Origin: an uncultured Myxococcales bacterium
GTDB lineage: Bacteria; Myxococcota_A; UBA9042; CAIXZC01
NCBI GenBank assembly: GCA_903895725.1
Contig: CAITUV010000048.1
Span: 8,474-72,473 of the forward strand
Length of the DNA stretch: 64,000 bases
Reading direction: 5' to 3'
Shown: in pieces, positions 1 through 64,000 of the stretch
Position numbering within the stretch: position 1 is the stretch's first letter
Layout: each line of letters starts with the position of its first letter
Notes under the pieces: generated by a model
Database searches by the model: none
Told to the model about the DNA's origin: nothing
Seen by the model: the letters and a program-made list of their open reading frames with translations, nothing else
Position numbers and translations under genes: made by a program

Positions 1-3000
1 AGCAACGACGCTGCCAGACACGATGCCTCCACTGACAGGGAGTGGGCCGATGCCGAACTCGGGGATTCAGGCGGGGGGGATTCTGGGCCCGAGGATGCGG
101 GCCTCGCAGATTCCGGAGCAGGGGATTTCGCCTCTGAGGATCTGGGAATCGCTGATTCTGGCGTCGGGGATTTCGCCGCTGCGGATCCTGGCGTCCAGGA
201 TGAGGGTGGTGAGGACGTTGGCGTTGAGGATGCCGGCGTTGAGGATGCAGGGGTTGGGGATGCAGGGGGTGAGGATGCAGGGGTGGAGGACAGTGCGGTT
301 GAGGATGCAGGGGTTGAGGATGTGGCTCCCCCCCCGCCCGACCCGAACGTGCACGCGGCCCCGACTGGAGCAGGACAGGAGTGCTCTCTGGGCAATCCCT
401 GTGCACTGCTGAACGCCCGGGATCGGGCCCGGATGCTTCGGCAGTCGGGCGTGTCCGGCATCGTGGTGTGGCTCCATGGGGGGCGGTATGTCCTGGCGGC
501 ACCGTTGGAGCTGGGCGAGGAGGATTCTGGGTCTGCCGGCGAGCCGGCCCGTTTCGAAGCGTGGCCTGGAGACCCGGCAGGCATCCCCATCCTGTCCGGC
601 GGAACAAAGATTTCGGGGTGGAAGCTGGACGATCCGGGCAAGGGGCTCTGGCGGGCCAGCGTGCCGGCAGGGCTGAACACTCGCCAGCTCTTCGTGAACG
701 GAGTCCGTGCCGTGAGGGCCAGGGGCATGGAAGGTGCCGGGTTCACCGAGACTCCGACCGGCTACACCGGGGCGGCCGGTATGGCCGGCTGGCACAATCT
801 TTCCGACATTGAGATGGTCCACCTTAATTACTGGAAGTCATTCCGCTGTCCCATTGCATCGATTCAGGGCAACGACATCACGATGGCGCAGCCGTGCTGG
901 AGTTGCGCCCAGTTCCACCAGGGCTTCGACATGGGAGTGCCCTCCTGGGTGGAGAACGCATTCGAGCTGCTGGATACCGCCGGGGAGTGGTACCTGGACC
1001 GGTCGGAATCGGCCCTCTACTACCTGCCGAGGCCGGGAGAGAACCTGTCCACGGCGGATGTCGTGGTCCCGTTGCTCGAGCGGCTCGTGCACATTTCGGG
1101 TGGAGGTGGGAAGGCGCACCACATCAGGCTGCGCGGCATCGGATTCGCGCACACGACGTGGTTGCGCCCCGGCACGCCGGACGGCTACGCTGCGCTCCAG
1201 GCCGGCTACTTCCTGACCGCTCCCTCGTGGGGGGCGCTCGACCGGATTCCGGGGGCCGTGGTCGTCGAGAACGCAGACGACGTGGAGATCCTCGACTCGA
1301 CTTTCACCCGCCTGGGCACCACGGGGATCGAGGCCCGCCAGGCGTGCCACCGCATGCGGGTCGAGGGAAACCGGTTCGAAGACCTTTCGGGCGGTGCAGT
1401 CTATGTGGGCACCGTAGACCTCTCAAAGCTGCCGGATGATGCCAGCGCCTGCGTGGACACGGTCGTGCGAAACAACCAGGTCGCTTACACCGGCGTCGAA
1501 TTCCACGACAACGTGGGGCTCTTTGCCGGGTACACCGTGCGAACCCTCTTCGAGCACAATCGGCTGCACCACCTGCCGTATTCCGCCATGTCCGTTGGAT
1601 GGGGCTGGAGCACGAACCCCACGCTGGCCCGGGAGAACAAGGTCCGAGCCAACCAGGTCTCCTTCCCCATGCGACGCCTGGCGGACGGCGGCTGCATCTA
1701 CACCCTGTCCCGCCAGCCGGACTCGAGGATCGAGGCCAACTGGTTCCACGGCCAGGTGCACGACTTCGGTGCCGTCTACCTGGACCAGGGCACCATGGGG
1801 TACACGGTCTTTGACAACGTGGTTGCCTCGGCTCCCTACTGGTACCTGCTTCAGCCCGTGGTCCCCCCGCAGGCCCAGGAGAACACGGTCCAGCACAACG
1901 TGGCCGACAACAGCTCCTCCTACTGCTGTGGCGGCCTCGGCTGCTGCACGCAATGGAACACCGTCAATGACAACGAAGTGGTTGCCCCCGGTGCCTGGCC
2001 GGGATGGGCACGGCTCGTGATGGGCGATGCAGGGCTCGAGCCGGCATTTCGCTCCCTCGCCGGGAAGTCCGTCCGCGTCGAGGCGGAAGACTACGATCAC
2101 GGCGGAGAGGGAGTGGGGTACCACGACCTGACGGCCGGAAACGCGGGCGGTGCGCAACGGTACGACGCTGTGGATGTGTACCCGTCGCCATTCCGGTCGG
2201 GCGGATTCGTGGTTGGCTACACGCAGACGGGGGAGTGGCTGGCCTACGAGGTCGACGTTCCGTTTGCCGGCTGGTACGACCTTGCCTTCGAGGTGGGCAC
2301 GCAGTCTGCGGACTGTGCGATCACGGTCACGGTGGACGGGGGAGTGGCCGGCTCAGTCGCCTTGCCGAACACGGGGAGCTGGAATTCCTTCCAGACCGCG
2401 GTGCTCCAGGATGTTCCGCTCAACGCTGGCCCGCACCGGGTCGTCCTCTCGTTCCAGGGGGCGTTCAACATCGACGTGTTCACGCTGGGGCAGGTCGACC
2501 AGGGATGTGCAGTGCCGGGAACGCCGCCGGCACAAAACGTCCAGGGCGATTTCGACGGCGACGGGGCCCAGGATCTGCTCGGCGTCCAGCCCGGCTCGCT
2601 GTGCTGGGAGGTGAGCCTGGCGGGCAAGACCCCGAGCCCGTGGCTGCTGGGATGGGGAACCGCCACCGTGCTGGTCCCTGGCGACTTCTCGGGTGACGGG
2701 CGATCCGACGTGGTCCTGATCCTCCAGCAGTCGTTGACCTGGCACCTTGCCGTGTCCCAGGGGGGAGGGTTCATTCCCTTCTCGGATGCGTTGAAAGGGT
2801 GGGGGGGCGGTGCGGTCCACCTGGCCGCGGACGTGGATGGAGACGGAGACGACGATCTCGTGCTCGTGTGGAAGGACGGAGCTACCTGGCGCTGGCACGT
2901 GGCGCGCTCCGAGCGCACGCTGTTCACGCCGTATGCCGACGTGCTGAAGGGGGTGGCACCGGGGGACGCCGTGAACATCTGCGACCGGGACGCCGACGGA

Positions 3001-3102
3001 GCCGAGGAGATCGAGATGAAGACCGGCGGACAGTGGACCTGTGTGTCCCTCGATGCCGGTGCCTGGAAGCTGATCACGGAGCCCTGCTCACCGGTCTGCT
3101 GA
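1..3102 (+). CDS. Secreted carbohydrate-active-like protein (5' partial). It has an acidic pentapeptide-repeat linker, a right-handed beta-helix (pectin-lyase-like), a CBM6-like carbohydrate-binding module, and three FG-GAP/VCBS-like (GDFDGDG) repeats.
   Basis: Frame 1 is open from nt 1 through the track ORF 283..3102. The (D-x-G-x-E) repeats continue across the ATG at 283, so the true start lies upstream of the window. Motifs seen: 'NNQVAYTGVEFHDN...NRLHHLPYSAMSVGWGW' (beta-helix); 'VRVEAEDYDHGGEGVGYHD...GEWLAYEVDV...GWYDLAFEV' (CBM6-like); 'GDFDGDGAQDLLGV', 'GDFSGDGRSDVV', 'ADVDGDGDDDLVLV' (FG-GAP). GC3-rich codon usage. Confidence 0.8.
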   Translation, partial: SNDAARHDASTDREWADAELGDSGGGDSGPEDAGLADSGAGDFASEDLGIADSGVGDFAAADPGVQDEGGEDVGVEDAGVEDAGVGDAGGEDAGVEDSAVEDAGVEDVAPPPPDPNVHAAPTGAGQECSLGNPCALLNARDRARMLRQSGVSGIVVWLHGGRYVLAAPLELGEEDSGSAGEPARFEAWPGDPAGIPILSGGTKISGWKLDDPGKGLWRASVPAGLNTRQLFVNGVRAVRARGMEGAGFTETPTGYTGAAGMAGWHNLSDIEMVHLNYWKSFRCPIASIQGNDITMAQPCWSCAQFHQGFDMGVPSWVENAFELLDTAGEWYLDRSESALYYLPRPGENLSTADVVVPLLERLVHISGGGGKAHHIRLRGIGFAHTTWLRPGTPDGYAALQAGYFLTAPSWGALDRIPGAVVVENADDVEILDSTFTRLGTTGIEARQACHRMRVEGNRFEDLSGGAVYVGTVDLSKLPDDASACVDTVVRNNQVAYTGVEFHDNVGLFAGYTVRTLFEHNRLHHLPYSAMSVGWGWSTNPTLARENKVRANQVSFPMRRLADGGCIYTLSRQPDSRIEANWFHGQVHDFGAVYLDQGTMGYTVFDNVVASAPYWYLLQPVVPPQAQENTVQHNVADNSSSYCCGGLGCCTQWNTVNDNEVVAPGAWPGWARLVMGDAGLEPAFRSLAGKSVRVEAEDYDHGGEGVGYHDLTAGNAGGAQRYDAVDVYPSPFRSGGFVVGYTQTGEWLAYEVDVPFAGWYDLAFEVGTQSADCAITVTVDGGVAGSVALPNTGSWNSFQTAVLQDVPLNAGPHRVVLSFQGAFNIDVFTLGQVDQGCAVPGTPPAQNVQGDFDGDGAQDLLGVQPGSLCWEVSLAGKTPSPWLLGWGTATVLVPGDFSGDGRSDVVLILQQSLTWHLAVSQGGGFIPFSDALKGWGGGAVHLAADVDGDGDDDLVLVWKDGATWRWHVARSERTLFTPYADVLKGVAPGDAVNICDRDADGAEEIEMKTGGQWTCVSLDAGAWKLITEPCSPVC
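52..330 (+). repeat. Imperfect 15-bp tandem repeat, about 18 units, encoding an X-D-x-G-x pentapeptide acidic linker (e.g. GEDAGV) inside CDS 1..3102.
   Basis: Read directly: gttgaggatgcaggg / gttggggatgcaggg / ggtgaggatgcaggg and similar units. All Asp codons are GAT, against the general GAC preference, which suggests recent unit expansion. Confidence 0.7.
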
Positions 3103-3121
3103 CGTCGCAACGTAGCGGCCG

Positions 3122-3193
3122 GGGCAGGTGCTCCCTGCCCTCGAGCCCGGGCCGGTCCCAATGCCTCTGCGGCGGGGCAGGTGCTCCCCGCCG
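3122..3193 (+). terminator. Two tandem GC-rich hairpins with the same loop motif (GGGCAGG-tgctc-CCTGCCC at 3122-3140; CGGCGGGG-caggtgct-CCCCGCCG at 3170-3193), downstream of the stop at 3102. Candidate terminators or a REP-like element.
   Basis: Perfect 7-bp and 8-bp stems read from the sequence. There is no U-tract, as is common in high-GC genomes. Confidence 0.3.
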
Positions 3194-3245
3194 GCGGAGC
3201 CGGGCGGACATCCAGCGGTCACGCACGCGGCCGCACACTGTGCCC

Positions 3246-3275
3246 TTGCGCGCGACTATGAAAAACGCGTAGACT
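3246..3275 (+). promoter_or_regulatory. Candidate sigma70-like promoter (TTGCGC - 18 nt - TAGACT) in a locally AT-rich island upstream of the giant lipoprotein gene at 3335.
   Basis: -35 is 3/6 and -10 is 4/6 to consensus. AT-rich 'ctatgaaaaacgcgtagactcat' in an otherwise >68% GC context, 60 nt upstream of the start codon. Confidence 0.2.
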
Positions 3276-3334
3276 CATCCACCAGGTGACTCCGGCCGGG
3301 AACGCTGAGAGCCGCCGGGAATGGAGAATCCGAC

Positions 3335-6300
3335 ATGAAGACGGTACGTGCAGCGCTTGCGCTCATCCTGCCTCTCGTGCTCGTGGCAGCCTGCTCGAGC
3401 AAAGGGGATCCCAAGGCCAAATTCAAGATCGTGTGTGAGCAGAACGGCCTGTGCGAGTGCGTTGAGAATGCCCAGTGTGCGGAGGGGGAGATCTGCTTCA
3501 ACGGGCACTGCGTGCCCTTGCCGGAGGTCACGCAGGACGTCGAGGGAACGGATCTGGGGCGCGTCGACGCAGAATCGGATGGCGGCCTGAAGCCGGGGGC
3601 GTTCAAGTCGCCGTGTGCCACGAACGAGGAATGCGATTCGGGCATCTGCATCGAGATCGCACCGGGGGTCCTCGTCTGCACGCAGCCGTGCGTGGACGAC
3701 TGCCCGGACGGCTGGGAATGCCGAGGGACGAGCCAGGACGACAACGTGGTCCAGTTCTACTGTCTGCCGAAGCAGGACCGGCTGTGTCAGCCGTGCAAGA
3801 CCGACGTGAGCTGCACGGGCACCAAGAACCTCTGCATCGAGATCGGTGGGCTGAACAACTGCGGTCGCGACTGCGCCGAAGTGGCGTGTCCCAACGGCTA
3901 TGTCTGCCAGGACGTGGTGAGCGTCGAGGGGGTCGAAGGCAAGCAGTGCGTGCCGGCAAACGGCCAGTGCCAGTGCACTCCGGAGACGGTGGGGAAGCAG
4001 TTCCAATGCGAGGTGGAGAACGAGCACGGAAGCTGCCCCGGGCTTCAGGTATGTCAGGAGGACGGGTCCCTGACCCCCTGCGATGGCGCCACGGCGGAAC
4101 CCGAGACATGTGATGGCGAGGACAACGACTGCGATGGGTTCGTGGACGAGGGGATCGAGCCCGTGGCGTGCTCCAAGGAGAACGAGAATGGTACGTGCAT
4201 GGGCTCGCAGGTCTGCCTTCCCGGACTGGGGGAAACATGCAAGGCGGCGGAGCCTTCCCCGGACATCTGCGACACGCTGGACAACGACTGTGACGGCAGC
4301 ACCGACGAGGATTTCCGAGACGAGCAGGGAAAGTACTTCCAGACGGAGAACTGCGGAAGCTGCGGCGTCAACTGCAACGGCATGTTCGCCCATGCCGTCG
4401 AGATCAAGTGCTCGATGGAATCGGAGCTGCCGGTCTGTGCAATCGCGAAGTGCGAACCGGGGTATCTCCTCGTGAGCGACACGCTCTGTCTGCCGGCAAT
4501 CCATCACCTCTGCGAGCCGTGCGTGGGCGACTCGGCCTGCGTCGGGCCGGCGGACAAGTGCATGGCCATGAGCCCCGTGGACACGCAGACGTTCTGCGGT
4601 CGGGATTGCTCTGCCGACAACCAGTACGGAGCCGGTTGTCCGGAAGGGTACTCGTGCAAGAAGGTCGAATCGGGCGGTGAGGAATTCGAGCAGTGCGTTC
4701 CGCTCAACGGAACGTGCGATTGCTCGGAGCTCAACGCCGGGCTGGCAAAGCCCTGCAACGTCGTGAACCAGAATGGAACCTGCTTCGGCGTGGCGGTCTG
4801 CGACGCGGCGCTGGGATGGACCGGCTGCACGGCACTGACGCCTCAGGCCGAGGAGTGTGATGGCAAGGACAACGACTGCGATGGCGTGATCGACGAGGAG
4901 CTCAGCGGGAACCCATGCGTGGTCACCAACGAGCTCGGCACGTGCAGTGGAACCGAGGTGTGCGGGGGAGCGCAGGGGCTGATGTGCTCGGCACCCTCTC
5001 CCCAGCTGGACGTATGCGACGGCAAGGACAACGACTGTGACGGAGCGATCGACGAGGATTTCGCCACCAACGTCGTGGACGATGCCGGCGATCTCGTGGC
5101 CCTGGTCTACGACCTGTCGAACGAGCATTGCGGCGCGTGCGGGATTCCGTGTCTGGCCGTGCCGCCGGCGGCCAAGGCCGAATGCTCGGCCGACGGTCTC
5201 GATGCACTCTGCATGGTGGTGGAGTGCCAGGAGGGCTACTATCCGTCGAGTGCCAACAGCTGCCTCCACATCCCGGCATCCAACCTCTGTCTTCCCTGCC
5301 AGCAGGACACGGACTGCCTTGGTCCGAACGACCATTGCCTCTCCTACCCGGAGGGTACGTTCTGCGGCAGGGACTGCTCGGTCGGCAGCATCTATGGCGA
5401 TGCGGACGGTCCCTGCTCCGGAGAGGAAGGGGTCCAGGGATGCTGCCCTGCGGGATACCTCTGCACGGCCGGTCAGTGCCTGCGCGAGTCGCTGTCGTGC
5501 GACTGTAGCGCGGACGGCAAGGTGAAGCTGTGCGACAATGCCAATGCGGAGGGCACGTGCATCGGCGTCAGGACCTGCGTGGTCTCGGGGCCCGATGCGG
5601 GATGGCAGCCGTGCAGCGCCGCCACGCCCCAGCCCGAGGTTTGCGACGGCAAGGACAACGACTGTGATGGGCTCTTCGACATGATCGACCCATCGATCGA
5701 CGTGGCCGGTCTTGCCGGCTACCCCGACTGCTTCAATGTGAGCGAGGCCTGTCCGGGCAAGTGGACCTGCCTCCAGGCGGGCGGGAAGTTCGAGTGGGTC
5801 TGCTCCGCCCCGGAGCCTTCCAATGAGCTCTGCAACGGGCTGGACGATGACTGCGACGGTGCGGTGGACGAAGATTTCAAGGACGAAGCCGGTGTGTTCT
5901 CCCTGCTCGGCCATTGCGGACAATGCGGCCTGGATTGCGCCTCGGCCGTCGCCCACCTGGCCAAGGGGCAGGACGGGAGCGTGCTGCCCGGAGCCGTGAC
6001 GTGCACCGCCATCGGCGGTCAACAGGGCTGCCGGCCCAAGGCCTGTGAGCCCGGGTATTACCTGTTCCCGACGCCGGAAGCGGCAACGGTCTGCTTCCAG
6101 TTGGAGGCGGCCAGCTGCCAGCCATGCGCCCAGGCGACCGATTGCCCGGGGGCCGGCCATGCCTGTGCTTCGGTCGGAGAGGATGCCGGGGCCTATTGCC
6201 TGCAGCGGTGCGATGCCGGATCCCCCTTCCCTGGGTGTACCGGCGAGGAGGGGAAGCAGGGCTGCTGCCCGGCCGGGTTCCTTTGCAGCGAGGTCGGCGG

Positions 6301-8614
6301 CATGCCTCAAGGCCAGGCCTACTGCCTGCCGGTGAGCGGTACCTGCCAGTGCAACGGGCCGAACGTGGGGTTGCAGCGTCCCTGCACGGTGAGCGCGGAT
6401 GGTGGCCTGACTACGTGCTTCGGTATTGCCGAGTGTGCGGACAAGGGAGGAGGCGACATCTCCTGGGGACCTTGTGACACGTCCGCCAACGTCGAGGTTT
6501 GCGACGGCAAGGACAACGACTGCGACGGCGTGGCTGATGACGGCTTCAAGGTCAACGGAAAGTATGCCGGCGACGGCAATTGCGGGCAGTGCGGCAAGAA
6601 CTGCGCTCTGAAATGGAGCGCGCAGAAGCAGCATGCCACTGGCAAGTGCGATGCGATGCTGCCCGGCGGACCGGACTGCGTCCTCGGCTCCTGCACCTTC
6701 GACCTGGTCGGCGGCGGGAAGCTCTGTCTCTCGGATGCCGACTGCGTGGGAGACACGGCGGGTCCGACCTGTCTACCCCAGCTTTTCCAGTGCGGCCGCA
6801 CGTGCACCGGCGATGCCGAATGTGCCGGAGGGGCCTGCATCGGGGGCTGGTGCAGCCCCGCATGCGTGAACACTGCCGCCTGCCAGGCGAAGTTCGGAGC
6901 GTGGTCCTTCTGCCAGCAGGGGCATTGCGTGACCAAGCACCAGTATTTCGACCTGGACGGCTGGACCGGGAACGGTTGCGAATGCCCCGCCATGGCCGGC
7001 CTGACTCTGGATGAGCCGGAGGTGATGCTTACCTATCCCCTCCCGGGTGACAGCTACGTGGACCGGAACTGCGATGGGGTGGACGGGGATGTGGCAACGG
7101 CCCTGTTCGTGGCCGAGGGGGGAGCCGGAGACGGAAGCCGATGGGCTCCGTTCGGCAGCATCCAGAAGGCCATCGACGCGTTCAAGGTCGGCGTTCACAG
7201 CCACATCCTGGTGGCTGCCGGGGCCTATGAAGAGCGGCTCGTTCTCAAGAACGGCGTGAAGATTTTCGGGGGGTACAGCGACGACTTCTCCACTCGGGAC
7301 ATCGTGCTCCTGCCCACCGTGGTTACCGGCCCTGCACCGGATTTCGGCCAGGGTGCGGTCAAGCCGGGGACGGTGTATGCGTCGGCAATCACTCAGGAGA
7401 CGGTGGTGGCCGGGTTGACCATCCTTGGCTACGACGTGCCGCCTGGCGGGACCTCGTCAGGAATGGCCTCCTACGCAGTCTTCATCGAAGGGTCCTCCTC
7501 CGCTCTCCGGCTCCAGAACAACTGGCTGGTCGGAGGTCAGGGCGGTGCGGGAAAGCCGGGAGGCAGCGGACATTCCGGGACCCCCGGCGGGAGCGGTGCG
7601 GTCGGAGCGGCCTCGGCCGAGTGCCTCCCCGGTCCGCTGTGCACGGGGGCGTGCAACAACCTGACGTGCACGGGGTACCTGAAGGCCGGCGGGGCCGGAG
7701 GAACCAACACCGAATGTGCCGCCTCGGTCGGATGTGCAGGCATGGAAGCGGAAGGTGGGGAGAACCCGCAGGTGAAGGATGCGCCGGCACCGGGCTGTAC
7801 GTATGCATCGGGCGGCCAGCAGGCAACCTACGGGGGGGGGCCGGCGAACCTGTGCAAGTATGACTGCACGGTGAGCACGACCATGGTCGGTCCCGGCGGA
7901 GGCGACGGGACGAGCGGCGCCGGGGGGACCGGGGGAAGCGGATGCTCCAGCCCGTTCGGAACGGCGGCCGTTGGCCAGTGGCAGGCCGGGAGCGGGGCCG
8001 TGGGCACGGCGGGAGGGGCCGGGACCGGGGGACAAGGCGGATCGGCCGGCTCGACGGTCGTGAACACCAAGGCCGGGACCTGCACCGTGGGGAACTATGC
8101 CGGCGACCTCGGGGGAAGCGGTGGCGGAGGCGGGGCGGGTGGGTGCGGTGGCTCTGGCGGCCTCAACGGCCAGTCAGGCGGTGCCAGCATGGTGGTCTTC
8201 CTCGCATCCGGAGCCGCAGGGAGCTTCGCCAAGGTGACGGGCAACCTGGTCACTCGGGGGCTCGGTGGGGCCGGCGGCAGCGGCGGTAACGGCGGCAGCG
8301 GCGGAAAGGGTGGAAGCGGCGGCATCGGCGGCACTTCGGGCTGGCCGGCCTGGTGCGCGGGCACGGGCGGTACCGGTGGTCGCGGAGGCGACGGCGCTCC
8401 GGGAGGAGGAGGCGGAGGAGGGTGTGGCGGCCCCTCCATCGGAATCGCCGTCGTCGGCGGCAGCACGGCAGCCTACCTCGCGGAGAACTCGTTCACCCTG
8501 AGCGATTCCACGGCGACCGGCGGTCCCGCAGGCAGCGGCGGAATGAGCGCTGCCGACAATGGAGCGGGCAAGGCGGGAAGCCAGGGCGGAAGCCAGAACG
8601 TGAGGGGGTACTAG
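3335..8614 (+). CDS. Giant cysteine-rich lipoprotein (1759 aa). It has a lipoprotein signal, then four or so Cys-rich super-modules each ending in a CDGxDNDCDG-x-DE (MopE-like, putative metal-binding) motif, then a C-terminal DUF1565-like beta-helix and a poly-Gly (GGxGG) tail.
   Basis: N-terminus 'MKTVRAALALILPLVLVAACSS' (lipobox LVAAC), with an RBS 'GGAGAA' upstream. Repeated motifs 'ETCDGEDNDCDGFVDEG', 'EECDGKDNDCDGVIDEE', 'EVCDGKDNDCDGVADDGF'. 'NCDGVDGDVATALFVAEGGAGDGSRWAPFGSIQKAIDA...ILVAAGAYEERLVL' (beta-helix). C-terminal 'GGAGGSGGNGGSGGKGGSGGIGG...GGGGGGGCGGPSIGIAVVGG'. Strongly GC3-biased sense strand; the antisense ORF is Arg/Ala ghost sequence. Confidence 0.9.
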   Translation: MKTVRAALALILPLVLVAACSSKGDPKAKFKIVCEQNGLCECVENAQCAEGEICFNGHCVPLPEVTQDVEGTDLGRVDAESDGGLKPGAFKSPCATNEECDSGICIEIAPGVLVCTQPCVDDCPDGWECRGTSQDDNVVQFYCLPKQDRLCQPCKTDVSCTGTKNLCIEIGGLNNCGRDCAEVACPNGYVCQDVVSVEGVEGKQCVPANGQCQCTPETVGKQFQCEVENEHGSCPGLQVCQEDGSLTPCDGATAEPETCDGEDNDCDGFVDEGIEPVACSKENENGTCMGSQVCLPGLGETCKAAEPSPDICDTLDNDCDGSTDEDFRDEQGKYFQTENCGSCGVNCNGMFAHAVEIKCSMESELPVCAIAKCEPGYLLVSDTLCLPAIHHLCEPCVGDSACVGPADKCMAMSPVDTQTFCGRDCSADNQYGAGCPEGYSCKKVESGGEEFEQCVPLNGTCDCSELNAGLAKPCNVVNQNGTCFGVAVCDAALGWTGCTALTPQAEECDGKDNDCDGVIDEELSGNPCVVTNELGTCSGTEVCGGAQGLMCSAPSPQLDVCDGKDNDCDGAIDEDFATNVVDDAGDLVALVYDLSNEHCGACGIPCLAVPPAAKAECSADGLDALCMVVECQEGYYPSSANSCLHIPASNLCLPCQQDTDCLGPNDHCLSYPEGTFCGRDCSVGSIYGDADGPCSGEEGVQGCCPAGYLCTAGQCLRESLSCDCSADGKVKLCDNANAEGTCIGVRTCVVSGPDAGWQPCSAATPQPEVCDGKDNDCDGLFDMIDPSIDVAGLAGYPDCFNVSEACPGKWTCLQAGGKFEWVCSAPEPSNELCNGLDDDCDGAVDEDFKDEAGVFSLLGHCGQCGLDCASAVAHLAKGQDGSVLPGAVTCTAIGGQQGCRPKACEPGYYLFPTPEAATVCFQLEAASCQPCAQATDCPGAGHACASVGEDAGAYCLQRCDAGSPFPGCTGEEGKQGCCPAGFLCSEVGGMPQGQAYCLPVSGTCQCNGPNVGLQRPCTVSADGGLTTCFGIAECADKGGGDISWGPCDTSANVEVCDGKDNDCDGVADDGFKVNGKYAGDGNCGQCGKNCALKWSAQKQHATGKCDAMLPGGPDCVLGSCTFDLVGGGKLCLSDADCVGDTAGPTCLPQLFQCGRTCTGDAECAGGACIGGWCSPACVNTAACQAKFGAWSFCQQGHCVTKHQYFDLDGWTGNGCECPAMAGLTLDEPEVMLTYPLPGDSYVDRNCDGVDGDVATALFVAEGGAGDGSRWAPFGSIQKAIDAFKVGVHSHILVAAGAYEERLVLKNGVKIFGGYSDDFSTRDIVLLPTVVTGPAPDFGQGAVKPGTVYASAITQETVVAGLTILGYDVPPGGTSSGMASYAVFIEGSSSALRLQNNWLVGGQGGAGKPGGSGHSGTPGGSGAVGAASAECLPGPLCTGACNNLTCTGYLKAGGAGGTNTECAASVGCAGMEAEGGENPQVKDAPAPGCTYASGGQQATYGGGPANLCKYDCTVSTTMVGPGGGDGTSGAGGTGGSGCSSPFGTAAVGQWQAGSGAVGTAGGAGTGGQGGSAGSTVVNTKAGTCTVGNYAGDLGGSGGGGGAGGCGGSGGLNGQSGGASMVVFLASGAAGSFAKVTGNLVTRGLGGAGGSGGNGGSGGKGGSGGIGGTSGWPAWCAGTGGTGGRGGDGAPGGGGGGGCGGPSIGIAVVGGSTAAYLAENSFTLSDSTATGGPAGSGGMSAADNGAGKAGSQGGSQNVRGY

Positions 8615-8615
8615 A

Positions 8616-11600
8616 ATGAAGACTCTCAACAGCCAGGTCGTTCTGCTCCTCGCCCTGCTCATCGCTTTCTCCTGTTCGTCGGGGACCAAGGTCGAGCAGC
8701 CCGACGTGCCGTGCATCGGGGAGGGGTGTCCCTGCATTTTTGGCGCGGACTGCCCCCAGGGCATGAACTGCATCAACGGGTACTGCAGCAGCGAGAATCC
8801 TTTCGGAGACCTGGGCTTCCCCGATTTCGGGCAGGGCGACGTGGCCGGTGAGGACGGCATCGATGCGAGTGGCAGCGAGGTCGACGCCGGACAGGCGGAG
8901 GTCTTCCAGCCTCTGCCCTTCGGCGACGGTTGCACGAGCAACCTGCAATGCGAGTCCGGCTGGTGCGTGGATTCCCCGGATGGCGGCTACTGCTCGAAGA
9001 CGTGCGACGACGGGTGTCCCGACGGCTGGCTGTGCAAGATCGTCGCCCAGACTTATCCCGACACGATCTCCATCTGCGTCCAGGACAAGACCCGACTCTG
9101 TCTGCCGTGTGAGATCGACTCCCATTGCGGAGATGCCGGCGATCTCTGCCTGGAGATCGGCGGGGGAAAGTTCTGTGGCCGCGACTGTGCGGTGGAGCCG
9201 TGCCCCGGCGGCTACGATTGCCTCGAAGTGCCGTCCACCGGAGGCCCGGTCAAACAATGCGTGCCGTCCACCGGAGCCTGCGACTGCAATGCGACTACGG
9301 TGGGACAGGTAAGGGGCTGCCTCGTCACCAATGAGCTGGGAACCTGCTTCGGCATGGAGCACTGCGACGCGCTGCTGGGCTGGGTCGAGTGCTCGGCCGC
9401 GGTGCCCGAGGCCGAGCTCTGCGACGGCCTCGACAACAACTGCAACGGGCAGCCGGACGAAGGATTCTCAGCGGAGCCCTGTTCTTCAGAGAACGAGCTC
9501 GGCACCTGCGTCGGAACCCGTACGTGCCAGGGGGGCGCCGGCTGGGTATGCTCCGCCCCGACTCCGGCGAAGGAAGCGTGCAACGGGCTTGACGACGACT
9601 GCGACGACCAGGTCGACGAGGGGTTCGTCGACGACCAGGGGGCCTACCTCGACGTCGAGAACTGCGGCATGTGCGGCAACTCCTGCCTCGCCAAGTTCGT
9701 GGGTGCTGCGGAGGTGGCTTGCGTGCTCGTAGAGGGGGAGGAGAAGTGCAAGCTGCTGAGCTGCCTGCCCGGCTACTTCATGTTTAACGAGAGCACCTGC
9801 CTGGACGAAGATTCCTTCCTTTGTCAGGTCTGCAACAGCGATGACGACTGCTATGGAGAGTTGTCCAAGTGCCTGCCGGCAAGTGCCACCGACCCCAGGA
9901 CCTTCTGCTTCCGGGACTGCAGCGGCAATGGGGAGTTCAGCCCCACCTGTCCGGGCGGATACACGTGCACCGAAGCGGCGGGGGGAACGCTGTGCCTGCC
10001 CGACAACGGGAGCTGTGACTGCTCCGAAGGGAACGCAGGGCAGACCAAGGGGTGCTCCGTGGAGAACGGGCTCGGCATCTGCTTTGGAACCGAGACGTGC
10101 GAGCCGGAACTGGGATGGACCGGGTGCTCCGCAATGACCCCGTCTCCCGAGGTGTGCGACGGCATCGACAATGACTGCGATGGCGTCATGGACGAGGATA
10201 CGACCCTGGGCGAGCCTTGCCAGACCGCCAACGAGAACGGAACCTGCACGGGAATCGAGCAGTGCGCCGGTCCGATGGGGCTCGTGTGCTCCGCCGCAGT
10301 GCCCGCATCCGAGGTGTGCGACGGCCAGGACAACAACTGCGATGGGAGCACCGACGAGGGATTTGCCGTTCTCGCAGGCGACCCCCCGGTGCTCAAGTAC
10401 GGGCTGAGCCCCAGCCACTGCGGAGCATGCAACTACGAATGCCCCGGGGTCGCCCATGGGACGGTGAAATGCGACCCGATTCCAGCGGTTCCCGCCTGCA
10501 CCGTGGACCAGTGCGATGCCGGCTACTTCGACTACCTCGGTGTGGCCTGTCTGCCTGTCCCGGTTGCAAACCTGTGCGCCCCTTGCCAGGGGGATTCCGA
10601 TTGCCAGGGCCCGGACGATTCCTGCATCGCCGAGCCGGACGGCGCTTCCTTCTGCGGCCGGGACTGCGGCCCGGACAGCATCTACGGAATCGACGGGGCC
10701 GTCTGCACTGGTGTTCCCGGCCAGCAGGGGTGCTGCCCGGACGAGTATCTCTGCCAGGCTGCGGGGACCGGCTTCCAGTGCCGCCCTGTGAGCGGAACCT
10801 GCACGTGCATCGAGGACGGAAAGACCAAGGCGTGCACGGTCGCCAATGCGAACGGCGAGTGCATGGGAATCACGACCTGCTCGGCCTCCGGTCCAAACCC
10901 GGGCTGGAGCGCGTGCAGCGCACAGACGCCTGCGCCGGAAGCGTGCGACGGGTTGGACAACGACTGTGACGGGGCCATCGATGGCCAGGACCCATCGCTC
11001 GGCTTCGCTGGCACGCCCAACGGGTCCCCCGACTGCGCAACGGGTCCCGCCTGCCTCGGCGCCTGGCTCTGCCTGGCCGGGGAGTGGCAATGCACCGCCC
11101 TGGCCGCCTTGCCCGAGAAGTGCGACGGCCTCGACAATGATTGCGACGGAGTGACGGACGAAGGCTTCCTGATCGACGGTCAGTACCAGACCGCCCAGCA
11201 CTGCGGTGCGTGCGGGTACGATTGCCTCCAGCTCATCCCGCACAGCATCGGTCCGCTATGCTCCGTGGCGTCGGGAAAGCCGCAGTGCGTGGCAAGCCAG
11301 TGCGAGCCCGGGTACTTCCCCTACGGCGGTGGAAAGGCCTGCATGAAGCTCCCTGACAATCTCTGCCAGCCGTGCGGCTCCGACGCCGATTGCCTTGTGC
11401 CGTCCAGCCGCTGCGTCGTGCTGGGGCAGGAGATGGTGTGCGGCCGGGACTGCTCGCCAACGAGCCCCTACGGCCAGGTCTGCCCTGCCGGGTACTCCTG
11501 CTTCGCCGCCGGAGCGGTTCAGCAGTGCGTCCCCGATTCCGGGACGTGCGTGTGCGGACCGGACACCGTCGGGTTGTCTCGCTCCTGCACCGATGGCTCG

Positions 11601-13661
11601 TGCATCGGTCAGCAGGTCTGCCAGCAGGTCGGCGGCTCCTACGAGTTCTCACCTTGCTCGGCCGAAGGGGTCGTCGCCGAAGTATGTGACGGCAAAGACA
11701 ACGACTGCGACTCTAAGGTCGACGAGGGGTTCGTCGACCCGCTCGGCAAGTACGTGTCGGACGAGAACTGCGGCGTATGTGGCAACAACTGTCTGGCTCA
11801 GCTCAATGTGCCGGTCCATCATGCCACCGGCGAATGCAACACGTCCATCGACCCGCCCGCCTGCCGCATCGAGCAATGCTCGACCGAGGTGGAGGCAGGC
11901 ACGCTCTACGAGTGGGTGGACGTGAACCAGGTCATGGACGACGGCTGCGAGTGCCGGCGCATCCAGGGGAACTTGACGCAGGACGACCCCGACACCGTGT
12001 TTATCCAGCCGGGCGACATCGCACCGAGCTTCCCTCCCCCGCTCGCCGAGTACGTGGATGCCAACTGCGACGGAGTGGACGGCGTGATGGCTCATGCGCT
12101 CTTCGTGAGCGCTGCGGGCACGGCTCAGGGTACCGGGACTATGGCCTCCCCCTACAAGACCATCGGCCAGGCGGTGAAGGCATTTGCCGCCAGCGGTGCG
12201 AAGTACATCCTCGTAGCGGGGGGCGTCTACCAGGAGAACGTGAAGCTGGAGCCCGGAATCCGGATGCACGGCGGGTATTCGCACGACTTCCAGGCCCGGG
12301 ACATCGTCCTGTTCCCGACCGAGATCCTGGGGTTGCCGCCGGCCCTTGCCGGGGGGGTGACCGGCTCACTGAATGCCGAGGGGATCACCGGCAAGGCGAC
12401 GTTGGTGAGCGGATTCGTGATTCACGGCTACGACGTACTGACGGTTCCCGGGACCGGACCGGGCGAAAGCTCATACGGGGTCTTCGTGAGCGACTCCGAT
12501 TCCAGCCTCGAGATCCGGAACTGCAACCTGGTGGGCGGCGGAGGCGGCCCGGGGGCCAACGGCTCCAACGGGGCCACCGGATTCGGCAGTCTCTCGCAGG
12601 GAGGCAGCCAGCTCAACGCCGCTGCCGGAGTCAATGCGGGGAGCTGCGTGGCCGGGACGTGCACCACCAGCAAGGCATCGGGAGGGGCCGGCGGGACCAA
12701 CCCGCAGTGCGCCGTGGCCAACGGACCGGCCGGTGGCGGCGTAATCTGTCCGGAGTACAACAAGCCGTCGTACACGCCCGTCAATCCAGGGCTCGACGGA
12801 GCCCCCGGGTATAGCTGGACGCTGGACAGCCTGTCTTCGGGCGGGTGCTACGGTCACGCGACCGAGGCCGGCTACCCGACTGCCATCAAGAAGATGGATG
12901 GGGGCGACGGCAGCGCTGGGGCCGACGGAGCTGGCGGGCTCCAGGGGTCAGGCTGTGCCGCGGTCGCCGGTGCCTTCGTCAATGGGCTGTGGAAGGGAGC
13001 TGCCGGAGCCGGGGGAGCCGGCGGTATCGAAGGCCAGGGGGGAGGTAGCGGCGGTTCCTCCGGAGGCGTCGACACGGCATCCGCTGCCGAGATGCCACCC
13101 GGAGTCGGGGCGTACGGTGGGGCCTCGTACAAGCTCGGTGCCACAGGCGGTGGCGGCGGTGCAGGCGGATGCGGAGGCAAGGGGGGGACCGGCGGAGAGA
13201 GCGGAGGGGCCAGCATTGCCCTTCTCGTCCGGTTCTCTTCGCCCCAGGCCGTGACCAGCGCCCCCGTCGTCGCTGCCAACCTCGTGGAGCGCGGGTACGG
13301 CGGAAGCGGCGGCAACGGCGGGTACGGAGGTCTCGGCGGCAAGGGCGGCAACGGCGGCAACGGCGGAACCGCACCGGGGTACTGGATCGACTTCAAGGCC
13401 GGCAAGGGAGGCCGAGGAGGCCAGGGAGGCGAGGGCGGTGGCGGAGGAGGAGGCTGCGGCGGCGCTTCGTTCGGGATTGCGGCAGCCAACTATCCCGCTG
13501 CGTGGAACATCCCCTATGCCACCGCCAACGAGTTCGCTCTGGCCGAGGCAACCAAGACCGGAGGCGTGGGCGGAAAGGCCGGAGCGTCTGGAACGGCCAA
13601 CCCGGCCGGTGACGGCCAGGATGGCGGCACCGTGAACGTCTCCTTCTCACCGGCCCCCTGA
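8616..13661 (+). CDS. Giant cysteine-rich lipoprotein paralog (1681 aa) with the same architecture as 3335..8614. It starts 1 nt after the upstream stop.
   Basis: RBS 'GAGGGGG' 7 nt before ATG 8616. 'MKTLNSQVVLLLALLIAFSCSSG' (lipobox). Repeated 'CDGLDNNCNGQPDEGF', 'ACNGLDDDCDDQVDEGF', 'EVCDGIDNDCDGVMDED', 'EVCDGKDNDCDSKVDEGF'. 'NCDGVDGVMAHALFVSAAGTAQGTGTMASPYKTIGQAVKA...ILVAGGVYQENVKL'. Gly-rich tail with 'GGGGGAGGCGGKGG' and 'GGGGGGGCGGASFGIAAANY'. Confidence 0.9.
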   Translation: MKTLNSQVVLLLALLIAFSCSSGTKVEQPDVPCIGEGCPCIFGADCPQGMNCINGYCSSENPFGDLGFPDFGQGDVAGEDGIDASGSEVDAGQAEVFQPLPFGDGCTSNLQCESGWCVDSPDGGYCSKTCDDGCPDGWLCKIVAQTYPDTISICVQDKTRLCLPCEIDSHCGDAGDLCLEIGGGKFCGRDCAVEPCPGGYDCLEVPSTGGPVKQCVPSTGACDCNATTVGQVRGCLVTNELGTCFGMEHCDALLGWVECSAAVPEAELCDGLDNNCNGQPDEGFSAEPCSSENELGTCVGTRTCQGGAGWVCSAPTPAKEACNGLDDDCDDQVDEGFVDDQGAYLDVENCGMCGNSCLAKFVGAAEVACVLVEGEEKCKLLSCLPGYFMFNESTCLDEDSFLCQVCNSDDDCYGELSKCLPASATDPRTFCFRDCSGNGEFSPTCPGGYTCTEAAGGTLCLPDNGSCDCSEGNAGQTKGCSVENGLGICFGTETCEPELGWTGCSAMTPSPEVCDGIDNDCDGVMDEDTTLGEPCQTANENGTCTGIEQCAGPMGLVCSAAVPASEVCDGQDNNCDGSTDEGFAVLAGDPPVLKYGLSPSHCGACNYECPGVAHGTVKCDPIPAVPACTVDQCDAGYFDYLGVACLPVPVANLCAPCQGDSDCQGPDDSCIAEPDGASFCGRDCGPDSIYGIDGAVCTGVPGQQGCCPDEYLCQAAGTGFQCRPVSGTCTCIEDGKTKACTVANANGECMGITTCSASGPNPGWSACSAQTPAPEACDGLDNDCDGAIDGQDPSLGFAGTPNGSPDCATGPACLGAWLCLAGEWQCTALAALPEKCDGLDNDCDGVTDEGFLIDGQYQTAQHCGACGYDCLQLIPHSIGPLCSVASGKPQCVASQCEPGYFPYGGGKACMKLPDNLCQPCGSDADCLVPSSRCVVLGQEMVCGRDCSPTSPYGQVCPAGYSCFAAGAVQQCVPDSGTCVCGPDTVGLSRSCTDGSCIGQQVCQQVGGSYEFSPCSAEGVVAEVCDGKDNDCDSKVDEGFVDPLGKYVSDENCGVCGNNCLAQLNVPVHHATGECNTSIDPPACRIEQCSTEVEAGTLYEWVDVNQVMDDGCECRRIQGNLTQDDPDTVFIQPGDIAPSFPPPLAEYVDANCDGVDGVMAHALFVSAAGTAQGTGTMASPYKTIGQAVKAFAASGAKYILVAGGVYQENVKLEPGIRMHGGYSHDFQARDIVLFPTEILGLPPALAGGVTGSLNAEGITGKATLVSGFVIHGYDVLTVPGTGPGESSYGVFVSDSDSSLEIRNCNLVGGGGGPGANGSNGATGFGSLSQGGSQLNAAAGVNAGSCVAGTCTTSKASGGAGGTNPQCAVANGPAGGGVICPEYNKPSYTPVNPGLDGAPGYSWTLDSLSSGGCYGHATEAGYPTAIKKMDGGDGSAGADGAGGLQGSGCAAVAGAFVNGLWKGAAGAGGAGGIEGQGGGSGGSSGGVDTASAAEMPPGVGAYGGASYKLGATGGGGGAGGCGGKGGTGGESGGASIALLVRFSSPQAVTSAPVVAANLVERGYGGSGGNGGYGGLGGKGGNGGNGGTAPGYWIDFKAGKGGRGGQGGEGGGGGGGCGGASFGIAAANYPAAWNIPYATANEFALAEATKTGGVGGKAGASGTANPAGDGQDGGTVNVSFSPAP

Positions 13662-13688
13662 CCCAACGGTCTCCACCGCCCTTCTTGA

Positions 13689-13968
13689 CGCACCGTACTC
13701 GACGCATCAAGCCGGTGCGAGCTGGTCCTCCGATTCTACGGTCTTGCCGGTCCGCAAATTGCGTTCGGTCCCGAGTTCACCGGGAAGATCACGGTGGAGG
13801 CCGGGACCGGAGGGAAGCAGGAGGCCTGCCTCGACCTGTCCGCAGCGCTCAAGGTCGATGCCGATTTCGTGGTGGACCTGTTCGGGCTGATCGAGCTGGC
13901 CGAGAAGAACTTCGGCTCGTGGAACATCAAGACCTGGGACATCCTCGACAAGTCCTGGTCGATGTAGG
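13689..13968 (+). pseudogene. Orphan coding-like segment (about 93 codons, GC3-rich) without a canonical start codon. Possibly a gene remnant or a small unannotated ORF with a non-canonical start.
   Basis: Frame-0 translation '...GKITVEAGTGGKQEACLDLSAALKVDADFVVDLFGLIELAEKNFGSWNIKTWDILDKSWSM*'. Third codon positions are almost all G/C, unlike the Arg-rich overlapping frames. No in-frame ATG/GTG/TTG after the upstream stop at 13686. Confidence 0.2.
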
Positions 13969-13972
13969 GCGA

Positions 13973-14947
13973 CTACATGCACTGACCGTCTGAGCAGCCC
14001 GAACCGGGTGGGCAGCAGATCGAGCCGCACTGGACTCCCGGACAGCTGCATTGTCCTTCCGAGCACACGTCACCGTTCACGCAGCTGCCGCAGTAGCCGC
14101 CGCAGCCGTCGCTGCCGCACTCCTTCCCCCAACAATCCGGGGTACACTGGCACTTGCCGCCTCCACACACGGACTTCGGATAGGGGCACTGCCCGCAGGT
14201 ACCGCCGCAGCCGTCGTCGCCACACTCCTTGCCCTGGCAGTTGGCTGCGTGGTCGCAGCATCCGCCGTTCCAGCAGACCTTGGCGGTACCACACGACGTC
14301 CCGTTGTCGACCGGCGACCACGCATACAGGGAATCGGCGGGCTTGCATTTCTGGCAGGAGTTGCCCTCCGCCTCAGCTCCAGAAGGGACACACTTCTGTT
14401 CGATGACGCAGAAGTACGCCTGCACCACGAATGTGCACAGGCCTGAGCCACAGGAATCCTCGGTGCAGAAAAGCCCGTCGTTGCACAGGCCGCATAATCC
14501 TGCGCAGCCGTCGCTCCCGCACTCCTTTCCGGCGCATTGGGGAGTGCAGCTCGTCTCTCCGTCTGCGACCTCGTCGGCATCCGAATCATCCGACGCCGCG
14601 TCTGCGGGACCATCGTCACCCGCTTCAAGGTCTGCCAAGGCATCCTCGGGGTTCGACCCGTCCGGGGCCGAGTCAGCCGTGATGTCTTTCGGACCGACGT
14701 CCAGGTCTCCCGGAGCGACTTCAGGCGGTCCGGGAGCATCGGCTCCGTCCGACCGGCCATCGGCATCGGCCACCTCGGAGCCAGCGTCGGTTGGCGGAGC
14801 CACACTATCGGCCATTCCGTCGCCAGCGCGTCCATCGCCAGCGCCGTCAACCGAGTCGAGCGGGGTCGACGTGATGGACACTCCCTTGTCCAGGCAGCCG
14901 GCTACGGTGCACGCAGATGCGAGGAGGATGAACAGGGGGAGCTTCAT
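13973..14947 (-). CDS. Cysteine-rich lipoprotein (324 aa). It has a lipoprotein signal, an acidic D/G/A/P-rich linker, and repeated 'C-x-GKECG-DDGCGG-xCG-C' modules.
   Basis: 'MKLPLFILLASACTVAGC' with RBS GGAGACGG upstream on the minus strand. Repeats 'CAGKECGSDGCAGLCGLC', 'CQGKECGDDGCGGTCGQC', 'CWGKECGSDGCGGYCGSC'. The same motif recurs in CDS 59697..63998. Confidence 0.8.
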   Translation of the reverse strand: MKLPLFILLASACTVAGCLDKGVSITSTPLDSVDGAGDGRAGDGMADSVAPPTDAGSEVADADGRSDGADAPGPPEVAPGDLDVGPKDITADSAPDGSNPEDALADLEAGDDGPADAASDDSDADEVADGETSCTPQCAGKECGSDGCAGLCGLCNDGLFCTEDSCGSGLCTFVVQAYFCVIEQKCVPSGAEAEGNSCQKCKPADSLYAWSPVDNGTSCGTAKVCWNGGCCDHAANCQGKECGDDGCGGTCGQCPYPKSVCGGGKCQCTPDCWGKECGSDGCGGYCGSCVNGDVCSEGQCSCPGVQCGSICCPPGSGCSDGQCM

Positions 14948-15345
14948 CGGTCAGCCGTCTCCAGGTTAGAGCCACAGGCCAGGGCCGCCTCGTCGGGACG
15001 GGAGGCCGAACCGAGACCCCGAGGATACTGCATCTCGAGCACGCTGTGAAGCGCTCTGACGTGGTGTGTCGTCCCGATGGAAATCCTGTCCTGCCGACCC
15101 ACGTGGCGCAACCCGGTCGGAGTTGCTGTGACAGAGACGCCGGGGGTCACCGCCGCAGAGGGCGGGGCCAGCGAGGGAGCCGTCCGCTGGGCACTCGGGG
15201 CACTGAGGGACTGCGCTCGGCACAGGGCAGGTCCCGCAAGCCCGACCGGTCGGTCGAAAAGCGCTTGAACCCCGGCAGTGGATGTGCTTTGATCAACAGG
15301 AGTTGGCGCCCGAGTTACTTTCCCCTTTGCAGCGGAGTGGAACCC

Positions 15346-18195
15346 ATGTGGAAGCCGGTTTGGGCGGGGTTGGCGGTGGTCCTGGCGATGGGGTGCGGCA
15401 ACGACCCGGCATCTCCGAAGGAGGACGTGGCGCTCGCTGAGGACCTCATGCAGGAGGACTCGCCCGTCAGCTGCCTGGGGGCGGTCTGCAAGACCGGCAT
15501 GGATTGCGAGAAGACCGGTCCGTGCGTGGCCGCAACGAACTGCGTGGATGGGTGTTGCAGCTACGTCCTCAAGGAGGCGGGCACCGCCTGCGAGCTGCCG
15601 TGCATGGCGGGCGGCGAGTGCAACGGAGCCGGCGAGTGCGTGGGGACGGAGACGCTGGTATGCGAAGAGAAGGACGGCAACCCGTGCACGGTCCCCTTCT
15701 GCGACCCCAAGACGGGAAAGTGCGGCGATGCGGAGGAACCGCTTCCGGACGGAGCGGCCCCCATGGAATCGAGCTGCTGGAGCGGGCTGTCGTGCAAGGA
15801 CGGGCAGGTCGACCAGGGGGCGGCGATGGCCACGGCGCTGAAGATCGAGTGCGACGAGAAGAACGCAGCGCTCGACCCGTTCGGATGCATCGAGCAGGTC
15901 GTCTGCGTGGACAGCATGGAGGAGTGCAAGCTCCTGCTCAAGCCCGAGGGAGCGCAATGCTGGAGTGAGGATGTCGGGGGGACTGGCCCGGTATGCAGCG
16001 GCAGAGCATGCGGCGCAGCGGGCGAGTGCGTGGAGAGCGAGACATTCACCGTCACGTGCGATGACGCCTCCTACCCGGAGGACTGCAATGAGCTGTGCAA
16101 GGCATGCACCCGGCTGACCTGCTTCTGGATCCCGGATCCGGCCGGCCAGGGAGCTGCGGGAAAGAAAATCAAGTACTGCCAGGTGGCGGCCAATGTGGGG
16201 GATGCGTGCGACGACGGCAGCGTCTGCACGGTGGGGGATGCCTGCGTGCTGGAGGGAACCGCCGAGGGACCCATGGGGAAGGAGACGCTCGCCATCTGCC
16301 AACCGGGACCGGCCAAGACCAAGTCGGACTGTCTGTCCGAGCTGGACCTGCCCGAGCTGCCCTGTCTCAAGTCAGGAACGGCCTGCGATCCGGTGTCAGG
16401 GTGCGGCATCGATCAGGCATCCGCGGACGCCTGGTGCCTTCCGCCCCAGGCGGCCTGCGTGGATGAAGCGCAGACCTGGTGCTCTCACATCGACATTGGG
16501 GACGGGCTGTGGAACGAGGCCACGGGGTGCCACGTGGCAACTTCGGCCGGAGAGTGCGATGACGGGAATTCGTGCACTCAGGACGGCTGCGACCTCGGTG
16601 GCGGATGCATTCATCAGCCGCTCAACGGCGGCCTGTGCGACGACGGAAATGTGACGACGACCGACGATGCGTGCCAGATGGGGATGTGCATCGGACTGCC
16701 GGACGCGGACATGGACTGGGTGGCGGATAGCGGTTACAACGGTCCGTGCATCTCCGGCAACACCGAGGCCTGCAACGACAACTGCCCCGGGAATCCGAAC
16801 CCCAAGCAGGAGGATGCGGATGGCAACGGGGTTGGAGACGGCTGCATCTGCAACGCCAACTGTACGGGCAAGGTATGCGGGAACGACGGCTGCGGGGGCT
16901 CGTGCGGTGTGTGCCAGGTCAACCAGACCTGCGTCAAGGGGCAGTGCGTGTTCACGTGCGACCCGGTGGACGGGGGGTGGAGCGACTGGACGTGCGGCGT
17001 CTGCTCCAAGTCGTGCGGCGGCGGAACTCAGAACTGCACACGGTACTGCAACAACCCGTCTCCGAGCTGCGGTGGTCTTGATTGCGTCGGTTCGGGTACG
17101 TCGACGACCCCCTGCAACTCCCAGCCCTGTGCCGCCTGTCCAAACGGCTCGTGCGAGGCCGGTGAAACATGCTGCACCTGTCCCGCTGACTGCGGCGGCT
17201 GCTGCGGTAACGGCCTGTGCGACTGCAACGAGACGAACCAGTCCTGTGCGGCGGACTGTGCGAACCCTGACGGCTGCTTCCCGGCCTGCAACGCGGCCAC
17301 CGAGACGTGTGCCAAGACTTCGTCCGGCTCCTGGGCCTGCGCACCCAAGCTCGTGACCATCCCGGCGGGAAGCTTCTGGATGGGCTGCAACAATTGTGAG
17401 GACTCACAGGTCCTCGACGGCGAATGCGACGCGGACGAGCACCCCTATCACGAGGTCTACCTCGATGCCTACGAGATCGAGCGGACCGAGGTCACCGTCG
17501 ACCAGTACGCTGCCTGCGTCACCATGGGGGCCTGCACCGATCCGGCGGGAACTGCCTACAACCCATCCTCCTGCACGTGGCAGAAGCCGGGCAAGGGGAA
17601 CGTGCCGATCAACTGCATCACGTGGACCCAGGCCAACGAGTATTGCGCCTGGACCGGAAGGAAGATGTGCACCGAGGCGCAGTGGGAGAAGGGCGCCCGC
17701 GGCGGGTGTGAGCTCAACGGAGGGCCGGCCAACTGCAAGGCGCAGAGCCGCAAATACCCGTGGGGAAACGCTCCGGTGACCTGCCAGAACGCCGTGACCT
17801 GGGAATGCTCGAAGGATCCTGTGGCCGTCTGCTCCGTCTCGCCCCAGGGCGACAGCCCTTACGGCCTGTGCGACATGGTCGGGAATATCTGGGAGTGGAC
17901 CGCTGACGTGTACAGCCCCGAGTACTACTGTGCGGGCCCGGATGCGGACATCGACTTCCCGTGGGACACGTGCCAGGTCTGCGGGGCCTGGTGGGGGGGG
18001 CCGGCCGCATGGAACAACCCGGTCGGGCCGCCCAAGAATCCCAATGACCCGCCGGGAGGAAGCTGGCCGACGTTCCGAAGCACGCGGGGGGGCGGGGTCT
18101 TCACCTTTGCCTCCAGTGCGCGGGTGTCGAGCCGCTACCCCCTCCCCGGTGCGTTCACGTCCGAAGACGCCAAGGGATTCCGCTGCTGCCGATAA
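15346..18195 (+). CDS. Cys-rich lipoprotein carrying a TSP3-like Ca-binding motif, a thrombospondin type-1 repeat, and a C-terminal FGE-sulfatase (formylglycine-generating enzyme/SUMF1-like) domain (about 950 aa).
   Basis: The track ORF begins at 15046, but the first in-frame ATG with an RBS (GGAGTGG) and a lipoprotein signal 'MWKPVWAGLAVVLAMGCGN' is at 15346. TSP1: 'GGWSDWTCGVCSKSCGGGTQNCTRYCNNPSPSCGGLDCVGSG...PCNSQPC'. TSP3-like: 'CNDNCPGNPNPKQEDADGNGVGDGC'. FGE: 'IPAGSFWMG...YPWGN...GNIWEWTADVY...RGGGVFTF...GFRCCR'. Confidence 0.85.
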   Translation: MWKPVWAGLAVVLAMGCGNDPASPKEDVALAEDLMQEDSPVSCLGAVCKTGMDCEKTGPCVAATNCVDGCCSYVLKEAGTACELPCMAGGECNGAGECVGTETLVCEEKDGNPCTVPFCDPKTGKCGDAEEPLPDGAAPMESSCWSGLSCKDGQVDQGAAMATALKIECDEKNAALDPFGCIEQVVCVDSMEECKLLLKPEGAQCWSEDVGGTGPVCSGRACGAAGECVESETFTVTCDDASYPEDCNELCKACTRLTCFWIPDPAGQGAAGKKIKYCQVAANVGDACDDGSVCTVGDACVLEGTAEGPMGKETLAICQPGPAKTKSDCLSELDLPELPCLKSGTACDPVSGCGIDQASADAWCLPPQAACVDEAQTWCSHIDIGDGLWNEATGCHVATSAGECDDGNSCTQDGCDLGGGCIHQPLNGGLCDDGNVTTTDDACQMGMCIGLPDADMDWVADSGYNGPCISGNTEACNDNCPGNPNPKQEDADGNGVGDGCICNANCTGKVCGNDGCGGSCGVCQVNQTCVKGQCVFTCDPVDGGWSDWTCGVCSKSCGGGTQNCTRYCNNPSPSCGGLDCVGSGTSTTPCNSQPCAACPNGSCEAGETCCTCPADCGGCCGNGLCDCNETNQSCAADCANPDGCFPACNAATETCAKTSSGSWACAPKLVTIPAGSFWMGCNNCEDSQVLDGECDADEHPYHEVYLDAYEIERTEVTVDQYAACVTMGACTDPAGTAYNPSSCTWQKPGKGNVPINCITWTQANEYCAWTGRKMCTEAQWEKGARGGCELNGGPANCKAQSRKYPWGNAPVTCQNAVTWECSKDPVAVCSVSPQGDSPYGLCDMVGNIWEWTADVYSPEYYCAGPDADIDFPWDTCQVCGAWWGGPAAWNNPVGPPKNPNDPPGGSWPTFRSTRGGGVFTFASSARVSSRYPLPGAFTSEDAKGFRCCR

Positions 18196-18200
18196 GGGGG

Positions 18201-19094
18201 ATGGTCATGCCTGGCCGCACTGCGCTTTTGGGATGGACGGTTCTGATGGTGACAGGGCTGGCCTCGTGCAGCAGCCAGTCCGAAGGCTCCGGAGGCCCTG
18301 AACACGAGGCTTCCTGCAAGTCCATCTGCCAGTTCCACGCCGAGTGCGAGAAGACCTGCTTCCTGGACGAGGAGCCCGACTGCGACGAGCAGAAGAACTA
18401 CGACTTCATCTTCGGCCAGTGCCAGCCGGCCTGCTCAGCGGGAGAGCCGCTGCTCGGCGGGGCCTGTGCGGGAGCCGCTGCAATGCTCGCCACATGCTTC
18501 GAGGGCAAGAGCTGCTCGGCTGGGCTCGGCGATGCCTGCCGCATCGATGACATGCGTTACCGGGAGCTGTGCCTCGAGAAACCCGGGGAGCATGTCTGCC
18601 GCAACTTCTCCGTCGAGCTCGAGATCGGCTGCCTTCCCTACGGGCTCTTCGGCTTTCGAGGCACCGGCTGCGAGGAGGCGTGTAAGGCCTCCGCAGCGGA
18701 CCTCGAGTGTCTCGAAGCGCACTATGCGCTGGACGAGTGCACCGAGGGGATGCTGTTCTCGTGCGGTGCCTGGAGCGGAGAGTGTGCTGACGAGGCAGGC
18801 GCCGTGGCCGAAGCATGCGAGGCCTGGCAGCCGGTCGAGCCGGAACCGGAGGAGCAGTCCTTCTGCGCCGGCATTGCTGAGCACCAGTGCGACTGCGGTC
18901 TGTTTTCCGGAGAAGAGTGCGTGACCCTGGCAGCGGGCCGATGTCTGTTTGCCCTCGGTCACGGGAGCGACTGCAGAAAGTCCATGGAGTCGTTCGACGC
19001 CTGCATGACAGGCATCGAGTCGTGCGACCGCGACAAGCTGCGGGACGAGTGTCTGCCCCAATGGGATGCCTGGAATGAGGCGTGCCACCAGTAG
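18201..19094 (+). CDS. Small cysteine-rich lipoprotein (297 aa, about 40 Cys) of unknown function.
   Basis: RBS 'AAGGGGGA' then ATG. 'MVMPGRTALLGWTVLMVTGLASCSS'. It starts 6 nt after the stop of the upstream gene. Confidence 0.75.
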   Translation: MVMPGRTALLGWTVLMVTGLASCSSQSEGSGGPEHEASCKSICQFHAECEKTCFLDEEPDCDEQKNYDFIFGQCQPACSAGEPLLGGACAGAAAMLATCFEGKSCSAGLGDACRIDDMRYRELCLEKPGEHVCRNFSVELEIGCLPYGLFGFRGTGCEEACKASAADLECLEAHYALDECTEGMLFSCGAWSGECADEAGAVAEACEAWQPVEPEPEEQSFCAGIAEHQCDCGLFSGEECVTLAAGRCLFALGHGSDCRKSMESFDACMTGIESCDRDKLRDECLPQWDAWNEACHQ

Positions 19095-19095
19095 C

Positions 19096-19117
19096 GGGGG
19101 CGGAGCGGGCGGCCCCC
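19096..19117 (+). terminator. Hairpin GGGGGC-(10 nt)-GCCCCC immediately after the stop at 19094.
   Basis: Perfect 6-bp GC stem read from the sequence. No U-tract. Confidence 0.25.
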
Positions 19118-19248
19118 TCGGCTGGCGGGAACGTCCGCACACCGGGCCCTCGGCACGCCGGGCTACACTTTGGAGCCCAGACCGACTAGAATCAATCAGG
19201 CGAGGAACCGGTCCCGGTCCTCGAGCTTCCCGGGGAGAGGAGGTCGGT

Positions 19249-22200
19249 ATGGAAAGACTCAGTCGACATCTCTGGCTTGTCTGCGGGATCGGCGGCGGCT
19301 TGCTGGCGTTCTCCTGCTCGTCGTCGAAGCCGGGGTCGAACCCGCATTTCGACATCGGACAACAAGACGTCCCGGGGGAAGACGGAAACGCTGACCGGGG
19401 CGGGCAGGACGAGCAGTTCGGCGACGGCACTCCACTACCCTATGACATCGGGGAGGCGGCGGCGTTGTGCATGCAGGAGCCGTTCGGGTTCGGCTGTCCA
19501 TGCGGAACCAATGCCCAGTGCGCCGGGGGGTTCTGCATGCAGAGTGAGTTCGGCTTCATCTGCACGCAGGAGTGCGTCGAGGAGTGCCCGGACCCGACCT
19601 ATGAATGCAAGGGCATCTCCGGCTTCGGCCCGGACGTGGTCTTCCTGTGCGTCCCCAAGGTCCAGCCCATGTGCCTGGAGTGTGAGCAGGACTACCAGTG
19701 CGGCGAGGGCGTCTGCGCCAAGATCGGGGACGGCAAGCATTGCACCGTGTCGTGCGGGCCGGACAAGCCCTGCCCGCTGGGCTACGTGTGCCCCGAGGGG
19801 ACCGTCGAGCCCACGTGCATGCCCGTCTCCGGGGATTGTGCGTGCATCCCCAAGACCGCTGGCGACCTGCGGACATGCGACGTGGTCAACGAGGACGGAG
19901 TCTGTGAAGGCGTCGAGGTGTGCGATGCCGAGCTGGGCTGGAGCGGGTGCACCGCAGGCGTTCCGGCTGCCGAGGTCTGTGACGGAGTCGACAACGACTG
20001 CAACGGAAAGGTGGACGACGCACTCGGAGCGCCTCCCGCCTGCAGTCAGGAGATTCCGGACGTGGGCAGCTGCCCGGGAGTGTCGATCTGCCTCGGTGCC
20101 GAGGGGTGGAAGTGCGATGCGCCCACGCCTTCGCCGGAAACCTGTGACTTCCAGGACAATGACTGCGACGGAGAGGTCGACGAGGACTTCAAGGCGGACG
20201 GGAAGTACGCGGCGCTGAACCACTGCGGAACGTGCAACCATGACTGTACCGGGACGCTGCCTCATGCCACGGCTTCCTGCGACGGGAGCAAGTCGATTCC
20301 GGTCTGCGTTGTGGAATCGTGCGACGAGGGTTACTTCCCGATCAACGAATTTCAGTGCCTCCCGCTGGGCCAGGTGCTGTGCAAGCCCTGCGCAGCCGAC
20401 ATCGAATGCCAGGGGGGAAGCTGCCTGGAGGTCTTTGGCGCGAGCTTCTGCTCGAAGAGCTGCGAAGCGGACCCCTGTCCCGAGACCTTTGAGTGCAAGG
20501 CGGTCGACGGTGCGGTGGGGCAGTGGTGTCTGCCCGTGACCGACACGTGCGACTGCTTCAGCGAGCTTGCGGGTACCGAGCGCCCCTGTCTCGCAACCGG
20601 CGATGAAGGGAGCTGTCCGGGCATGCAGACCTGCGACCCGCTGGTGGGATGGTCCGCATGCAGCGCCCAGCCACCGTCCGCCGAGGTTTGCGACGGGCTG
20701 GACAACGACTGCGACGGGGTCCCGGACGACGGCCTGGGAAACGCGGAGGCCTGCACCAAGTCCACTCCCGGCATCGGCACGTGCGACGGGGTGAAATACT
20801 GTGCGGGAGCGCCAGGGTGGGTGTGCGACGCACCGCAGCCCGCGCTCGAGACGTGCGACTACCTGGACAACGACTGTGACGGCGAGGTGGACGAGGGGTT
20901 CGTGATTGACGGCAAGTACACCACGGCGCAGCACTGCGGCGCCTGCAACAAGAGCTGCGACGGTGCGCTGCCCCACGCCACTGCCTACTGCGACACCTTT
21001 GCCCCCGTGCCCTCGTGCCGGGTGCTCGAGTGCGACCCGGGCTACTACAAGCTCAACGACCTGCAGTGCATCCTGCCCCAGGACACGGCCTGCAGTCAGT
21101 GCCTCGGGGACGATGAGTGCTTCTTCGCCAAGTGCGTGCCGCTGGCGGACGGCTCATTCTGCCTGAATCCGTGCGACGAGGGAGCCTGTGCCGAGGGATT
21201 CCAGTGCGAGGTCATCGAGGGCATCGGTGAAGCGTGCGTCCCGGACAGCGGAAGCTGCCTGTGCACCGAGGCGTCGAAGGGAACTCAGAAAGGATGCAGT
21301 CTCGGAAACGAGCACGGAGTGTGCTTCGGGTACGAGACGTGCGACCCGCCGCTTGGGTGGACAGGGTGCACCGCAGCGGTCCCTGCGGCAGAGGAGTGCG
21401 ACGGCGTGGACAGCGACTGTGATGGGCTCGTGGACGAGGGGCTTCCCGTCTCGCAGCCGTGCGACAACTCCAATGAGTTCGGAAGCTGTGCGGGGGAAGC
21501 CGTATGCTTTGGCCAGCAGGGGTGGCAGTGCCTGGCTGCCGTGCCGGTGGCGGAGCTCTGCAATTACAAGGACGATGACTGCGACGGGCTCGTGGACGAG
21601 GACTTCCGCGACGACGGGAAGTACACGAAGCTCGAGCACTGCGGGGTGTGCAACAACGACTGCACCGGCTCGATTCCGAACGCCACGGCCAAATGCGACA
21701 CGACGTATCTCCAGCCCAAGTGCGTCGTGGACCTTTGCGACGCAGGGTATGTCGCTGCCGGTCCATTCCAGTGCCTGAAGCCGCTCGACACCACGTGCCA
21801 GGCGTGCAAGAGCAATGCCGACTGCCTCGGGGGCGAGTGCGTGACCATCGACGGAGCCTTGCGGTGTGCGGCCGCGTGTGCGGACGATTCGGGCTGCGGA
21901 GGCGAGAACGCCTGCCTGCCTTACCCGGGCCTGGGCAAGCTCTGCCAGCCGATGTCGGGCAGCTGCGAATGCAACTCCGCATCCGCCGGAGGCAAGCAGT
22001 GGTGCTCCAGCTCCAATGAGTTCGGTACCTGCGTCGGCTTCAGGACGTGTGACCCAGCGAAGGGCTGGTCGGACTGCAACGCGGCCCTGGCCAAGCCCGA
22101 GGAGTGCAACGGCCTGGACGACAACTGCAACTCGCTGGTCGACGACGGGCTTCCCGAGAGCAAGGACTGCGAGAAGGGAAACCAATGGGGCTCCTGCAAG

Positions 22201-24651
22201 GGAATGGCCGTTTGCCTCGGGAATCTGGGGTGGGTCTGCCAGGCGCTTGAAGCTCAGCCGGAGATTTGTGATTTCAAGGACAATGACTGCGATACGCTGG
22301 TGGACGAGGACTTCAAGGATGCGATGGGCAAGTACTCCACCTTCGAGCATTGCGGTTCCTGCAACGTGTCGTGCAAGTTCGGATTCCCCAACGCAACGGC
22401 CGTGTGCGACGCAAAGCTCGACGCTCCGGAGTGCGTCGTCGAGTCCTGCAACCCCGGGTACTACAAGATTAACGCGTACCAGTGCGTGGCCAACACCTCC
22501 AAGCTCTGCGACTCGTGCGTGATCGACGACAACTGCGGCGGAGACGGTGCCCTCTGCATCCAGCTCCCAGAGGGCAAGTACTGCGGAAAGACCTGCAAGG
22601 GCAACGCCGACTGTCCGGCCGGGTACGGCTGCAAGCCGTTCGCAGGGAGCCTGCAATGCGTACCGCTCACCAACTCGTGCGAGTGCGACGGGAGCAACAC
22701 TCAGCTCTCGAAGAAGTGCTCTGCCACGTGGCCTCCCGAGCCTGCGGAGGGCGAGTCGTTTGTCGTATGTTACGGAACGCAGGCCTGCACGGCGCAGGGG
22801 TGGACCGAATGTCAGCTTCCCGACGACGTGTGCGATGCCCTGGACAACGACTGCAACGGGGCCATCGACGACGGCTTCCTGGTCGATGGAAAGTACGTGG
22901 ACGATACCAACTGCGGCCAGTGCGGCAACAACTGCACGTTCCTGCAGTTCCCGAATGCAATCGGCGTATGCGATGCCCAGAAGGCGGTACCGGACTGCGT
23001 GATGGATTGCCAGCCCGGCTGGCAGGACGTCAACGACAATCCGGCCGACGGGTGCGAGTGCTTCCCTCTCCCGGGTCCCGACGTCCCGGACGGTATCGAC
23101 CAGAACTGTGATGGCGTGGACGGCCAGATCGATGCAGCAATCTTCGTTGCCAAGAACGGGTCGGACCTGAGCCCCGGGACCATCGATGCCCCCATGCTGA
23201 CTCTGACCGCGGCAATCGCCAGATCCCTTCAGACTGGGAAGAGCGACGTCTACGTGGCCACGGGAGTCTACAGCGGTTCGATCCAGCTCAAACCCGGAGT
23301 GCGCCTCTACGGCGGATACACATCGGATTTCAAGAAGCACGACTCCATCCTGGCCGAGACGGTCATCATGGGCGGTGCGTATTCGGCCGAGTCCCCGGGG
23401 GCGGTGAATGCCATTGGCATCAGCGGCGGGCCGGGGACGACCGTGCTGGCCGGGTTCACCGTATTCGGAAAGAACAACAACACGCCCGGAGGAAGCAGCT
23501 ACGCTCTGTACGTCCGCAACTGCACCAATGCGCTCGTGGTGTCCGACAATCGAGTCGTGAGCGGGGCCGGCGGCAACGGCAGCGGCGGTCTGAGCGGTGC
23601 CAACGGGGTGAGCGGTCAGGCCGGCAGCAACGGGGGCAATGCGTACGGGGTGAACACCGGCAACTGCGGCTCGGTGCAGCCTCCGTTCCCGCGGCCGGGA
23701 GGAGGTGGCGGTGCCGGCACCTGCAATGCGGGGAGTGCCACGGCCGGCGGACAGGGTGGGGGGAACACCTGCCCAAGCACCTACAATGCGGCCCCGGTGG
23801 CCTACGAGAACGGCTCAGCCGGCTCGGGTACCGCACCGGGAGGAGGCGGTGCGGGCGGATACGACCGCGAGGTATGGTACTGCAGCAGCTTCCCAGGGGG
23901 CGAGTGCCACCAGGCGACCGGCGGAAACGAAGTCGGCAACGCGGGGGCAATGGGCGGAATCGGTTCGAACGGAAACACGGCAAGCGGGAACGGTTGCTCG
24001 GCGGCTGCGGCCCAGGGACAGCTGGTCGGCGGTCTATGGGGAGGCGGTGGCGGGCTCGCCGGAGGGAACGGCGCCAATGGCAGCGGTGGCGGTGGCGGCG
24101 GTGCGGGGGGCGGGGCGCAGGACGGCTCCGGATGCTCTGGAAGGACCCAGGTCGGCGGCACCGGAGGCGGCGGAGGGTCGGGTGGTTGCGGCGGAACGGG
24201 CGGTGCGGGCGGTGCCCCGGGCGGCGGCTCGTTCGGCCTGTTCATCGTATGGGATGCACCGCCCGCAACCATTCCCCAGGTGATGTACAACGGGTTTGAC
24301 GGCAGCGTGGGCGGCGCAGGCGGCTCCGGTGGCAACGGCGGCTCTGGCGGGCCGGGCGGTGCCGGCGGCTCCGGTGGTGCCGAGGACTATGCCAACGCCA
24401 AGTGCGCTGCACCCGGCGGCAACGGCGGCAATGGTGGCAACGGCGGACACGGCGAGGGCGGTGGGGGCGGCTGCGGCGGTGCCTCCTACTGCATCTTCGC
24501 ATCCGGCCAGGGGGGAGCCAGCCTCGCTGCCTACAAGGATTCCAACTCGTTCGTTGTCGGAGCCGGAGGCCCGGGAGGTGCCGGTGGTGCTTCGATCGGC
24601 AACCCGGGAGATCCGGGGCAGGCCGGAGCAGCAGCCAACGCCAACTACTGA
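19249..24651 (+). CDS. Third giant cysteine-rich lipoprotein paralog (about 1800 aa) with MopE-like CDGxDNDCDG modules, a beta-helix and a poly-Gly tail.
   Basis: The track ORF starts at 19066. An in-frame ATG at 19249 is preceded by 'GGGGAGAGGAGG' and followed by 'MERLSRHLWLVCGIGGGLLAFSCSSS' (lipobox). 'EVCDGVDNDCNGKVDD', 'ETCDFQDNDCDGEVDEDF', 'ETCDYLDNDCDGEVDEGF', 'EICDFKDNDCDTLVDEDF'. 'NCDGVDGQIDAAIFVAKNGSDLSPGTIDAPMLTLTAAIA...VYVATGVYSGSIQL'. Gly tail with 'GGGGGGAGGGAQDGSGC' and 'GGGGGCGGASYCIFASG'. Confidence 0.9.
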   Translation: MERLSRHLWLVCGIGGGLLAFSCSSSKPGSNPHFDIGQQDVPGEDGNADRGGQDEQFGDGTPLPYDIGEAAALCMQEPFGFGCPCGTNAQCAGGFCMQSEFGFICTQECVEECPDPTYECKGISGFGPDVVFLCVPKVQPMCLECEQDYQCGEGVCAKIGDGKHCTVSCGPDKPCPLGYVCPEGTVEPTCMPVSGDCACIPKTAGDLRTCDVVNEDGVCEGVEVCDAELGWSGCTAGVPAAEVCDGVDNDCNGKVDDALGAPPACSQEIPDVGSCPGVSICLGAEGWKCDAPTPSPETCDFQDNDCDGEVDEDFKADGKYAALNHCGTCNHDCTGTLPHATASCDGSKSIPVCVVESCDEGYFPINEFQCLPLGQVLCKPCAADIECQGGSCLEVFGASFCSKSCEADPCPETFECKAVDGAVGQWCLPVTDTCDCFSELAGTERPCLATGDEGSCPGMQTCDPLVGWSACSAQPPSAEVCDGLDNDCDGVPDDGLGNAEACTKSTPGIGTCDGVKYCAGAPGWVCDAPQPALETCDYLDNDCDGEVDEGFVIDGKYTTAQHCGACNKSCDGALPHATAYCDTFAPVPSCRVLECDPGYYKLNDLQCILPQDTACSQCLGDDECFFAKCVPLADGSFCLNPCDEGACAEGFQCEVIEGIGEACVPDSGSCLCTEASKGTQKGCSLGNEHGVCFGYETCDPPLGWTGCTAAVPAAEECDGVDSDCDGLVDEGLPVSQPCDNSNEFGSCAGEAVCFGQQGWQCLAAVPVAELCNYKDDDCDGLVDEDFRDDGKYTKLEHCGVCNNDCTGSIPNATAKCDTTYLQPKCVVDLCDAGYVAAGPFQCLKPLDTTCQACKSNADCLGGECVTIDGALRCAAACADDSGCGGENACLPYPGLGKLCQPMSGSCECNSASAGGKQWCSSSNEFGTCVGFRTCDPAKGWSDCNAALAKPEECNGLDDNCNSLVDDGLPESKDCEKGNQWGSCKGMAVCLGNLGWVCQALEAQPEICDFKDNDCDTLVDEDFKDAMGKYSTFEHCGSCNVSCKFGFPNATAVCDAKLDAPECVVESCNPGYYKINAYQCVANTSKLCDSCVIDDNCGGDGALCIQLPEGKYCGKTCKGNADCPAGYGCKPFAGSLQCVPLTNSCECDGSNTQLSKKCSATWPPEPAEGESFVVCYGTQACTAQGWTECQLPDDVCDALDNDCNGAIDDGFLVDGKYVDDTNCGQCGNNCTFLQFPNAIGVCDAQKAVPDCVMDCQPGWQDVNDNPADGCECFPLPGPDVPDGIDQNCDGVDGQIDAAIFVAKNGSDLSPGTIDAPMLTLTAAIARSLQTGKSDVYVATGVYSGSIQLKPGVRLYGGYTSDFKKHDSILAETVIMGGAYSAESPGAVNAIGISGGPGTTVLAGFTVFGKNNNTPGGSSYALYVRNCTNALVVSDNRVVSGAGGNGSGGLSGANGVSGQAGSNGGNAYGVNTGNCGSVQPPFPRPGGGGGAGTCNAGSATAGGQGGGNTCPSTYNAAPVAYENGSAGSGTAPGGGGAGGYDREVWYCSSFPGGECHQATGGNEVGNAGAMGGIGSNGNTASGNGCSAAAAQGQLVGGLWGGGGGLAGGNGANGSGGGGGGAGGGAQDGSGCSGRTQVGGTGGGGGSGGCGGTGGAGGAPGGGSFGLFIVWDAPPATIPQVMYNGFDGSVGGAGGSGGNGGSGGPGGAGGSGGAEDYANAKCAAPGGNGGNGGNGGHGEGGGGGCGGASYCIFASGQGGASLAAYKDSNSFVVGAGGPGGAGGASIGNPGDPGQAGAAANANY

Positions 24652-24797
24652 GAGCGTGGCCAACGCAGCCGACTGGAAAGCGTATCCCTCCGTCCGGGGC
24701 ACCCTGCGCTGCGCGACCCTGGCGCAGTGGGTAGCTCCCGCCGCCCCCGACTGGATCCGCTCACCCGCATGCAGACTGGCCCAAGTAACTCCATACA

Positions 24798-24826
24798 TTG
24801 ACTTGCGGACGAACAAGCGCTATTGG
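24798..24826 (+). promoter_or_regulatory. Candidate promoter for the nuo operon (TTGACT - 17 nt - TATTGG).
   Basis: -35 is 5/6 to consensus; -10 is weak. It lies 28 nt upstream of the nuoA ATG, with a GGAGG RBS in between. Confidence 0.2.
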
Positions 24827-24853
24827 TGCGCGCCGATTTGGTGCGGAGGTTCC

Positions 24854-25255
24854 ATGCTGTTCGACTTCGCCAATGTTCTCGTCTTTCTCCTGGTGTCGTG
24901 CGTCTTCGTCGGAGGCGCTCTGCTGGTTGGATCGCTCATCCGGCCCAAGGCGCCGAATCCGGACAAGGCCACCGTGTACGAATGCGGCGAGCGGCCCATC
25001 GGCAAGGCCTGGTTCAACTTCAATCCCCGCTTTTACCTGCTGGCCCTGGTGTTCATCCTCTTCGATGTCGAGATTGCCCTGACCTACCCGGTTGCGGCCG
25101 TGTTCCGAAGCTGGAACGAGGAGGGGAACGGAACGGTGGCACTCATCGAGCTCCTGCTCTTCCTGCTCATCCTGCTCGTCGGGTTGGCGTTCGTCTGGGG
25201 GAAGGGGAATCTGAGCTTCAACCGGAAGATCGACGAGCCGGAGGTGAAGGGATGA
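24854..25255 (+). CDS. nuoA: NADH-quinone oxidoreductase subunit A
   Basis: '[16 protein letters not shown]...[34 protein letters not shown]'. RBS GGAGG. The track ORF extends upstream without support. Confidence 0.9.
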
Positions 25256-25743
25256 ACGACGAGGCGAGAGTCCTCACGACCAAGGTGGACTGGCTCCTGA
25301 ACTGGGGGCGCTGGAACTCGCTCTGGTATCTGCTCTTCGGAACGGCCTGCTGCGGAATCGAGCTCATGCAGACCGGAGGTCCGAGGGCGGATGTGGACCG
25401 GTTCGGTGCCGTTCCACGGGCGGTTCCCCGACAGTCGGATCTCATGATCGTTGCCGGCGCCGTGACCTACAAGATGGCCGAGCGCGTCCGGCTGCTGTAC
25501 GACCAGATGCCCGAGCCCAAGTACGTCATCGCCATGGGCTCCTGCGCCAATTGCGGGGGGCTGTTCACCCGAAGCTACTCGGTCGTGAAGGGGGTGGACC
25601 TCGTCATCCCGGTGGACATCTACCTGCCAGGGTGCGCACCGAGGCCCGAGGCGTTGACCGACGCCATTCTCAAAATCCAGAAGAAGATCCAGTCCGAGCG
25701 CTGGGTCGACAAGAGGAGGCCGTTGGCCCATGGACGCACGTGA
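25252..25743 (+). CDS. nuoB: NADH-quinone oxidoreductase subunit B (20 kDa, Fe-S N2)
   Basis: '[12 protein letters not shown]...MGSCANCGG...LPGCAPRPE'. ATGA overlap with the nuoA stop. Confidence 0.9.
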
Positions 25744-26233
25744 AATTGCCGAACGGCTCCAGGCGAAGTTCGGGGGCGACAGCGTGACCGTGACCGCTCC
25801 CGCCGTGGGGGATGCCGCCGTCGTCGTGAAGACGGCCCTGCTCCTCGATGTCTGCCGTTTCCTCAAGTCGGAACCGGAGCTCGGCTTCGACTACCTGCGG
25901 TGCGTCAGCGGCGTGGATCTCAAGGACCGGATGGAATCGGTCTACCACCTCTACTCGATGAAGGTCGGGCACGGCCTGGTCGTGAAGGTGGTGCTGGACC
26001 GGGCAGCTCCCGAGGTCGCGTCGGTCGAGTCGGTGTGGAAGAGCGCCAACTGGTTCGAGCGGGAGTCCTATGACCTGCTCGGAATCCGGTACACGGGGCA
26101 TCCGAACCTGGAGCGCGTGATGATGCCCAGGGACTGGGTGGGGCATCCGCTCCGAAAGGACTATGTGGAAGCGGAGTCATACCACGGCATTCCGACGTCC
26201 CGGCCCGACCCGGTTGGAGGAAAGGATGCTTGA
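25730..26233 (+). CDS. nuoC: NADH-quinone oxidoreductase subunit C (30 kDa)
   Basis: '[24 protein letters not shown]'. RBS GAGGAGG. Confidence 0.9.
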
Positions 26234-27356
26234 GCCCAAGGCAGTACCCATCGATGGAATGTTGCGGATCAACATGGGGCCGCAGCATCCGGCCACTCAC
26301 GGCGTGATCAGCTTCATCGTCGAGACCGACGGTGAGGTCATGCGCAAGGCCACAGCGGACGTCGGCTTCCTCCATCGGGGAGTCGAGAAGATGGCCGAGA
26401 TCACGTCTTATCCCGGCTTCATGCCCTACACCGACCGTGTCGACTATCTGGCTTCCATGTTCGCCAATCACGGGTATGCGATGGCCGTGGAGAAGCTCCT
26501 CGGCGTGGAAGTGCCGAAGAAGGCCGAGTGGCTTCGCGTGATTGCCGATGAGCTCAATCGAATCGCCAGCCACCTCGTGGCAACGGGGACCATGGCCATG
26601 GACCTCGGCGCCTTCACCCCATTCACGCATTGGATTCGGGAGCGGGAGTCGATCAACGACTTCATGGAGCACATCTGCGGTGCCCGCCTCACCTACAATT
26701 ACATGCGCGTCGGGGGCGTGTGCGCGGATTGGCCCGTGGGGCTGTCCGAGAAGATTCTGGTGTGGCTGGACCACTTCGAGCCGATCATCGAGGAGTTCAA
26801 CCGGCTCATCACGGGCAACGAGATTTTCATCCGCCGCCTGGCCAATGTGGCCGTGATTCCGGCCGAGCTGGCCATTGATTGGGCACTGTCCGGTCCGAAC
26901 CTGCGGGCCTCGGGAGTCCCGTTCGACCTGCGCCGGAGCGAACCGTACTCGATCTACCCGGAGCTCCAGTTCGACGTGCCCGTCGGGCAGGGAACCCAGG
27001 GCACGGTCGGCGACAGCTACGACCGGTTCTGGGTGCGCATCCTGGAGATGCGCGAGTCGTGCCGCATCCTGCGGCAGCTGCTGGCCGGGATCCCCGAAGG
27101 GGACTTCAAGGCCAAGGTGGCCCGGACGCTCAAGGTTCCTGCGGGAGAGGTGTACTCCAAGGTCGAGAGCGCCCGCGGCGAGATCGGGTATTTCCTGGTG
27201 GCCGACGGAAGTGACCGCCCTGTTCGGGTGAAGATCCGGACGGGCTCGTTCACGGCCGTCGCGCTCATCGAGCCCATCAGCCCCGGGCTGATGCTGGCGG
27301 ACCTGGTAGCGGTCATCGGATCGCTGGACATCGTGGCACCGGAGATCGACCGATGA
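26226..27356 (+). CDS. nuoD: NADH-quinone oxidoreductase subunit D (49 kDa)
   Basis: '[16 protein letters not shown]...HRGVEKMAE'. RBS GGAGGAAAGG before ATG 26226. The track start at 26163 lies inside nuoC. Confidence 0.9.
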
Positions 27357-28615
27357 GACAACTGGCGGATGCTTTGCTCGTCACCCTGCTGGGCGTGGAC
27401 CCGGCGACCTGGCCGTATGCGTGGGTCGTCTACGGCGCCGTGATGCTGGCTTCGGCTGCCCTGGCCATGACGTTCGTTGCCCTGTTTGCCGGGCCGGTGA
27501 CCGTGGTCGAGCGCCGGGTGGCGGGCCGGATGATGAGCCGCATCGGCCCCAACCGGGTCGGCCCTCAGGGGGTGATCCAGTGGCTGGCCGACGGGCTCAA
27601 GTGCTTCCTGAAGGAGGACCTCATTCCGGATGCTGCGGACCGGCCGCTCTTCCGGCTGGCTCCCTACCTCGTGTTTGGCGGCATGTTCGGGACCTTCGTG
27701 GTGCTCCCGTTCGGTGCCCACCTGGTGGCAGCGGATCTCAACGTGGGGGTGCTGTACCTCTTCGCCATCTCCTCCATCGTGGTCGTGGGGATCCTGGCCG
27801 CAGGCTGGTCGTCGAATTCCAAGTGGGGTCTGTTCGGCGCCTTCCGGTCGGCCGCGCAGATCATCTCGTACGAGGTACCCAGTGCCCTGTCGGCGCTGAC
27901 GGTCGTGCTGTTCGCCGGGACACTGTCGCTGCAGGGGATCATCCGGGAGCAGGGGGGAATGCCGTGGGACTGGTTCGTGGTCCGGACCCCCTTCACCTTT
28001 GCTGCGTTCTTCCTGTTCTTCACCTCTGCCCTTGCCGAGGGGAACCGGACTCCATTCGATCTGCCCGAGGCGGAATCGGAGCTCGTGGCCGGCTATCACA
28101 CCGAGTACTCGGGGATGCGGTTCCTCTTCTTCCTGTTTGCCGAGTGGGCCAACCTGTGGATCATGTCCGCCGTGGCGACGGCCTGCTTCCTGGGAGGATG
28201 GAACATTCCCGGAGTGAGCCCGGCGACCATCGATTCGGCAACCGGCCTGTCGTTCTGGGGATTGCAGCTCCTGTCGTTCATCGTGTTTGCGGCCAAGACA
28301 TCGGCACTGGTCTTCATCGTGATCCAGCTTCGGTGGACGCTGCCCCGGCTACGAATCGACCAGCTTCTTGAGATGTGCTGGAAGTACCTGGTCCCCCTCT
28401 CCTTCGCCTGCCTGCTGGGCGTGATGATCTGGGCCTGGGGCGTGACCGTCGGGTCCCTCGTGGACCTGGGAATGCGGCTGGTGATGACCTGCGTTGGAGC
28501 CGGCATCGCATTCCACTACGCAAGGCGCGTGCGGTTCAACTACATGGCGGACCGGGACAACTACCTGAAGATGACGGGGAAGGAGCTATGGTATCCACCG
28601 TACAGACTGCCGTAG
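27353..28615 (+). CDS. nuoH: NADH-quinone oxidoreductase subunit H (membrane arm). Unusually long at 420 aa.
   Basis: '[25 protein letters not shown]...[29 protein letters not shown]'. ATGA overlap with the nuoD stop. Follows nuoD directly, with no nuoEFG. Confidence 0.9.
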
Positions 28616-29187
28616 GGCAATACCTCCGCAACATCTCGAACGCGGTCTTCTCGACGTTCGAAGGGATGGCGGTGACCATGAGCTGGATGTTCCGGCGGCC
28701 CATGACAATCCAGTACCCGGACAAGATCGAGAAGCCCATCGAGGAGACCTTGCCGGACTGCTACCGGGGAATCCTCGAGGTGGACACGGGGGTCTGCACC
28801 GGCTGCACGGCGTGCATGAAGGCCTGCCCGATCCAGTGCATCCGCATCGAGGTGGGCAAGAACGCGGAAACTGCGGAGCGCTTCCTCCAGCGCTTCGACA
28901 TCTACGTCGCCCGCTGCATGTTCTGCGGCCTCTGCTCCGAAGCGTGCCCGACCGGAGCCATCCACCACACGTCCCACTTTGAGATTGCCAACGACAAGCT
29001 GGACAACCTGTTGCTCCACTACGTGCCGGGCGAGCCGATTCCCGTCTACAAGCCGAAAAAGGACGTGGAGCCGGTGCGGCAGCCCAAGGGGCAGCCCTAC
29101 CTGGCCGTCCGGGCCCTCTGCGCCCACGCGTGGCGCAAGGAAGACCACCCGGATGGCAGCGCTCCGGCCGGGGGAGGGCCCAAATGA
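28588..29187 (+). CDS. nuoI: NADH-quinone oxidoreductase subunit I (2x[4Fe-4S])
   Basis: 'CTGCTACMKACP' and 'CMFCGLCSEACP' ferredoxin motifs. RBS GGGGAAGGAG. Confidence 0.9.
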   Translation: MVSTVQTAVGQYLRNISNAVFSTFEGMAVTMSWMFRRPMTIQYPDKIEKPIEETLPDCYRGILEVDTGVCTGCTACMKACPIQCIRIEVGKNAETAERFLQRFDIYVARCMFCGLCSEACPTGAIHHTSHFEIANDKLDNLLLHYVPGEPIPVYKPKKDVEPVRQPKGQPYLAVRALCAHAWRKEDHPDGSAPAGGGPK

Positions 29188-29684
29188 GCATCGCCGACAT
29201 CCTCTTCTACTGTCTCGCTCTGCTGACCGTGGGAAGCGCTGCCTGGGTCGCATTCTCCCGCAACATCGTGCATTCGGCGTTTGCCCTGCTCGGGACGTTC
29301 TTCGGGGTGGCCGGCCTGTACGTGTTCCTCAGCGCAGACTTCCTGGCGGTGGTCCAGGCGCTCGTGTATGTGGGCGGTATCCTCGTGCTGATCCTGTTTG
29401 CGGTGATGCTGACCGGACGGATCGGCGACGTGCAGGTGACGAACCGTTCCGCCGGCCTGGTCCCGGGGCTCCTCCTGCTCGTGATGATGGTGGCGCTGCT
29501 GGCCGGGCTTGCCGTCAACACCCCCTGGCCGGTGTCGGTACCCGGACCGGCCTCGCCCACGACCGCTGCCATGGGGGATGCACTGCTGTCCGAGTATGTC
29601 CTCCCGTTCGAGGTGATCTCGGTCCTGCTCATCGCCGCGCTCATCGGGGCGGTGACGCTCGTGCGCAAGGAGGAGGACAGATGA
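29184..29684 (+). CDS. nuoJ: NADH-quinone oxidoreductase subunit J
   Basis: 'MSIADILFYCLALLTVGSAAWVAFSRNIVHSAFALLGTFFGVAGLYVFL'. ATGA overlap with nuoI. Confidence 0.85.
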   Translation: MSIADILFYCLALLTVGSAAWVAFSRNIVHSAFALLGTFFGVAGLYVFLSADFLAVVQALVYVGGILVLILFAVMLTGRIGDVQVTNRSAGLVPGLLLLVMMVALLAGLAVNTPWPVSVPGPASPTTAAMGDALLSEYVLPFEVISVLLIAALIGAVTLVRKEEDR

Positions 29685-29989
29685 CCGTAGGACTCGTGCA
29701 CTACCTGGTGGTGGCCGCTGCGCTCTTCTCGCTGGGCCTGTTCACCGTGCTGACCCGGCGGAATGCCGTGGCGATTCTCATGGGCGTCGAGCTGATCCTG
29801 AATGCCGCCAACGTCAACTTCGCTGCGTTTTCCAGGTTTACGGCCCAGAACGTGGGCGGCCAGGTGATGGCCCTGTTCGGGATCGTGCTGGCCGCTGCCG
29901 AAGCATGCGTGGCGCTGGCAATCGTGCTGGCCGTGTTCCGGACGTTCCGGAGCGTGGACGTCAACGACACCGACAAGCTGAGAGGGTAG
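29681..29989 (+). CDS. nuoK: NADH-quinone oxidoreductase subunit K
   Basis: 'MTVGLVHYLVVAAALFSLGLFTVLTRRNAVAILMGVELILNAANVNF'. ATGA overlap with nuoJ. Confidence 0.9.
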   Translation: MTVGLVHYLVVAAALFSLGLFTVLTRRNAVAILMGVELILNAANVNFAAFSRFTAQNVGGQVMALFGIVLAAAEACVALAIVLAVFRTFRSVDVNDTDKLRG

Positions 29990-29991
29990 GC

Positions 29992-32073
29992 GTGGAACTG
30001 CATCCCTTCCCCTACTTGTTTCTGATTCCGCTTTTCCCGCTTCTGGGGGCGGTGGTCAATGGTCTCTTCGGAGCGCGGCTCCAGCGGCGCATGGGAAAGA
30101 ATGCCGTCCATGCCCTGGCCATCGCGATGCCGTGGGCCTCGTTCGCCGTGGCCGCAACCGCCTTTGCCACACTGGCGGGGCTGAGCGGCGAAAGTGCGGT
30201 GCACCAGTCCCTCTGGCCCTGGTTCTCCATCGGGCAGTTCAATGCGGACATGGCGTTCTCCATGGACCGGCTCAGCGGAGTCATGACGCTCATCGTCACG
30301 TTCGTCGGCAGCCTCATCCATGTTTACTCCACCGGCTACATGCATGACGAGCAGTCCTATTGGCGGTTTTTCGCGTACCTCAACCTGTTCATGTTCGCCA
30401 TGCTCGTCCTGGTGCTCGGGGACAGCTTCCTGACCATGTTCGTCGGATGGGAAGGGGTCGGCCTGTGCTCGTATCTCCTCATCTCGTTCTGGTACAAGGA
30501 CTCGAAGAACGCGGCTGCCGGCATGAAGGCCTTCGTGGTGAACCGGGTCGGAGATGCCGGCTTCCTCATCGGTCTGGCATTGCTCATCTGGGCCCTGTTT
30601 CCTGAGAACCTCACCGGCTTGTCCTTTCGTGAAGTGCAGGAGGTCGTGACGAACCCGGCGGTTCGAGATCGCCTCCTGTCCTCCGAGGTATTCGGCGTGG
30701 GCCTCGTGAGCCTGATCTGCGTCCTGTTCTTCGTCGGTGCCACCGGCAAGAGCGCTCAGATCCCGCTCTATGTCTGGCTTCCCGATGCCATGGCCGGTCC
30801 GACGCCCGTGTCCGCCCTGATCCACGCGGCCACCATGGTGACCGCAGGCGTGTACATGGTGGCCCGGTTGAACTTCCTGTTTGCGCTGAGCCCCGCGGCC
30901 ATGACCGTGGTGGCAACGGTCGGCGCGCTCACCGCCATCTTTGCCGCGACCATCGGCCTGTTCCAGTACGACATCAAGAAGGTGCTTGCGTACTCGACTG
31001 TCAGCCAGCTCGGCTTCATGTTCATGGCGGTGGGGGTAGGGGCCTACTGGGTCGGCATTTTCCATCTCATGACCCATGCATTCTTCAAGGCGTGCCTCTT
31101 CCTCGGGGCCGGCAGCGTGATCATGGGCTGTCACCACGAGCAGGACATGCGGCACATGGGCGGTCTCTCGAAGCTGATGCCGGTGACCGCCATCACGTAC
31201 CTGCTGGCGTGCTTTGCCATTGCAGGATTCCCGTTCTTCTCCGGCTTCTTCTCGAAGGACGAGATTCTGTGGAAGGTGTTCGACACCGGCAACCTGCTCC
31301 TTCCGGGCGGCGGCAAGCTGCTCTGGCTGCTGGGGGCCCTGGCCGCTGTATGCACGTCGTTCTACATGTTCCGGTCCTACTACCTGACGTTCTCTGGAGC
31401 TTACCGTGGGCACGGTTACCCCCACGAATCTCCCCGGAGTGTCACATTCGTGCTGTCGATCCTGGGCATCCTGTCCGTGGTCGGCGGTTACGTCGGCCTC
31501 CCGATCCTGTGGGGCCTTCCCAACTGGTTCGAGCATTGGCTGGAGCCGGTGTTCGAGCCGTCGGCCCCGTTCATCCTGTCCGCGGGGGGCACGCACGCGA
31601 CAGAGTGGACCCTGATGCTGGCGTCGGTGGGCATCGCACTGGCCGGATTCCTGGCGGCACGCTGGCTTTACAAGGGTGCGGCAAATCCGGTGCCTGCGCG
31701 GCTGCTGAGCAGCCCCAACCCGGCGCTTCGCTTCGTTCATCGCCTGGTCTTCAACAAGTACTATGTCGACGAGGCCTACCAGGCCGCGTTCGTTCGCAAA
31801 AGCCTCGATTTGAGCCGGGTGCTGTACCGGTTCGACCAGGGGGTCATCGACTTCATCGTGAACGCGTGCGGAACCGTGTCCCGGTTCTTCTCCGCCATCC
31901 AAGGGTGGATCGACTACCGCCTGGTGGACGGCATGGTCAACGGCGTTGCCACGCTGATGGTCACCGGAGGGCGTGTCCTCAAGGTGACCCAGACGGGGCG
32001 CATTCAGTCGTACGTCTACGGCATCATGGGCGGGGCCATTGCCCTGGTCGTGGCTGCCTGGTGGCTGTACTAG
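29992..32073 (+). CDS. nuoL: NADH-quinone oxidoreductase subunit L (antiporter-like)
   Basis: A GTG at 29992 (RBS GAGGG) gives 'VELHPFPYLFLIPLFPLLGAVVNG...'. Typical NuoL/Mrp antiporter sequence throughout. Confidence 0.85.
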   Translation: MELHPFPYLFLIPLFPLLGAVVNGLFGARLQRRMGKNAVHALAIAMPWASFAVAATAFATLAGLSGESAVHQSLWPWFSIGQFNADMAFSMDRLSGVMTLIVTFVGSLIHVYSTGYMHDEQSYWRFFAYLNLFMFAMLVLVLGDSFLTMFVGWEGVGLCSYLLISFWYKDSKNAAAGMKAFVVNRVGDAGFLIGLALLIWALFPENLTGLSFREVQEVVTNPAVRDRLLSSEVFGVGLVSLICVLFFVGATGKSAQIPLYVWLPDAMAGPTPVSALIHAATMVTAGVYMVARLNFLFALSPAAMTVVATVGALTAIFAATIGLFQYDIKKVLAYSTVSQLGFMFMAVGVGAYWVGIFHLMTHAFFKACLFLGAGSVIMGCHHEQDMRHMGGLSKLMPVTAITYLLACFAIAGFPFFSGFFSKDEILWKVFDTGNLLLPGGGKLLWLLGALAAVCTSFYMFRSYYLTFSGAYRGHGYPHESPRSVTFVLSILGILSVVGGYVGLPILWGLPNWFEHWLEPVFEPSAPFILSAGGTHATEWTLMLASVGIALAGFLAARWLYKGAANPVPARLLSSPNPALRFVHRLVFNKYYVDEAYQAAFVRKSLDLSRVLYRFDQGVIDFIVNACGTVSRFFSAIQGWIDYRLVDGMVNGVATLMVTGGRVLKVTQTGRIQSYVYGIMGGAIALVVAAWWLY

Positions 32074-32086
32074 GGGGGAGCTCGAG

Positions 32087-33751
32087 ATGGAATACCAGAG
32101 CACGAGCACACTGTTGAGTTGGATGGTCTTCACGCCCCTTCTCGGGGCCGTGGCGATTCTCCTGGCCATGGCATTCCGGGGCACGCTGCGCCTGGAAGGG
32201 AAGTGGATGGACGATTTCGCCCGCGTCGTGGGCGTCGCCAGCATGACTGCGGTCGTCCTCATGGGCATTGCTCTCTACCTGGGCTTTGACGGGAAGAGCA
32301 CGGCCGTGCAGTTCATCCACCACTTCGTCTGGATCCGGGAGTACAACATCGAGTACTTCCTCGGCGTCGACGGCGTGAGCATCACCATGGTCCTGCTGAC
32401 CGCTGCCGTGGGATTCGTGGGCATGCTGGCCTCGGTCCCCTGGTGGGGGAAGCTGGACGATCATCATCACCCCCACTTCTCGAAGCGTCGGGTCCCGGGC
32501 TACATGGTCCTTTTCCTCCTGCTCCAGACCGGAATCATGGGGACCTTCTGCGCACTCGACTTCTTCATGTTCTACATGTTCTGGGAGCTGATGCTCCTGC
32601 CCATGTATTTCCTCATCGGCATCTGGGGAGCCCCCACGCGGACCGAGGCTGACGGTCGCGTCCGGGGCGGGCCGTATGCGGCCATCAAGTTCTTCCTGTA
32701 CACCCTGGCCGGGAGCGTCCTCATGCTGCTGGCCATGATTGCGCTGTACTACACGTCCGGCCCGGCCACGCTGGTCGACGGAACCCCCACGCAGCATACG
32801 TTCAACCTGCTCTACCTGGCCCGCATGGGGCAGCAGGGGCTGTTCGCAGGTGCGGCACCGATCCTGGGAATGGCCTTCTCCAAGGTGGTGTTCGTCGGCC
32901 TCTTCATTGCGTTCTCCATCAAGGTTCCGATGTTCCCCTTCCACACGTGGCTTCCCGATGCTCATGTCGATGCTCCCACCCCGATCTCCGTGATCCTGGC
33001 GGGCATCCTCCTCAAGACGGGAGCCTACGGAATCCTGCGGTTCAACTTCTCGATCCTGCCCGAGGCGGCGAACTGGGCCGCGTATGGGATTGCCGTGTTC
33101 GGGGCGATCAACATCGTGTATGCGGCCTTCGTCTGCATGGCACAGAAGGACCTCAAGAAGCTGATTGCTTACTCGTCGGTCAGTCACATGGGCTTCTGCC
33201 TGCTGGGCTTTGCAGCCATGACGCCCCAGGCCATGAGCGGAGCGGTGTTCGTCATGGTGGCGCACGGGATCATCTCTCCCATGCTCTTCCTCATCGCCGG
33301 GGTCGTGTACGACCGGGCGCACACCCGTGACATCAACGGGTTTGGCGGACTGGCGTCCAAGTTGCCCGAATACGCGGGCATCACCGGGCTGGCGTTCATG
33401 GCATCGCTCGGCCTGCCGGGCCTTGCCGGCTTCGTCGGCGAGGTGCTGGTGTTTCTCGGTGCGTTCGGCTCGGCCATCGCCGGCTTCAAGGTGCTGGTCA
33501 TGGTGAGCGTGGTTGCCGTCATCATCACCGCGGCGTACTACCTCTGGACCATCCACCGGATGTTCCTCGGGCCGCTCAACGAGAAGTGGGCCGGGCTGTG
33601 GGATATGAACTGGCGTGAGCGCTTCACCCTTTACCCGCTGGCTGTGCTCACCGTCCTGTTCGGCTTCTACCCGATGCCCCTGTTCGACTTGATGAACCCG
33701 ACACTCGGCTGGCTGGTGGAAACGGTTTCGAGAGTCGGCAACATCCTCTAG
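32087..33751 (+). CDS. nuoM: NADH-quinone oxidoreductase subunit M
   Basis: RBS GGGGGGAG then ATG. 'MEYQSTSTLLSWMVFTPLLGAV...'. NuoM-type antiporter-like membrane protein. Confidence 0.9.
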   Translation: MEYQSTSTLLSWMVFTPLLGAVAILLAMAFRGTLRLEGKWMDDFARVVGVASMTAVVLMGIALYLGFDGKSTAVQFIHHFVWIREYNIEYFLGVDGVSITMVLLTAAVGFVGMLASVPWWGKLDDHHHPHFSKRRVPGYMVLFLLLQTGIMGTFCALDFFMFYMFWELMLLPMYFLIGIWGAPTRTEADGRVRGGPYAAIKFFLYTLAGSVLMLLAMIALYYTSGPATLVDGTPTQHTFNLLYLARMGQQGLFAGAAPILGMAFSKVVFVGLFIAFSIKVPMFPFHTWLPDAHVDAPTPISVILAGILLKTGAYGILRFNFSILPEAANWAAYGIAVFGAINIVYAAFVCMAQKDLKKLIAYSSVSHMGFCLLGFAAMTPQAMSGAVFVMVAHGIISPMLFLIAGVVYDRAHTRDINGFGGLASKLPEYAGITGLAFMASLGLPGLAGFVGEVLVFLGAFGSAIAGFKVLVMVSVVAVIITAAYYLWTIHRMFLGPLNEKWAGLWDMNWRERFTLYPLAVLTVLFGFYPMPLFDLMNPTLGWLVETVSRVGNIL

Positions 33752-33762
33752 GAGGGAAGGCC

Positions 33763-35268
33763 GTGCCCGCACAGCTTACATCGATGTCGAGCCTGTCCCT
33801 CTTCGCACCGGAGCTTGTCCTGTCCGGCGCGATGGCCGTGCTCCTGGTCGTGGACCTGCTCCTCCGGGAATCGCCCTCGAAGCGGCGGGTTCTCGGAGTT
33901 CTGGCCATCGGCGGTCTCCTGCTTGCCGGACTCGCCCTGCGTCCGGTCGCGTGCGAGGCCCCCACGACCTTCTTCTCGGGGATGATCGCGCTCGATCCCA
34001 TGGCGGTCTTCTTCAAGGGCTTCTTCGTTCTCGTGGGGATCTTGGGAGTGCTGCTCGCCCTGATCTCCGCCGAGCTGGAAACCGTCCGAATCGGGGAGTA
34101 CCTGGCGCTGATTCTCAGCCTCGTACTCGGAATGTCCCTGCTGGCCAGCGCCTCGAATCTGCTGATGATCTACCTGTCGCTGGAGCTCGTGTCGATTCCG
34201 TCGTACGTGCTCGCCGGTTTCCGCAAGGGGGACCGCCAGGGGAGCGAAGGTGCGCTGAAGTACGTCATCTACGGGGCCGTGGCATCGGGAATCATGCTCT
34301 TCGGGATGTCGCTGATCTACGGGTTGTCCGGTACCCTGGACGTGCAGGATCTGCGCCGCGTGGTGTTTGCGGCGGCCTCAAATCCGGCCATCTCGGCGGC
34401 GCTCCTGGTCGGCCTGATGCTGACGCTGGCCGGGTTCCTCTACAAGATTGCGGCGGTCCCGTTCCACATGTGGTGCCCCGATGTCTACCAGGGGGCCCCC
34501 ACGCCGTTCACCGCGTTCCTCTCGGTGGGACCCAAGGCTGCCGGCTTTGCCATCCTCGTCCGCTTCTTCCACGTGGCGTTCGTGGACCGGAGCGGTGCCG
34601 GTGCCGCCGCTGGGCTCCCCTGGCCGGTCATCTTCGGAATCATCTCCATGTCCACCATGACGCTGGCCAACCTGGTGGCCCTGACGCAGACCAACGTCAA
34701 GCGGCTGCTGGCCTGGTCTTCGGTGGCCCATGCCGGGTACATCCTCATGGGCTTCTCCCTGGCAAATTCCCAGGGGGTGCACGCAATCCTGCTCTACCTG
34801 ATCCTCTACCTCGTGATGAACCTGGGGGCATTCCTCGCCGTGATGGCCGTCCGCGATGCCACCGGGTCGGAGGACCTCTCGGCCTACCGCGGCCTGTCCT
34901 CCCGCTCCCCGGCTGTGGCAATCTCGATGGCGGTGTTCCTTTTCTCCCTCACCGGCCTCCCGCCGCTGGCCGGATTCATCGGCAAGTTTTACATCTTCGC
35001 CGCGGTGCTCAACGAGGGGGGCCTCTTCTACTACGCACTGGCGCTCGTCGGCGTGGTCAATTCCGTGGTAAGCCTCTACTACTATGCGCTCGTCGTGAGA
35101 GCGATGTTCCTTGAATCCGCTCCGGCTCAGAGCCCTCGCCTGGCCGTGAGCCCTGCCTACGTCGCTCTGCTGTTCACGCTCGTGATTCCGACCGTGGTGC
35201 TGGGGATCTACTGGCAGCCGCTGTCGGAGCTCGCCTCGGCTTCGCTGGGGTTGTACATCGGACGCTAG
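33763..35268 (+). CDS. nuoN: NADH-quinone oxidoreductase subunit N
   Basis: GTG start after RBS GGAGGGAAGG. 'LSLFAPELVLSGAMAVLLVVDLL...'. Confidence 0.9.
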   Translation: MPAQLTSMSSLSLFAPELVLSGAMAVLLVVDLLLRESPSKRRVLGVLAIGGLLLAGLALRPVACEAPTTFFSGMIALDPMAVFFKGFFVLVGILGVLLALISAELETVRIGEYLALILSLVLGMSLLASASNLLMIYLSLELVSIPSYVLAGFRKGDRQGSEGALKYVIYGAVASGIMLFGMSLIYGLSGTLDVQDLRRVVFAAASNPAISAALLVGLMLTLAGFLYKIAAVPFHMWCPDVYQGAPTPFTAFLSVGPKAAGFAILVRFFHVAFVDRSGAGAAAGLPWPVIFGIISMSTMTLANLVALTQTNVKRLLAWSSVAHAGYILMGFSLANSQGVHAILLYLILYLVMNLGAFLAVMAVRDATGSEDLSAYRGLSSRSPAVAISMAVFLFSLTGLPPLAGFIGKFYIFAAVLNEGGLFYYALALVGVVNSVVSLYYYALVVRAMFLESAPAQSPRLAVSPAYVALLFTLVIPTVVLGIYWQPLSELASASLGLYIGR

Positions 35269-35279
35269 CGGGGCCGCCT

Positions 35280-35304
35280 CATCGATTGCGCCCCATCGAT
35301 TGCG
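35280..35304 (+). promoter_or_regulatory. Direct repeat CATCGATTGCG x2 (14-bp periodicity, each containing a palindromic ATCGAT core) between nuoN and the zinc-ribbon gene. Possible regulator binding site.
   Basis: Read directly from the sequence. Confidence 0.15.
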
Positions 35305-35367
35305 ATTCCCTCCGCCTTCACGATGCGCTACACTACGAGACGGGACGCCAGCCGGGGGGAGGTGAGG

Positions 35368-35745
35368 ATGATCGTTCTGACCGTGCGATGCCCTCATTGC
35401 GGAGCCGACCTGATGGACAACGACAACCGGATGGACGGGGTTCCGTCGATTCGCCTGGCAACCTCCAGCTCGCTGGGGAACCGTGACATCGGACTGTCCG
35501 CCGTGTACGGCAGCTTCCAGGTTCGCTCCCAGCGTCAGATGACATCCGGGGAGACGGTGTTGTTCGCTTGTCCGACGTGCAGGAGGCAGTTGCTGTTTCC
35601 GGAGGGCTGTCCCCAATGCGAGGCGACGCTCGTTCGTCTCGAGCTCATCATAGGAGGCCATGTCGTGTTCTGCTCGCGCCGTGGGTGCAAGTTCCACCGC
35701 CTGGACGTGTCCGACCGGTCACGTCTCGCCGAGCTGATGCGCTAG
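35368..35745 (+). CDS. Small zinc-ribbon protein (four CxxC-type pairs). Unknown function.
   Basis: 'MIVLTVRCPHCGADL...FACPTCRRQLLFPEGCPQCEATL...FCSRRGCKF'. Strong RBS GGGGGGAGGTGAGG before ATG 35368. An alternative in-frame ATG exists at 35323. Confidence 0.6.
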   Translation: MIVLTVRCPHCGADLMDNDNRMDGVPSIRLATSSSLGNRDIGLSAVYGSFQVRSQRQMTSGETVLFACPTCRRQLLFPEGCPQCEATLVRLELIIGGHVVFCSRRGCKFHRLDVSDRSRLAELMR

Positions 35746-35770
35746 ACTTCACATTGACCGGGAGGAGAAG

Positions 35771-37348
35771 TTGAGCTTCAAGGATGACGATGGAGTAGGA
35801 CCGCAGAGCAGCGGGGGTGAATCAGCGGCCTCGTCGGCCGACGAGGGATCGGCAACAGGAAGGCGCAGGCGGCGCCGCCGGAAGGGGAGGGGGCGCACTG
35901 CGGAAGGGGAGGCCGGTTCCGTGCAGGCAACCGATCCCCCTGCCGGCAACGCCCCGGCCGCAGCCGACGAGTTGGCGCAGGACAGTTGGGACATCGACGA
36001 ATTTCGCGTGCCGCCCGCCCCGGGCAAGATGCGCTTCCACGACCTCGAGCTTCCCTTGGAAATGATGCACGCCATAGCGGACCTCGGATTCGAGTACTGC
36101 ACTCCCATCCAGGCTGCGGCGCTCCCCGTGGCGCTCGCAGGACGGGACGTCTTCGGCCGGGCTCAGACCGGTACCGGAAAGACCGCAGCGTTCCTGATCT
36201 CGCTGCTCGTCCGGCTGCTGCAGCATCCCCCCGAGGGACGCCGGCGCAAGGGGACGCCCAGGGCTCTGATCCTGGCCCCCACCCGGGAGCTCGTGATGCA
36301 GATCCATGCCGATGCCCTGGCACTCGGCTCCTACCTTCCCCAGCACGTCCTGGCCGTGTTCGGAGGCATGGACTACAACCGCCAGGAGCAGGCGCTCAAG
36401 GCGCTCCCGGTCGACATCCTCGTGGCCACGCCCGGCCGACTCCTCGACTTCAAGCGACGGCACATCATCGAGCTCTCCGAGGTGGATTCCCTCGTCATCG
36501 ACGAGGCCGACCGGATGCTCGACATGGGGTTCCTTCCCGACGTGTCCAACATCATCCGGAGCACGGCCCCCAGGGAGCAGCGCCATACCATGCTGTTCAG
36601 CGCCACGCTGACACCGGAAGTGCGTCGCCTGGCGTCGCAGTGGACTCGAGACCCCATCCAGATCGACATCGAGCCGACCCAGGTCGCAGTGGATACCGTC
36701 GAGCCGGTGACCTACATCGTGACCGATGCCGAGAAGCTTACCGTGCTGGTCAACCTCGTGAAGAAGCGGGAGCTGACCCGAGTGCTCGTCTTCTGCAATC
36801 GACGCGATCAGACGGCCCGCATCTGCGATCATCTGCAGGCCTACGGAATCGAGGCCGAGCAGATTTCCGGCGACGTGCCGCAGAAGACCCGAGTCACGAC
36901 TCTGGGCCGCTTCCGGCAAGGGGACGTGCGGGTGCTCGTCGCAACCGACGTGGCTGCCAGGGGGATTCACGTCGACGGCATCAGCCACGTGGTGAACTAC
37001 GACCTGCCGGAGAATCCGGAGGACTACGTCCATCGGATCGGCCGGACCGGGAGAGCCGGGGAGCATGGCACGTCCATCAGCTTCGCGTCGGAGACGGACG
37101 CGTTCTACGTGGAGCCCATCGAGGCCTTCATCGGCCGTCCGCTGCCACGCACGTTCCCGGATGAGGCCGAGCTGCTCGAGCCGTTGCCCCCGCCGCTGCG
37201 ACCGCTGAAGGAGCGGGAGCGACGCCGAGGCCGGGATGATGGACGTCCGGGAGGGCGGAGCGGAAGACCGGGCGGGAGCCGCATGGGCGGGCGCGATGGC
37301 AGCCGCAGCAGCGGGCGCACCGGGAGCTTCAGGAAGCGGGGGCGTTAG
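35771..37348 (+). CDS. DEAD-box ATP-dependent RNA helicase (RhlE/RhlB-like) with Arg/Gly-rich N- and C-terminal tails.
   Basis: 'AQTGTGKT' (motif I), 'PTREL', 'VIDEADRMLDMGF' (DEAD), 'SAT', 'HRIGRTGRAG'. TTG start after GGGAGGAG. Confidence 0.9.
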   Translation: MSFKDDDGVGPQSSGGESAASSADEGSATGRRRRRRRKGRGRTAEGEAGSVQATDPPAGNAPAAADELAQDSWDIDEFRVPPAPGKMRFHDLELPLEMMHAIADLGFEYCTPIQAAALPVALAGRDVFGRAQTGTGKTAAFLISLLVRLLQHPPEGRRRKGTPRALILAPTRELVMQIHADALALGSYLPQHVLAVFGGMDYNRQEQALKALPVDILVATPGRLLDFKRRHIIELSEVDSLVIDEADRMLDMGFLPDVSNIIRSTAPREQRHTMLFSATLTPEVRRLASQWTRDPIQIDIEPTQVAVDTVEPVTYIVTDAEKLTVLVNLVKKRELTRVLVFCNRRDQTARICDHLQAYGIEAEQISGDVPQKTRVTTLGRFRQGDVRVLVATDVAARGIHVDGISHVVNYDLPENPEDYVHRIGRTGRAGEHGTSISFASETDAFYVEPIEAFIGRPLPRTFPDEAELLEPLPPPLRPLKERERRRGRDDGRPGGRSGRPGGSRMGGRDGSRSSGRTGSFRKRGR

Positions 37349-37417
37349 GGGGCCCGGAGGGTAGCATCACAGGCAGGCTATCGTTCTGGATTCCACCGGC
37401 GGGACCGCACCAGCCGA

Positions 37418-38392
37418 TCAGGACTCAGCGGACTTTCTCGACGACAGCCTCAGCGCGTCCATCACCCTCAAGTTTGCCACCGCGTCCTGAACAGGCCAGC
37501 GAGGGCTCGAACGTCCGGTGCAGGCATCGACGAAATCCGCAACCTGGAGGCTGTAAGAGTTGCTGCCGGCAACCCGGATCAACCGGTCCTCCTGGCCATG
37601 GCGCTGCAGCCGGATGGAAGCCTCATCGTCCCCCGGGTGCCAGGGGCTGTCGAGCACGAAAGAGCCGGTGGTTCCCTGAATCACGGCCTGGTGCCGCTCC
37701 GCGCTCCGGATGCTCGTGAAGAAGCGTGCCAGGACTCCGTTGGGGAATTGGAGGATGCCGGTCATCGAATCATCCACCTGGGCTCCGACCGACGCCGCCT
37801 CCACGCGACTTGGCTCACAACCGGCAACTCGTCGCGAGAGGTTGATGCAGTAGCAGCCCACGTCGGCAAGAGCACCTCCTCCGAGCTCCGCCGAATCCAC
37901 GATGGAGCCCGGCTCGTCCAGCAGGAAGGAGAACACGCTGTCCATGGCGACGACCGAACCGATGAGCCCCGAATCGAGCAGCTCGAACAGGCGGGTGTAG
38001 ACCGGATGGTGTCGGTACATGAAGGCCTCGACGACCACACGACCCGACCGGCGTGCGGCGGCTTCGATTTCCTCGGCCTCCCGAACATCGAGGGCAAGCG
38101 GCTTCTCGCACAGAACATGCAGTCCCGCCTCGAGGGAGCGAACGGCCCACTCCCGGTGCAATGAGTTCGGAAGGGGGATGTACACCGCGTCCACGTCACC
38201 GCTCGAGATCAGGGCGTCGTAGGAGGCAAACGCAGCCGGAATTCCGTATCGGGCGGCAAATGTCCGGGCTCGATCGCCAGTCCGGCTCGCCACCGCAGTC
38301 AGACAGGAGCCCGAGTGTCCCACGATGGCGGGAATCATTCGTTCACAGATGGATGCGGTGCCCAGAATCCCCCAGCGCAGTTGTCGGCTCAC
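37418..38392 (-). CDS. Gfo/Idh/MocA-family NAD(P)-dependent oxidoreductase
   Basis: 'LRWGILGTASICERMIPAI...EKPLALDVREAEEI'. A GTG at 38392 (minus strand) is preceded by GGAGGAGG. The track ORF to 38467 lacks an RBS. Confidence 0.8.
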   Translation of the reverse strand: MSRQLRWGILGTASICERMIPAIVGHSGSCLTAVASRTGDRARTFAARYGIPAAFASYDALISSGDVDAVYIPLPNSLHREWAVRSLEAGLHVLCEKPLALDVREAEEIEAAARRSGRVVVEAFMYRHHPVYTRLFELLDSGLIGSVVAMDSVFSFLLDEPGSIVDSAELGGGALADVGCYCINLSRRVAGCEPSRVEAASVGAQVDDSMTGILQFPNGVLARFFTSIRSAERHQAVIQGTTGSFVLDSPWHPGDDEASIRLQRHGQEDRLIRVAGSNSYSLQVADFVDACTGRSSPRWPVQDAVANLRVMDALRLSSRKSAES

Positions 38393-38530
38393 GGCGGCCT
38401 CCTCCGGTGCACGTCGATGGACGGAGGACGGGATGGCAAAGGCTTGCCCGTTCTCCGTGCGGTGCATCTCGTCAGCGGCAATCTACTTCCCGGCCGCTCC
38501 GGGCGCAAGCGGGAACGCTGCCGTGGACAG

Positions 38531-38554
38531 CCGTTTCCGCTTGACACGAAACGG
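38531..38554 (+). promoter_or_regulatory. Inverted repeat CCGTTTC-(10)-GAAACGG with a perfect TTGACA hexamer in its loop, in the divergent intergenic region between the oxidoreductase and hisG.
   Basis: Perfect 7-bp stem. The TTGACA has no good -10 partner. Confidence 0.2.
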
Positions 38555-38610
38555 GCCGAATGCACACACTTGGCTCCTGGAAGGCGGCTCTAGACCGTGA
38601 AGGAGGCCCC

Positions 38611-39486
38611 ATGGGACCGACCGCGCAATCTGATACCATTCACCTTGCCATCCCGAAGGGGCGCATGCAGGCGGGGGTTGTGAAACTGCTGGAGGATGCC
38701 GGAATCGAGGTTCGGGGAATCTCCAGCCGAGGGTACCGGCCCAGCATCTCGCTGCCCGGGTTCTCGGTGAAGCTCCTCAAGCCCCAGAATATCGTGGAGA
38801 TGCTGCACATGGGGACCCGCGACGTGGGGTTTGCCGCTGCCGACTGGGTCGCGGAGCTCGAGGCCGACGTGGTTGAGCTCCTGGATACCGGGCTCGATCC
38901 GGTCCGCATCGTGGCAGCGGCGCCTCCGGACCTCGTGAACCAGGGGGTGGAGAAGGGCATTCGCGTGATTGCGTCGGAATACGAGCAGCTCACGCGTACG
39001 TGGATGGCGGGGCGCGGACTGAGTGCCACGCTCGTCCGCTCTTACGGAGCTACCGAGGTCTTTCCGCCCGAGGATGCCGATGCCATCGTCGACAACACCG
39101 CAAGCGGTGATACGCTGCGGGCCAACAACCTGGTGATCTTCGACGAGCTGATGAAGTCGAGCACCCGGCTGTATGCGAGCCGCAAGGCGACGTTGAATCC
39201 CACCAAGAAAGAGGCCCTCGACCGACTGGTCCTGCTGCTCCGGTCCGTGCTCGAGGCCCGTCGGCGGGTCATGGTGGAAGTCAACGTGAGCGAGGAGTGC
39301 CTCGAAGCCGTGATTGCGGTGCTGCCGTGCATGCGGGAGCCGACCATCTCGACCCTTCGGGGGGAGGGCGGATACGCGGTGAAGGCGGCCGTGCCCAGGG
39401 AGTTGCTGGCCACCGTGATTCCGGAGATCCGAGCTCGGGGCGGGACGGATATCGTGGTCAGCACGCTGGCTCAGCTCGTGGCCTGA
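38611..39486 (+). CDS. hisG: ATP phosphoribosyltransferase (long form)
   Basis: RBS GAAGGAGG before ATG 38611. 'IHLAIPKGRMQAGVVKLLEDAGIEV'. C-terminal regulatory domain present. Confidence 0.9.
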   Translation: MGPTAQSDTIHLAIPKGRMQAGVVKLLEDAGIEVRGISSRGYRPSISLPGFSVKLLKPQNIVEMLHMGTRDVGFAAADWVAELEADVVELLDTGLDPVRIVAAAPPDLVNQGVEKGIRVIASEYEQLTRTWMAGRGLSATLVRSYGATEVFPPEDADAIVDNTASGDTLRANNLVIFDELMKSSTRLYASRKATLNPTKKEALDRLVLLLRSVLEARRRVMVEVNVSEECLEAVIAVLPCMREPTISTLRGEGGYAVKAAVPRELLATVIPEIRARGGTDIVVSTLAQLVA

Positions 39487-39495
39487 GGTGGGGGA

Positions 39496-41220
39496 ATGGT
39501 CGAGCGCTCCAAAGGGTTGAGGCCACGGCTTCCGGGACTGGCCGCCGGTTCGTATCGCCCGCCGTTTCGGGCACCGCACGTGAGCCTCGTGCTGGACGGT
39601 AACGAGGGGCAGGCACCGCCGATCGACCTGGGGCAACTCCTGGCCGGGGCCGGACCCGAGGCCGTGCGACGGTACCCCAACGCTCGGAGGCTCGAGGAGC
39701 TGCTGGCTTTGCGTCACGGGCTTCGCCCCGAGAACGTGCTGGCCACCGCAGGGGCGGACGATGCTCTGGACCGTTGCCTCCGGGCCTACGCCGGTCCGGG
39801 AAACCCCGTGGTTGCCGCCCGGCCGACCTTCGAAATGGTGGTGCGCTACGCCCGGCTTGCTCGTGCCGAGGTACGCGAGGTGCCCTGGACCGATGGCCCG
39901 TTCCCCCGGGAGGGGTTCATCCGGGCGGCCGGCCGCGATGCGGGCGTGCTTGCCGTCGTGACGCCGAACAACCCGACCGGGCTGGTAGCCTCGGCATCGG
40001 ACCTGAGCGCACTGTCGGCGGCGGTTCCTGAGGCCCTGCTTCTCGTGGACCTCGCGTACGGTGATTTTGCGGACGAGGACCTGACGGCTGCGGCATTGGC
40101 CCTACCCAATGCCGTGGTGTTGCGCTCGTTCTCCAAGGCTGGTGGGCTGGCTGGGCTCAGGAGCGGCTATGCTCTTGGCCCGGAGGAGGTCATCGGGGTG
40201 CTGCGGGCAGCGGGCCAGCCCTACGCATTGTCCATGCCGGCCATCCGGGTGACCGAGGCCCTGCTTGGCCTCGGGAATTCGGATCCCACGGGGTACGTTT
40301 CCGCCGCCCGGGCCGAGCGGGTCAGACTGAACGAGGTGACCGCCGAGCTGGGGTTGAGTCCGCTCCCATCCCAGGCCAACTTCGTCTGCTGCATCACGCC
40401 CCGTGCCCGCAGGATACACGCCGGCCTGATGTCTCTGGGGATCTCGGTTCGTCACTTTGCCGGCCGGGAAGGCATGGAGAGCTACCTGCGCATCACCTGT
40501 CCCGGACGTGAGCAGGATATGGATAGACTGGAGGCCGCCCTCCGGACCGTCGTCACTCCGGAGGCTCTGCTGTTCGACATGGACGGCGTGCTGGCCGACG
40601 TATCCGGCAGCTACCACGAGGCGATTGTGGCTGCCGCCGCATCGTTCGGAATCACGGTGGATTCCGCCATGATTCGCGAGGCAAAGCAGCAGCCCGGAGC
40701 GAACAATGATTGGGTCGTGACGCAGCGCCTGCTCGCTGCCCAGGGATGCCAGGTCACTCTCGACGAGGCCAAGGACCGTTTCGAGGCCGCGTACCAGGGG
40801 ACTTTCGATGCCCCGGGGCTGTGGACGCGTGAGACCTTGCTGCCCCGCATGGAACTGCTCGTCGAGCTGTCGAAGCGGATGCCACTGGGAATCGTCACGG
40901 GTCGGCCGCGTTACGACGCAGAACGGTTCCTCGAGCGAACGGGAATCGGGTCGCTCTTTGCGACCGTTGTGTGCATGGAGGATGCTCCGCTGAAGCCAGA
41001 TCCGGCCCCCGTTCGACTGGCCTTGAGCCGGCTGGGAGTGAGTCGGGCCTGGCTCGTCGGGGACACACCGGACGACCTCGTCGCCGCCCGAGGCGCGGGG
41101 GTGCTGCCTCTTGCCGTGCTGCCTCCGGCTGCAAAACCCGGAATCCGGGAGCGACTGGCTGCAGCCGGGGCTGCCGAGGTGATGGAATCGCTTGAACCCT
41201 TGATGGAGATGATCGCATGA
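39496..41220 (+). CDS. hisC: Histidinol-phosphate aminotransferase fused to a C-terminal HAD-superfamily phosphatase (putative histidinol-phosphatase)
   Basis: N-terminal half is a class I/II aminotransferase ('VTPNNPTG', PLP-Lys 'SFSKAGGLAGLRSGY'). C-terminal approximately 210 aa is a HAD domain ('LLFDMDGVLAD', 'GDTPDD'). One uninterrupted 574-codon ORF. Confidence 0.85.
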   Translation: MVERSKGLRPRLPGLAAGSYRPPFRAPHVSLVLDGNEGQAPPIDLGQLLAGAGPEAVRRYPNARRLEELLALRHGLRPENVLATAGADDALDRCLRAYAGPGNPVVAARPTFEMVVRYARLARAEVREVPWTDGPFPREGFIRAAGRDAGVLAVVTPNNPTGLVASASDLSALSAAVPEALLLVDLAYGDFADEDLTAAALALPNAVVLRSFSKAGGLAGLRSGYALGPEEVIGVLRAAGQPYALSMPAIRVTEALLGLGNSDPTGYVSAARAERVRLNEVTAELGLSPLPSQANFVCCITPRARRIHAGLMSLGISVRHFAGREGMESYLRITCPGREQDMDRLEAALRTVVTPEALLFDMDGVLADVSGSYHEAIVAAAASFGITVDSAMIREAKQQPGANNDWVVTQRLLAAQGCQVTLDEAKDRFEAAYQGTFDAPGLWTRETLLPRMELLVELSKRMPLGIVTGRPRYDAERFLERTGIGSLFATVVCMEDAPLKPDPAPVRLALSRLGVSRAWLVGDTPDDLVAARGAGVLPLAVLPPAAKPGIRERLAAAGAAEVMESLEPLMEMIA

Positions 41221-41804
41221 GCCGACCGCCTGTCACGCTGCGACGAAGGACACTGGAGACGGATGTGCAGGTCACCCTGGGCCTGGACGGAACGGGCCGG
41301 GCCGAAGTTTCGAGCGGCCTGGGTTTCCTGGATCACCTGCTCACGTCTCTGGCACGCCACGCACATTTCGACCTGTCGCTGACCTGCGCCGGGGATTTGA
41401 AGGTGGATGATCACCACTCGGTGGAGGATTGCGGCCTGGCATTGGGGCAGGCTCTGGACCAGGCGCTCGGCGAGCGGAAGGGAATTGTGCGCTTCGGACA
41501 CGCCTACGCCCCCCTGGACGAGGCCTTGTGCCGGGCCGTCGTGGACCTTTCGGGGCGATCGTACGCTGCCATTGACCTGAGCCTGCAACGCCCGAGCATC
41601 GGGGATGTGGCCGCCGAGAACGTGGGGCATTTCTTCCACTCCCTGGCCATGGCATCCCGAAGCTGCTTCCACCTGTCCGTGATTGCCGGGACGAACGACC
41701 ACCACCGCGCCGAGGCAGCCGCCAAGGCGCTTGCTCTGGCCCTTCGGCAGGCCGTCGGACTGGACGGGGGTACTGAGACACCGAGCACCAAGGGAGTGCT
41801 CTGA
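41217..41804 (+). CDS. hisB: Imidazoleglycerol-phosphate dehydratase (monofunctional)
   Basis: 'LDHLLTSLARHAHFDL...HHSVEDCGLALGQAL'. 195 aa, no phosphatase domain. ATGA overlap with hisC. Confidence 0.9.
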   Translation: MSRPPVTLRRRTLETDVQVTLGLDGTGRAEVSSGLGFLDHLLTSLARHAHFDLSLTCAGDLKVDDHHSVEDCGLALGQALDQALGERKGIVRFGHAYAPLDEALCRAVVDLSGRSYAAIDLSLQRPSIGDVAAENVGHFFHSLAMASRSCFHLSVIAGTNDHHRAEAAAKALALALRQAVGLDGGTETPSTKGVL

Positions 41805-42418
41805 TGGGGCTCAGGACCGTGGTGGTCGCGACGGGGACGGCCAACCTTGCGTCGGTGTTGGCCGGATTGCGGCGTGCGGGGGCAGACCCGGTGCTGGCCT
41901 CCGCTCCCTCCGAGGTCAGGGACGCTGCCGCCGTCGTGCTTCCTGGAGTAGGGGCATTGGCCGCCGCCATGCGGACGCTCGAAGCCGACGGGATGGTCGA
42001 GCCTCTACGCGAAAGGCTGCGAGCCGGGGGGCCCACGTTGTGCGTCTGTCTGGGGCTGCAGCTTCTCGCTGACGGATCCGAGGAGAGTCCCGGCGTTGCT
42101 GCACTGCGTGTCGTACGAGGGATGGCCCTGCGGTATCCCGAAACAGTTCGGGTCCCCCAGATGGGGTGGAACCGCGTCGAGCCGGATGGCGGTTGCAGCC
42201 TGCTCGCACCGGGGTGGGCATACTTTGCCAATTCCTTTCGGCTGGTCGAGGCCCCGGACGGCTGGTCCGTGGCCTGGAGCGATCACGCAGGCCCGTTCGT
42301 GGCGGCCATGGAGCGAGGTCCGGTGCTTGCCTGCCAGTTCCACCCGGAGCTTTCTGGCGAGCTGGGCAAGGCCTTGCTGAGCAGGTGGGTCGACAGGGCG
42401 GCCCGGGGAGGTGCATGA
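41804..42418 (+). CDS. hisH: Imidazole glycerol phosphate synthase, glutaminase subunit
   Basis: '[10 protein letters not shown]' catalytic Cys. 'FHPE' motif. Confidence 0.9.
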
Positions 42419-43176
42419 TGCTTGCCGCTCGAATCATCCCGTGCCTGGACGTACGTGATGGACGGGTGGTCAAAGGGATCCGGTTCCAGGGTCTGCGGGA
42501 TGCCGGCGATCCGGTCGCCCTGGCTGCCGAGTACGAAGCGCAGGGAGCCGACGAGCTCATCCTGCTGGATGTCTCGGCGACACCCGAAGGCCGGGGGGCC
42601 GCTCTGGACACCGTGGCTCGCGTCCGGAGCCAGCTTTCCATCCCCCTTTGCGTGGGAGGCGGAGTCCGGCAGGTCAGCGATGCCAGAGACCTGCTGTCGG
42701 CCGGTGCGGACAAGGTCGGTACGAACACAGCGGCCGTCGAGCGGCCGGAGCTCCTTTCCGAGCTGGCGGAGCGGTTTGGGCGTCAATGCACGATCCTCGC
42801 CATCGATGCTGCAAGGCGTGCGGAAGGGGACGGCTGGGAGATCGTCGTGCTGTCGGGGCGGCGGCGCACCGGGATCGACGCTGTCGAGTGGGCCCGCAAG
42901 GCGGTGTCCCTCGGGGCCGGCGAGATTCTGCTGACGGGGTGGGACAGGGACGGAACGAGGCTCGGCTACGACCTGGAGCTCGTGCGCGCAGTGAGCCAGG
43001 CCGTGCCGGTCCCCGTCATTGCGTCGGGGGGGGCAAGCACTCCCGAGCACCTGCTCGAAGGGCTGAGGGCGGGAGCCTCCGCCGTCCTGGCCGCTTCCAT
43101 CTTCCACTACGGGGAAACGACGGTGGCCTCGCTCAAGGATTTCCTGGCTGCCCGAAACATCGAGGTTCGGCGATGA
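42415..43176 (+). CDS. hisF: Imidazole glycerol phosphate synthase, cyclase subunit
   Basis: '[17 protein letters not shown]...'. (beta/alpha)8 HisF signature. ATGA overlap with hisH. Confidence 0.9.
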
Positions 43177-44447
43177 TCGTTCCATCCATCGACCTGGCCG
43201 GCGGAAGGACCGTGCAGCTCGTCGGCGGTCGTGATTTTGCACTCGAGGCCGGGGACCCTCGCCCCATTGCCGAACGGTTTGGCGTGGTGGGGGAAGTTGC
43301 AGTCATCGATCTCGATGCGGCCCTGGGGAAGGGAAGCAACGCCGGGCTCATCGAGGACGTGTGTCGCATCGCACGATGCCGCGTCGGAGGGGGAATCCGG
43401 AGCTTGGAGGTCGCCCGCAAATGGCTGGACAGCGGGGCCGAGAAGATCATCCTCGGCACGGCCGCAACTCCCGAGCTGCTGCGGGAGCTGCCACGGGAGC
43501 GCCTGATTGCGGCCCTCGATGCCCGAGACGGAGAGGTCGTGGTCGAGGGCTGGACCCGGGGAACCGGGGCCCGCATCCTGGAACGGATCGAAGCGCTGGC
43601 TCCCTATGTGAGCGGCTTCCTGGTCACGTTCGTCGAGCTGGAGGGGCGGCTGGGCGGGACGGCCATGGACCGGGTGCAGGCCATCGTGCGGGCCGCCGGG
43701 AAGGCCCGTGTCACGATCGCCGGAGGAATCACGACGGCCGAGGAAGTTGCCGAGCTCGACCGACTCGGTGCGGATGCCCAGGTCGGAATGGCCCTGTACA
43801 CCGGTCGCCTGACATTGGCCGACGCGTTCATGGCACCACTGACTTCGGACAGGCCCGACGGGCTCTTTGCTACGGTCGTGTGCGATCCGCGGGGCGGGGC
43901 TCTGGGGCTAGCATGGTCGAGTCGGGAGAGCCTGGCCAACGCGATCGAGACCCGCCGGGGAGTGTACCATTCCCGGCGGCGGGGGGTGTGGGTGAAAGGG
44001 GAGTCCTCGGGGGCCGTGCAGCGTCTGTTGGAAATCGCCCCCGACTGCGACCGGGATGCCTTGCGGTTCACGGTGGTCCAGGCACCTCCAGGCTTCTGCC
44101 ACGAGGAGCGGTGGTCCTGCTTCGGGCCCGAACGGGGCCTCGACCGGCTCGCGGCCACGCTGCGTGAGCGCCTGTCGTCGGCTCCGGCCGGGTCCTATTC
44201 GGCTCGGTTGTTCTCGGACCCGCAGCTCCTCAAGGCGAAGCTGATCGAGGAAGCGGGGGAGCTTGCCGAAGCCTCCGACCCGGCCCACGTCGGGGAAGAG
44301 GCGGCCGACCTCCTGTTCTTCGCTCTGGCAGCCATGTCGCGGGCAGGGATTGGGGTTGCAGACGTGGAGAAGATCCTCGATCGCCGGGCCCTGAAGGTCA
44401 GCCGACGGCGAGGGGATGCCAAGCCTCGGCCTGACGACGCTGGCTGA
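43173..44447 (+). CDS. hisA: Trifunctional HisA-HisI-HisE fusion (ProFAR isomerase + PR-AMP cyclohydrolase + PR-ATP pyrophosphatase)
   Basis: N-terminal '[19 protein letters not shown]' (HisA). Middle '[17 protein letters not shown]...[12 protein letters not shown]' (HisI). C-terminal '[11 protein letters not shown]...[14 protein letters not shown]' (HisE). A single 424-codon ORF. ATGA overlap with the hisF stop. Confidence 0.85.
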
Positions 44448-44466
44448 GCTCAGGGACGCGTGATGG

Positions 44467-44496
44467 GGGCCGGACGAGAGCGTTCCGGTCCGGCCC
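44467..44496 (+). terminator. Strong intra-operon hairpin GGGCCGGAC-(12)-GTCCGGCCC followed by 'GCTTTG', between hisAIE and hisD.
   Basis: Perfect 9-bp GC-rich stem. It may be a partial terminator, an attenuator or an mRNA-stability element. Confidence 0.3.
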
Positions 44497-44527
44497 GGCT
44501 TTGAAGTAGTCATCGGGAGGCAGGTAC

Positions 44528-45799
44528 ATGAGCGGCTCGGTGCTGCGCAGGGTAGGGGCTGGCGAGGTCGAAGCGCTTCGAAGAAATGCCGTGGATCCGC
44601 GGGCGCTTGCCATTGCCTCCGAGATCGTGTTGAGGGTGGAGCGTGGTGGGTTCGAAGCCGCCGTTCTCGAGGCTCGCCGCCTTGGGGACCTCCCGGACGG
44701 TGCTCCGCCGATCCTCGATGCCGCCGCCTGCAGGGCCGCACTGCTGGCGCTGCCAGGGGAGCAGCGCTCTCTCCTGGAACGAACCGCCTCTAGGATCCGG
44801 GAGTTTGCGTCAGCGCAGCGCAGAGCGTTGATTTCCATGTCCGTGAGCGTGCCGGGCGGTACCGCCGGACACGAGGCCGTTCCGGTCGAGACCGCAGGCT
44901 GCTACGCACCGGGGGGGCGGTTTCCGCTGCCTTCGTCGGTGCTGATGACCGCAGTGACCGCACGGGTCGCCGGGGTGGAGAAGGTGTGGGTGGCTTCCCC
45001 GAAGCCGACTGCCGTCACGATGGCCGCGTGCGCCGTGGCGCAGGCCGACGGGCTCGTGACGTTCGGAGGGGCTCAGGCCGTCGCCCTGCTGGCTCTCGGC
45101 GGCGGCCCCGTGCCCCGCTGCGACGTGATCGTGGGTCCGGGAAACGCGTACGTGACCGCCGCCAAGTACCTGGTTTCCGCCTATGCGGGAATCGACATGC
45201 TGGCAGGACCTTCGGAGCTGGTCGTGGTGGCCGACGGGAGTGCCCGGCCTGACGTGATCGCGATGGATCTGTTGGCCCAGGCCGAGCACGATCCGGATGC
45301 CCTGCCGGTGCTGGTTGTGTTCGATGAGCGGGTTGCCATGGAAGTCGAGCGGGCATTGGCCGAGGCCCTTGCGGAGCTCGACACTCGGGAGACTGCATCG
45401 GCCTCCATCGCCAGGGGGTTCTGGGTGCTGGCCGACTCGATGGAGCAGGCTGCCTCCGTCTGCAATGCTCTGGCACCGGAGCATCTGCAGCTCTCCATGG
45501 CGGATCCGGCGGGCCTCCGATCCCTGTTGCGTCACTACGGGGCGCTCTTCCTGGGGGACGGTGCCTGCGAAGTCCTGGGGGACTACGGCATCGGGCCCAA
45601 TCATGTGCTGCCGACAGGCGGCGCCGCCCGACGCTCCGGAGGGCTGTCGGTGTTCAGCTTTCTGAGGCTGCGAACCTGGTTGCGGGTGGAAGATTCTCTT
45701 GCCGCGGACCCGGTGCTGGCGGACGCAGAGGCATTGGCGAAGCTGGAGGGGCTGTCGGCGCACTCGTTGGCGGCTTGGCTCAGGCGGCTCCCGAGCTGA
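44528..45799 (+). CDS. hisD: Histidinol dehydrogenase
   Basis: RBS GGGAGG. 'DMLAGPSELVVVAD...QAEHDP...GPNHVLPT'. Confidence 0.9.
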   Translation: MSGSVLRRVGAGEVEALRRNAVDPRALAIASEIVLRVERGGFEAAVLEARRLGDLPDGAPPILDAAACRAALLALPGEQRSLLERTASRIREFASAQRRALISMSVSVPGGTAGHEAVPVETAGCYAPGGRFPLPSSVLMTAVTARVAGVEKVWVASPKPTAVTMAACAVAQADGLVTFGGAQAVALLALGGGPVPRCDVIVGPGNAYVTAAKYLVSAYAGIDMLAGPSELVVVADGSARPDVIAMDLLAQAEHDPDALPVLVVFDERVAMEVERALAEALAELDTRETASASIARGFWVLADSMEQAASVCNALAPEHLQLSMADPAGLRSLLRHYGALFLGDGACEVLGDYGIGPNHVLPTGGAARRSGGLSVFSFLRLRTWLRVEDSLAADPVLADAEALAKLEGLSAHSLAAWLRRLPS

Positions 45800-45816
45800 A
45801 GGTGCGCAAGCCGACC

Positions 45817-45834
45817 GCCGGAAGGGGCCCCGGC
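45817..45834. terminator. Short GC hairpin (GCCGG-aaggggcc-CCGGC, containing a GGGGCCCC palindrome) between the convergent hisD and purH stops. Candidate bidirectional terminator.
   Basis: Read from the sequence. Only a 5-bp stem. Confidence 0.2.
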
Positions 45835-45835
45835 C

Positions 45836-47428
45836 TCAGTGACTGAAGTGCCTGGTGCCAATGAAGACCATGCGAATGTCCAGCTCGTCACAGCGGCGGA
45901 TCACTGCCTTGTCCCGGATGGACCCCCCGGGCTGGAACACGTTGCGAACCCCGGCCATGGCACATTGCTCGATGCTGTCCGCGAACGGGAAGAACCCGTC
46001 GGATACGAGGTAGGATTCCGAGAGTCGGGCAGACACGTAGGCCTCATCCCCTTCTCGTCGGAGGTTTTCGGCGGCCTTGCCCAGCGCCAGCTTCGTGGAA
46101 TCCACCCGGTTGGGCTGACCGCACCCCATTCCCAGGAGCTGGCACACTCCGTCAGGTCGTCGGCGGACCAGGGCGATGGCGTTGGAGCGGAGCTGACGGG
46201 CCGCGATGACGCCGAAGGCCAGCAGCTCCTCGTCCAGGGAATCGAGCCGGGCTCGAGTCACCAGCTCCAAGCGTTCCCAGAGCACCGAGTCCGTCTGCTG
46301 GGCGAGCAGCGCTCCATGGAGATGCCTTCGCACGGTGGGCGCCCGCAGGGAGGCACAGTCGAACCGCACGATCCTCAAGGATTCGAGCCCTCTGAGCCAG
46401 GCAGCGGCATCCGGAGTGAAATCGGGTGCGCAGACCACTTCGACGAGCCGCCGCTGCGACTTGTCCGGCGAGTCGAGACGGAAAGCCGCAACGCACTCCC
46501 GGTCCACCGGACGGTTCCATGCCACGATTCCCCCGAACGCCGAGAGCGGGTCACCGTCCCAGGCAGCGGCGAGAAGAGACGAGGCGCTTCGTCCCATGGC
46601 CAGGCCGCACGGGTTCTGGTGCTTGACCACGGCACATCCGGGGGCCGGAAGATCCTTGACCGCGTCAAGCGCTGCCTGGAGATCGGTCATGTTGTTGTAG
46701 GACAGAGGTTTGCCTCCGAGAAGCTCGATGTCGGCCACCGAGGTGGCCGCGTTCCGCTCCCGGAAGAGCCATGCCTCCTGGTGCGCATTCTCGCCGTACC
46801 GAAGCGTGCTCCCCCGCTCGAAGGACAGACGGAGGGAACGCACGCCATGACGCGCGTCAAATGCTGAGGCAATGCTCGCGTCATAGTCGGCTACTCGGTG
46901 GAAGGCTTCGAGCATGAGCCGGTCCCGCGTGCGGCGAGACAGGGCACCTCCGGACGAGTCCAGCTCCGAGGCCAACGGCGCATACTGGGCGGGGGACGTG
47001 GCAACCGCAACGAACTCGTGGTTCTTGGCCGCGGCCCGCACCATCATCGGGCCCCCGATGTCGACCTGCTCGACCAGCGCAGCCAGATCGTCTCCCCGTG
47101 CCGCCGCCGCCTCGAACGGGTAGAAGTTGCAGACCACGAGGTCGATGGGCAGAACGCCGAGCGCCGTTGCCTCCTCCGCGTCCCGCTCCCGGTGGAAGAG
47201 GAGGGATGCGGCCAGGGCAAATGAGAGGCTCTTCATTCGGCCCCCGAAGGCCTCTGAGTGGCCCGTGAGCGCACCGATGTCCGCCACCGGGTACCCGGCA
47301 CTGCGTAGATGGCGGGCCGTCCCTCCGGTCGAGAAGAGCTCGCACCCATGGCGCACCAGCACCTCCGCCAGCTCGAGGAGGCCCGACTTGTCCCAGACAC
47401 TGATCAAGGCTCGACGGATCTTCATCAT
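45836..47428 (-). CDS. purH: Bifunctional AICAR transformylase / IMP cyclohydrolase
   Basis: 'MMKIRRALISVWDKSGLLELAEVL...' MGS-like N-terminus. 'GGIVAWNRPVD', 'SDGFFPFADSIE' AICARFT motifs. Confidence 0.9.
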   Translation of the reverse strand: MMKIRRALISVWDKSGLLELAEVLVRHGCELFSTGGTARHLRSAGYPVADIGALTGHSEAFGGRMKSLSFALAASLLFHRERDAEEATALGVLPIDLVVCNFYPFEAAAARGDDLAALVEQVDIGGPMMVRAAAKNHEFVAVATSPAQYAPLASELDSSGGALSRRTRDRLMLEAFHRVADYDASIASAFDARHGVRSLRLSFERGSTLRYGENAHQEAWLFRERNAATSVADIELLGGKPLSYNNMTDLQAALDAVKDLPAPGCAVVKHQNPCGLAMGRSASSLLAAAWDGDPLSAFGGIVAWNRPVDRECVAAFRLDSPDKSQRRLVEVVCAPDFTPDAAAWLRGLESLRIVRFDCASLRAPTVRRHLHGALLAQQTDSVLWERLELVTRARLDSLDEELLAFGVIAARQLRSNAIALVRRRPDGVCQLLGMGCGQPNRVDSTKLALGKAAENLRREGDEAYVSARLSESYLVSDGFFPFADSIEQCAMAGVRNVFQPGGSIRDKAVIRRCDELDIRMVFIGTRHFSH

Positions 47429-47489
47429 GGTCGCAGATTAACTCCAGGAGCAGGAAACTTCAAGGTCACACGGGGGCGAGACGTGGTCC

Positions 47490-47508
47490 GCCACGGGGAG
47501 GCCGTGGC
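47490..47508 (-). terminator. Hairpin GCCACGG-ggagg-CCGTGGC between the lipoprotein gene and purH (minus strand).
   Basis: Perfect 7-bp stem. Confidence 0.2.
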
Positions 47509-47528
47509 CCGAAACGAGCAGCAGGCGA

Positions 47529-48890
47529 TTAGAACGTGTAGACCACGGTGGTCGTGTGCGAGCCGACGGAGATGGTCACGTTGTCCACGACCCCTTCGGC
47601 ACCGCCCGGAATGTAGAAGCTTGCTGTGCCCGTGGCATCGGACAGCGGAGACTCGCTCTTGGTGTAGCCGTCGGTCCCGACGATGCTGAAATTGATGGTG
47701 CAGCCCGGGATCGGGGGAATCGTTGAGGCCGTGACCGTGACTCCTTCGCCCGGGCCCGGGTCGACCGGGTTGGGGGTCGCACTGACGCCGGAAACCTGCT
47801 CGCACGTGCCGAACTGGGAGGGATCGGCCGGAGTGACCGTCGGCGGTCCAGGGGGAGTTCCGGTGTTCGGATCACCCGGCTCGAAGTCGACCACGACGAC
47901 CTGGCCGCCATCCACGCCGAAGTCCTCGATCACGATGGGCTCCTTCCCCTCGACCTGGATGATCAGCGTCCCCTTTCCCGGGAACTGGAGAGGCACGACC
48001 TCACCGACCTTCCCTTCGTGGGTCTGCATCGTGCAGTAGCCGCCGTCGACGCTGTCGCTCTTGCCACCGCTGCAGTAGCTCCACAGGAATTTCACGCCCA
48101 GGCCGATCGCCGCAGCGCCCAGGATGGTACCTCCGACCAGCACGCCTCCGGATGCACCGGCAAGCACGAGGCCGGCCTTGACCACGAATCCGCCCGCCAC
48201 CGTAGAGCCGGCAGCCAGACCGGTCCCGACTGCGTCGAGCGTCTGCGTCTTCTTCAGCTCGTTGACCGCCTGGTAGTACTGATCGTCGTCGATCCGCCCT
48301 TCGTCATGCGCCTTTTCGAGCTTGGCAATCTTCTCCTTGGTCGTTCCGATGAGCTGGCCGACGTTGAAGGGAAGGGTCACTGGCACGCCCGGCACGGTCA
48401 GGATGGGGCCGTCCGCCTTGCCCATGGAGTCGCCCTTGTACCCGGCAAACTGCTTGGCATAGCCGTTGAGGGTCAGGACCGAAACCAGCCACTGGTCGCC
48501 GGCGGCGTTGACCGCCTTGGTCTTCTCGATGAACGTGGCGACGTCGGACGTGTCGGCCATGGCAAACACCTGGTACGCCTCGATGAAGTCCTTGTTGGAG
48601 GACAGGACCTGTCCGGCAGCAGTCTGGTAGGCGGTCACGAGCTCGGGCAGGGAGCCGGTCTGCGGCACCTGGACCTCGGGCAGCGTCACCCCCTCGGGAG
48701 GAGTGAACGAAGTGTCCGCGGTTCCCACTACGTCGACCCCGGGCGGAACGACCAGGGAATCGGGCTCTCCGACCACGTCGTACGTGTTCTCGAAGACGTC
48801 GGAGCCTTCGAAGAGCCAGTCGCAGCCGGTGCCGGAAATGGCGAGGAGAGCACTCACGCTCAACAGGAGAACGGTCTTGGCAATGTTCAT
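47529..48890 (-). CDS. Lipoprotein with a central glycine-zipper hydrophobic segment and a C-terminal Ig-like (Big-type) domain
   Basis: Strong RBS GAAGGAGGTGA before 'MNIAKTVLLLSVSALLAISGTGC'. 'GLAAGSTVAGGFVVKAGLVLAGASGGVLVGGTILGAAAIGLGV' (GxxxG-rich). The track ORF to 49001 overextends. Confidence 0.75.
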   Translation of the reverse strand: MNIAKTVLLLSVSALLAISGTGCDWLFEGSDVFENTYDVVGEPDSLVVPPGVDVVGTADTSFTPPEGVTLPEVQVPQTGSLPELVTAYQTAAGQVLSSNKDFIEAYQVFAMADTSDVATFIEKTKAVNAAGDQWLVSVLTLNGYAKQFAGYKGDSMGKADGPILTVPGVPVTLPFNVGQLIGTTKEKIAKLEKAHDEGRIDDDQYYQAVNELKKTQTLDAVGTGLAAGSTVAGGFVVKAGLVLAGASGGVLVGGTILGAAAIGLGVKFLWSYCSGGKSDSVDGGYCTMQTHEGKVGEVVPLQFPGKGTLIIQVEGKEPIVIEDFGVDGGQVVVVDFEPGDPNTGTPPGPPTVTPADPSQFGTCEQVSGVSATPNPVDPGPGEGVTVTASTIPPIPGCTINFSIVGTDGYTKSESPLSDATGTASFYIPGGAEGVVDNVTISVGSHTTTVVYTF

Positions 48891-49119
48891 GGAAGTCACC
48901 TCCTTCAATCCGGCAGATGGTACTGTTCCGGGCCGAGCTGTCAATTCCGAGGGAGCGTCTCCCGTGCGGCAGGCCGTGCGGGACGCCGCAGGCGGGCGCA
49001 ACCGCTATCGAGCTGCCCGAAACTGCAGTCGGCTTGACGTGTGCGTGCGCCTGGGGGACGATACGGCCGACCTGGCGGGAGGGAGGCAGGTGGCGATCGA
49101 AGGGCGGACTGGCACACCG

Positions 49120-49923
49120 ATGTTTCAGCGAAGCGAGCTGCTGCTCGGTCCGACGACCGTGAAGGCACTCTGGGGCACCCGGGTGATTCTGTTCGGCGTC
49201 GGCGGGGTCGGGAGCTGGTGCGCTGAGGCGCTGGTAAGGAGCGGTGTTGGTCACCTGGCGATCGTGGACTCGGACAGCGTCTGTATCACAAACGTGAACC
49301 GGCAGCTCCAGGCGACGCCGGCGACGGTAGGCCGCATCAAGGTGGAGGTGCTGGCCCGACGACTGAGGGAGATAAGCCCCGACGCGGAGATCGTGGTCTT
49401 CCCGATTGCCTATGACGAGAGCACTTCGGACTCGTTCGGACTCGAGCGCTACGACTATGTGCTCGATGCCATCGATTCCCTGAGTCACAAGCTGGGGCTC
49501 ATCCGGAAGGCATTGTCGCTCGGGTGTCGGCTGTACTCGTCCATGGGCGCTTCGGCACGGCTCGACCCGACGAAGGTGAGGGTCGGGTCCCTCTGGAAGA
49601 CCCGAGATTGCCCGCTCGCCATGCGGGTTCGCAAGCGGCTCAGGAAGCACGGAATCACGACTGCTCTCACGGTGGTATACAGCGAAGAGCTGCCGATGGA
49701 GAGCCTGGAAACCTCGGATTGCGGGACTCCTGCCTGCCACTGTCCACGGCGGGCCATCGCTGAATCGGGCGAAGAGGTGGAGGGGCACGAATGGTGCAGC
49801 TCCAAAGCGTACATCAACGGTTCAATCATGCCGGTCGTGGCGACGTTCGGGATGTCCCTGGCGAGTCTCGTGATACGGGATGTGCTGGAGCGCAGCGGCG
49901 GCAGAGAGGGGAAGGGCCCATGA
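49120..49923 (+). CDS. tcdA: tRNA threonylcarbamoyladenosine dehydratase (ThiF/MoeB-family E1-like, TcdA/CsdL)
   Basis: 'ILFGVGGVGSWCAEALVRSGVGHLAIVDSDSVCITNVNRQ'. An alternative GTG start lies at 49090. The track start at 48703 overlaps the minus-strand gene. Confidence 0.8.
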   Translation: MFQRSELLLGPTTVKALWGTRVILFGVGGVGSWCAEALVRSGVGHLAIVDSDSVCITNVNRQLQATPATVGRIKVEVLARRLREISPDAEIVVFPIAYDESTSDSFGLERYDYVLDAIDSLSHKLGLIRKALSLGCRLYSSMGASARLDPTKVRVGSLWKTRDCPLAMRVRKRLRKHGITTALTVVYSEELPMESLETSDCGTPACHCPRRAIAESGEEVEGHEWCSSKAYINGSIMPVVATFGMSLASLVIRDVLERSGGREGKGP

Positions 49924-52088
49924 GTCGGCTTGCTGCGGTTTTGTGCATCGTGGCGGCTCTCGCGATTCCGGCAACGGCGGAGGCTGTGACGATGAGCCTC
50001 GTCAGTGAGAGCCAGCCGTTCCCCGGAATCACGCTGAAGCAGTACAAGACGACCTCGCCCAAGACCAACTGTTGGGCGGTGCTCGTCGACCTGTGCGCCG
50101 ACTACGTCCACGTGGATGCGACGCCGGATCCTTCCGGACCCAAGACCGTGGCGCAGTTCGGACAGGACTCGGGCGTCCAGGTGGCGGTCAACGGGGACTT
50201 CTACAAGTCGCCACCGGCCCACGTATACGGCGCCGCTGTCGGGGGAGGGATTCAGTGGCCGTCGGTCAAGCAGGGCTTTGACCCGAGCTACTCCGGCGAG
50301 TGGTTTTTCATGAAGTACGGCTGGCTCGCATTCGGACACGACCTGGTCGAGCACAACCACACGAAATGGGTCAAGCAGAACGTCGCCGGGCTGACCTCTG
50401 GCTGGGAGCCGACCGACGTGGTGACGTCGATTCCGGCTGGAACGCTGGCGCTGGTCAGCGGGTTCTCCCAGCTTGTGATTGATGGGGAGCCGGTGACCTG
50501 CCCGGACCCGACGGCCAGCAGCTGTTTCCCGGACCGCTCCGACATGCGGGATCGTCACCCTCGCACCGCCATGGGAATCACGGAAGATCGAAAGACCTTC
50601 ATCCTGTTCGTGGTCGACGGTCGGACCGATGTTTCCATCGGCATGTACGGGACCGAGCTGGCCGACGTGATGCACAAGCTGGGGGCGCACCAGGCCTTCA
50701 ACCTGGACGGTGGCGGGTCGAGCCAGCTCTGGGTGAAGGGCAAGGGGACGGTCAACGATGCCAACGGCAACAACAACGGCGGAGGCCTTCGCCCCGTGCT
50801 CAATCATTGGGGCGTTTTTGCAGGGCCCGCGAGCGGGAAGGCCAAGCGACCTGGCCATTGCGTGTCGAGCCCGGCATGCGCCGTGCTGCCTCCGGAAGGC
50901 GGTACGCTGGACGACTCCGGACCGTGTTTTGCTGCGTTTGGGACGCCGGAGTACTGGCGAACCGAGGCTGCTGGCTTCGAGGGGGGCCTGCACTGGACCA
51001 ATGCCTGGAAGACGACGGTCCCCGACAACTGGGCCTGGTGGCAGGTCCACCTGGCCGAGGGGGGTAAGTATCGGGTCGACTACTATGCGGTCCCTGAGTT
51101 CGCCGTGTTCAAGAAGACCCACTACGAGGTAAGGGCGTCGGGAACCTTGACGAAGCTCTCCGTGGATCAGTCGATTGCCGACGGTTGGACCGAGCTGGGG
51201 GAGTTCGACTTCTCGGCAGGCGGGGGGCAATGGGTGTCCGTCTTCGATGACACGCCGGCAACCGTTGCGGATGACCAGCACATCGTGGCGGATGCCATCC
51301 GACTGGTCCGCCTGGATCCGTGGTGTGGGAACGGGCAGTGCGACGGGACCGAGGAGTGCGGCTCGTGCGTCGAGGACTGCGGGGAGTGCCCCGAGCCTTG
51401 CGGCAACAGCGAATGCAAGGAGGGCGAGAGCTGCGAAACGTGCCCCGCCGACTGCGGAGACTGCCCCGAGAGCTGCGGCGACGGGTCGTGTGGGGCGGAG
51501 GAGAGCTGCAGCAGCTGCCCGGCTGATTGCGGGGAGTGCCCGGAAACATGCGGCAACGGGAGCTGCGCCTCGGGGGAGAGCTGCGAGAGCTGCCCCGAGG
51601 ACTGCGGGGAGTGCTCCGGCTCGTGCGGGAACGGTCTGTGCGACGCGTGGGAGAGCTGCGCCACCTGTCCGGCCGAGTGCGGCAACTGTCCCGATACCTG
51701 CGGCGACGGCCTGTGCGACGAGTGGGAGAACTGCGGAACCTGTCCGAAGGATTGCGGCTCCTGCGTTCCGGACGTTCAGGAAGCACGGCCCGAGAGCGAC
51801 ATTCAAAGCGAGCCCGAGCTGGTGCCGGAGACCCTCCCGGAAGCCGAGGTCCTTTGCGCCGGCGATGCCTGCCCCGTGCATGGTGACAGCGCGTCCTTTG
51901 AGGAGCCGTGGGAAGTGGCCCCGTCGGTCGAGCCGGCTCCGGAATCGAATGGCGATTCGGCGGGCAGCTGCAGTGCTGCGGTCCATCGACGCCCAGACAG
52001 CGGACCGGTCGCGCTCCTTGCTCTGGCCATGCTGCTCATCGCGATCATCCTGAGACGAAGGCCTTGCGGCGCTGGTGGAGCGGATTGA
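49920..52088 (+). CDS. Secreted protein with a phosphodiester-glycosidase (NAGPA 'uncovering-enzyme'-like) domain, a 6x25-aa CGxGxC-x-CPxDCGxC repeat array, a Pro/Glu linker, and a MYXO-CTERM-like C-terminal sorting signal
   Basis: ATGA overlap with tcdA. Signal peptide 'MSRLAAVLCIVAALAIPATAEA'. NAGPA-like 'GVQVAVNGDFY...RTAMGITEDRKTFILFVVDGR...AFNLDGGGSSQLWV'. Repeats 'CGNSECKEGESCETCPADCGDCPES'. C-terminal 'GSCSAAVHRRPDSGPVALLALAMLLIAIILRRRP'. Confidence 0.85.
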   Translation: MSRLAAVLCIVAALAIPATAEAVTMSLVSESQPFPGITLKQYKTTSPKTNCWAVLVDLCADYVHVDATPDPSGPKTVAQFGQDSGVQVAVNGDFYKSPPAHVYGAAVGGGIQWPSVKQGFDPSYSGEWFFMKYGWLAFGHDLVEHNHTKWVKQNVAGLTSGWEPTDVVTSIPAGTLALVSGFSQLVIDGEPVTCPDPTASSCFPDRSDMRDRHPRTAMGITEDRKTFILFVVDGRTDVSIGMYGTELADVMHKLGAHQAFNLDGGGSSQLWVKGKGTVNDANGNNNGGGLRPVLNHWGVFAGPASGKAKRPGHCVSSPACAVLPPEGGTLDDSGPCFAAFGTPEYWRTEAAGFEGGLHWTNAWKTTVPDNWAWWQVHLAEGGKYRVDYYAVPEFAVFKKTHYEVRASGTLTKLSVDQSIADGWTELGEFDFSAGGGQWVSVFDDTPATVADDQHIVADAIRLVRLDPWCGNGQCDGTEECGSCVEDCGECPEPCGNSECKEGESCETCPADCGDCPESCGDGSCGAEESCSSCPADCGECPETCGNGSCASGESCESCPEDCGECSGSCGNGLCDAWESCATCPAECGNCPDTCGDGLCDEWENCGTCPKDCGSCVPDVQEARPESDIQSEPELVPETLPEAEVLCAGDACPVHGDSASFEEPWEVAPSVEPAPESNGDSAGSCSAAVHRRPDSGPVALLALAMLLIAIILRRRPCGAGGAD
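51324..51764 (+). repeat. Six tandem 75-bp (25-aa) coding repeats, CG(N/D)GxCxxxExCxxCPxDCGxCPxx
   Basis: Periodicity visible at both DNA and protein level. Confidence 0.7.
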
Positions 52089-52142
52089 CAACGGGCTTGC
52101 GCGTGTGGTTTGCTGGCAGGAAGGTTGACGGTGGAGGTCGGC

Positions 52143-55100
52143 ATGATCGCACGGAAGCACTTCTGGCTCGTTGCTTCGCTCCTGTTTTCTGCCGGATGCG
52201 GCGGCGGGGGAGAGATCATCTCGATCGAGGATGTTGCGCTGGACCAGGCGGGAGAGACTGCGGACGCGGTCATGGCTCCCGAGGTCTCCGAGGCCGCGGC
52301 GGACCTCGTCCCCATCCCGGATGCGACACCCGAAGCAGCAGTCGATGCCACGCTGCCGGACGGCTGGGTCGAGCCCGGCGCGTTTGGAGCCCCGTGCTTT
52401 GGCGGGACCGATTGTGCCTCAGGGCTCTGCATCCGGACGACGGCCGGCATGCAGTGCACGGGGCCGTGCGTCGACGAGTGCCCGCAGGGGTTCAAGTGCG
52501 TTTCGTACGAGGGAGGCGGGCCGGACATCATGTTCGTGTGCGTCGATCCGTTCCTGACCCTGTGCCGTCCCTGCTCGACCAATGCGGACTGCCAGGGCAA
52601 CGAGGATGCGTGGGCGGGGGAGCGGTGTGCGTCCTACGGTGCTGCCGGCAGCTTCTGCTCCATGCCGTGTGCGCAGGTGGACGACTGTCCGGCAGGCTAC
52701 CTCTGCGAGGAGACCGTGGATTCAAGCGGGGCATCGTCGCTCCAGTGCGTGCTGGCCGAGGGCGAGTGCGAATGCCCGCAGTGGTTTGCGGACGAGGGGG
52801 CTTCGACCTCGTGCTTCGTGGAGAACGAGTGGGGAACGTGCTCCGGTACGCGGGCCTGCACGGCAGCGGGGCTGGCGGCGTGCACGGCAGCGGTCCCGGC
52901 CAAGGAGAGCTGCAACGGGCTCGACGATGACTGCGACGGCCAGGACGACGAGGAGACTGCAGGCGGAACCTGCCCCGTCGTCAACGAGCTCGGCACCTGC
53001 CCGGGCACCACGCTCTGCCTGGACGGAACCGAGACCTGCCAGGGCGCTGCCGCGGCCCCGGAGCAGTGCGACGGGTTGGACAACAACTGTAACGGTACCA
53101 AGGACGAGGGGTTCCCCGATGCAGACGGGGACGGGACCGCAGATTGCCTGGAGAACGACAAGGACAACGACCTGGTGCCGGACTACCTCGACAACTGCCC
53201 GTCGGTGGCCAACTCGGAGCAGAAAGACTTCGACCTGGATACCCTGGGCGATGCGTGCGATCCCGACGACGACGGCGACAAGACCGGGGATGCAACGGAT
53301 TGTGCCCCGCTCGACGACAAGGTGTACCCCGGTGCGACCGAGACCTGCGACGGCAAGGACAACGACTGCAACTACGTTGTGGACGAAGGGTTCCCGGATG
53401 CCGACGTCGACGGCTGGAAGGACTGCACCGACCCGGACGACGACAACGACGGCAGCGCGGATGCTGCAGACTGTATGCCGCTTGACGCGGAGGCTCACCC
53501 CGGTGCAGTCGAGACCTGCAATGGCAAGGACGACGACTGCGACTTTGCCATCGACGAGACCTTTCCCGATCTGGATGGCGACGGACAGGCGGACTGCGTG
53601 GACAGCGACGTCGACGGCGACGGTCTCGGCAACGGCGACGACAACTGCCCCCAGGTCGCCAACGCGGATCAGACCGACCTCGACGGCGACCAGGTAGGCG
53701 ATGCCTGCGACCCGGACAAGGACGGCGACGCCATCCCCGAGCTTGCGGACAACTGCCCGCTTACCAAGAACCCGGCCCAGGCCGATACCGACCAGGATGG
53801 ACAGGGCGATGCCTGCGACGATGACGACGACGGCGACGGCTACGGCGACGGCGCCGACAACTGCCCGCTTGCCAAGAACCCGTCCCAGGCCGACCTCGAC
53901 CAGGATGGCGTCGGAGACGCGTGCGAGGGGGATCTGGACGGTGACGGTACTCCGGATTCCCTCGACTGTGCGCCGCTGAACGCCACCGTGCACCCCGGGG
54001 CATTCGAGGCCTGTAACGGCGCGGACGACAACTGCAATGGAACCGTGGACGAGGGGGCACCGGACACGGACTTCGACGGTTTCAAGAACTGTGTCGACCC
54101 GGACGATGATGGGGACGGCGACCCGGATGACGCGGACTGTGCGCCGCTCAACCTTGCGGTGCACCACGCTGCGGTCGAGAGCTGCAACGCCATCGACGAT
54201 GATTGCGACGGCCAGATCGACGAGGGGCTCGGGGCACTTTCGTGCGGGAAGGGCGTGTGCGCTCACAAGATTCCCGCCTGTCTCGACGGCAAGCAGCAGA
54301 CTTGCGATCCATTCCAGGGAATCCAGGAAGAAGTGTGCGACGGCAAGGACAACGATTGCGATGGGTTGACGGACGAGGACCAGGGCAAGCTGACGTGCGG
54401 CCTCGGGACGTGCGTGCACACCGTACCCGCCTGCCAGGAGGGGAAGGACAACGTGTGCGACCCCGCAGCCGGTGCCGTCCAGGAAGTGTGTGACGGCAAG
54501 GACAACGACTGCGATGGGGCGGTGGACGAGGAGCTGGGACAGCTCGCCTGCGGCAAGGGCGTCTGCTTCCATACGGTCAAAGCCTGCATCGGCGGAGAGC
54601 CTCAGCCATGCGAACCGTTCCAGGGAGCTTTGCCCGAAGCCTGTGACGGGCTGGACAACGACTGCGACGGAAGCGTCGACGAGAATCTGGGGGAGACATC
54701 CTGCGGCCTGGGTCCCTGCGAGCACACGGTCCCCTACTGTGCCGGGGGCAAGGTGCAGCAGTGCAACGCGTTCGAGGGCGCTGCCGTCGAGGCCTGCGAC
54801 AGCGTGGACAACGACTGCGACGGGCTGGTCGACGAGGACATGGGGTTTGCGAGCTGCGGTCTGGGCGTCTGCTTCCACATCGTCAAGCTCTGCTCCGGCG
54901 GGGTGCTCCAGGTGTGCGATCCGCTGGAGGGCGCTGCCGGGGAGGCGTGCGACGGCGTGGACAACGACTGCGATGGCATCGCCGATGACGGGTTGGGCGA
55001 CATCACCTGCGGCCTGGGGGAGTGCGTCCACACGGTTCCCGTCTGCAAGGAGGGCAAGCAGAACAGCTGTGATCCGCTCGAGGGGGAATCCCCCGAGGCG

Positions 55101-55955
55101 TGCGACGGCAAGGACAACGATTGCGACGGTCAGACGGACGAGTCCTTCGCCGACCAGGACGGCGACGGCCAGGCAGACTGCGTCGATCTCGACGACGATG
55201 GCGACGCGGATCCGGATGGGACGGACTGTGCACCGCTCGATCCGACCATCGGCTCCAACCAGAAGGAGAAGTGCTTCGACGGCAAGGACAACGACTGCGA
55301 CGGAAGCACCGACGACGATCCGGAGTGCATTCTCAAGAGCTGCGCCGAGCTCCTGGCCTCGAACCCCGCACTGCCGTCGGGGACCTACACGATTGACCCG
55401 GACGGCGGGGGCGGGAAGCCCTCGTTCGCCGCGTGGTGCGAGATGGCGCTGGACGGAGGGGGCTGGACCCTGGTCTGGAAGCACTCCTACTACGAAGTGG
55501 GGGCACCGACGGACACCATGCGCTTCTACAGCACCAGCGCAAAGGAGTGCAAGGACACGACGGCCGGATGGTGCAATGTGCCGGGCAAGCTGTCCGTTGG
55601 CAAGACGCAGCAGCTCGTCATCGCCACCTACCAGGGGACGACCGTTTACGCTTACAAGGGGGACTTGAATCCCAAGATCGACTCGAGCTGGGAAGGCGCC
55701 ATACTCAAGAACGCAACCAGCCTGGTCGACAAGTGCGTCAACAACGTGGGAGTGGCCCCGGAGCCCGAGGTGGGAGGGCATGCGATGCCCGGCATCACGT
55801 TCGACAAGGCGACCCCCAACGACTATGTGTCCAATTGCGATACGGATCGGTACGGAGGGGGCTCGGATTGCCGCTGGGAGAACTGCGGTCTGCCGGGAAA
55901 CATCGCCCCCTCGAGCACTCACGTGCAGATGACCGTGATGATCTACGTGCGCTGA
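52143..55955 (+). CDS. Cys-rich lipoprotein with a thrombospondin type-3 repeat array, seven or so MopE-like CDGKDNDCDG modules, and a C-terminal fibrinogen-related domain (FReD)
   Basis: RBS GGTGGAGG. 'MIARKHFWLVASLLFSAGCGGGG'. TSP3: 'DNCPSVANSEQKDFDLDTLGDACDPDDDGD', 'DNCPQVANADQTDLDGDQVGDACDPDKDGD', 'DNCPLAKNPSQADLDQDGVGDACEGDLDGDG'. FReD: 'CAELLASNPALPSGTYTIDPDGGGGKPSFAAWCEMALDGGGWTLVWKHSY...'. Confidence 0.85.
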   Translation: MIARKHFWLVASLLFSAGCGGGGEIISIEDVALDQAGETADAVMAPEVSEAAADLVPIPDATPEAAVDATLPDGWVEPGAFGAPCFGGTDCASGLCIRTTAGMQCTGPCVDECPQGFKCVSYEGGGPDIMFVCVDPFLTLCRPCSTNADCQGNEDAWAGERCASYGAAGSFCSMPCAQVDDCPAGYLCEETVDSSGASSLQCVLAEGECECPQWFADEGASTSCFVENEWGTCSGTRACTAAGLAACTAAVPAKESCNGLDDDCDGQDDEETAGGTCPVVNELGTCPGTTLCLDGTETCQGAAAAPEQCDGLDNNCNGTKDEGFPDADGDGTADCLENDKDNDLVPDYLDNCPSVANSEQKDFDLDTLGDACDPDDDGDKTGDATDCAPLDDKVYPGATETCDGKDNDCNYVVDEGFPDADVDGWKDCTDPDDDNDGSADAADCMPLDAEAHPGAVETCNGKDDDCDFAIDETFPDLDGDGQADCVDSDVDGDGLGNGDDNCPQVANADQTDLDGDQVGDACDPDKDGDAIPELADNCPLTKNPAQADTDQDGQGDACDDDDDGDGYGDGADNCPLAKNPSQADLDQDGVGDACEGDLDGDGTPDSLDCAPLNATVHPGAFEACNGADDNCNGTVDEGAPDTDFDGFKNCVDPDDDGDGDPDDADCAPLNLAVHHAAVESCNAIDDDCDGQIDEGLGALSCGKGVCAHKIPACLDGKQQTCDPFQGIQEEVCDGKDNDCDGLTDEDQGKLTCGLGTCVHTVPACQEGKDNVCDPAAGAVQEVCDGKDNDCDGAVDEELGQLACGKGVCFHTVKACIGGEPQPCEPFQGALPEACDGLDNDCDGSVDENLGETSCGLGPCEHTVPYCAGGKVQQCNAFEGAAVEACDSVDNDCDGLVDEDMGFASCGLGVCFHIVKLCSGGVLQVCDPLEGAAGEACDGVDNDCDGIADDGLGDITCGLGECVHTVPVCKEGKQNSCDPLEGESPEACDGKDNDCDGQTDESFADQDGDGQADCVDLDDDGDADPDGTDCAPLDPTIGSNQKEKCFDGKDNDCDGSTDDDPECILKSCAELLASNPALPSGTYTIDPDGGGGKPSFAAWCEMALDGGGWTLVWKHSYYEVGAPTDTMRFYSTSAKECKDTTAGWCNVPGKLSVGKTQQLVIATYQGTTVYAYKGDLNPKIDSSWEGAILKNATSLVDKCVNNVGVAPEPEVGGHAMPGITFDKATPNDYVSNCDTDRYGGGSDCRWENCGLPGNIAPSSTHVQMTVMIYVR
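53157..53950 (+). repeat. Thrombospondin type-3-like Ca-binding repeat array (D-x-D-x-D-G-x-x-D-x-C / DNCP-x-x-x-N-x-x-Q-x-D)
   Basis: Motif recognition; see the parent CDS. Confidence 0.7.
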
Positions 55956-55992
55956 GCAGAAGGTGACAGTCTTTCAACCGGGAGATGCCGTC

Positions 55993-58900
55993 ATGACCAC
56001 TCGCAAGCTGTTTCGGATTACGCTCCTGAGCGTTCTCGTTCCGGCCGTCGGATGCAGCACTTCAGGCAACACGGTGGAGAAACCGGAGCCGGATCTCGGC
56101 ATCGAGGTCGTCGACTCCAGCGTCGCTCCGGAAGTCGTACCCCCGGATGCCATGGAAGTCGAGCCCGAGGTGCCTCAGGTCGAGTTGCTCGTTGAGGCCG
56201 TGGAGGAATCGGGTGGCCCGAAGTGCGCACCGGGCGAAGGGTGCTTCCTGGACCCATGCCAGGAGAACGATTCCTGCCAATCGGGCTGGTGCGTGGACCA
56301 CATGGGGGCCGGAGTCTGCACCATTGCCTGCGAGGAGGAGTGCCCTCCCGGCTGGTCGTGCCAGCAGATCGGCTCGGGTCCCGACGTGAACTACGTCTGC
56401 ATCTCGAACCACGCAAACCTTTGCCGGCCTTGCGGCAGCGGGGACAACTGCAAGAGCCCGGGGGGTGCGGAGGACGTGTGCGTGGACTACGGTGCGGAGG
56501 GCAGCTTCTGCGGGGGAACCTGCAACAGCGACGAGGATTGCCCCTGGGGTTTCTCGTGCATCGAAGCCTCCACGGTGGATGGAATCGAAGTGAAGCAATG
56601 CGTGGCCGATGCGGGAGTCTGCCCGTGTACCGAAAAGTCCGTGAGCCTGGCATTGTGGACCCCTTGCCAGAGCAGCAACGAGCACGGCGTGTGCCAGGGG
56701 CAGAGGGTGTGTACCGAGGCCGGGCTGTCCGCGTGTGACGCGGCTGTGCCCGCACAGGAATCGTGCAACGGCATCGACGATGATTGCGACGGGGAGGTCG
56801 ACGAGCCGCAGCAGGTGGGCGGAGAGTATATTTCGCTCTGCTCGGACGGGAATTCGTGCACGAAGGATCAGTGCGCGGGCGTTGACGGCTGCACTAACAC
56901 GGCGCTCAACGAGGGCGAGTGCATGGACGGAGATGCGTGCACCGTGGGGGACCATTGCCAGGAAGGGACGTGCGTGGGGCTCCCTGTCGCCTGCGATGAC
57001 GGTGACCCCTGCACCGACGACCTGTGCGACGGACTGGGAGGCTGCAAGACCGAGTTCAACACCGCTGCGTGCGACGACGGAGATGCGTGCACGGTCGCGG
57101 ATGGCTGCGTCGAGGGGGTGTGCGGCGGCGTTGCCGTCCCTTGTGAGTGCCAGGCGGATTCCGATTGCCTGTCACTCGAGGATGGCGATGTCTGCAACGG
57201 GACACTGTTCTGCGACAAGGGGAAGTGGCCGTATCTTTGTGCGGTCGAGCCGGGAACCGAAATCACGTGCCCGCTGCCGCCGGCCGGGAAGGATGCGTTC
57301 TGCCAGGCCACTGCGTGCGACAGCGGGACCGGGAAGTGCTCAATCGTCCCGGCTCACGAGGGTTTCGCCTGTGATGACGGGGATGCCTGCACCATCGGTG
57401 AGCACTGCGCCTCCGGAACCTGCGGCCAGGGGGCCGGGCTCGGATGCCAGGACGACAATCCCTGCACGGACGACTCGTGCGAGCCTGGCGTCGGGTGCAT
57501 CCACAAGGCGAACGCTGCACCGTGCAGCGACGGGAACGTGTGCACGACGGACGACATGTGCTCGGCCACTGTATGCGTCGGCGGAGCGCTTCTGGCCTGC
57601 GACGACGGCTCGGTGTGCACCGGCACGGAGACCTGCGATCCTTCCGTCGGCTGCAAAGCGGGCCTCTCCCTCGTGTGCGATGATCAGGACGCCTGCAACG
57701 GAAAGGAGAGCTGCCACCCGGCCAAGGGGTGCCTGGCCGGAATCCCTCCGGTTTGTGACGACTTGAACCCATGTACCGACGACTCGTGCGACCCTCTGTC
57801 GGGGTGCGTTCACAAGGGGAATACCGCCGCCTGTGACGACGGCAACGCCTGCACCACGGGGGACAAGTGCTCGGCAGGAAGCTGCCTCGCCGGTGAGGCG
57901 ACAAGCTGCAACGACGGCAATCTCTGCACGACCGACACCTGCGTGCCGGCCAAGGGATGCATGTTCCTGCTCAACACGGTCCCGTGCGACGACGGCGACT
58001 TGTGCACGACCGGGGACCATTGCTCCCTGGGGGCCTGCATCTCGTCGGGGAAGCTGACCTGCAACGACGGGAATCCGTGCACGGCCGACTCGTGCACCCC
58101 CGGAGCCGGCTGCCAGTTCGTGCCCACCTCGGCCGCGTGCGACGACGGCAATGCGTGCACCTCGGGCGATGCCTGCACCAAGGGCCAGTGCCTCGGGCCG
58201 GACGTGGTGAGCTGCGACGACGACAATGTCTGCACGAAGGACTTCTGCTCCCCGTTGACCGGCTGCGGGCACAGCCCTCTGGCCGGGCCGTGTGAGGACG
58301 GGACCGAGTGCAGCGTCGGGGATACCTGCCAGAACGGAGTGTGCGTGGCCGGGCCACCGCTCGCCTGCGACGATGGGAACCAGTGCACCGTCGACGTCTG
58401 CGACCCCAAGCTGGGGTGCGTGTACAAGGCATTCGTGGGAGGCTGCGACGACGGAAACCCGTGCACCCTGGTGGATGTGTGTCAGGGCACGGTCTGCGCA
58501 CCCGGGTTGCCCAAGGACTGCAACGACGACAACCAGTGCACTACGGACACCTGCGACCCGGCCAAGCTGTGCGTGAACAGCCCGAAGGCCGGCAACTGCG
58601 ACGACAGCAACGCGTGTACGACGGGAGAGGCCTGCCAGGCGGGCGTCTGCAAGGGGGGCACCCCCCTGGACTGCAACGATGGGAAGCCGTGCACGACCGA
58701 CTCGTGCGACCCCCTCCTGGGGTGCGGACACATCGACACTGTCCCGTGCTGCGGGAATGCCAAGCTCGAGGCGGGCGAGGAGTGCGACGACGGAAACATC
58801 GTGGGCGGGGACGGATGCGAGCCTGACTGCAAGCAGTTCACCCCGGTCAGCGTGACGTTCAACAACTGTGGGCAGACGGGCCCGTCGGGGCCAAACCAGA

Positions 58901-59682
58901 GCCAGTGCAACAGCGCCTACTCGGGCAACCCGCTCCTCAACGGCAAGGTGACCGTCACTGCCGGCATCCAGTTCTGGACCGTGCCGTACACCGGGACCTA
59001 CCGGATCGAGGCTTTCGGAGCCAGGGGCGGCTGCAACGGCGGCAACGGTGCGCGGATGCGGGGCGATTTCGCCCTGACTCAGGGCACCCAGCTCAAGATT
59101 CTGGTCGGACAGCAGGGATCGGCTGCCCCCGCAAGCGTGGGCAACGGAGGTGGCGGTGGGACGTACGTGGCGAAGGCCGACAATGCCCCCATCATCGTTG
59201 CGGGCGGCGGTGGAGGAACGGGGCACGATTGCTACGCGGACTACGACATGAGCGGAGTCACCGGCATCGATGGAATCAAGGGCAAGTACGAGACCGCCGG
59301 GCTGGGCGGAGTGAACGGACAGGGCGGCGGATACGGGCTGACCACCCAGGGCGTTCCCAACGCCGGCGGTGGCGGCGGCTTCTACGGGGACGGCGGGAGC
59401 ATCGGACATGCCAATGGCGGGAAGGCCTTCGTGAACGGAGGCGTGGGCGGCTCCACGACCGGAGGATTCGGCGGCGGCGGCGGCTCGGACCAGTTCATCT
59501 ACGGCTGCGGCGCATCGCCACACGGCGGCAGCGGCGGCGGAGGCTACTCGGGCGGCGGCGGCGGCGCAACGAACTGCAACGGCCCGGGCGGTGGCGGCGG
59601 CTCCTACAACAACGGTGCCAACCCGTCCAACTCAGCTGGCGCCAATTCGGGGCACGGCAGCGTGACCATCAATCGCATCTGA
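55993..59682 (+). CDS. Cys-rich lipoprotein with about 13 Dictyostelium-type (CTDC) repeats, one Myxococcus cysteine-rich repeat, and a C-terminal ALK/LTK-like glycine-rich (GlyR/TNF-like) domain
   Basis: 'MTTRKLFRITLLSVLVPAVGCSTSG'. CTDC: 'CDDGNPCTDDSC', 'CSDGNVCTTDDMC', 'CNDGNLCTTDTC', 'CDDGNQCTVDVC'. Myxococcus cysteine-rich repeat: 'CCGNAKLEAGEECDDGNIVGGDGCEPDC'. GlyR: 'FNNCGQTGPSGPNQSQCNSAYSGN...GIQFWTVPYTGTYRIEAFGARGG...LKILVGQQG...GGGGGTYVAK...IIVAGGGGG...GGFGGGGGS...GGGGYSGGGGG'. Confidence 0.85.
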   Translation: MTTRKLFRITLLSVLVPAVGCSTSGNTVEKPEPDLGIEVVDSSVAPEVVPPDAMEVEPEVPQVELLVEAVEESGGPKCAPGEGCFLDPCQENDSCQSGWCVDHMGAGVCTIACEEECPPGWSCQQIGSGPDVNYVCISNHANLCRPCGSGDNCKSPGGAEDVCVDYGAEGSFCGGTCNSDEDCPWGFSCIEASTVDGIEVKQCVADAGVCPCTEKSVSLALWTPCQSSNEHGVCQGQRVCTEAGLSACDAAVPAQESCNGIDDDCDGEVDEPQQVGGEYISLCSDGNSCTKDQCAGVDGCTNTALNEGECMDGDACTVGDHCQEGTCVGLPVACDDGDPCTDDLCDGLGGCKTEFNTAACDDGDACTVADGCVEGVCGGVAVPCECQADSDCLSLEDGDVCNGTLFCDKGKWPYLCAVEPGTEITCPLPPAGKDAFCQATACDSGTGKCSIVPAHEGFACDDGDACTIGEHCASGTCGQGAGLGCQDDNPCTDDSCEPGVGCIHKANAAPCSDGNVCTTDDMCSATVCVGGALLACDDGSVCTGTETCDPSVGCKAGLSLVCDDQDACNGKESCHPAKGCLAGIPPVCDDLNPCTDDSCDPLSGCVHKGNTAACDDGNACTTGDKCSAGSCLAGEATSCNDGNLCTTDTCVPAKGCMFLLNTVPCDDGDLCTTGDHCSLGACISSGKLTCNDGNPCTADSCTPGAGCQFVPTSAACDDGNACTSGDACTKGQCLGPDVVSCDDDNVCTKDFCSPLTGCGHSPLAGPCEDGTECSVGDTCQNGVCVAGPPLACDDGNQCTVDVCDPKLGCVYKAFVGGCDDGNPCTLVDVCQGTVCAPGLPKDCNDDNQCTTDTCDPAKLCVNSPKAGNCDDSNACTTGEACQAGVCKGGTPLDCNDGKPCTTDSCDPLLGCGHIDTVPCCGNAKLEAGEECDDGNIVGGDGCEPDCKQFTPVSVTFNNCGQTGPSGPNQSQCNSAYSGNPLLNGKVTVTAGIQFWTVPYTGTYRIEAFGARGGCNGGNGARMRGDFALTQGTQLKILVGQQGSAAPASVGNGGGGGTYVAKADNAPIIVAGGGGGTGHDCYADYDMSGVTGIDGIKGKYETAGLGGVNGQGGGYGLTTQGVPNAGGGGGFYGDGGSIGHANGGKAFVNGGVGGSTTGGFGGGGGSDQFIYGCGASPHGGSGGGGYSGGGGGATNCNGPGGGGGSYNNGANPSNSAGANSGHGSVTINRI
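56839..58735 (+). repeat. Array of about 13 Dicty_CTDC-like repeats (C-x-D-x-N-x-C-T-x-D-x-C, about 48 aa period)
   Basis: See the parent CDS. Confidence 0.7.
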
Positions 59683-59687
59683 GAAGA

Positions 59688-59705
59688 GTCCCGCGATCAC
59701 GGGAC
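59688..59705. terminator. Hairpin GTCCCG-cgatca-CGGGAC between convergent gene ends. It overlaps the stop codon of the minus-strand gene.
   Basis: Perfect 6-bp stem. Confidence 0.2.
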
Positions 59706-62700
59706 GTAGCAGAGGGTTCCTTCGGGCACGTATCCAAGCGCCTGCGCTTCGCTCCACTCCTGCTGGCTGGTGGACACGAAGTGGTCGGAGGCTGCAACAC
59801 TGTATAGGCGGCGCAGCTCCTTGGATGCCTCGGGAATCGGGTTGGCCGCGCAATAGCCCAGCACCCCCTCGTCCTGGTAGGCGGGAGCGCCTTCGTTGCC
59901 GTCCAGGCTCTGGAGGTGATCGAAGCAGCCGCTGCAGTAGAGCTGATGCAGCGCCACGAGCCCCGGGGCCGGTCCGTCGAACAGTGTGAAGTGCTGTCCC
60001 TCGAAGGCGTACCCGGCAGGCGCAGTCGTGTCGGACTTGAACATGTGGTCCGAGTCGCCGCCCTTGTTGCCGTAGAAGCGATAGATGGGGTGCGTCCCGG
60101 GCAGACATGGCAGCTTCTCGTGCTGGCACCCGGCTGCACCGGCGCAGGTATCCATGGTGCACGGATCGCCGTCGTCGCAGTCAGCGTCCTTTCCACATCC
60201 TGGCGCCCCGTTGGCGAACACGCGCACGCGGGCAACCACGCGCACGTTCCCATCGGTATCGGAGGCGGCAATTTCCAGCAGGTGAGGGCAGGGGGACCAG
60301 TCTCCGAGCGGCACGTCCGCCTCGAACCCCACCTGGTTGCACATCGTGTACCCGGGGTAGACCTGGCAGACATCGGGCCGCTGGGTATTGAGCGGAAGCG
60401 AGGCGACCTGCACACCGTCCCTGCGCAGTGCCAGCGAAGCGATTCCCTTGTTGTCCAACGCCCAGCCGGTCACGTGCAGCGTCCCGGAGACGGCCGCATC
60501 CATCTTGGGCGCGTCCAGGGCACCGAACGGGGGCAGCTTGGCATCAAGTGCAGCGGCCTCGGACGCAATCGTTCCGAACGCACCCAGGATCAGGTAGGCC
60601 CTGGCCTTGACCTTGCCGAACGCAGGCAGAGCGAACGAGAACTGCGAGCGAACGTTGTTGAACACCCCGAGCTTCTGCCAGCCCTGGAAGCCGGTCAGCC
60701 GGTTCTCATAGTAGATGCCTACGCCGTAGTCCTTGGACGCGTTCTGCAGCGCAACCCAGCCGCCGGGGCTGGTGAAGTTCTTGAAGTAGAAGCCATCGTT
60801 GCCCGGCCCGTCGACGATGATCTGCTGGCCGTTGGAATCGAGCAGCACCTTGAGGTCCGCCGTTCCACCGGCTCCGTAGACGGCATAGAGCGTTGGGAAC
60901 TCCTGTCCCGTGGCCGGGTGGTCCAGGTCGGACAGGTTTTCCACCGTCATCTTCATCTCGACCACGTGGGTGGCCACGAATCGGAGCCGCTGGGTGTAGG
61001 AGACGTCGCTCTTCATCGCCTTCTTGCCCGGGTCCGAGCAGCCGCCATTCGCACAGGTCGGCTCTTTCCAGTCGGGGTTCCAGAAGAGCGGGCGTACGCC
61101 GGCTTCCAGGATGCCGGGGGCGACGTTGATCCACTCGGTGCCGGAGCCGATGTTGCACTCGTTGCCCCCCTGGACGGGATCCCACCCGAGGTAGGTGATG
61201 CTGGACGGGCACGCCGCCCCCGGATTCGATTGGCAAGTGGCATTCCAGGCGCACCCCTGCATCGCACGAAGCGGATCATAAAGGGCGATCTGGACTTCGC
61301 GGCCGGTATCGTTGGCGTCGATGGTGTTGGTCGTGTTCATTCCCGGCTTCCCCTTGGCCAGGCCGAAGAAGACGATCGTGGAACCCCATTCCCGCCGCGT
61401 GCCCACCTTGATGTAGGAAGTCGGGTCGTGGACATAGTCATCGGTGAAGCCGCCCTCCTTGACCGTTTCGGCAGGGCCCGCTGGCGACAGTGCCCCAAGG
61501 GGATCTTCGGACACGGGCTCGGGCTTGGGAACGTCGATGCAGCCTGCCGCAAAGATGCAGGCTCCTTCCTGGCACACGTAGTCGGGAGGGCAGGCGCCGC
61601 ACGAGCCTGCGCACCCGTCATCTCCGCACTGCTTGCCTCCGCACTGGGGAACGCAGGGGGCCTGCTTGCACGTGCCGCCCTCGCAATCCAGGCCCGGTGG
61701 ACATGCGCCGCAGAAGCCTCCGCAGCCGTCGTCACCGCACTGCTTCCCCTCACACAGCGGTGTGCAGGTGTCCGCAGCCAGGTCGGCCGCCGCATCGGGT
61801 GACTGGCTGTCCTCAACGTCCGCTGGCAGTGTATCCGTGATGAGGGTGTCGGTCGGTCCTGGCGTTTCATCCTTGGGGCTGCCGTCCGGCCCGGCGTCGG
61901 GCTCGGGGGCGTCAAGCAGCTTGATATCGCCAGGGGCGTCCGCAGCCGCAGAGTCGAACGACGTGTTGACCTGATCCTTCGGTTCGTATGAATCATCCGG
62001 AACCATGGCCTCGGGCTCTGGCTGCCGGTCTCCGCTCCCATCCGGGACGTGGGAGGGCACGTCGGCGCCGGGGAAGAGCAGGACATCGGCATCCGCCGAG
62101 CTGCCCCCGGACACGCTTCCGCAGGCCGCAAGGAACAGGGCCGCGAGGAGAAGGCCAAATCCCCCTCTCCAGTGACCGCAGCCTGTCCCGGCTTGTGCCC
62201 CCCGACCACAGCGGGCCCGACTTCCCGAGCCTGGACCACCAATGCCCGAACCTCCTGCCACAGGAGCACGAAAGCGACGAATCACGCCGAGCATTGCCCC
62301 CCCGAGGAGGAGCAGGATCCAAACCGACGCGCCCTCGGAGGGCCCAGGTGCCGCCGAGCAGCCGCCGCTCTTCTTGCCAGAGCCGCCGTCGCCGCTGTGC
62401 CCATCGGCTGGAACCGTGAACCATCCGTCGCCTGCGCCCCCGATTTCCGCGGTGCCATCCTGATTCTCGAGTTCCGACTTGCCGGCCATGCCATCTGCCG
62501 GGAGCACCTCCCCCGCGGCGGAATCCAGCGCCGGGATTTCCGGACCCGGTCCGGAATCCGGGGCCGGCCCCGGCAGGTCGGCGACAAGGTCGGGCTGGCC
62601 CGCACCATCCGGGGCCTCGACGTCCTGCGGCATCCAGTCCTCCTCCTCTACGACATCCGGCGGAGGGCAGGTCGAGACGCACTCTCCCCAGCTCCCGTCG

Positions 62701-63998
62701 GTGCAGAGCTGCAGGCCGTTGGCGCAATCACCTCCTGGTGGAATGCAGGCCTGAATCTGACCGTTGGGGCAAGCGGGGCACCCCTCGTCGACCTGCCCGT
62801 CACAGTCGTTATCCTGCCCGTCGCAGACCTCGTCCGGTGCGGGACCGCACGTGCCGCAGGCGTTGAGCAGCCCCTCGTCGACCTTTCCGTCGCAGTCGTT
62901 GTCCTGTCCGTCGCAGACCTCGTCCGGTGGAGGACCGCACTTGCCGCAGGCGTTGAGCAGCCCCTCGTCGACCTGCCCGTCACAGTCGTTGTCTTTTCCG
63001 TCGCAGACCTCGTCCGGTGGAGGACCGCACTTACCGCAGGCGTTGACCAATCCCTCGTCGACCTGCCCGTCGCAGTCGTTGTCCTGTCCGTCGCAGACCT
63101 CGTCCGGCGCCGGACCGCACGTGCCGCAGGCGTTGAACAATCCCTCGTCGGCCTGCCCGTTGCAGTTGTCGTCCGCTGCGTTGCATACCTCCTGCGCGCC
63201 GGGCTTCACCTGCGGGTTGGCATCGTTGCAGTCACCGCCCGTGGTCTTGGTGAACGGAGCGAGCGGCTCGTAGAGGCACTTGCCCGTGTCGCTGCCTCCG
63301 GCACCGTCGCCGTCTGCATCCTTGTAGTAGGGCGTGCACCAGGTCCCCTGCTTGGGCCATCCGGCGAAGTCGAACACCCCGGCCAGGTCAGCCAGTCCCT
63401 TCTGGCCGACCTGCTTCTCGGTGAATTCCCCGGAGTTCAGGAAGTTGTCGCGCACCGTGCTGCGCAACGTACCCTGGGCCAGCATTCCCATGTACGTTGC
63501 AAATCCTTCGTCGTCCGGCTTTCGAAACAGGATCTGCCAGTAGAGCTCGGTCACGAACTGATTGTCGGAGACCTTGGACATGGCTTCCGGTGAGTTGATG
63601 AATTCGTCGCGGGCCTGCGCCCTGGTGCCGCCTCCGTTCAGGAAGTCCTGGTAGTTCTTCACACCACCGGCATCCGGGTCCCGATGGAGGTAGTGCTTGT
63701 AGAGGAAGGCAATGTACCCGTCGTTGGAAAGGACGTCCTTGGCCTCGGGACTCTCCAGGATGTCATCTCTCACCGCGGAGGGCGGATTGCCGGCAAGCAT
63801 GTCTCCGTAGCTCTGCTTTCCGCTCTTGTCGGGAAGCCTCCCCATGACGTAGCGGTACGCCGCATTGAGGTACGAACCCTTGAACCGGAACTTGATGGCC
63901 CAGGAGGCGGTGAGCTGGATGTACTGCGTCCCGTACTCGAAGCTGTGTGCGATGTCGGTGCTCTCGTGCCACTCGTTCCAGGTTTCGACCGCGGTCAC
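59697..63998 (-). CDS. Very large multidomain secreted protein (5' partial; N-terminus lies beyond the window end). It contains DUF4214-like repeats, four near-identical MopE-like CDGQDNDCDG modules, an internal MYXO-CTERM-like segment followed by a lipoprotein-signal-like segment, CxGKQCGDDGCGG repeats, a large unassigned domain, one CTDC repeat, and two C-terminal DUF5648-like (YRFY..GDH.F) repeats.
   Basis: A single open frame of 1433+ codons on the minus strand. 'FLYKHYLHRDPDAGGVKNYQDFL', 'ELYWQILFRKPDDEGFATYMGML' (DUF4214-like). 'EVCDGQDNDCDGQVDEGL' x4. 'GGCSAAPGPSEGASVWILLLLGGAMLGVIRRFR' then 'GFGLLLAALFLAACGS'. 'PIYRFYGNKGGDSDHMFKS', 'LRRLYSVAASDHFVST'. It may actually be two genes; see findings. 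Confidence 0.75.
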   Translation of the reverse strand: MTAVETWNEWHESTDIAHSFEYGTQYIQLTASWAIKFRFKGSYLNAAYRYVMGRLPDKSGKQSYGDMLAGNPPSAVRDDILESPEAKDVLSNDGYIAFLYKHYLHRDPDAGGVKNYQDFLNGGGTRAQARDEFINSPEAMSKVSDNQFVTELYWQILFRKPDDEGFATYMGMLAQGTLRSTVRDNFLNSGEFTEKQVGQKGLADLAGVFDFAGWPKQGTWCTPYYKDADGDGAGGSDTGKCLYEPLAPFTKTTGGDCNDANPQVKPGAQEVCNAADDNCNGQADEGLFNACGTCGPAPDEVCDGQDNDCDGQVDEGLVNACGKCGPPPDEVCDGKDNDCDGQVDEGLLNACGKCGPPPDEVCDGQDNDCDGKVDEGLLNACGTCGPAPDEVCDGQDNDCDGQVDEGCPACPNGQIQACIPPGGDCANGLQLCTDGSWGECVSTCPPPDVVEEEDWMPQDVEAPDGAGQPDLVADLPGPAPDSGPGPEIPALDSAAGEVLPADGMAGKSELENQDGTAEIGGAGDGWFTVPADGHSGDGGSGKKSGGCSAAPGPSEGASVWILLLLGGAMLGVIRRFRAPVAGGSGIGGPGSGSRARCGRGAQAGTGCGHWRGGFGLLLAALFLAACGSVSGGSSADADVLLFPGADVPSHVPDGSGDRQPEPEAMVPDDSYEPKDQVNTSFDSAAADAPGDIKLLDAPEPDAGPDGSPKDETPGPTDTLITDTLPADVEDSQSPDAAADLAADTCTPLCEGKQCGDDGCGGFCGACPPGLDCEGGTCKQAPCVPQCGGKQCGDDGCAGSCGACPPDYVCQEGACIFAAGCIDVPKPEPVSEDPLGALSPAGPAETVKEGGFTDDYVHDPTSYIKVGTRREWGSTIVFFGLAKGKPGMNTTNTIDANDTGREVQIALYDPLRAMQGCAWNATCQSNPGAACPSSITYLGWDPVQGGNECNIGSGTEWINVAPGILEAGVRPLFWNPDWKEPTCANGGCSDPGKKAMKSDVSYTQRLRFVATHVVEMKMTVENLSDLDHPATGQEFPTLYAVYGAGGTADLKVLLDSNGQQIIVDGPGNDGFYFKNFTSPGGWVALQNASKDYGVGIYYENRLTGFQGWQKLGVFNNVRSQFSFALPAFGKVKARAYLILGAFGTIASEAAALDAKLPPFGALDAPKMDAAVSGTLHVTGWALDNKGIASLALRRDGVQVASLPLNTQRPDVCQVYPGYTMCNQVGFEADVPLGDWSPCPHLLEIAASDTDGNVRVVARVRVFANGAPGCGKDADCDDGDPCTMDTCAGAAGCQHEKLPCLPGTHPIYRFYGNKGGDSDHMFKSDTTAPAGYAFEGQHFTLFDGPAPGLVALHQLYCSGCFDHLQSLDGNEGAPAYQDEGVLGYCAANPIPEASKELRRLYSVAASDHFVSTSQQEWSEAQALGYVPEGTLCYVP
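62781..63150 (-). repeat. Near-perfect 90-bp tandem repeat x4.1 encoding the 30-aa unit 'LNACG(T/K)CGP(A/P)PDEVCDG(Q/K)DNDCDG(Q/K)VDEG'
   Basis: Units begin at 62781, 62871, 62961 and 63051 (plus strand) with >90% identity. Read directly from the sequence. Confidence 0.85.
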
Positions 63999-64000
63999 GC

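Follow-up and report, generated by a model that had tools for sequence, protein, structure and literature searches.

Repeats rich in Asp that resemble the calcium-binding wire of animal thrombospondins raise two questions when they appear in a bacterial gene: whether they are genuine thrombospondin type-3 (TSP3) repeats, and what such an array might do for the cell that makes it. The gene considered here lies in a window of 64,000 nucleotides from an uncultured Myxococcales-like bacterium, in which an initial annotation placed a TSP3 array at 53157-53950. In the list of open reading frames, its coding sequence runs on the forward strand, as do all protein features described below, from the ATG at 52143 to 55955, stop included, and its 1270-residue product is predicted to be a lipoprotein. 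Judged by a PROSITE-type lipobox pattern alone, 52143-52199 would encode what defines a bacterial lipoprotein, a signal peptide ending in a lipobox, MIARKHFWLVASLLFSAG, followed by the invariant Cys (Cys19, 52197-52199). Of 120 homologues, 96 share this pattern, with the Cys at a median position of 18 and mostly G or S at +2. Given such a signal, the protein should be exported to an oxidising compartment; its mature chain contains 105 Cys residues. Database searching returned an identical entry (P0001) and more than 100 full-length homologues, and every annotated one is called a 'hypothetical protein'.

Several other reading frames at the locus, namely an antisense frame of 1066 residues (52722-55922) and the frames at 52582-53697, 53701-53979, and 53840-54193, contain no Pfam families, and we take them to be high-GC artefacts. 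No RNA families were found between 49000 and 60500, and a promoter and terminator scan gave no signal exceeding shuffle expectation. Near the N-terminus of the lipoprotein is a Cys-rich domain of unknown fold (52365-52928), without a sequence match in Pfam, NCBIfam, or the PDB, that recurs both in the window and in the database. It shares 39% identity with the N-terminus of the downstream gene and is present in five genes of the window. At E<=1e-10 it is matched by 1812 representative clusters, and among the 150 matches listed its position is mostly near the N-terminus.

On sequence and predicted-structure evidence, we consider the flagged stretch to consist of genuine TSP3 repeats, arranged as four 36-residue units with leading half-motifs and having the consensus DNCPxxxNPxQxDxDxDGxGDACDxDxDGDGxxD. 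The initial annotation had named generic Asp-rich low complexity as the profile assignment that would speak against TSP3. The profile search gave the opposite outcome: Pfam TSP_3 (PF02412) matched at 94.2 bits against a cut-off of 25 (E=3.7e-27), in five stretches of the whole protein, and four sub-fragments each scored 37.9-47.2 bits. When the sequence was compared with the PDB by phmmer, the best matches were COMP (3fby, 1.5e-52), thrombospondin-2 (1yo8/2rhp, ~1e-48), and thrombospondin-1 (1ux6, 1.2e-20), and the three tandem units are 58.7% identical (71/121) to residues 189-311 of human COMP. All four 36-residue units contain the Ca2+-ligand motif DxDxDGxxDxxD, an NxxQxD element, and two Cys, and these positions are conserved at 96-100% in 520 units of the family. 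Across a 51-member family alignment, every motif Asp, both Cys, and the Asn and Gln of each unit are invariant. The consensus of the 520 units also has Asn8, Asp26, Asp28, and Asp30 at 99-100%, none of which the regular expression demands.

Could low complexity, or simply more MopE-type modules, nevertheless have been mislabelled as TSP3? Asp does make up 29% of the interval, HMMER flags high composition bias on the PDB hits, and two modules inside the flagged coordinates are MopE and not TSP3. Yet the strict motif, observed four times, did not occur in any of 2000 residue shuffles of residues 331-640, and a shorter core motif, likewise observed four times, is expected at 0.034 per shuffle. 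The conservation extends to Cys, Pro, Asn, Gln, and Gly, and at positions without Asp in either sequence 36 of 82 residues are identical to COMP. Because four fragments independently exceed the Pfam cut-off and the structure-based search described below also ranks thrombospondin wires first, we regard mislabelling as close to negligible.

The number and continuity of the repeats required more revision than their identity. The motif at 53157-53950 is real, and 53157 is in frame with the coding sequence (the interval covers residues 339-602), but the array is not continuous. Likewise, 'seven or more' repeats had been counted, whereas the regular expression for the unit, DNCP-x3-N-x2-Q-x-D-x-D-x-D-x2-GDAC-D-x-D-x-DGD, gives exactly four copies in the protein, in a 1+3 layout; the 13 DxDxD-type acidic loops in the interval may be the source of the higher figure. 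The array opens at 53118-53189 with leading acidic loops, DADGDGTADC-LENDKDNDLVPDYL, which are C-type-like TSP3 half-motifs contained in a Pfam TSP_3 stretch (model positions 2-36, fragment 53097-53306) and whose Asp and Cys positions are invariant across 51 sequences. Unit 1, DNCPSVANSEQKDFDLDTLGDACDPDDDGDKTGDAT, follows at 53190-53297 (residues 350-385; 47.2 bits for its fragment). The array is then split by two MopE-type modules at 53298-53567 (DCxPLDxxxxPGAxExCxGKDxDC...), which have DxDxDG loops of their own and score 38.0 and 30.7 bits with PF11617 against a cut-off of 27; neither fragment has a Pfam TSP_3 match at E<=1. A second set of leading loops, DLDGDGQADC-VDSDVDGDGLGNGD, occupies 53568-53639, within the COMP and thrombospondin-2 alignments that start at DVDGDG and within a TSP_3-positive fragment (53562-53747). 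The tandem trio spans 53640-53963 and comprises unit 2 (53640-53747, residues 500-535), unit 3 (53748-53855, residues 536-571), and unit 4 (53856-53963, residues 572-607), with fragment scores of 45.8, 37.9, and 46.1 bits, respectively. The tail after unit 4 reaches just 14.4 bits with TSP_3, below the cut-off of 25. At the DNA level, Tandem Repeats Finder reports a 108-nt repeat beneath units 3 and 4 (53697-53947; two copies, ~80% matches).

The predicted fold agrees with the sequence in pointing to COMP, thrombospondin-2, and thrombospondin-1 as the best relatives of known structure, in keeping with the likeness to the thrombospondin/COMP wire first noted from the pattern. An AlphaFold2 model of 53097-54140 has a pLDDT of 92.4 and is nearly without secondary structure; DSSP assigns just three 3-residue (single-turn) helices in 348 residues of this model, which contains no ions. 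Foldseek against the PDB ranked COMP first (1e-28), followed by thrombospondin-2 (9e-28), thrombospondin-1 (1.5e-14, 53% identity), and then the TSP3 region of Capnocytophaga OmpA (5wtl, 3.5e-5). The bacterial array shares with the solved animal wires (3fby, 1yo8, 2rhp, 1ux6) a 36-residue unit built from an N-type half, DNCPxxxNxxQxD, and a C-type half, DxDxDGxGDxCDxDxDxDG, as well as two Cys and an irregular chain. It differs from them in that it has only four canonical units, which MopE modules divide 1+3.

Likeness to the wire does not make the protein a thrombospondin. Thrombospondins are defined by a TSP_C lectin domain and by EGF repeats that precede a continuous wire of ~13 motifs. In the 1270-residue protein, Pfam gave no TSP_C match at E<=0.01, and no EGF family or coiled-coil oligomerisation domain appeared in the scan; a fibrinogen-related fold is predicted at the C-terminus instead. 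The thrombospondin wire wraps a lectin domain, and since the bacterial wire has no TSP_C domain to wrap, its global TM-score against thrombospondin wires is just 0.20, which indicates a different overall course of the chain. Thrombospondins are, moreover, oligomeric secreted animal glycoproteins, whereas this is a predicted bacterial lipoprotein. From its domain content and modelled fold, we judge that the protein is not a thrombospondin, and the suggestion that it looks like an extracellular-matrix glycoprotein survives only as a likeness in module types, given the missing TSP_C and EGF modules and the bacterial lipoprotein signal.

The 58.7% identity with human COMP could also be taken to mean that the TSP3 block, along with the tip, came from an animal by recent horizontal transfer, and that the protein mimics host extracellular matrix. 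That the tip of the same protein has ~48%-identical homologues in sponge genomes (Corticium, Dysidea) lends this idea some appeal. However, GC content is uniform at ~66% over both the gene (52143-55955) and the window, and the TSP3 unit type matches the Myxococcus xanthus MtsC model at 137-156 bits. The unit type is also found in all but one of the 120 family members listed, all of which come from bacterial metagenome-assembled genomes (MAGs) and metagenomes. The high identity is explicable by strong constraint from Ca2+ ligation, and we consider recent transfer of the TSP3 block very unlikely.

The repeats are embedded in a much larger modular structure. MopE modules, which had been predicted to accompany the array, are indeed abundant: PF11617 scores 178.4 bits against a cut-off of 27 in the whole protein, in 12 stretches, two of them inside the flagged interval. 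The segment directly after unit 4, 53964-54182 (45.1 bits with PF11617; regular-expression map), holds MopE module 5, flanked by DxDxDG loops, together with the N-terminal portion of module 6. Then, at 54183-55130, the regular-expression map and the Pfam MopE stretches delineate six 51-residue units, each with a MopE core and a CGxGxCxHxxxxC knot, and an extra MopE core at 55101-55127. The module order, mmTmmTTTmm(km)x6, is kept in a large majority of 120 homologues, while in paralogues the tandem TSP3 block is enlarged to six to eight units, giving 7-9 in all.

At the tip of the protein, 55338-55952 encodes the fibrinogen-related, intelectin-like domain that the initial annotation had anticipated. 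Its head motif scores 60.9 bits with NCBIfam GGGWT_bact (NF040941; cut-off, 30), and its best PDB match by sequence is the intelectin XEEL (4.6e-5). The AlphaFold2 model of the tip (pLDDT 91.9, pTM 0.90) was matched by Foldseek with a probability of 1.00 to intelectin-1, XEEL, tenascin, ficolins, and FIBCD1, with TM-scores of 0.45-0.54 and 12-17% identity. Pfam Fibrinogen_C gave only 16.7-20.6 bits, below its cut-off of 22, with just the first ~48 profile positions aligned. The model thus places the C-terminal tip in the predicted fibrinogen-related (FReD) fold.

Taken together, the TSP3 array probably belongs to the stalk of a large lipoprotein with a lectin-like tip. By analogy with the solved TSP3 structures of thrombospondin, COMP, and OmpA, the Asp and Asn side chains of each unit would wrap Ca2+ ions and its two Cys (Cys3 and Cys23) would form a stapling disulfide. 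At about four ions per 36-residue unit, as in the thrombospondin wire, the array would bind some 16 or more. The TSP3 segment would therefore be folded and stiff only in an oxidising compartment and with its calcium bound. The Ca2+-loaded TSP3/MopE segment and the six MopE-knot units would then make up an extended, protease-resistant stalk that keeps the lectin-like tip distant from the lipid-anchored N-terminus. We infer this spacer role of the TSP3 segment from the architecture alone. A stalk that holds its tip away from the lipid anchor suggests a cell-envelope adhesin or recognition protein whose rigidity is set by calcium. We favor this reading, in which TSP3 units set amid MopE modules contribute to a Ca2+-loaded stalk that presents a lectin-like tip in calcium-dependent adhesion or recognition, and assign it a probability of roughly three in four. 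Counting against it, the array is short, at four units, and interrupted, its global TM-score against the thrombospondin wires is low, and the one solved bacterial example, described next, has its TSP3 repeats in the periplasm.

One alternative is that the lipoprotein faces the periplasm and that its TSP3/MopE region serves as a Ca2+-dependent linker within the envelope, as in the OmpA family and TraB, with no surface display. The Capnocytophaga gingivalis OmpA structure, reportedly determined by Dai et al. in 2017 (PDB 5wtl), is the sole solved bacterial precedent, and its TSP3 repeats are periplasmic; our model matches it at the E-value given above. In TraB, the TSP3 repeats sit between the barrel and the OmpA domain, and a lipobox by itself is no indicator of surface exposure. 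The lipoprotein resembles OmpA and M. xanthus TraB: all are Gram-negative envelope proteins in which the TSP3 repeats contain internal Cys pairs, with calcium binding predicted or shown. The lipoprotein differs from the other two in that Pfam and NCBIfam scans found neither a beta-barrel nor an OmpA-like peptidoglycan-binding domain nor any OmpA family, and we do not count it as an OmpA-type protein. By sequence its array is much nearer to the animal wires, which it matches strongly, whereas 5wtl was absent at E<=0.01. Furthermore, a mature chain of ~1250 residues far exceeds any envelope linker, and the dozens of unrelated C-terminal tips and the tandem paralogues in the family suit diverse external ligands better than a single periplasmic target. 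A purely periplasmic tether therefore seems improbable to us.

We give similarly little credence to the proposal that the TSP3 units are not a passive spacer but themselves a functional Ca2+-dependent surface for adhesion or docking, binding an exopolysaccharide or partner protein in the manner of dockerins and cellulosomes. Support for it comes from the ligand sites, such as RGD/KGD motifs, borne by thrombospondin type 3 repeats (PMC6526912), from the known occurrence of bacterial TSP3 repeats in secreted glycanases and in attachment-linked, dockerin-rich giant proteins, and from the strict conservation of the 1+3 arrangement. The units examined here, on the other hand, contain no RGD or KGD motif, and a dockerin/EF-hand reading of them finds Dockerin_1 at just chance level (E=0.9). 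Most residues beyond the Ca2+-ligand, Cys, Asn, and Gln positions vary over the 520 family units, which argues against a conserved ligand surface, and the TSP3 copy number ranges from 3 to 9 among most paralogues, as a spacer would show.

The proposed calcium-dependent stalk can also be placed among known myxobacterial and secreted proteins. MtsC (NCBIfam NF047638), a MYXO-CTERM protein of M. xanthus cell-cell cohesion, is like the lipoprotein a myxobacterial envelope protein, and its TSP3 region aligns at model positions 100-246. Only this repeat region matches: the whole protein scores 136.7 bits and the TSP3 fragment 155.9 bits, far short of the 350 required of an equivalog. The scan reported no MYXO-CTERM model, and the fibrinogen-related domain takes up the C-terminus, so that we do not class the protein as MtsC; its anchor is an N-terminal lipobox, whereas that of MtsC is the C-terminal MYXO-CTERM tag. 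Secreted bacterial glycanases with TSP3 modules, some with a lipobox, include Lam16A of Saccharophagus degradans, which has the architecture GH16/CBM6/CBM6/TSP3x4 (PMC2386152). Both they and the lipoprotein carry a run of about four TSP3 units as one module of a large multi-domain protein, but the lipoprotein is without a catalytic or CBM domain and pairs its units with MopE modules and the fibrinogen-related tip.

A parallel of another kind is offered by the Tra system of M. xanthus, in which TraB domains are joined by TSP3 repeats and the TraA stalk is proposed to consist of Cys-rich repeats (PMC12045341, PMC6372800). The conserved stalk of TraA has been proposed to present a variable recognition domain on the myxobacterial cell (PMC6372800), and the lipoprotein family likewise combines a conserved stalk with variable tips. 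The likeness is one of logic: the family has the opposite polarity, with an N-terminal lipid anchor and a C-terminal tip, and its tips are headed by a fibrinogen-related motif, not a PA14-like one, and vary between paralogues, not alleles.

The variation of the tips is extensive. Family tails share a fibrinogen-type GGGWT head of ~45 residues, beyond which the final 120-200 residues sort into 30 or more groups unlinked by BLAST or profile-profile comparison; in a profile-profile comparison of ten tail clusters, one pair was linked and otherwise none. The genes of the family are arranged as tandem paralogues; one MAG has at least eight. It is possible, and we suggest it tentatively, that the TSP3 wire is a conserved part of the stalk in a large, unannotated Myxococcota lipoprotein family with interchangeable tips, which would give these bacteria a diversified set of recognition proteins or lectins, and that the tip type of the window has been exchanged with sponges. 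In its logic, such a set would resemble TraA or the diversified fibrinogen-related lectins known from invertebrates.

OmpA, TraB, MtsC, and secreted glycanases already provide documented examples of TSP3 arrays in bacteria, and because the module is thus well established in bacterial proteins of the envelope and the secretome, one more array adds little as such. It can, though, be annotated with confidence in this protein, and its 59% identity to COMP provides a clean example of how close a bacterial array can be to the animal wire. This closeness makes it a tractable model for the Ca2+-dependent folding of the wire, including the region of COMP that is mutated in pseudoachondroplasia. Of greater value is the family context, in which a lipid anchor and a conserved Ca2+/disulfide stalk are combined with swappable tips bearing a fibrinogen-related head, one of them shared with sponges. 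If the family members are recognition proteins, they would point to a diversified repertoire of lectin-like proteins not previously described in uncultured myxobacteria, and possibly to genes exchanged between animals and bacteria.

The interval 53157-53950 lies in frame within a single long open reading frame on the plus strand, and its translation begins DKDNDLVPDYL-DNCPSVANSEQKDFDLDTLGDACDPDDDGD.... The listed start of this frame is a TTG at 52110; we set the coding sequence at 52143-55955 because the 1270-aa product started at the ATG at 52143 is identical to database protein P0001. The repeats it encodes are thrombospondin type-3 (TSP3) units of 36 residues. A regular expression finds exactly four copies of the DNCP...GDAC pattern in the protein, all on the plus strand: unit 1 at aa 350-385 (53190-53297), unit 2 at aa 500-535 (53640-53747), unit 3 at aa 536-571 (53748-53855) and unit 4 at aa 572-607 (53856-53963). 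The "seven or more" repeats of the initial annotation were thus an overcount, which may stem from the 13 DxDxD-type acidic loops within the interval. Units 1 and 2 are separated by two modules, DCxPLDxxxxPGAxExCxGKDxDC, that by score are Pfam Cu-binding_MopE and not TSP_3. A 108-nt DNA tandem repeat (~80% matches) underlies units 3 and 4. No protein family matched the gene's antisense ORF or its remaining frames, and a scan of 49000-60500 found no Rfam family.

The resemblance to thrombospondin and COMP proposed at the outset is borne out by the Pfam TSP_3 profile, which matches five stretches of the protein (E=3.7e-27; 94.2 bits, gathering score 25). Of the fragments of the region scored one by one, four exceed the cut-off at 37.9-47.2 bits each, and the tail beyond unit 4 falls under it at 14.4 bits. 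Searched against all PDB sequences, the array matches only COMP (3fby, 1.5e-52), thrombospondin-2 (1yo8 and 2rhp, about 1e-48) and thrombospondin-1 (1ux6, 1.2e-20). The three tandem units with their leading loop share 58.7% identity (71/121) with human COMP residues 189-311, and 36 of the 82 positions that are Asp in neither protein are identical. We rejected a low-complexity reading on the Pfam score and because the motif appeared in 0 of 2000 shuffles; a content of 29% Asp does not account for the motif.

Searching 5.8 billion proteins brought up more than 100 relatives that are full-length (~1270 aa) and 50-60% identical, called "hypothetical protein" wherever the source names them. In an alignment of the repeat region with that of 50 relatives, the motif Asp, both Cys, Asn and Gln of every TSP3 unit are invariant. 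Across 520 family units the consensus reads DNCPxxxNPxQxDxDxDGxGDACDxDxDGDGxxD, in which Asn8, Asp26, Asp28 and Asp30 are 99-100% conserved although not imposed by the regular expression, and most other positions vary. This shows that purifying selection is strong at precisely those positions which, in solved homologues, coordinate calcium and make the disulfide, and by analogy with these TSP3 relatives the units here probably bind calcium and form an intra-unit disulfide. The AlphaFold2 model of 53097-54140, built from the same alignment, has a pLDDT of 92.4 and is predicted to be essentially free of helices and strands, the expected look of a cation-organised wire. In Foldseek against the PDB it ranks COMP first (1e-28), then thrombospondin-2 (9e-28), thrombospondin-1 (1.5e-14, 53% identity over 117 columns) and the periplasmic part of a Capnocytophaga OmpA with TSP3 repeats (5wtl, 3.5e-5). 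Global TM-scores are only 0.20, so it is the local units that match, and the overall trajectory differs. The COMP alignment covers 329 of 348 modelled residues, MopE modules included, and DxDxDGxxDC-xDxDDDxDG loops resembling TSP3 C-type half-motifs follow each of MopE modules 3-5 (53298-53567, 53964-54182); together these hint at a structural relationship of MopE-type and TSP3 units.

Bacterial TSP3 repeats are already well documented, in OmpA (crystal structure 5wtl; Dai et al. 2017), TraB, the glucanases of Saccharophagus degradans with four modules (PMC2386152) and giant Omnitrophota proteins, so the array on its own is of modest interest. The NCBIfam model of the Myxococcus xanthus cohesion protein MtsC aligns to it at 137-156 bits, well under the equivalog cut-off of 350, and thus only the repeat type is held in common. 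Pfam and NCBIfam profile searches found no TSP_C, EGF or OmpA domain in the protein; we accordingly rejected it as a thrombospondin, which would carry the first two, as an OmpA-type protein and, given the score, as an MtsC orthologue. We also disfavor a recent acquisition of the TSP3 units from animals, because GC content is native (a uniform 63-67% over the window and about 66% within the gene), the bacterial MtsC model matches the array, and just one of the 120 family members listed lacks the units.

The N-terminus, MIARKHFWLVASLLFSAG followed by C, fits a lipoprotein pattern also present in 96 of 120 homologues. Behind it, a Cys-rich domain of ~190 aa (aa 75-262, 52365-52928) had no match in Pfam, NCBIfam or the PDB. 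It is common to five large genes of the window (the other copies at 3578-4126, 8907-9437, 19477-19995 and 56239-56781), and three of these genes contain additional internal copies. At E<=1e-10 the domain hits 1812 representative clusters, and most of the 150 matches listed place it close to the N-terminus. The middle of the protein runs from two MopE cores through TSP3 unit 1, two MopE modules, TSP3 units 2-4 and two more MopE modules to six 51-aa units (MopE core plus CGxGxCxHxxxxC knot) and a further MopE core. The MopE modules expected in the same protein are thus present, matched by Pfam between the units and beyond the array. The predicted downstream fibrinogen-related domain also held up: the 205-aa C-terminal domain (55338-55952) scores 60.9 bits against a cut-off of 30 with the NCBIfam fibrinogen-like GGGWT model, and stays under the cut-off of Pfam Fibrinogen_C. 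Its AlphaFold2 model (pLDDT 91.9, pTM 0.90) matches intelectins, XEEL, tenascin, ficolins and FIBCD1 with probability 1.00 and TM 0.45-0.54, which supports a fibrinogen-related fold.

The great majority of 120 relatives keep the module order mmTmmTTTmm(km)x6 (m, MopE core; T, TSP3 unit; k, knot), some paralogues having an enlarged tandem block (7-9 TSP3 units in all), and the C-terminal tip changes completely from relative to relative. We therefore read the TSP3/MopE region as belonging to a stalk. The TSP3 units would fold around Ca2+ and be stiff only if loaded; solved TSP wires reportedly bind about two ions per half-motif (Carlson et al. 2005). The stalk, stabilised by Ca2+ and disulfides, would hold a lectin-like tip at a distance from the lipid anchor. 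Both elements have precedents in myxobacteria, in the TSP3 linker of M. xanthus TraB (PMC12045341) and the Cys-rich repeats of TraA, proposed as a display stalk (PMC6372800). We considered as alternatives to a stalk a periplasmic tether, as in OmpA, and TSP3 units that are themselves the binding surface.

The gene is packed between two others on the plus strand, and at the genome level it is matched most closely by MAGs labelled "Deltaproteobacteria bacterium" (79% identity, downstream gene conserved) and "uncultured Myxococcales bacterium". The upstream gene (49791-52088) encodes NAGPA (phosphodiester glycosidase) and Golvesin_C domains, a series of Cys repeats of the CGxCPExCG type and a hydrophobic segment at the C-terminus, and is not syntenic at the 79% orthologous locus. 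The downstream gene (55993-59682, 1229 aa) has the same lipoprotein N-terminal domain, 39% identical over its first 270 aa, then Dicty_CTDC / myxo_disulf_rpt repeats and a Gly-rich C-terminal region; some relatives of our protein (P0013, P0018, P0037) have a similar Gly-rich end in place of the GGGWT tip. Another five predicted proteins of very large size (939-1861 aa) are encoded at 283-24651, three with MopE motifs, one with FGE-sulfatase and a Dicty_CTDC repeat, and one with GH141, beta-helix and CBM6/35 domains. The genome appears to encode many giant secreted proteins rich in Cys.

The stalk is 50-60% identical among the 120 listed homologues. Among 101 relatives sharing the CxM..GGGWT head, the stretch of 120-200 residues that follows sorts into 30 clusters with no BLAST link between them, and profile-profile alignment (hhalign) of the ten largest linked one pair and no other. 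All tails end in hydrophobic-x-hydrophobic-[RK]. One "uncultured Myxococcales" MAG holds at least eight family genes on five contigs, including two tandem runs of three (L003 7242-19516; L005 6092-17437); each gene has an mmTmmTTT... stalk, and the tips, where comparable, have little or no detectable similarity. Bacterial relatives of the window's own tip type (55323-55952) are few. Secreted proteins from two sponges, Corticium candelabrum and Dysidea avara, share about 48% identity with it, as do about 50 ORFs in ENA. One of these ORFs was examined (L010 5989-6513); it stands alone in gene-poor DNA of 41-45% GC. A midpoint-rooted neighbour-joining tree, drawn without support values, places the bacterial tips together in a single clade adjacent to the Corticium group. 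An exchange of the tip between animals and bacteria is possible on these comparisons. The tip clusters and tandem paralogues suggest that the family may be a diversified recognition repertoire.

Follow-up and report, generated by a model that had tools for sequence, protein, structure and literature searches.

Dicty_CTDC repeats as the probable stalk of a predicted bacterial surface lipoprotein with an ALK-receptor-like domain

Introduction

Four-cysteine repeats of the Pfam family Dicty_CTDC (PF00526) are known from the Dictyostelia, where exported proteins such as EcmA, EcmB, PsiA, and PsiF/DicA consist largely of tandem copies, described in Dictyostelium as uniform repeats of 24 aa (PMC4406040). 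Several of the Dictyostelium proteins, including ecmA, ecmB, and others, are listed as matrix proteins, and among Amoebozoa the domain is also found in Physarum (PMC4931340, Table 4). In myxobacteria, the closest described system is the surface protein TraA of Myxococcus xanthus, which is composed of a PA14 head that is polymorphic across relatives, Cys-rich repeats of the TIGR04201 family, and a MYXO-CTERM tag; its Cys-rich tandem repeats were proposed to form a rigid stalk for the binding domain (PMC3325183). The same study noted that the Pfam00526 repeats of Dictyostelium PsiA/PsiF resemble myxobacterial Cys-rich repeats (Pathak et al., 2012; PMC3325183). TG-type domains, which bind ligands in the ALK/LTK receptors, also stand at the distal tip of long phage fibers, as in gp24 of phage Pam3 and gp38 of phage S16, where they function in receptor recognition (PMC9608196).

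The protein described here combines features of these systems. It contains the four-Cys unit of the Dictyostelia proteins, CxDxNxCTxDxCxxxxGC, likewise in tandem and in a protein with a predicted export signal. It differs from them in being bacterial, in carrying a putative lipoprotein anchor, and in joining the array to a bacterial N-terminal module, a TIGR02232 repeat, and a TG head rather than PA14. As in TraA, a Cys-rich repeat array would present a binding head that varies among relatives. The polarity is reversed, however, with a putative N-terminal lipid anchor and a C-terminal head, and both the head fold (TG instead of PA14) and the repeat family differ; no PA14, TIGR04201, or MYXO-CTERM match was found in the focal protein at E<=1 in Pfam and NCBIfam. 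The repeats most likely represent the stiff stalk of a bacterial surface lipoprotein with an ALK-receptor-like binding domain.

The focal gene and its neighborhood

The analyzed DNA (the window) is a 64,000-nt stretch of contig CAITUV010000048.1 from an uncultured Myxococcales bacterium. The features at the 5' side of the focal gene are as follows.

52110..55955, + strand: upstream paralogue with the same lipoprotein signal and N-module
55980..55984, + strand: Shine-Dalgarno-like GGGAG, 8 nt 5' of the ATG, read from the sequence
55993..59682, + strand: focal gene, 1229 aa plus stop, with 100% identical database twins P0001/P0121, each 1229 aa
55993..56055, + strand: putative lipoprotein signal peptide, lipobox ..PAVG/C with the Cys at aa 31, read from the sequence
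56218..56832, + strand: N-terminal Cys-rich module of ~200 aa (aa 86-290), conserved in relatives

The mechanical open reading frame starts at GTG 55963, from which all amino acid numbers are counted here; numbers in the real protein are lower by 10. An identical copy of the gene was called on 8 metagenome contigs. The putative lipobox (..LLSVLVPAVG/C) reads as imperfect, with an atypical Pro at position -4. The N-termini of the relatives are all lipobox-like, with clear, canonical lipoboxes such as LAFAC/SS, LLAAC/SN, and LLVGC/DQ; lipidation of the focal protein is putative. Cysteine makes up 11% of the protein, and the open reading frame holds 137 Cys in total, an even number remaining after subtraction of the lipobox Cys.

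The N-module ends in a MopE-like CNGxDDDCDGxVDE motif (nt 56764-56805). It is kept in 103 of the 124 family members and is common to five proteins of the window, the focal protein and four other giant lipoproteins. Searches of the module against Pfam gave nothing beyond a sub-threshold MopE match, and no relative was found among PDB sequences. It shares 37% identity (E 4e-35) with the N-terminus of the upstream paralogue, whose stalk is different, being composed of MopE together with TSP type-3 repeats, and whose head is of the fibrinogen-like GGGWT type. The two genes are separated by 37 nt, no terminator-like site was found between them, and they are probably co-transcribed.

The focal gene is chromosomal, located amid nuo, his, and purH genes and not in a prophage. 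Eukaryotic contamination was rejected, given the GC content of the window (66%), its nuo, his-operon, and purH genes, the Shine-Dalgarno-like site, and the putative lipobox. A role in anti-phage defense was likewise discarded, with no PADLOC family matched at E<=0.01. Neighboring genes encode proteins with carbohydrate-active domains (NAGPA with Golvesin_C, DUF5010/GH99-like, and CBM6/CBM35 with a beta-helix), next to which a matrix role would fit equally well.

Anatomy and identity of the CTDC repeat array

56839..57141, + strand: CTDC block 1, units 1-4 (A, B, A, B), aa 293-393, by unit spacing and PF00526
57142..57369, + strand: 76-aa Cys-rich insert (10 Cys) splitting the array, aa 394-469
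57370..58746, + strand: CTDC block 2, units 5-22, aa 470-928, by unit spacing and PF00526
58747..58833, + strand: one myxo_disulf_rpt (TIGR02232) joining stalk and head, aa 929-957

A total of 22 four-Cys units were delimited by Cys spacing at nt 56839-58746, including 10 of type A, 10 of type B, and two hybrids, each with exactly four Cys. The Cys spacing is 0, 6, 11, 17 in the canonical type A (26 aa), 0, 6, 12, 17 in the variant type B (25 aa), and 0, 6, 12, 18 in the hybrids. A and B units strictly alternate as a 51-aa di-repeat; block 2 runs B, A, B, the two hybrids, and then an A/B alternation that ends in A. The insert between the blocks matches no Pfam family but is conserved in the consensus of a 45-sequence family alignment. 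A sequence-only reading of this DNA had counted thirteen repeats at 56839-58735: the start coincides exactly with unit 1, the end falls within the last unit, and the count is too low. Two of the repeat examples that it quoted occur verbatim, while 'CDDGNPCTDDSC' does not.

The same reading had assigned the repeats to Dicty_CTDC, followed by one Myxococcus-type repeat, and both profile searches bear this out, with matches far above threshold. PF00526 matched the whole protein in 10 stretches with 153.2 bits (E 1.4e-45; gathering threshold 27 bits), and TIGR02232 matched once, at aa 929-957, with 32 bits (E 7.7e-8; cut-off 20.8 bits), a region that includes the EECDDGN motif at aa 939. The repeats are therefore members of the Dicty_CTDC family, as judged by these profiles, rather than a loose Cys pattern. 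A regular expression for the unit found 22 copies in the region, whereas 1000 composition-preserving shuffles yielded 0.03 copies on average and never more than one.

Such a likeness to Dictyostelium could also arise by convergence, if the units were a generic small disulfide hairpin and any four-Cys repeat would match the model. The units are only ~25 aa long, four Cys and a few Asp, Asn, or Gly contribute much of the score, there is no solved structure for a fold comparison, and type B and hybrid units match PF00526 weakly (10 of the 12, best E 6.5e-4). However, all 10 type A units match when searched alone, a single 26-aa unit reaching E 3.2e-10; apart from the Cys, D3, T8, D10, and G17 vary little or not at all; and the other Cys-rich repeats in the window (MopE, TSP3, and TIGR02232) are each picked up by the model of their own family, whereas PF00526 does not match them. 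Convergence is accordingly considered distinctly improbable.

No tandem repeat with a period of 75 or 153 nt was detected in the repeat DNA by TRF, which excludes a recent expansion at the DNA level. The CTDC units are thus old repeats that have diverged at the protein level.

Stalk model and C-terminal head

58834..59679, + strand: TNF-like + polyglycine 'TG' head, aa 958-1239 (282 aa), homologue of the ALK/LTK ligand-binding domain

The AlphaFold2 model of aa 590-960 shows a regular array of hairpins, in which each A unit forms a long beta-hairpin and each B unit a short one, with a pLDDT of 89.5 and a pTM of 0.51, a low value that is expected of an extended rod. When the model was compared with solved structures, the sole, weak match was the heavy chain of the Entamoeba histolytica Gal/GalNAc lectin (9gjf_H, E 1.8e-4), a surface adhesin that likewise has an extended Cys-rich region; with a TM-score of only 0.14 and an identity of 17%, this match does not indicate a shared fold.

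The Cys content also raises the alternative of a metal-binding or redox-buffering protein, metallothionein-like or MopE-like, to which the sub-threshold MopE motif, named 'putative metal-binding', and weak, chance-level Metallothionein matches on one unit could be added. The Metallothionein match has an E-value of 0.095 and covers that single unit, and the export signal, the regular four-Cys periodicity, and the confident beta-hairpin model are typical of disulfide-bonded extracellular repeats. A metal-related role is therefore hardly credible.

The head was modeled with high confidence (pLDDT 93.8, pTM 0.93). In a Foldseek search against the PDB, the best 19 matches were all human ALK/LTK (E ~1e-14, TM-score 0.63-0.72, identity 28-32%), and phmmer also detected human ALK (7mzy and others, E 3.4e-15). 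The Pfam model of the family, PF12810 (ALK_LTK_GRD), gave 20.2 bits (E 6.7e-4), just under its gathering threshold of 24.5 bits, and many close relatives have a precomputed PF12810 match. The head is homologous to the ALK/LTK ligand-binding domain by sequence and predicted fold. Unlike ALK/LTK, the focal protein has no kinase, transmembrane helix, or EGF-like domain. To our knowledge, ALKAL cytokines are absent from bacteria. Nothing explicit on bacterial homologues of the ALK domain was found in the literature. The fold is frequent among phage virion and tail proteins, many of which match the focal head model, and the position of the TG-type domain at the distal end of a putative long stalk is analogous to that in phage tail-fiber tips. 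In contrast to the trimeric coiled or beta-helical shafts of phage fibers, the stalk here would be built of disulfide-rich repeats.

Taken together, the protein is probably a modular, secreted, lipid-anchored cell-surface protein in which a CTDC stalk presents a binding head. The lipoprotein signal would fix the N-terminus to a membrane, followed by the conserved 200-aa Cys-rich N-module. Each of the 22 CTDC units, arranged in 51-aa A+B pairs, would form a small disulfide-braced beta-hairpin, and the hairpins may jointly build a long, stiff, and protease-resistant stalk, in keeping with the model proposed for TraA (PMC3325183). At the stalk tip, one Myxococcus-type Cys repeat would lead to the TG domain, a domain type that serves for ligand binding in ALK/LTK receptors and for receptor binding at the tips of phage tail fibers. 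The repeats would serve as a spacer that keeps the binding head off the cell and would themselves be no signaling or developmental element.

Family, distribution, and evolution

The profile of the A+B di-repeat matched at least 20,070 clusters (50% identity) at E<=1e-3 and 4,365 clusters at E<=1e-30 among the 1.84 billion representatives searched. The di-repeat is a mass-produced bacterial module. The relatives are labeled Myxococcales or Deltaproteobacteria, and the clusters of the largest repeat carriers bear the single label 'Myxococcales bacterium'. The best 80 related genomic loci all come from uncultured metagenome-assembled genomes (MAGs), aquatic (lake or marine) where the source is traceable, and include no cultured fruiting myxobacterium. 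The genomes of close relatives encode many paralogues each.

Across the family, A and B units occur in about equal numbers, with 9-17 pairs in relatives of ~1,000-1,600 aa that have the N-module and up to 28 pairs in larger relatives that do not. Several mutually unrelated classes were distinguished among the C-terminal tails, the major one being Gly-rich, although the classes were defined by single-linkage clustering and the glycine-rich group may pool unrelated low-complexity sequences; the others include Gly_rich_2, beta-helix, vWA-like, fibrinogen-like, and further types. The focal head type was detected by phmmer in only 28 of the 124 relatives. Anchor and stalk are retained among the relatives, and the head is exchanged, which suggests a set of diversified surface binders, e.g., with prey, particles, polysaccharide, or other cells as targets of adhesion.

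Alternatively, the protein may be a structural component of an extracellular matrix like Dictyostelium EcmA/EcmB, with the repeats cross-linking or binding polysaccharide in a biofilm or sheath and the head as an accessory. This reading draws on the listing of the Dictyostelium proteins as matrix proteins (PMC4931340, Table 4), the adjacent NAGPA + Golvesin_C, DUF5010/GH99-like, and CBM6/CBM35 + beta-helix genes, and the remark of Pathak et al. that extracellular matrices typically contain Cys-rich proteins (PMC3325183). It is possible but rather unlikely, as the putative lipobox points to membrane tethering over free secretion, the constant anchor and stalk with a variable head resemble a display scaffold, and no carbohydrate-binding module was found by Pfam inside the focal protein.

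The sequence-only reading had gone further and proposed a module pool shared by social amoebae and fruiting myxobacteria and linked to their multicellular fruiting bodies. The match to a Dictyostelium-named Pfam model is genuine, the labels of the relatives are Myxococcales or Deltaproteobacteria, and a similar parallel between TraA and PsiA/PsiF was drawn earlier; the resemblance itself had been raised in 2012 (Pathak et al., PMC3325183). The link to fruiting is not borne out. The module is spread over at least 20,070 clusters of proteins, every close relative belongs to an uncultured MAG that encodes many paralogues and is aquatic where traceable, and there is no sign that the source organism fruits. 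The repeat is also present in Physarum, which is non-aggregative. Moreover, the layout differs, with alternating units of 26 and 25 aa against the uniform 24 aa of Dictyostelium (PMC4406040). A pool specific to fruiting organisms is thus very improbable.

A designed Dictyostelium-like query of 96 aa matched nine short proteins, none of them a named Dictyostelium protein. One of the nine lies on a eukaryote-like contig and adjoins a RING-finger gene. A phylogeny built from units as short as 25 aa would hold little signal.

A transfer of the repeat between bacteria and amoebae, in either direction, is a plausible hypothesis. In a broader and doubtful scenario, an aquatic, uncultured Myxococcota-like lineage would have multiplied the chassis of lipid anchor, N-module, and A/B stalk to dozens of paralogues in each genome, which bear interchangeable heads and form a polymorphic surface-receptor repertoire. 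Two modules known mainly from eukaryotes, the matrix repeat of Dictyostelium and the ligand-binding domain of ALK/LTK, would then have their main reservoir in bacteria, which may also have donated them by gene transfer.

Implications

The find is mostly ordinary, a protein of a known kind, because the module abounds in uncultured myxobacteria-like bacteria. The label 'Dictyostelium repeat' used by Pfam misleads annotation, since by the number of protein clusters the family is mainly a bacterial stalk module, and its natural bacterial unit is the 51-aa A+B pair, of which Pfam catches one half well. For biology, the family is a compact example, from a little-known group of bacteria, of an architecture that displays a swappable head on an anchor and stalk that stay constant, and the ALK/LTK ligand-binding fold emerges as a binding module widespread among prokaryotes and viruses. 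Neither the annotation nor the biology points upset current understanding, and the function of the protein as a presenter of surface binding heads is putative.

The CTDC repeat array and its gene

The stretch 56839–58735, in which the sequence-only reading had placed 13 Dictyostelium-type CTDC repeats, lies within a single long ORF (55963..59682, +). The true start of the gene is the ATG at 55993, because a GGGAG motif is found 8 nt 5' of it, database proteins of identical sequence have a length of 1229 aa, and the same gene is called on eight metagenome contigs from stratified-lake samples. Amino acid numbering here begins from the GTG at 55963. The repeats themselves are real, but their number is 22 rather than 13, all four-Cys units (aa 293–928; nt 56839–58746), and one of the examples first quoted is absent verbatim from the sequence. 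A regular expression for the unit recovered 22 copies in the repeat region against ~0.03 in composition-preserving shuffles, and the repeats are therefore genuine and far above chance level. Profile searches confirmed both proposed family memberships: Pfam Dicty_CTDC matched at E 1.4e-45 (153 bits, cut-off 27 bits), and the Myxococcus-type repeat TIGR02232 at aa 929–957 (E 7.7e-8, above threshold). The units fall into the following types.

Four-Cys units of the array (Cys positions counted from the first Cys as 0)
Type A (canonical): 10 units; Cys 0, 6, 11, 17; 25–27 aa, typically 26; consensus CxDGNPCTxDxCDPxxGC
Type B (variant): 10 units; Cys 0, 6, 12, 17; 24–25 aa; consensus CDDGxACTxGDxCxxGVC
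Hybrid: 2 units; Cys 0, 6, 12, 18; 26 aa; no consensus given

Each of the ten type A units matches PF00526 on its own (best E 3.2e-10), and 10 of the 12 B and hybrid units match weakly (best E 6.5e-4). Units A and B alternate strictly along the array, so that the real repeat period is the 51-aa A+B pair. The array is split after unit 4 by a 76-aa insert with 10 Cys (aa 394–469; nt 57142–57369, +), which had no match in a Pfam search and is kept in the family consensus. The insert also occurs in P0011 and P0044, two larger relatives without the conserved Cys-rich N-terminal module (N-module). Tandem Repeats Finder detected no 75- or 153-nt periodicity in the repeat DNA, indicating that the array is ancient and not recently expanded.

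Predicted anchor, stalk, and head

The protein begins with a lipoprotein-type signal (..PAVG|C) and a Pro/Glu/Val-rich linker, followed by the ~200-aa N-module (aa 86–290), for which no relative was found in Pfam or PDB except a MopE-like motif at its end. The last 282 aa (58834–59679, +) form a TNF-like plus polyglycine (TG) head that shares homology with the domain through which human ALK/LTK bind ligand. This head matches the extracellular ligand-binding region of ALK/LTK by phmmer (E 3.4e-15), and its AlphaFold2 model, built with 52 homologues (pLDDT 93.8, pTM 0.93), has human ALK/LTK TG domains as all 19 of its best PDB matches (E ~1e-14, TM 0.63–0.72, 28–32% identity); PF12810, the Pfam model for the domain, scores slightly under threshold. 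The head family is widespread, with named matches in Gracilibacteria and Alphaproteobacteria and some from corals and a brachiopod; among other matches are proteins with PF18962 (T9SS sorting) or PF07963 (pilin-like N-terminal) domains. The fold is also common in phage virion proteins and occurs in giant viruses.

In the AlphaFold2 model of part of the stalk (aa 590–960, 45-sequence alignment, pLDDT 89.5), the secondary structure is strictly periodic, with a long beta-hairpin per A unit and a short one per B unit; the pTM of 0.51 is in line with an elongated object. Foldseek against PDB found no convincing relative of this model; its best match was the Gal/GalNAc lectin of Entamoeba, in the Cys-rich region (E 1.8e-4, TM 0.14). 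The disulfide connectivity and length of the stalk are inferred.

The reading with the best support is that of a surface protein, lipid-anchored, in which a CTDC spacer presents a TG binding head. The lipid anchor would hold the protein at the cell surface, and the array may act as a stiff, disulfide-braced spacer presenting the head; that the protein is lipidated, exposed at the surface, disulfide-bonded, and able to bind is in each case an inference. The same stalk-presents-head logic was suggested for Myxococcus TraA, whose Cys-rich repeats may form a rigid stalk that carries a PA14 head (PMC3325183); in the present protein the polarity is opposite, and repeats and head belong to other families.

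Genomic neighborhood

The region is chromosomal, carrying nuo, his-operon, and purH genes, and contains five giant lipoproteins with the N-module (8–11% Cys), three of which, those other than the CTDC-repeat lipoprotein and its upstream paralogue, have several tandem copies of it.

N-module lipoproteins and carbohydrate-active neighbors
283–3102 (+): secreted, carbohydrate-active GH141-like beta-helix protein with CBM6/CBM35 and FG-GAP
3335–8614 (+): N-module lipoprotein
8616–13661 (+): N-module lipoprotein
19066–24651 (+): N-module lipoprotein
49791–52088 (+): secreted, carbohydrate-active NAGPA phosphodiester glycosidase with Golvesin_C
52110–55955 (+): upstream paralogue with 13 MopE motifs, five thrombospondin type-3 repeats, and a fibrinogen-like YCDxxxxGGGW C-terminal domain
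55993–59682 (+): the CTDC-repeat lipoprotein

The paralogue directly upstream begins with the same kind of signal and an N-module 37% identical to that of the CTDC protein (E 4e-35). Its stalk is of the MopE/TSP3 type, and its fibrinogen-like GGGWT domain gives this anchor a second eukaryote-like head for binding. The carbohydrate-active proteins flanking the lipoprotein genes hint at a role linked to polysaccharide or matrix, and lend some support to the main rival reading, a structural matrix role like that of Dictyostelium EcmA/EcmB; the anchored, head-presenting protein remains the better-supported reading.

Single CTDC-type units were observed in three other proteins, at 16555–16608 (+), 14435–14485 (-), and 60126–60179 (-), so the unit is also used singly in this genome; the carriers include an FGE-sulfatase-domain protein (15046–18195) and the downstream DUF4214/DUF5648 protein. 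Separately, ORF 59697–63998 has a MYXO-CTERM-like sorting tag, GGCSAAPG...WILLLLGGAMLGVIRRFR (TIGR03901, E 4.9e-4), at mid-length, ~62366–62120 (-), followed ~40 aa later by a lipoprotein-signal-like LLLAALFLAAC|GS, in frame and with no stop between. This ORF, called in its database copy as one 1745-aa gene, may give two proteins or be a fusion; a regular expression for the tag-then-signal arrangement found no instance in 80 related loci.

Family distribution and evolution

The whole-protein search gave >4,255 matches at E<=1e-5 among 8,000 candidates scored, and precomputed PF00526 annotation was present on all of the top 120. Among 124 relatives, all have lipobox-like N-termini and 103 the N-module, with roughly equal numbers of A and B units: 9–17 A+B pairs in relatives of ~1,000–1,600 aa with the N-module and <=28 in larger ones without it. 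The exact head was detected by phmmer in only 28 of the 124; tails form several classes, with a Gly-rich one as the major class besides Gly_rich_2, beta-helix, vWA-like, fibrinogen-like, and further ones. Diversity in the family may arise through exchange of heads, and sometimes stalks, on an unchanging anchor.

Searched exhaustively, the A+B profile matched 20,070 clusters at E<=1e-3; the stricter limit of E<=1e-30 left 4,365. Among the matches are proteins as long as 7,241 aa, with as many as 81 matched stretches. The 80 best loci in GTDB genomes, ~17 of them in one MAG, were without exception found in MAGs, whose labels are Myxococcales, Deltaproteobacteria, or Myxococcota or else evidently wrong; at least two adjoining N-module genes occur in 13 of the 80, some with non-CTDC stalks, as is also seen in the window. 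Eight loci (L054, L056, L058, L066, L068, L069, L077, L078) hold typical members in bins named Klebsiella pneumoniae, Enterobacteriaceae, or Phycisphaerae, labels that probably reflect errors of binning or taxonomy rather than a real wider distribution.

While the family assignment stands, the proposed evolutionary story, a module pool shared with social amoebae and linked to fruiting multicellularity, is not supported, on several grounds. Uncultured bacteria, most of them aquatic and not known to fruit, carry the module in very large numbers; it occurs in Physarum as well as dictyostelids (PMC4931340) and is annotated on bacterial teneurin-like proteins (bioRxiv 10.1101/2025.11.11.687626). 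Dictyostelium repeats are uniform and 24 aa long (PMC4406040), in contrast to the 26/25-aa A/B alternation of the bacterial protein. The likeness of Pfam00526 repeats to myxobacterial Cys-rich repeats had, moreover, already been noted (Pathak et al., 2012; PMC3325183). Given single-unit E-values of 1e-10, homology of bacterial and Amoebozoa CTDC repeats is plausible, and with it some ancient transfer between the two; the far greater bacterial diversity hints that the repeat may be of bacterial origin. This protein adds a new, so far unstudied member to domain families already known; its architecture is recurrent but undescribed.

Follow-up and report, generated by a model that had tools for sequence, protein, structure and literature searches.

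Canonical MYXO-CTERM proteins (TIGR03901/TIGR03382, e.g. TraA) carry a sorting tag made up of a Cys signature, a helix and an Arg cluster, and this tag stands at the true C-terminus of the polypeptide. Bacterial lipoprotein precursors (Lgt/LspA; PS51257) carry an N-terminal signal in which a hydrophobic region stands between a positively charged one and an L-A-A-C lipobox, and the lipobox Cys lies within about the first 35 residues (the PROSITE rule). Internal MYXO-CTERM motifs were noted as rare in the myxosortase paper, in which processing of TraA in E. coli is also described (PMC11980579). In MXAN_5598 of Myxococcus xanthus the tag is found in the middle of the ORF, which was read as the product of a two-gene fusion, and the N-terminal part was proposed to be still processed and anchored to the surface (PMC11980579, mBio 2025). 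MXAN_5598 is treated there as an oddity, and a signal peptide or lipobox after the tag, a shared Arg cluster and a hairpin are not described. An internal PGF-CTERM tag is present in the archaeal protein HVO_0405 of Haloferax volcanii, also as a result of gene fusion, and its cleavage by the archaeosortase ArtA has been demonstrated experimentally; the accessible text of that report describes the fusion as strain-specific and does not mention another export signal behind the tag (PMC7157517).

Here, we describe an ORF in a 64,000-nucleotide stretch of DNA (the window) in which all elements of a MYXO-CTERM tag and of a lipoprotein signal follow one another in the interior of a single polypeptide. 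Like the canonical MYXO-CTERM proteins, it belongs to a Myxococcota-type organism and has a Cys-rich, adhesin-like cargo. The part downstream of its tag is a predicted lipoprotein with an intact lipobox, whereas that of MXAN_5598 is an outer-membrane β-barrel with an OmpA domain. Unlike the fusion in HVO_0405, this one is inherited, and in contrast to the single case of MXAN_5598, junctions of its type occur in at least 15 sequence clusters, including chains of several units. Internal MYXO-CTERM tags are already known, but their recurrent pairing with a lipobox appears to be undescribed: the literature searched on internal lipoboxes and polyprotein sorting contained nothing relevant to it.

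An uninterrupted reading frame with an internal MYXO-CTERM tag

The ORF spans positions 59697–63998 of the minus strand (1433 codons plus a stop), has a GC3 of 0.81 across its whole length, and its 5′ end lies beyond the window. A preliminary description of the locus had pointed to an in-frame junction in which a MYXO-CTERM terminus is followed, with no intervening stop codon, by a lipoprotein signal. The translation of the ORF reproduces the peptide quoted there without interruption, and both motifs are confirmed, one by its TIGR03901 score and the other by a PROSITE-style lipobox pattern. The two in-frame internal starts named in that description, ATG 62294 and GTG 62261, are also present.

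The N-terminal part of the ORF (unit 1, residues 1–547, 62358–63998, minus strand) is incomplete, as the window stops short of its N-terminus and presumed signal peptide, which lie beyond position 64000. It contains three DUF4214 domains and five MopE-type Cys-rich repeats (Pfam PF13946, 4.6e-27; PF11617, 3e-23), and an acidic linker leads from these to the Cys of the tag. Relatives with a similar architecture, P0218 and P0133 (DUF5010 and DUF4214), have an N-terminal signal peptide and end right behind a terminal tag; an N-terminal signal peptide is also found in a third such relative, P0153.

The internal tag (residues 545–577, 62268–62366, minus strand) has the complete tripartite layout. 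The Cys motif GGC(547)SAAPG, in which the invariant Cys547 is encoded at 62358–62360, is followed by the hydrophobic helix VWILLLLGGAMLGVI (residues 559–573, 62280–62324; hydropathy 2.53) and by the basic cluster RRFR (residues 574–577, 62268–62279). The TIGR03901 score is 20.4 bits for the whole ORF and 22.4 bits for an excerpt, which narrowly clears the curated cutoff of 20. In the 35 proteins with a terminal tag that were retrieved, the stop codon is located 0–16 residues past the basic cluster, whereas here the cluster is followed by another 856 residues. A search of the scanned ORFs of the window for a CPBP protease found none.

A predicted second export signal and a lipoprotein-like C-terminal unit

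The second hydrophobic segment and its lipobox, FGLLLAALFLAAC, occupy residues 614–626 (62121–62159, minus strand; hydropathy 2.27), with the hydrophobic part formed by residues 614–625 and Arg residues present ahead of it. The end of the segment, ...LLLAALFLAAC626, matches a PS51257-type pattern (six non-charged residues, then [LIVMFWSTAG]2-[LIVMFYSTAGCQ]-[AGS]-C); a stricter expression excludes the ortholog L037, which has a Thr at position −3. Cys626 of the LAAC lipobox (62121–62123) is the predicted site of lipidation and of LspA cleavage. Known precursors have this Cys among roughly the first 35 residues, but here the signal is more than 600 residues inside the polypeptide. Even when renumbered from the candidate internal starts, Cys626 would become residue 41 (ATT 62243), 47 (GTG 62261) or 58 (ATG 62294).

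The two signals coincide with the only two strongly hydrophobic 15-mers of the ORF (Kyte–Doolittle 2.53 and 2.27, followed by 1.51 for the next 15-mer). Their outer flanks are acidic, and the loop that they enclose (residues 574–613) contains seven Lys/Arg and no Asp/Glu. The best reading of this +7 loop and its two hydrophobic borders is a positive-inside membrane hairpin, predicted here from charge and hydropathy. Cys547 and Cys626 are 79 residues apart, and the hairpin is roughly 78 residues long. As judged from the order of the elements, the tag (Cys motif, helix, Arg cluster) is the mirror image of the lipoprotein signal (Arg-rich region, helix, lipobox Cys).

Unit 2 (residues 626–1433, 59700–62123, minus strand) comprises an acidic linker, two CxGKQCGDDGCGGxCGxC repeats, a conserved core that belongs to no Pfam family, a weak Big_7 match (22.1 bits, just under the 24.1 cutoff), a Dicty_CTDC repeat and a C-terminal DUF5648 domain. 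It carries no C-terminal sorting tag, and searches of PDB sequences and of NCBIfam returned no match for it. A total of 474 homologs were found, and the relatives come from MAGs labelled Myxococcales, Myxococcota or 'Deltaproteobacteria'. The best 120 of the homologs are 469–1029 residues long, and 77 of the 120 have a lipobox of their own within the first 60 residues. The nearest relative of unit 2, P0011 (83% identical), is encoded on its own, next to a divergently oriented neighbor, and starts with MKLTT...LLLVLLAAAC; the second hydrophobic segment of the window ORF is positionally homologous to such N-terminal lipoprotein signals. Synteny is not conserved at L001 and L002, the loci of the most similar stand-alone relatives; their upstream neighbors are divergently oriented, so these loci are uninformative on the junction.

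The spacer between the two signals

The tag and the second hydrophobic segment are separated by a Gly/Arg-rich spacer of 36 residues (residues 578–613, 62160–62267, minus strand), which is predicted to form a cytoplasmic loop. Its GC3 is the lowest in the ORF, with a range of 0.37–0.5, while it is at least 0.63 everywhere else. In addition to GTG 62261, the region contains an in-frame GTG at 62285 and an AGGAGG (62250–62255) located 7 nucleotides before an in-frame ATT (62243); the frequency of AGGAGG is only about 0.5 per kb and strand. Owing to this least coding-like codon usage and to the Shine–Dalgarno-like motif, the spacer resembles DNA that was once intergenic, and internal initiation might be the main source of unit 2. 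Neither promoter-like nor terminator-like sites were found in the spacer, its RNA fold is not significant (z-score −1.46), and the sole match in an Rfam scan was a chance miRNA far below threshold.

The openness of the spacer is not remarkable in itself, because 41% of shuffled versions of the 108-nucleotide sequence are free of in-frame stops, and the real spacer is open in all three frames. The unusual feature is the missing stop codon after the tag. The openness of all three frames also led us to reject a frameshift, as no nearby stop could be restored by a single indel. An antisense ORF (61988–62419, plus strand) was rejected as a gene as well: its translation is Arg/Pro-rich, and it appears coding-like over the spacer only, where the GC-rich second positions of the spacer fall on its third codon positions.

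Elsewhere in the window, at 52086–52145, a tandem pair of genes displays a tag, a TGA stop (52086–52088), a GGAGG and an ATG in succession, which is presumed to be the ancestral layout.

Inheritance and recurrence of the junction

The preliminary description had proposed a comparison of orthologous loci and had set an uninterrupted ORF in orthologs as its own refuting observation; such an ORF is what the comparison shows. One ortholog, L037, is located on a contig that is syntenic with the window (the convergent neighbor gene is 80% identical), and its tag, spacer and lipobox are likewise in one frame with no stop codon. The spacer DNA cannot be aligned between the two, and the distance from the basic cluster to the lipobox Cys is 51 residues in L037 and 48 in the window. 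The probability of the frame and its openness being kept by chance in this one ortholog pair is about 0.13 (1/3 × 0.4). In the core of unit 2 the two sequences differ with a dS of about 1.0 and a dN/dS of about 0.10, and this strong purifying selection contradicts the suggestion that the locus is undergoing pseudogenization. The L037 spacer contains an ATG preceded by GGGAG, which would give a lipoprotein signal of 34 residues.

Further examples were traced from the locus L025 and follow-up searches. The homologs of the two halves were not the source of these: none of the first 240 retrieved with unit 1 and unit 2 has an internal junction. The junction class proposed here consists of a Cys tag, a helix, a basic cluster, a second helix and a lipobox or signal cleavage site, all inside one ORF. 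The window ORF has this layout and is included in an alignment of 11 junctions (A2), in which no column is invariant except for those of the G-C pair and the lipobox Cys. A profile made from A2 and run against 1.84 billion representatives retrieved 28 clusters at E ≤ 1e-3, and at least 15 of these contain a full-length internal junction, i.e. an internal tag, an Arg cluster and a new signal peptide. Several are multi-unit chains (P0314, P0334), with three units in P0330 and four in P0327; two independent assemblies encode identical copies of the latter.

The L025 protein itself (P0241, 1631 residues) has two spacer-less junctions, ...LLVFWRRRAILTLLPLLLVLGQGC... and ...LLAVRRRAPWLVAVLTVVLLAGC..., the first of which is kept in its ortholog P0242 (70% identical). 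The junction is also kept in all three of P0246, P0247 and P0248 (60–71% identical). In the compact junctions of other families a single Arg cluster is shared, and a ribosome-binding site could only lie within the tag helix. The Cys-to-Cys distance is 37–64 residues in the other junctions compared to 79 in the window, which makes the window ORF a long-loop member of the class. Most of the other junction tags fall under the TIGR03901 cutoff (12.5–15.4 bits).

Inheritance in a related species and recurrence in many unrelated protein pairs of uncultured myxobacteria show that the junction is real and not a sequencing error. The three options that the preliminary description had left open (a genuine fusion, a lost stop or sequencing error, tandem genes) are thereby narrowed to the first. 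Its wording "two genes read as one" is apt only in the historical sense, because both halves have stand-alone relatives; as an account of an annotation or sequencing artifact it does not survive the comparison with L037 and the other families.

Proposed processing and origin of the fused precursor

The reading that we favor, and consider probable, is that of a real, inherited in-frame fusion of a MYXO-CTERM surface protein with a DUF5648-family lipoprotein, in which the sorting signals are kept and the parts on both sides are exported and cut. Unit 1 would be exported via Sec by an N-terminal signal outside the window, the tag helix would act as a stop-transfer segment, and the second helix would resume translocation, so that unit 2 is exported as well. 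Lgt and LspA would then lipidate Cys626 and cut before it, freeing unit 2 as an ordinary lipoprotein even though more than 600 residues precede its lipobox. Cys547 would also be lipidated, myxosortase (MrtX) would cut after it and hand unit 1 over to surface display, and the hairpin would be discarded. The fusion likely originated by the loss of a single stop codon between tandem genes in the same frame, and the pair with the TGA at 52086–52088 is arranged exactly as such genes would be before fusion. Since one signal mirrors the other topologically, the topology would remain valid after such a loss, which would therefore be tolerated.

An account in which the stop codon was lost and internal initiation was retained shares this origin. 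Here, unit 2 would come mainly from a start in the spacer (ATT 62243 or GTG 62261 in the window; ATG in L037) and be exported by its own signal peptide, with the read-through fusion as a tolerated by-product. The non-coding-like GC3 of the spacer, the rare AGGAGG ahead of the in-frame ATT, the start behind GGGAG in L037 and the tandem pair at 52086–52145, with its presumed ancestral arrangement, are all consistent with it. We nevertheless find it unlikely. With no stop codon in their way, ribosomes that finish unit 1 continue into unit 2, so that the fusion is made anyway; the spacer of the window lacks an ATG, and initiation at ATT is very weak. Furthermore, the compact junctions elsewhere cannot accommodate a ribosome-binding site, and the frame is kept in both orthologs, which this account does not require. 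Internal initiation at the fusion ORF is possible, but it is not required.

Hairpin topology fits equally well with an uncleaved protein, anchored in the inner membrane by its two helices and with both large domains in the periplasm, and the cleavages in the favored reading are themselves predictions. Conservation of the cysteines and their motifs is, however, what is expected if they are used as lipidation and cleavage sites, and the G-C pair and the lipobox Cys alone are invariant in 11 diverged junctions. In the stand-alone relatives of the two halves, these signals serve for sorting and are cleavable, and published internal tags are processed (PMC7157517). An uncleaved end product thus seems rather improbable to us. 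Even less credible is the removal of the stop codon by a sequencing or assembly error or by a recent inactivating mutation that left a pseudogene. The unusual composition of the spacer would suit such an event, but a related species, assembled independently, has the same open junction, strong purifying selection acts on unit 2 (dN/dS 0.10), and there is no frame in which a single indel would restore a stop. The architecture is also found in many other assemblies, with P0327 recovered identically twice.

Beyond this locus, the favored fusion reading can be extended to a general and selected 'beads-on-a-string' export strategy of Myxococcota, a proposal that we regard as tentative and perhaps somewhat doubtful. 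In ORFs that comprise two, three, four or even more units, a tag would alternate with the signal peptide of the next unit, and the two would share an Arg cluster in a disposable hairpin. Myxosortase would cut the translation product at one side of this hairpin, and LspA or signal peptidase I would cut it at the opposite side. Several envelope proteins would thus be produced stoichiometrically and anchored separately, as in a bacterial secretory polyprotein system, and the long-loop window ORF would be a young member caught soon after the loss of its stop codon.

If both signals work in one polypeptide, a free C-terminus is unnecessary for recognition of a MYXO-CTERM tag by myxosortase, and Lgt and LspA are able to act on a lipobox remote from the N-terminus. 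Both statements are substrate rules of envelope-sorting pathways and can be tested. In that case, gene callers and annotation pipelines that expect terminal tags would mislabel such ORFs and miscount the surface proteins and lipoproteins of Myxococcota. A simple evolutionary route would also be suggested, in which the loss of one stop codon between tandem same-frame genes of a high-GC genome yields a two-in-one precursor that is viable because of its mirror-image signals. Fused partners can be functionally linked. For example, P0322 joins a BIM1-like copper-binding factor to a Sco1/redoxin lipoprotein, a pair which hints that fusion can lock in the co-expression of linked envelope proteins.

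An open reading frame with two adjoining sorting signals

The fused ORF on the minus strand (59697–63998, 1433 codons, open at the window edge) reads through ...GSGKKSGGCSAAPGPSEGASVWILLLLGGAMLGVIRRFRAPVAGGSGIGGPGSGSRARCGRGAQAGTGCGHWRGGFGLLLAALFLAACGS... without a stop codon. The NCBIfam model of the MYXO-CTERM sorting signal, TIGR03901, matches its residues 545–575 with 20.4 bits in the whole ORF and 22.4 bits in an excerpt (curated cutoff 20), and a second hydrophobic stretch terminates in a PROSITE-type lipobox at Cys626. The ORF contains only two strongly hydrophobic 15-mers, residues 559–573 and 615–629, with Kyte-Doolittle values of 2.53 and 2.27 (next-best 15-mer, 1.51). The loop that connects them (residues 574–613) carries seven Arg/Lys and no Asp/Glu, and the outer flanks of the pair are both acidic. 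By sequence definition, the tag is a MYXO-CTERM signal that is not C-terminal, and the lipobox belongs to a lipoprotein signal that is not N-terminal. The preliminary description of a tag-like terminus followed by a lipoprotein signal with no intervening stop is accurate, and models, not the eye alone, support its motif calls. No promoter-like or terminator-like site, Rfam family or significant RNA fold was found at the junction; an ORF antisense to it was rejected as a gene (junk).

Relatives of the two halves

Judged by their relatives, unit 1 (up to the tag) and unit 2 (the downstream lipoprotein part) are normally separate proteins. Pfam assigns three DUF4214 domains and five MopE-type metal-binding repeats to the former, and a Dicty_CTDC repeat and a C-terminal DUF5648 to the latter, where a Big_7 match is weak (22.1 bits, slightly under the cutoff of 24.1). 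A search with unit 2 yielded 474 homologs; unit 2 has no PDB relative. The best 120 homologs are 469–1029 aa long, and 77 of them have their own lipobox within the first 60 residues (median Cys position, 21). P0011 is the closest (83% identical): its gene stands alone, its N-terminus reads MKLTT...LLLVLLAAAC, and the gene upstream of it is oriented divergently. Matches to the upstream half came mostly from the MopE repeats; two proteins with the architecture of unit 1 (P0218 and P0133, DUF5010 plus DUF4214) end immediately after a Cys/helix/basic tag. In the 35 terminal-tag proteins retrieved, 0–16 residues separate the basic cluster from the stop; in the fused ORF, 856 residues follow it.

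Recurrence of the junction

A scan of all fetched loci showed a 1247-codon open frame with two internal spacerless junctions, ...LLVFWRRRAILTLLPLLLVLGQGC... and ...LLAVRRRAPWLVAVLTVVLLAGC..., in a Myxococcales MAG (L025). The full-length protein of this frame, P0241, has 1631 aa, and its ortholog P0242 (70% identical) retains the first junction. Further internal junctions are present in P0243, P0244, P0246–P0249 and P0251; P0246, P0247 and P0248 are 60–71% identical and all keep theirs. In an alignment of 11 junctions, invariant columns are confined to the tag's G-C and the Cys of the lipobox. A profile made from this alignment and searched against 1.84 billion representatives gave 28 matches at E<=1e-3; no fewer than 15 of these are full-length junctions that lie inside unrelated proteins. 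Where names are present, they indicate Myxococcales or a MYXO-CTERM annotation. Partner units vary widely and in some cases are linked by function: a BIM1-like copper factor and a Sco1/redoxin lipoprotein (P0322), a trypsin-like protease and an unknown lipoprotein (P0328), an M23 peptidase and a PD40 propeller (P0251), or a Cys-rich upstream unit and TIG/FG-GAP proteins (P0246–P0248). The tags of most other junctions score under the TIGR03901 cutoff (12.5–15.4 bits; P0251, 22.2) and are best called MYXO-CTERM-like.

Multi-unit chains among the profile matches include P0327 (four units, coded identically in two independent assemblies), P0330, P0314 and P0334. In these, as in P0241, each unit closes with a tag directly followed by the next signal peptide, and the units may be near-identical or different. 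P0314 consists of two copies of a lipoprotein signal, a Kelch-like/Cys-rich domain and a tag, and P0327 adjoins a type III secretion/flagellar-type ATPase cluster (SctL, ATPase, YscO). Several junction peptides match weakly to NF058595, the "lipo-invert putative C-terminal anchoring domain" (10–16 bits vs a cutoff of 37), across the stretch that runs from the first helix through the Arg cluster to the second helix and Cys. This model may describe a related arrangement; we found no literature on "lipo-invert". Matches to the NF058597 "choice-of-anchor Z" repeats lie directly downstream of the junction in P0246–P0248.

Internal MYXO-CTERM motifs have been named as rare, with MXAN_5598 as an example, for which processing of the internal tag after gene fusion was proposed (PMC11980579). 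For Haloferax HVO_0405, itself a gene-fusion product, ArtA has been shown to process the internal sorting tag (PMC7157517). In the literature searched, we saw no lipobox or signal peptide described immediately behind a tag, nor any account of a shared Arg cluster or multi-unit chains.

Probable inheritance and origin of the fusion

The preliminary description left open a genuine fusion, a stop codon lost by sequencing error or pseudogenisation, and tandem genes. A metagenome scan found a syntenic, orthologous contig, Ga0233425_10002924 (L037), whose convergent neighbour gene is 80% identical to that of the window and whose own frame is uninterrupted across tag, spacer and lipobox, through ...SGGCSASKQAHGETVLLVAMLLVLLTAVRRRGYGPPATVSSDANGLAGDEMNDANWDTPGLGGRSTALRAALVLLLAIVLTAACGG.... 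The presence of the same open junction there speaks against error, and strong purifying selection on unit 2 (dN 0.10 and dS 1.0 for its core between L037 and the window; dN/dS ~0.10) argues that the locus is not decaying. The spacers are unalignable as DNA, and both are open and in frame, spanning 48 (window) and 51 (L037) residues from the basic cluster to the lipobox Cys. Given neutral sites close to saturation, this would occur by chance with a probability of ~1/3 x 0.4, or ~0.13, which is suggestive and not decisive. Altogether, the fused ORF is very probably a genuine, inherited fusion.

A plausible origin is the disappearance of a single stop codon, with the spacer as former intergenic DNA. 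The spacer is the least coding-like stretch of the ORF (GC3 of 0.37 in codons 573–602; minimum elsewhere, 0.63) and contains, on the minus strand, AGGAGG (62250–62255; frequency ~0.5 per kb per strand) and, after 7 nt, an in-frame ATT (62241–62243). The AGGAGG is a perfect Shine-Dalgarno-like sequence, and the pair may be a relic of the old start region of unit 2 (ATG to ATT?) or a weak internal start. What looks like a pre-fusion state is also present in the window: a NAGPA/Golvesin_C gene (49764–52088, plus strand), ending in ...GSCSAAVHRRPDSGPVALLALAMLLIAIILRRRPCGAGGAD and a stop, and a large MopE/TSP3 lipoprotein gene (52089–55955, plus strand; GGAGG, then ATG at about 52145, MIARKHFWLVASLLFSAGC) share a reading frame and are divided by a single TGA at 52086–52088. 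One point mutation in this codon would yield a similar fusion. The terminal Cys/helix/RRR tag of the NAGPA/Golvesin_C protein (...GSCSAAVHRR...IILRRRPCGAGGAD, then stop) is unrecognised by TIGR03901 and gives only a weak GlyGly-CTERM match (14.8 bits). A spacer of intergenic origin keeps alive the main alternative, that unit 2 may still be initiated internally, from within the spacer; the L037 spacer has an ATG with GGGAG. Nevertheless, with no stop, each ribosome that completes unit 1 must proceed into unit 2, and the compact junctions of other families leave no space for a separate initiation region.

Proposed processing of the fused precursor

After export by Sec, the tag helix keeps MYXO-CTERM proteins in the inner membrane; their invariant Cys is probably lipidated, the CPBP protease myxosortase (MrtX) cuts them, and transfer to the surface proceeds via the type II secretion system (PMC11980579). 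A lipoprotein signal is the topological mirror of the tag: its helix leads from an intracellular basic region to a lipobox Cys on the outside. An in-frame junction of tag and signal would form a hairpin whose basic loop is cytoplasmic, leaving both large domains outside the inner membrane; this topology matches the charge and hydropathy pattern of the fused ORF. The precursor would then be cut on both sides, by Lgt and LspA acting at Cys626 and myxosortase at Cys547, to give two proteins, each with its own anchor, and the hairpin would be discarded. We consider the odds of such dual processing to be about even. The window ORFs scanned yielded no myxosortase (CPBP) gene.

Surroundings of the fused ORF

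A plus-strand gene for a 1239-aa lipoprotein (55963–59682; at least six Dicty_CTDC Cys repeats and, at its C-terminus, a Gly-rich domain, ...GGGGSYNNGANPSNSAGANSGHGSVTINRI) is convergent to the fused ORF, with 14 nt between both stop codons, and is 80% identical in L037. Three very large (~1700–1900 aa), Cys-rich lipoproteins with MopE repeats (3335–8614, 8616–13661 and 19009–24651, plus strand) resemble one another in their Gly-rich C-terminal part, ...GGGGGGCGG[PA]S[IFY]..., which has neither a Pfam assignment nor a terminal sorting tag. The three could be a family of paralogs that share an uncharacterised module at the C-terminus. The context is otherwise ordinary chromosomal (24284–35268 and 38545–45799, plus strand): a nuo (NADH dehydrogenase) operon, a DEAD-box helicase, purH and a his biosynthesis cluster with hisG, a HisC-type aminotransferase fused to a HAD hydrolase domain, hisB and hisD.
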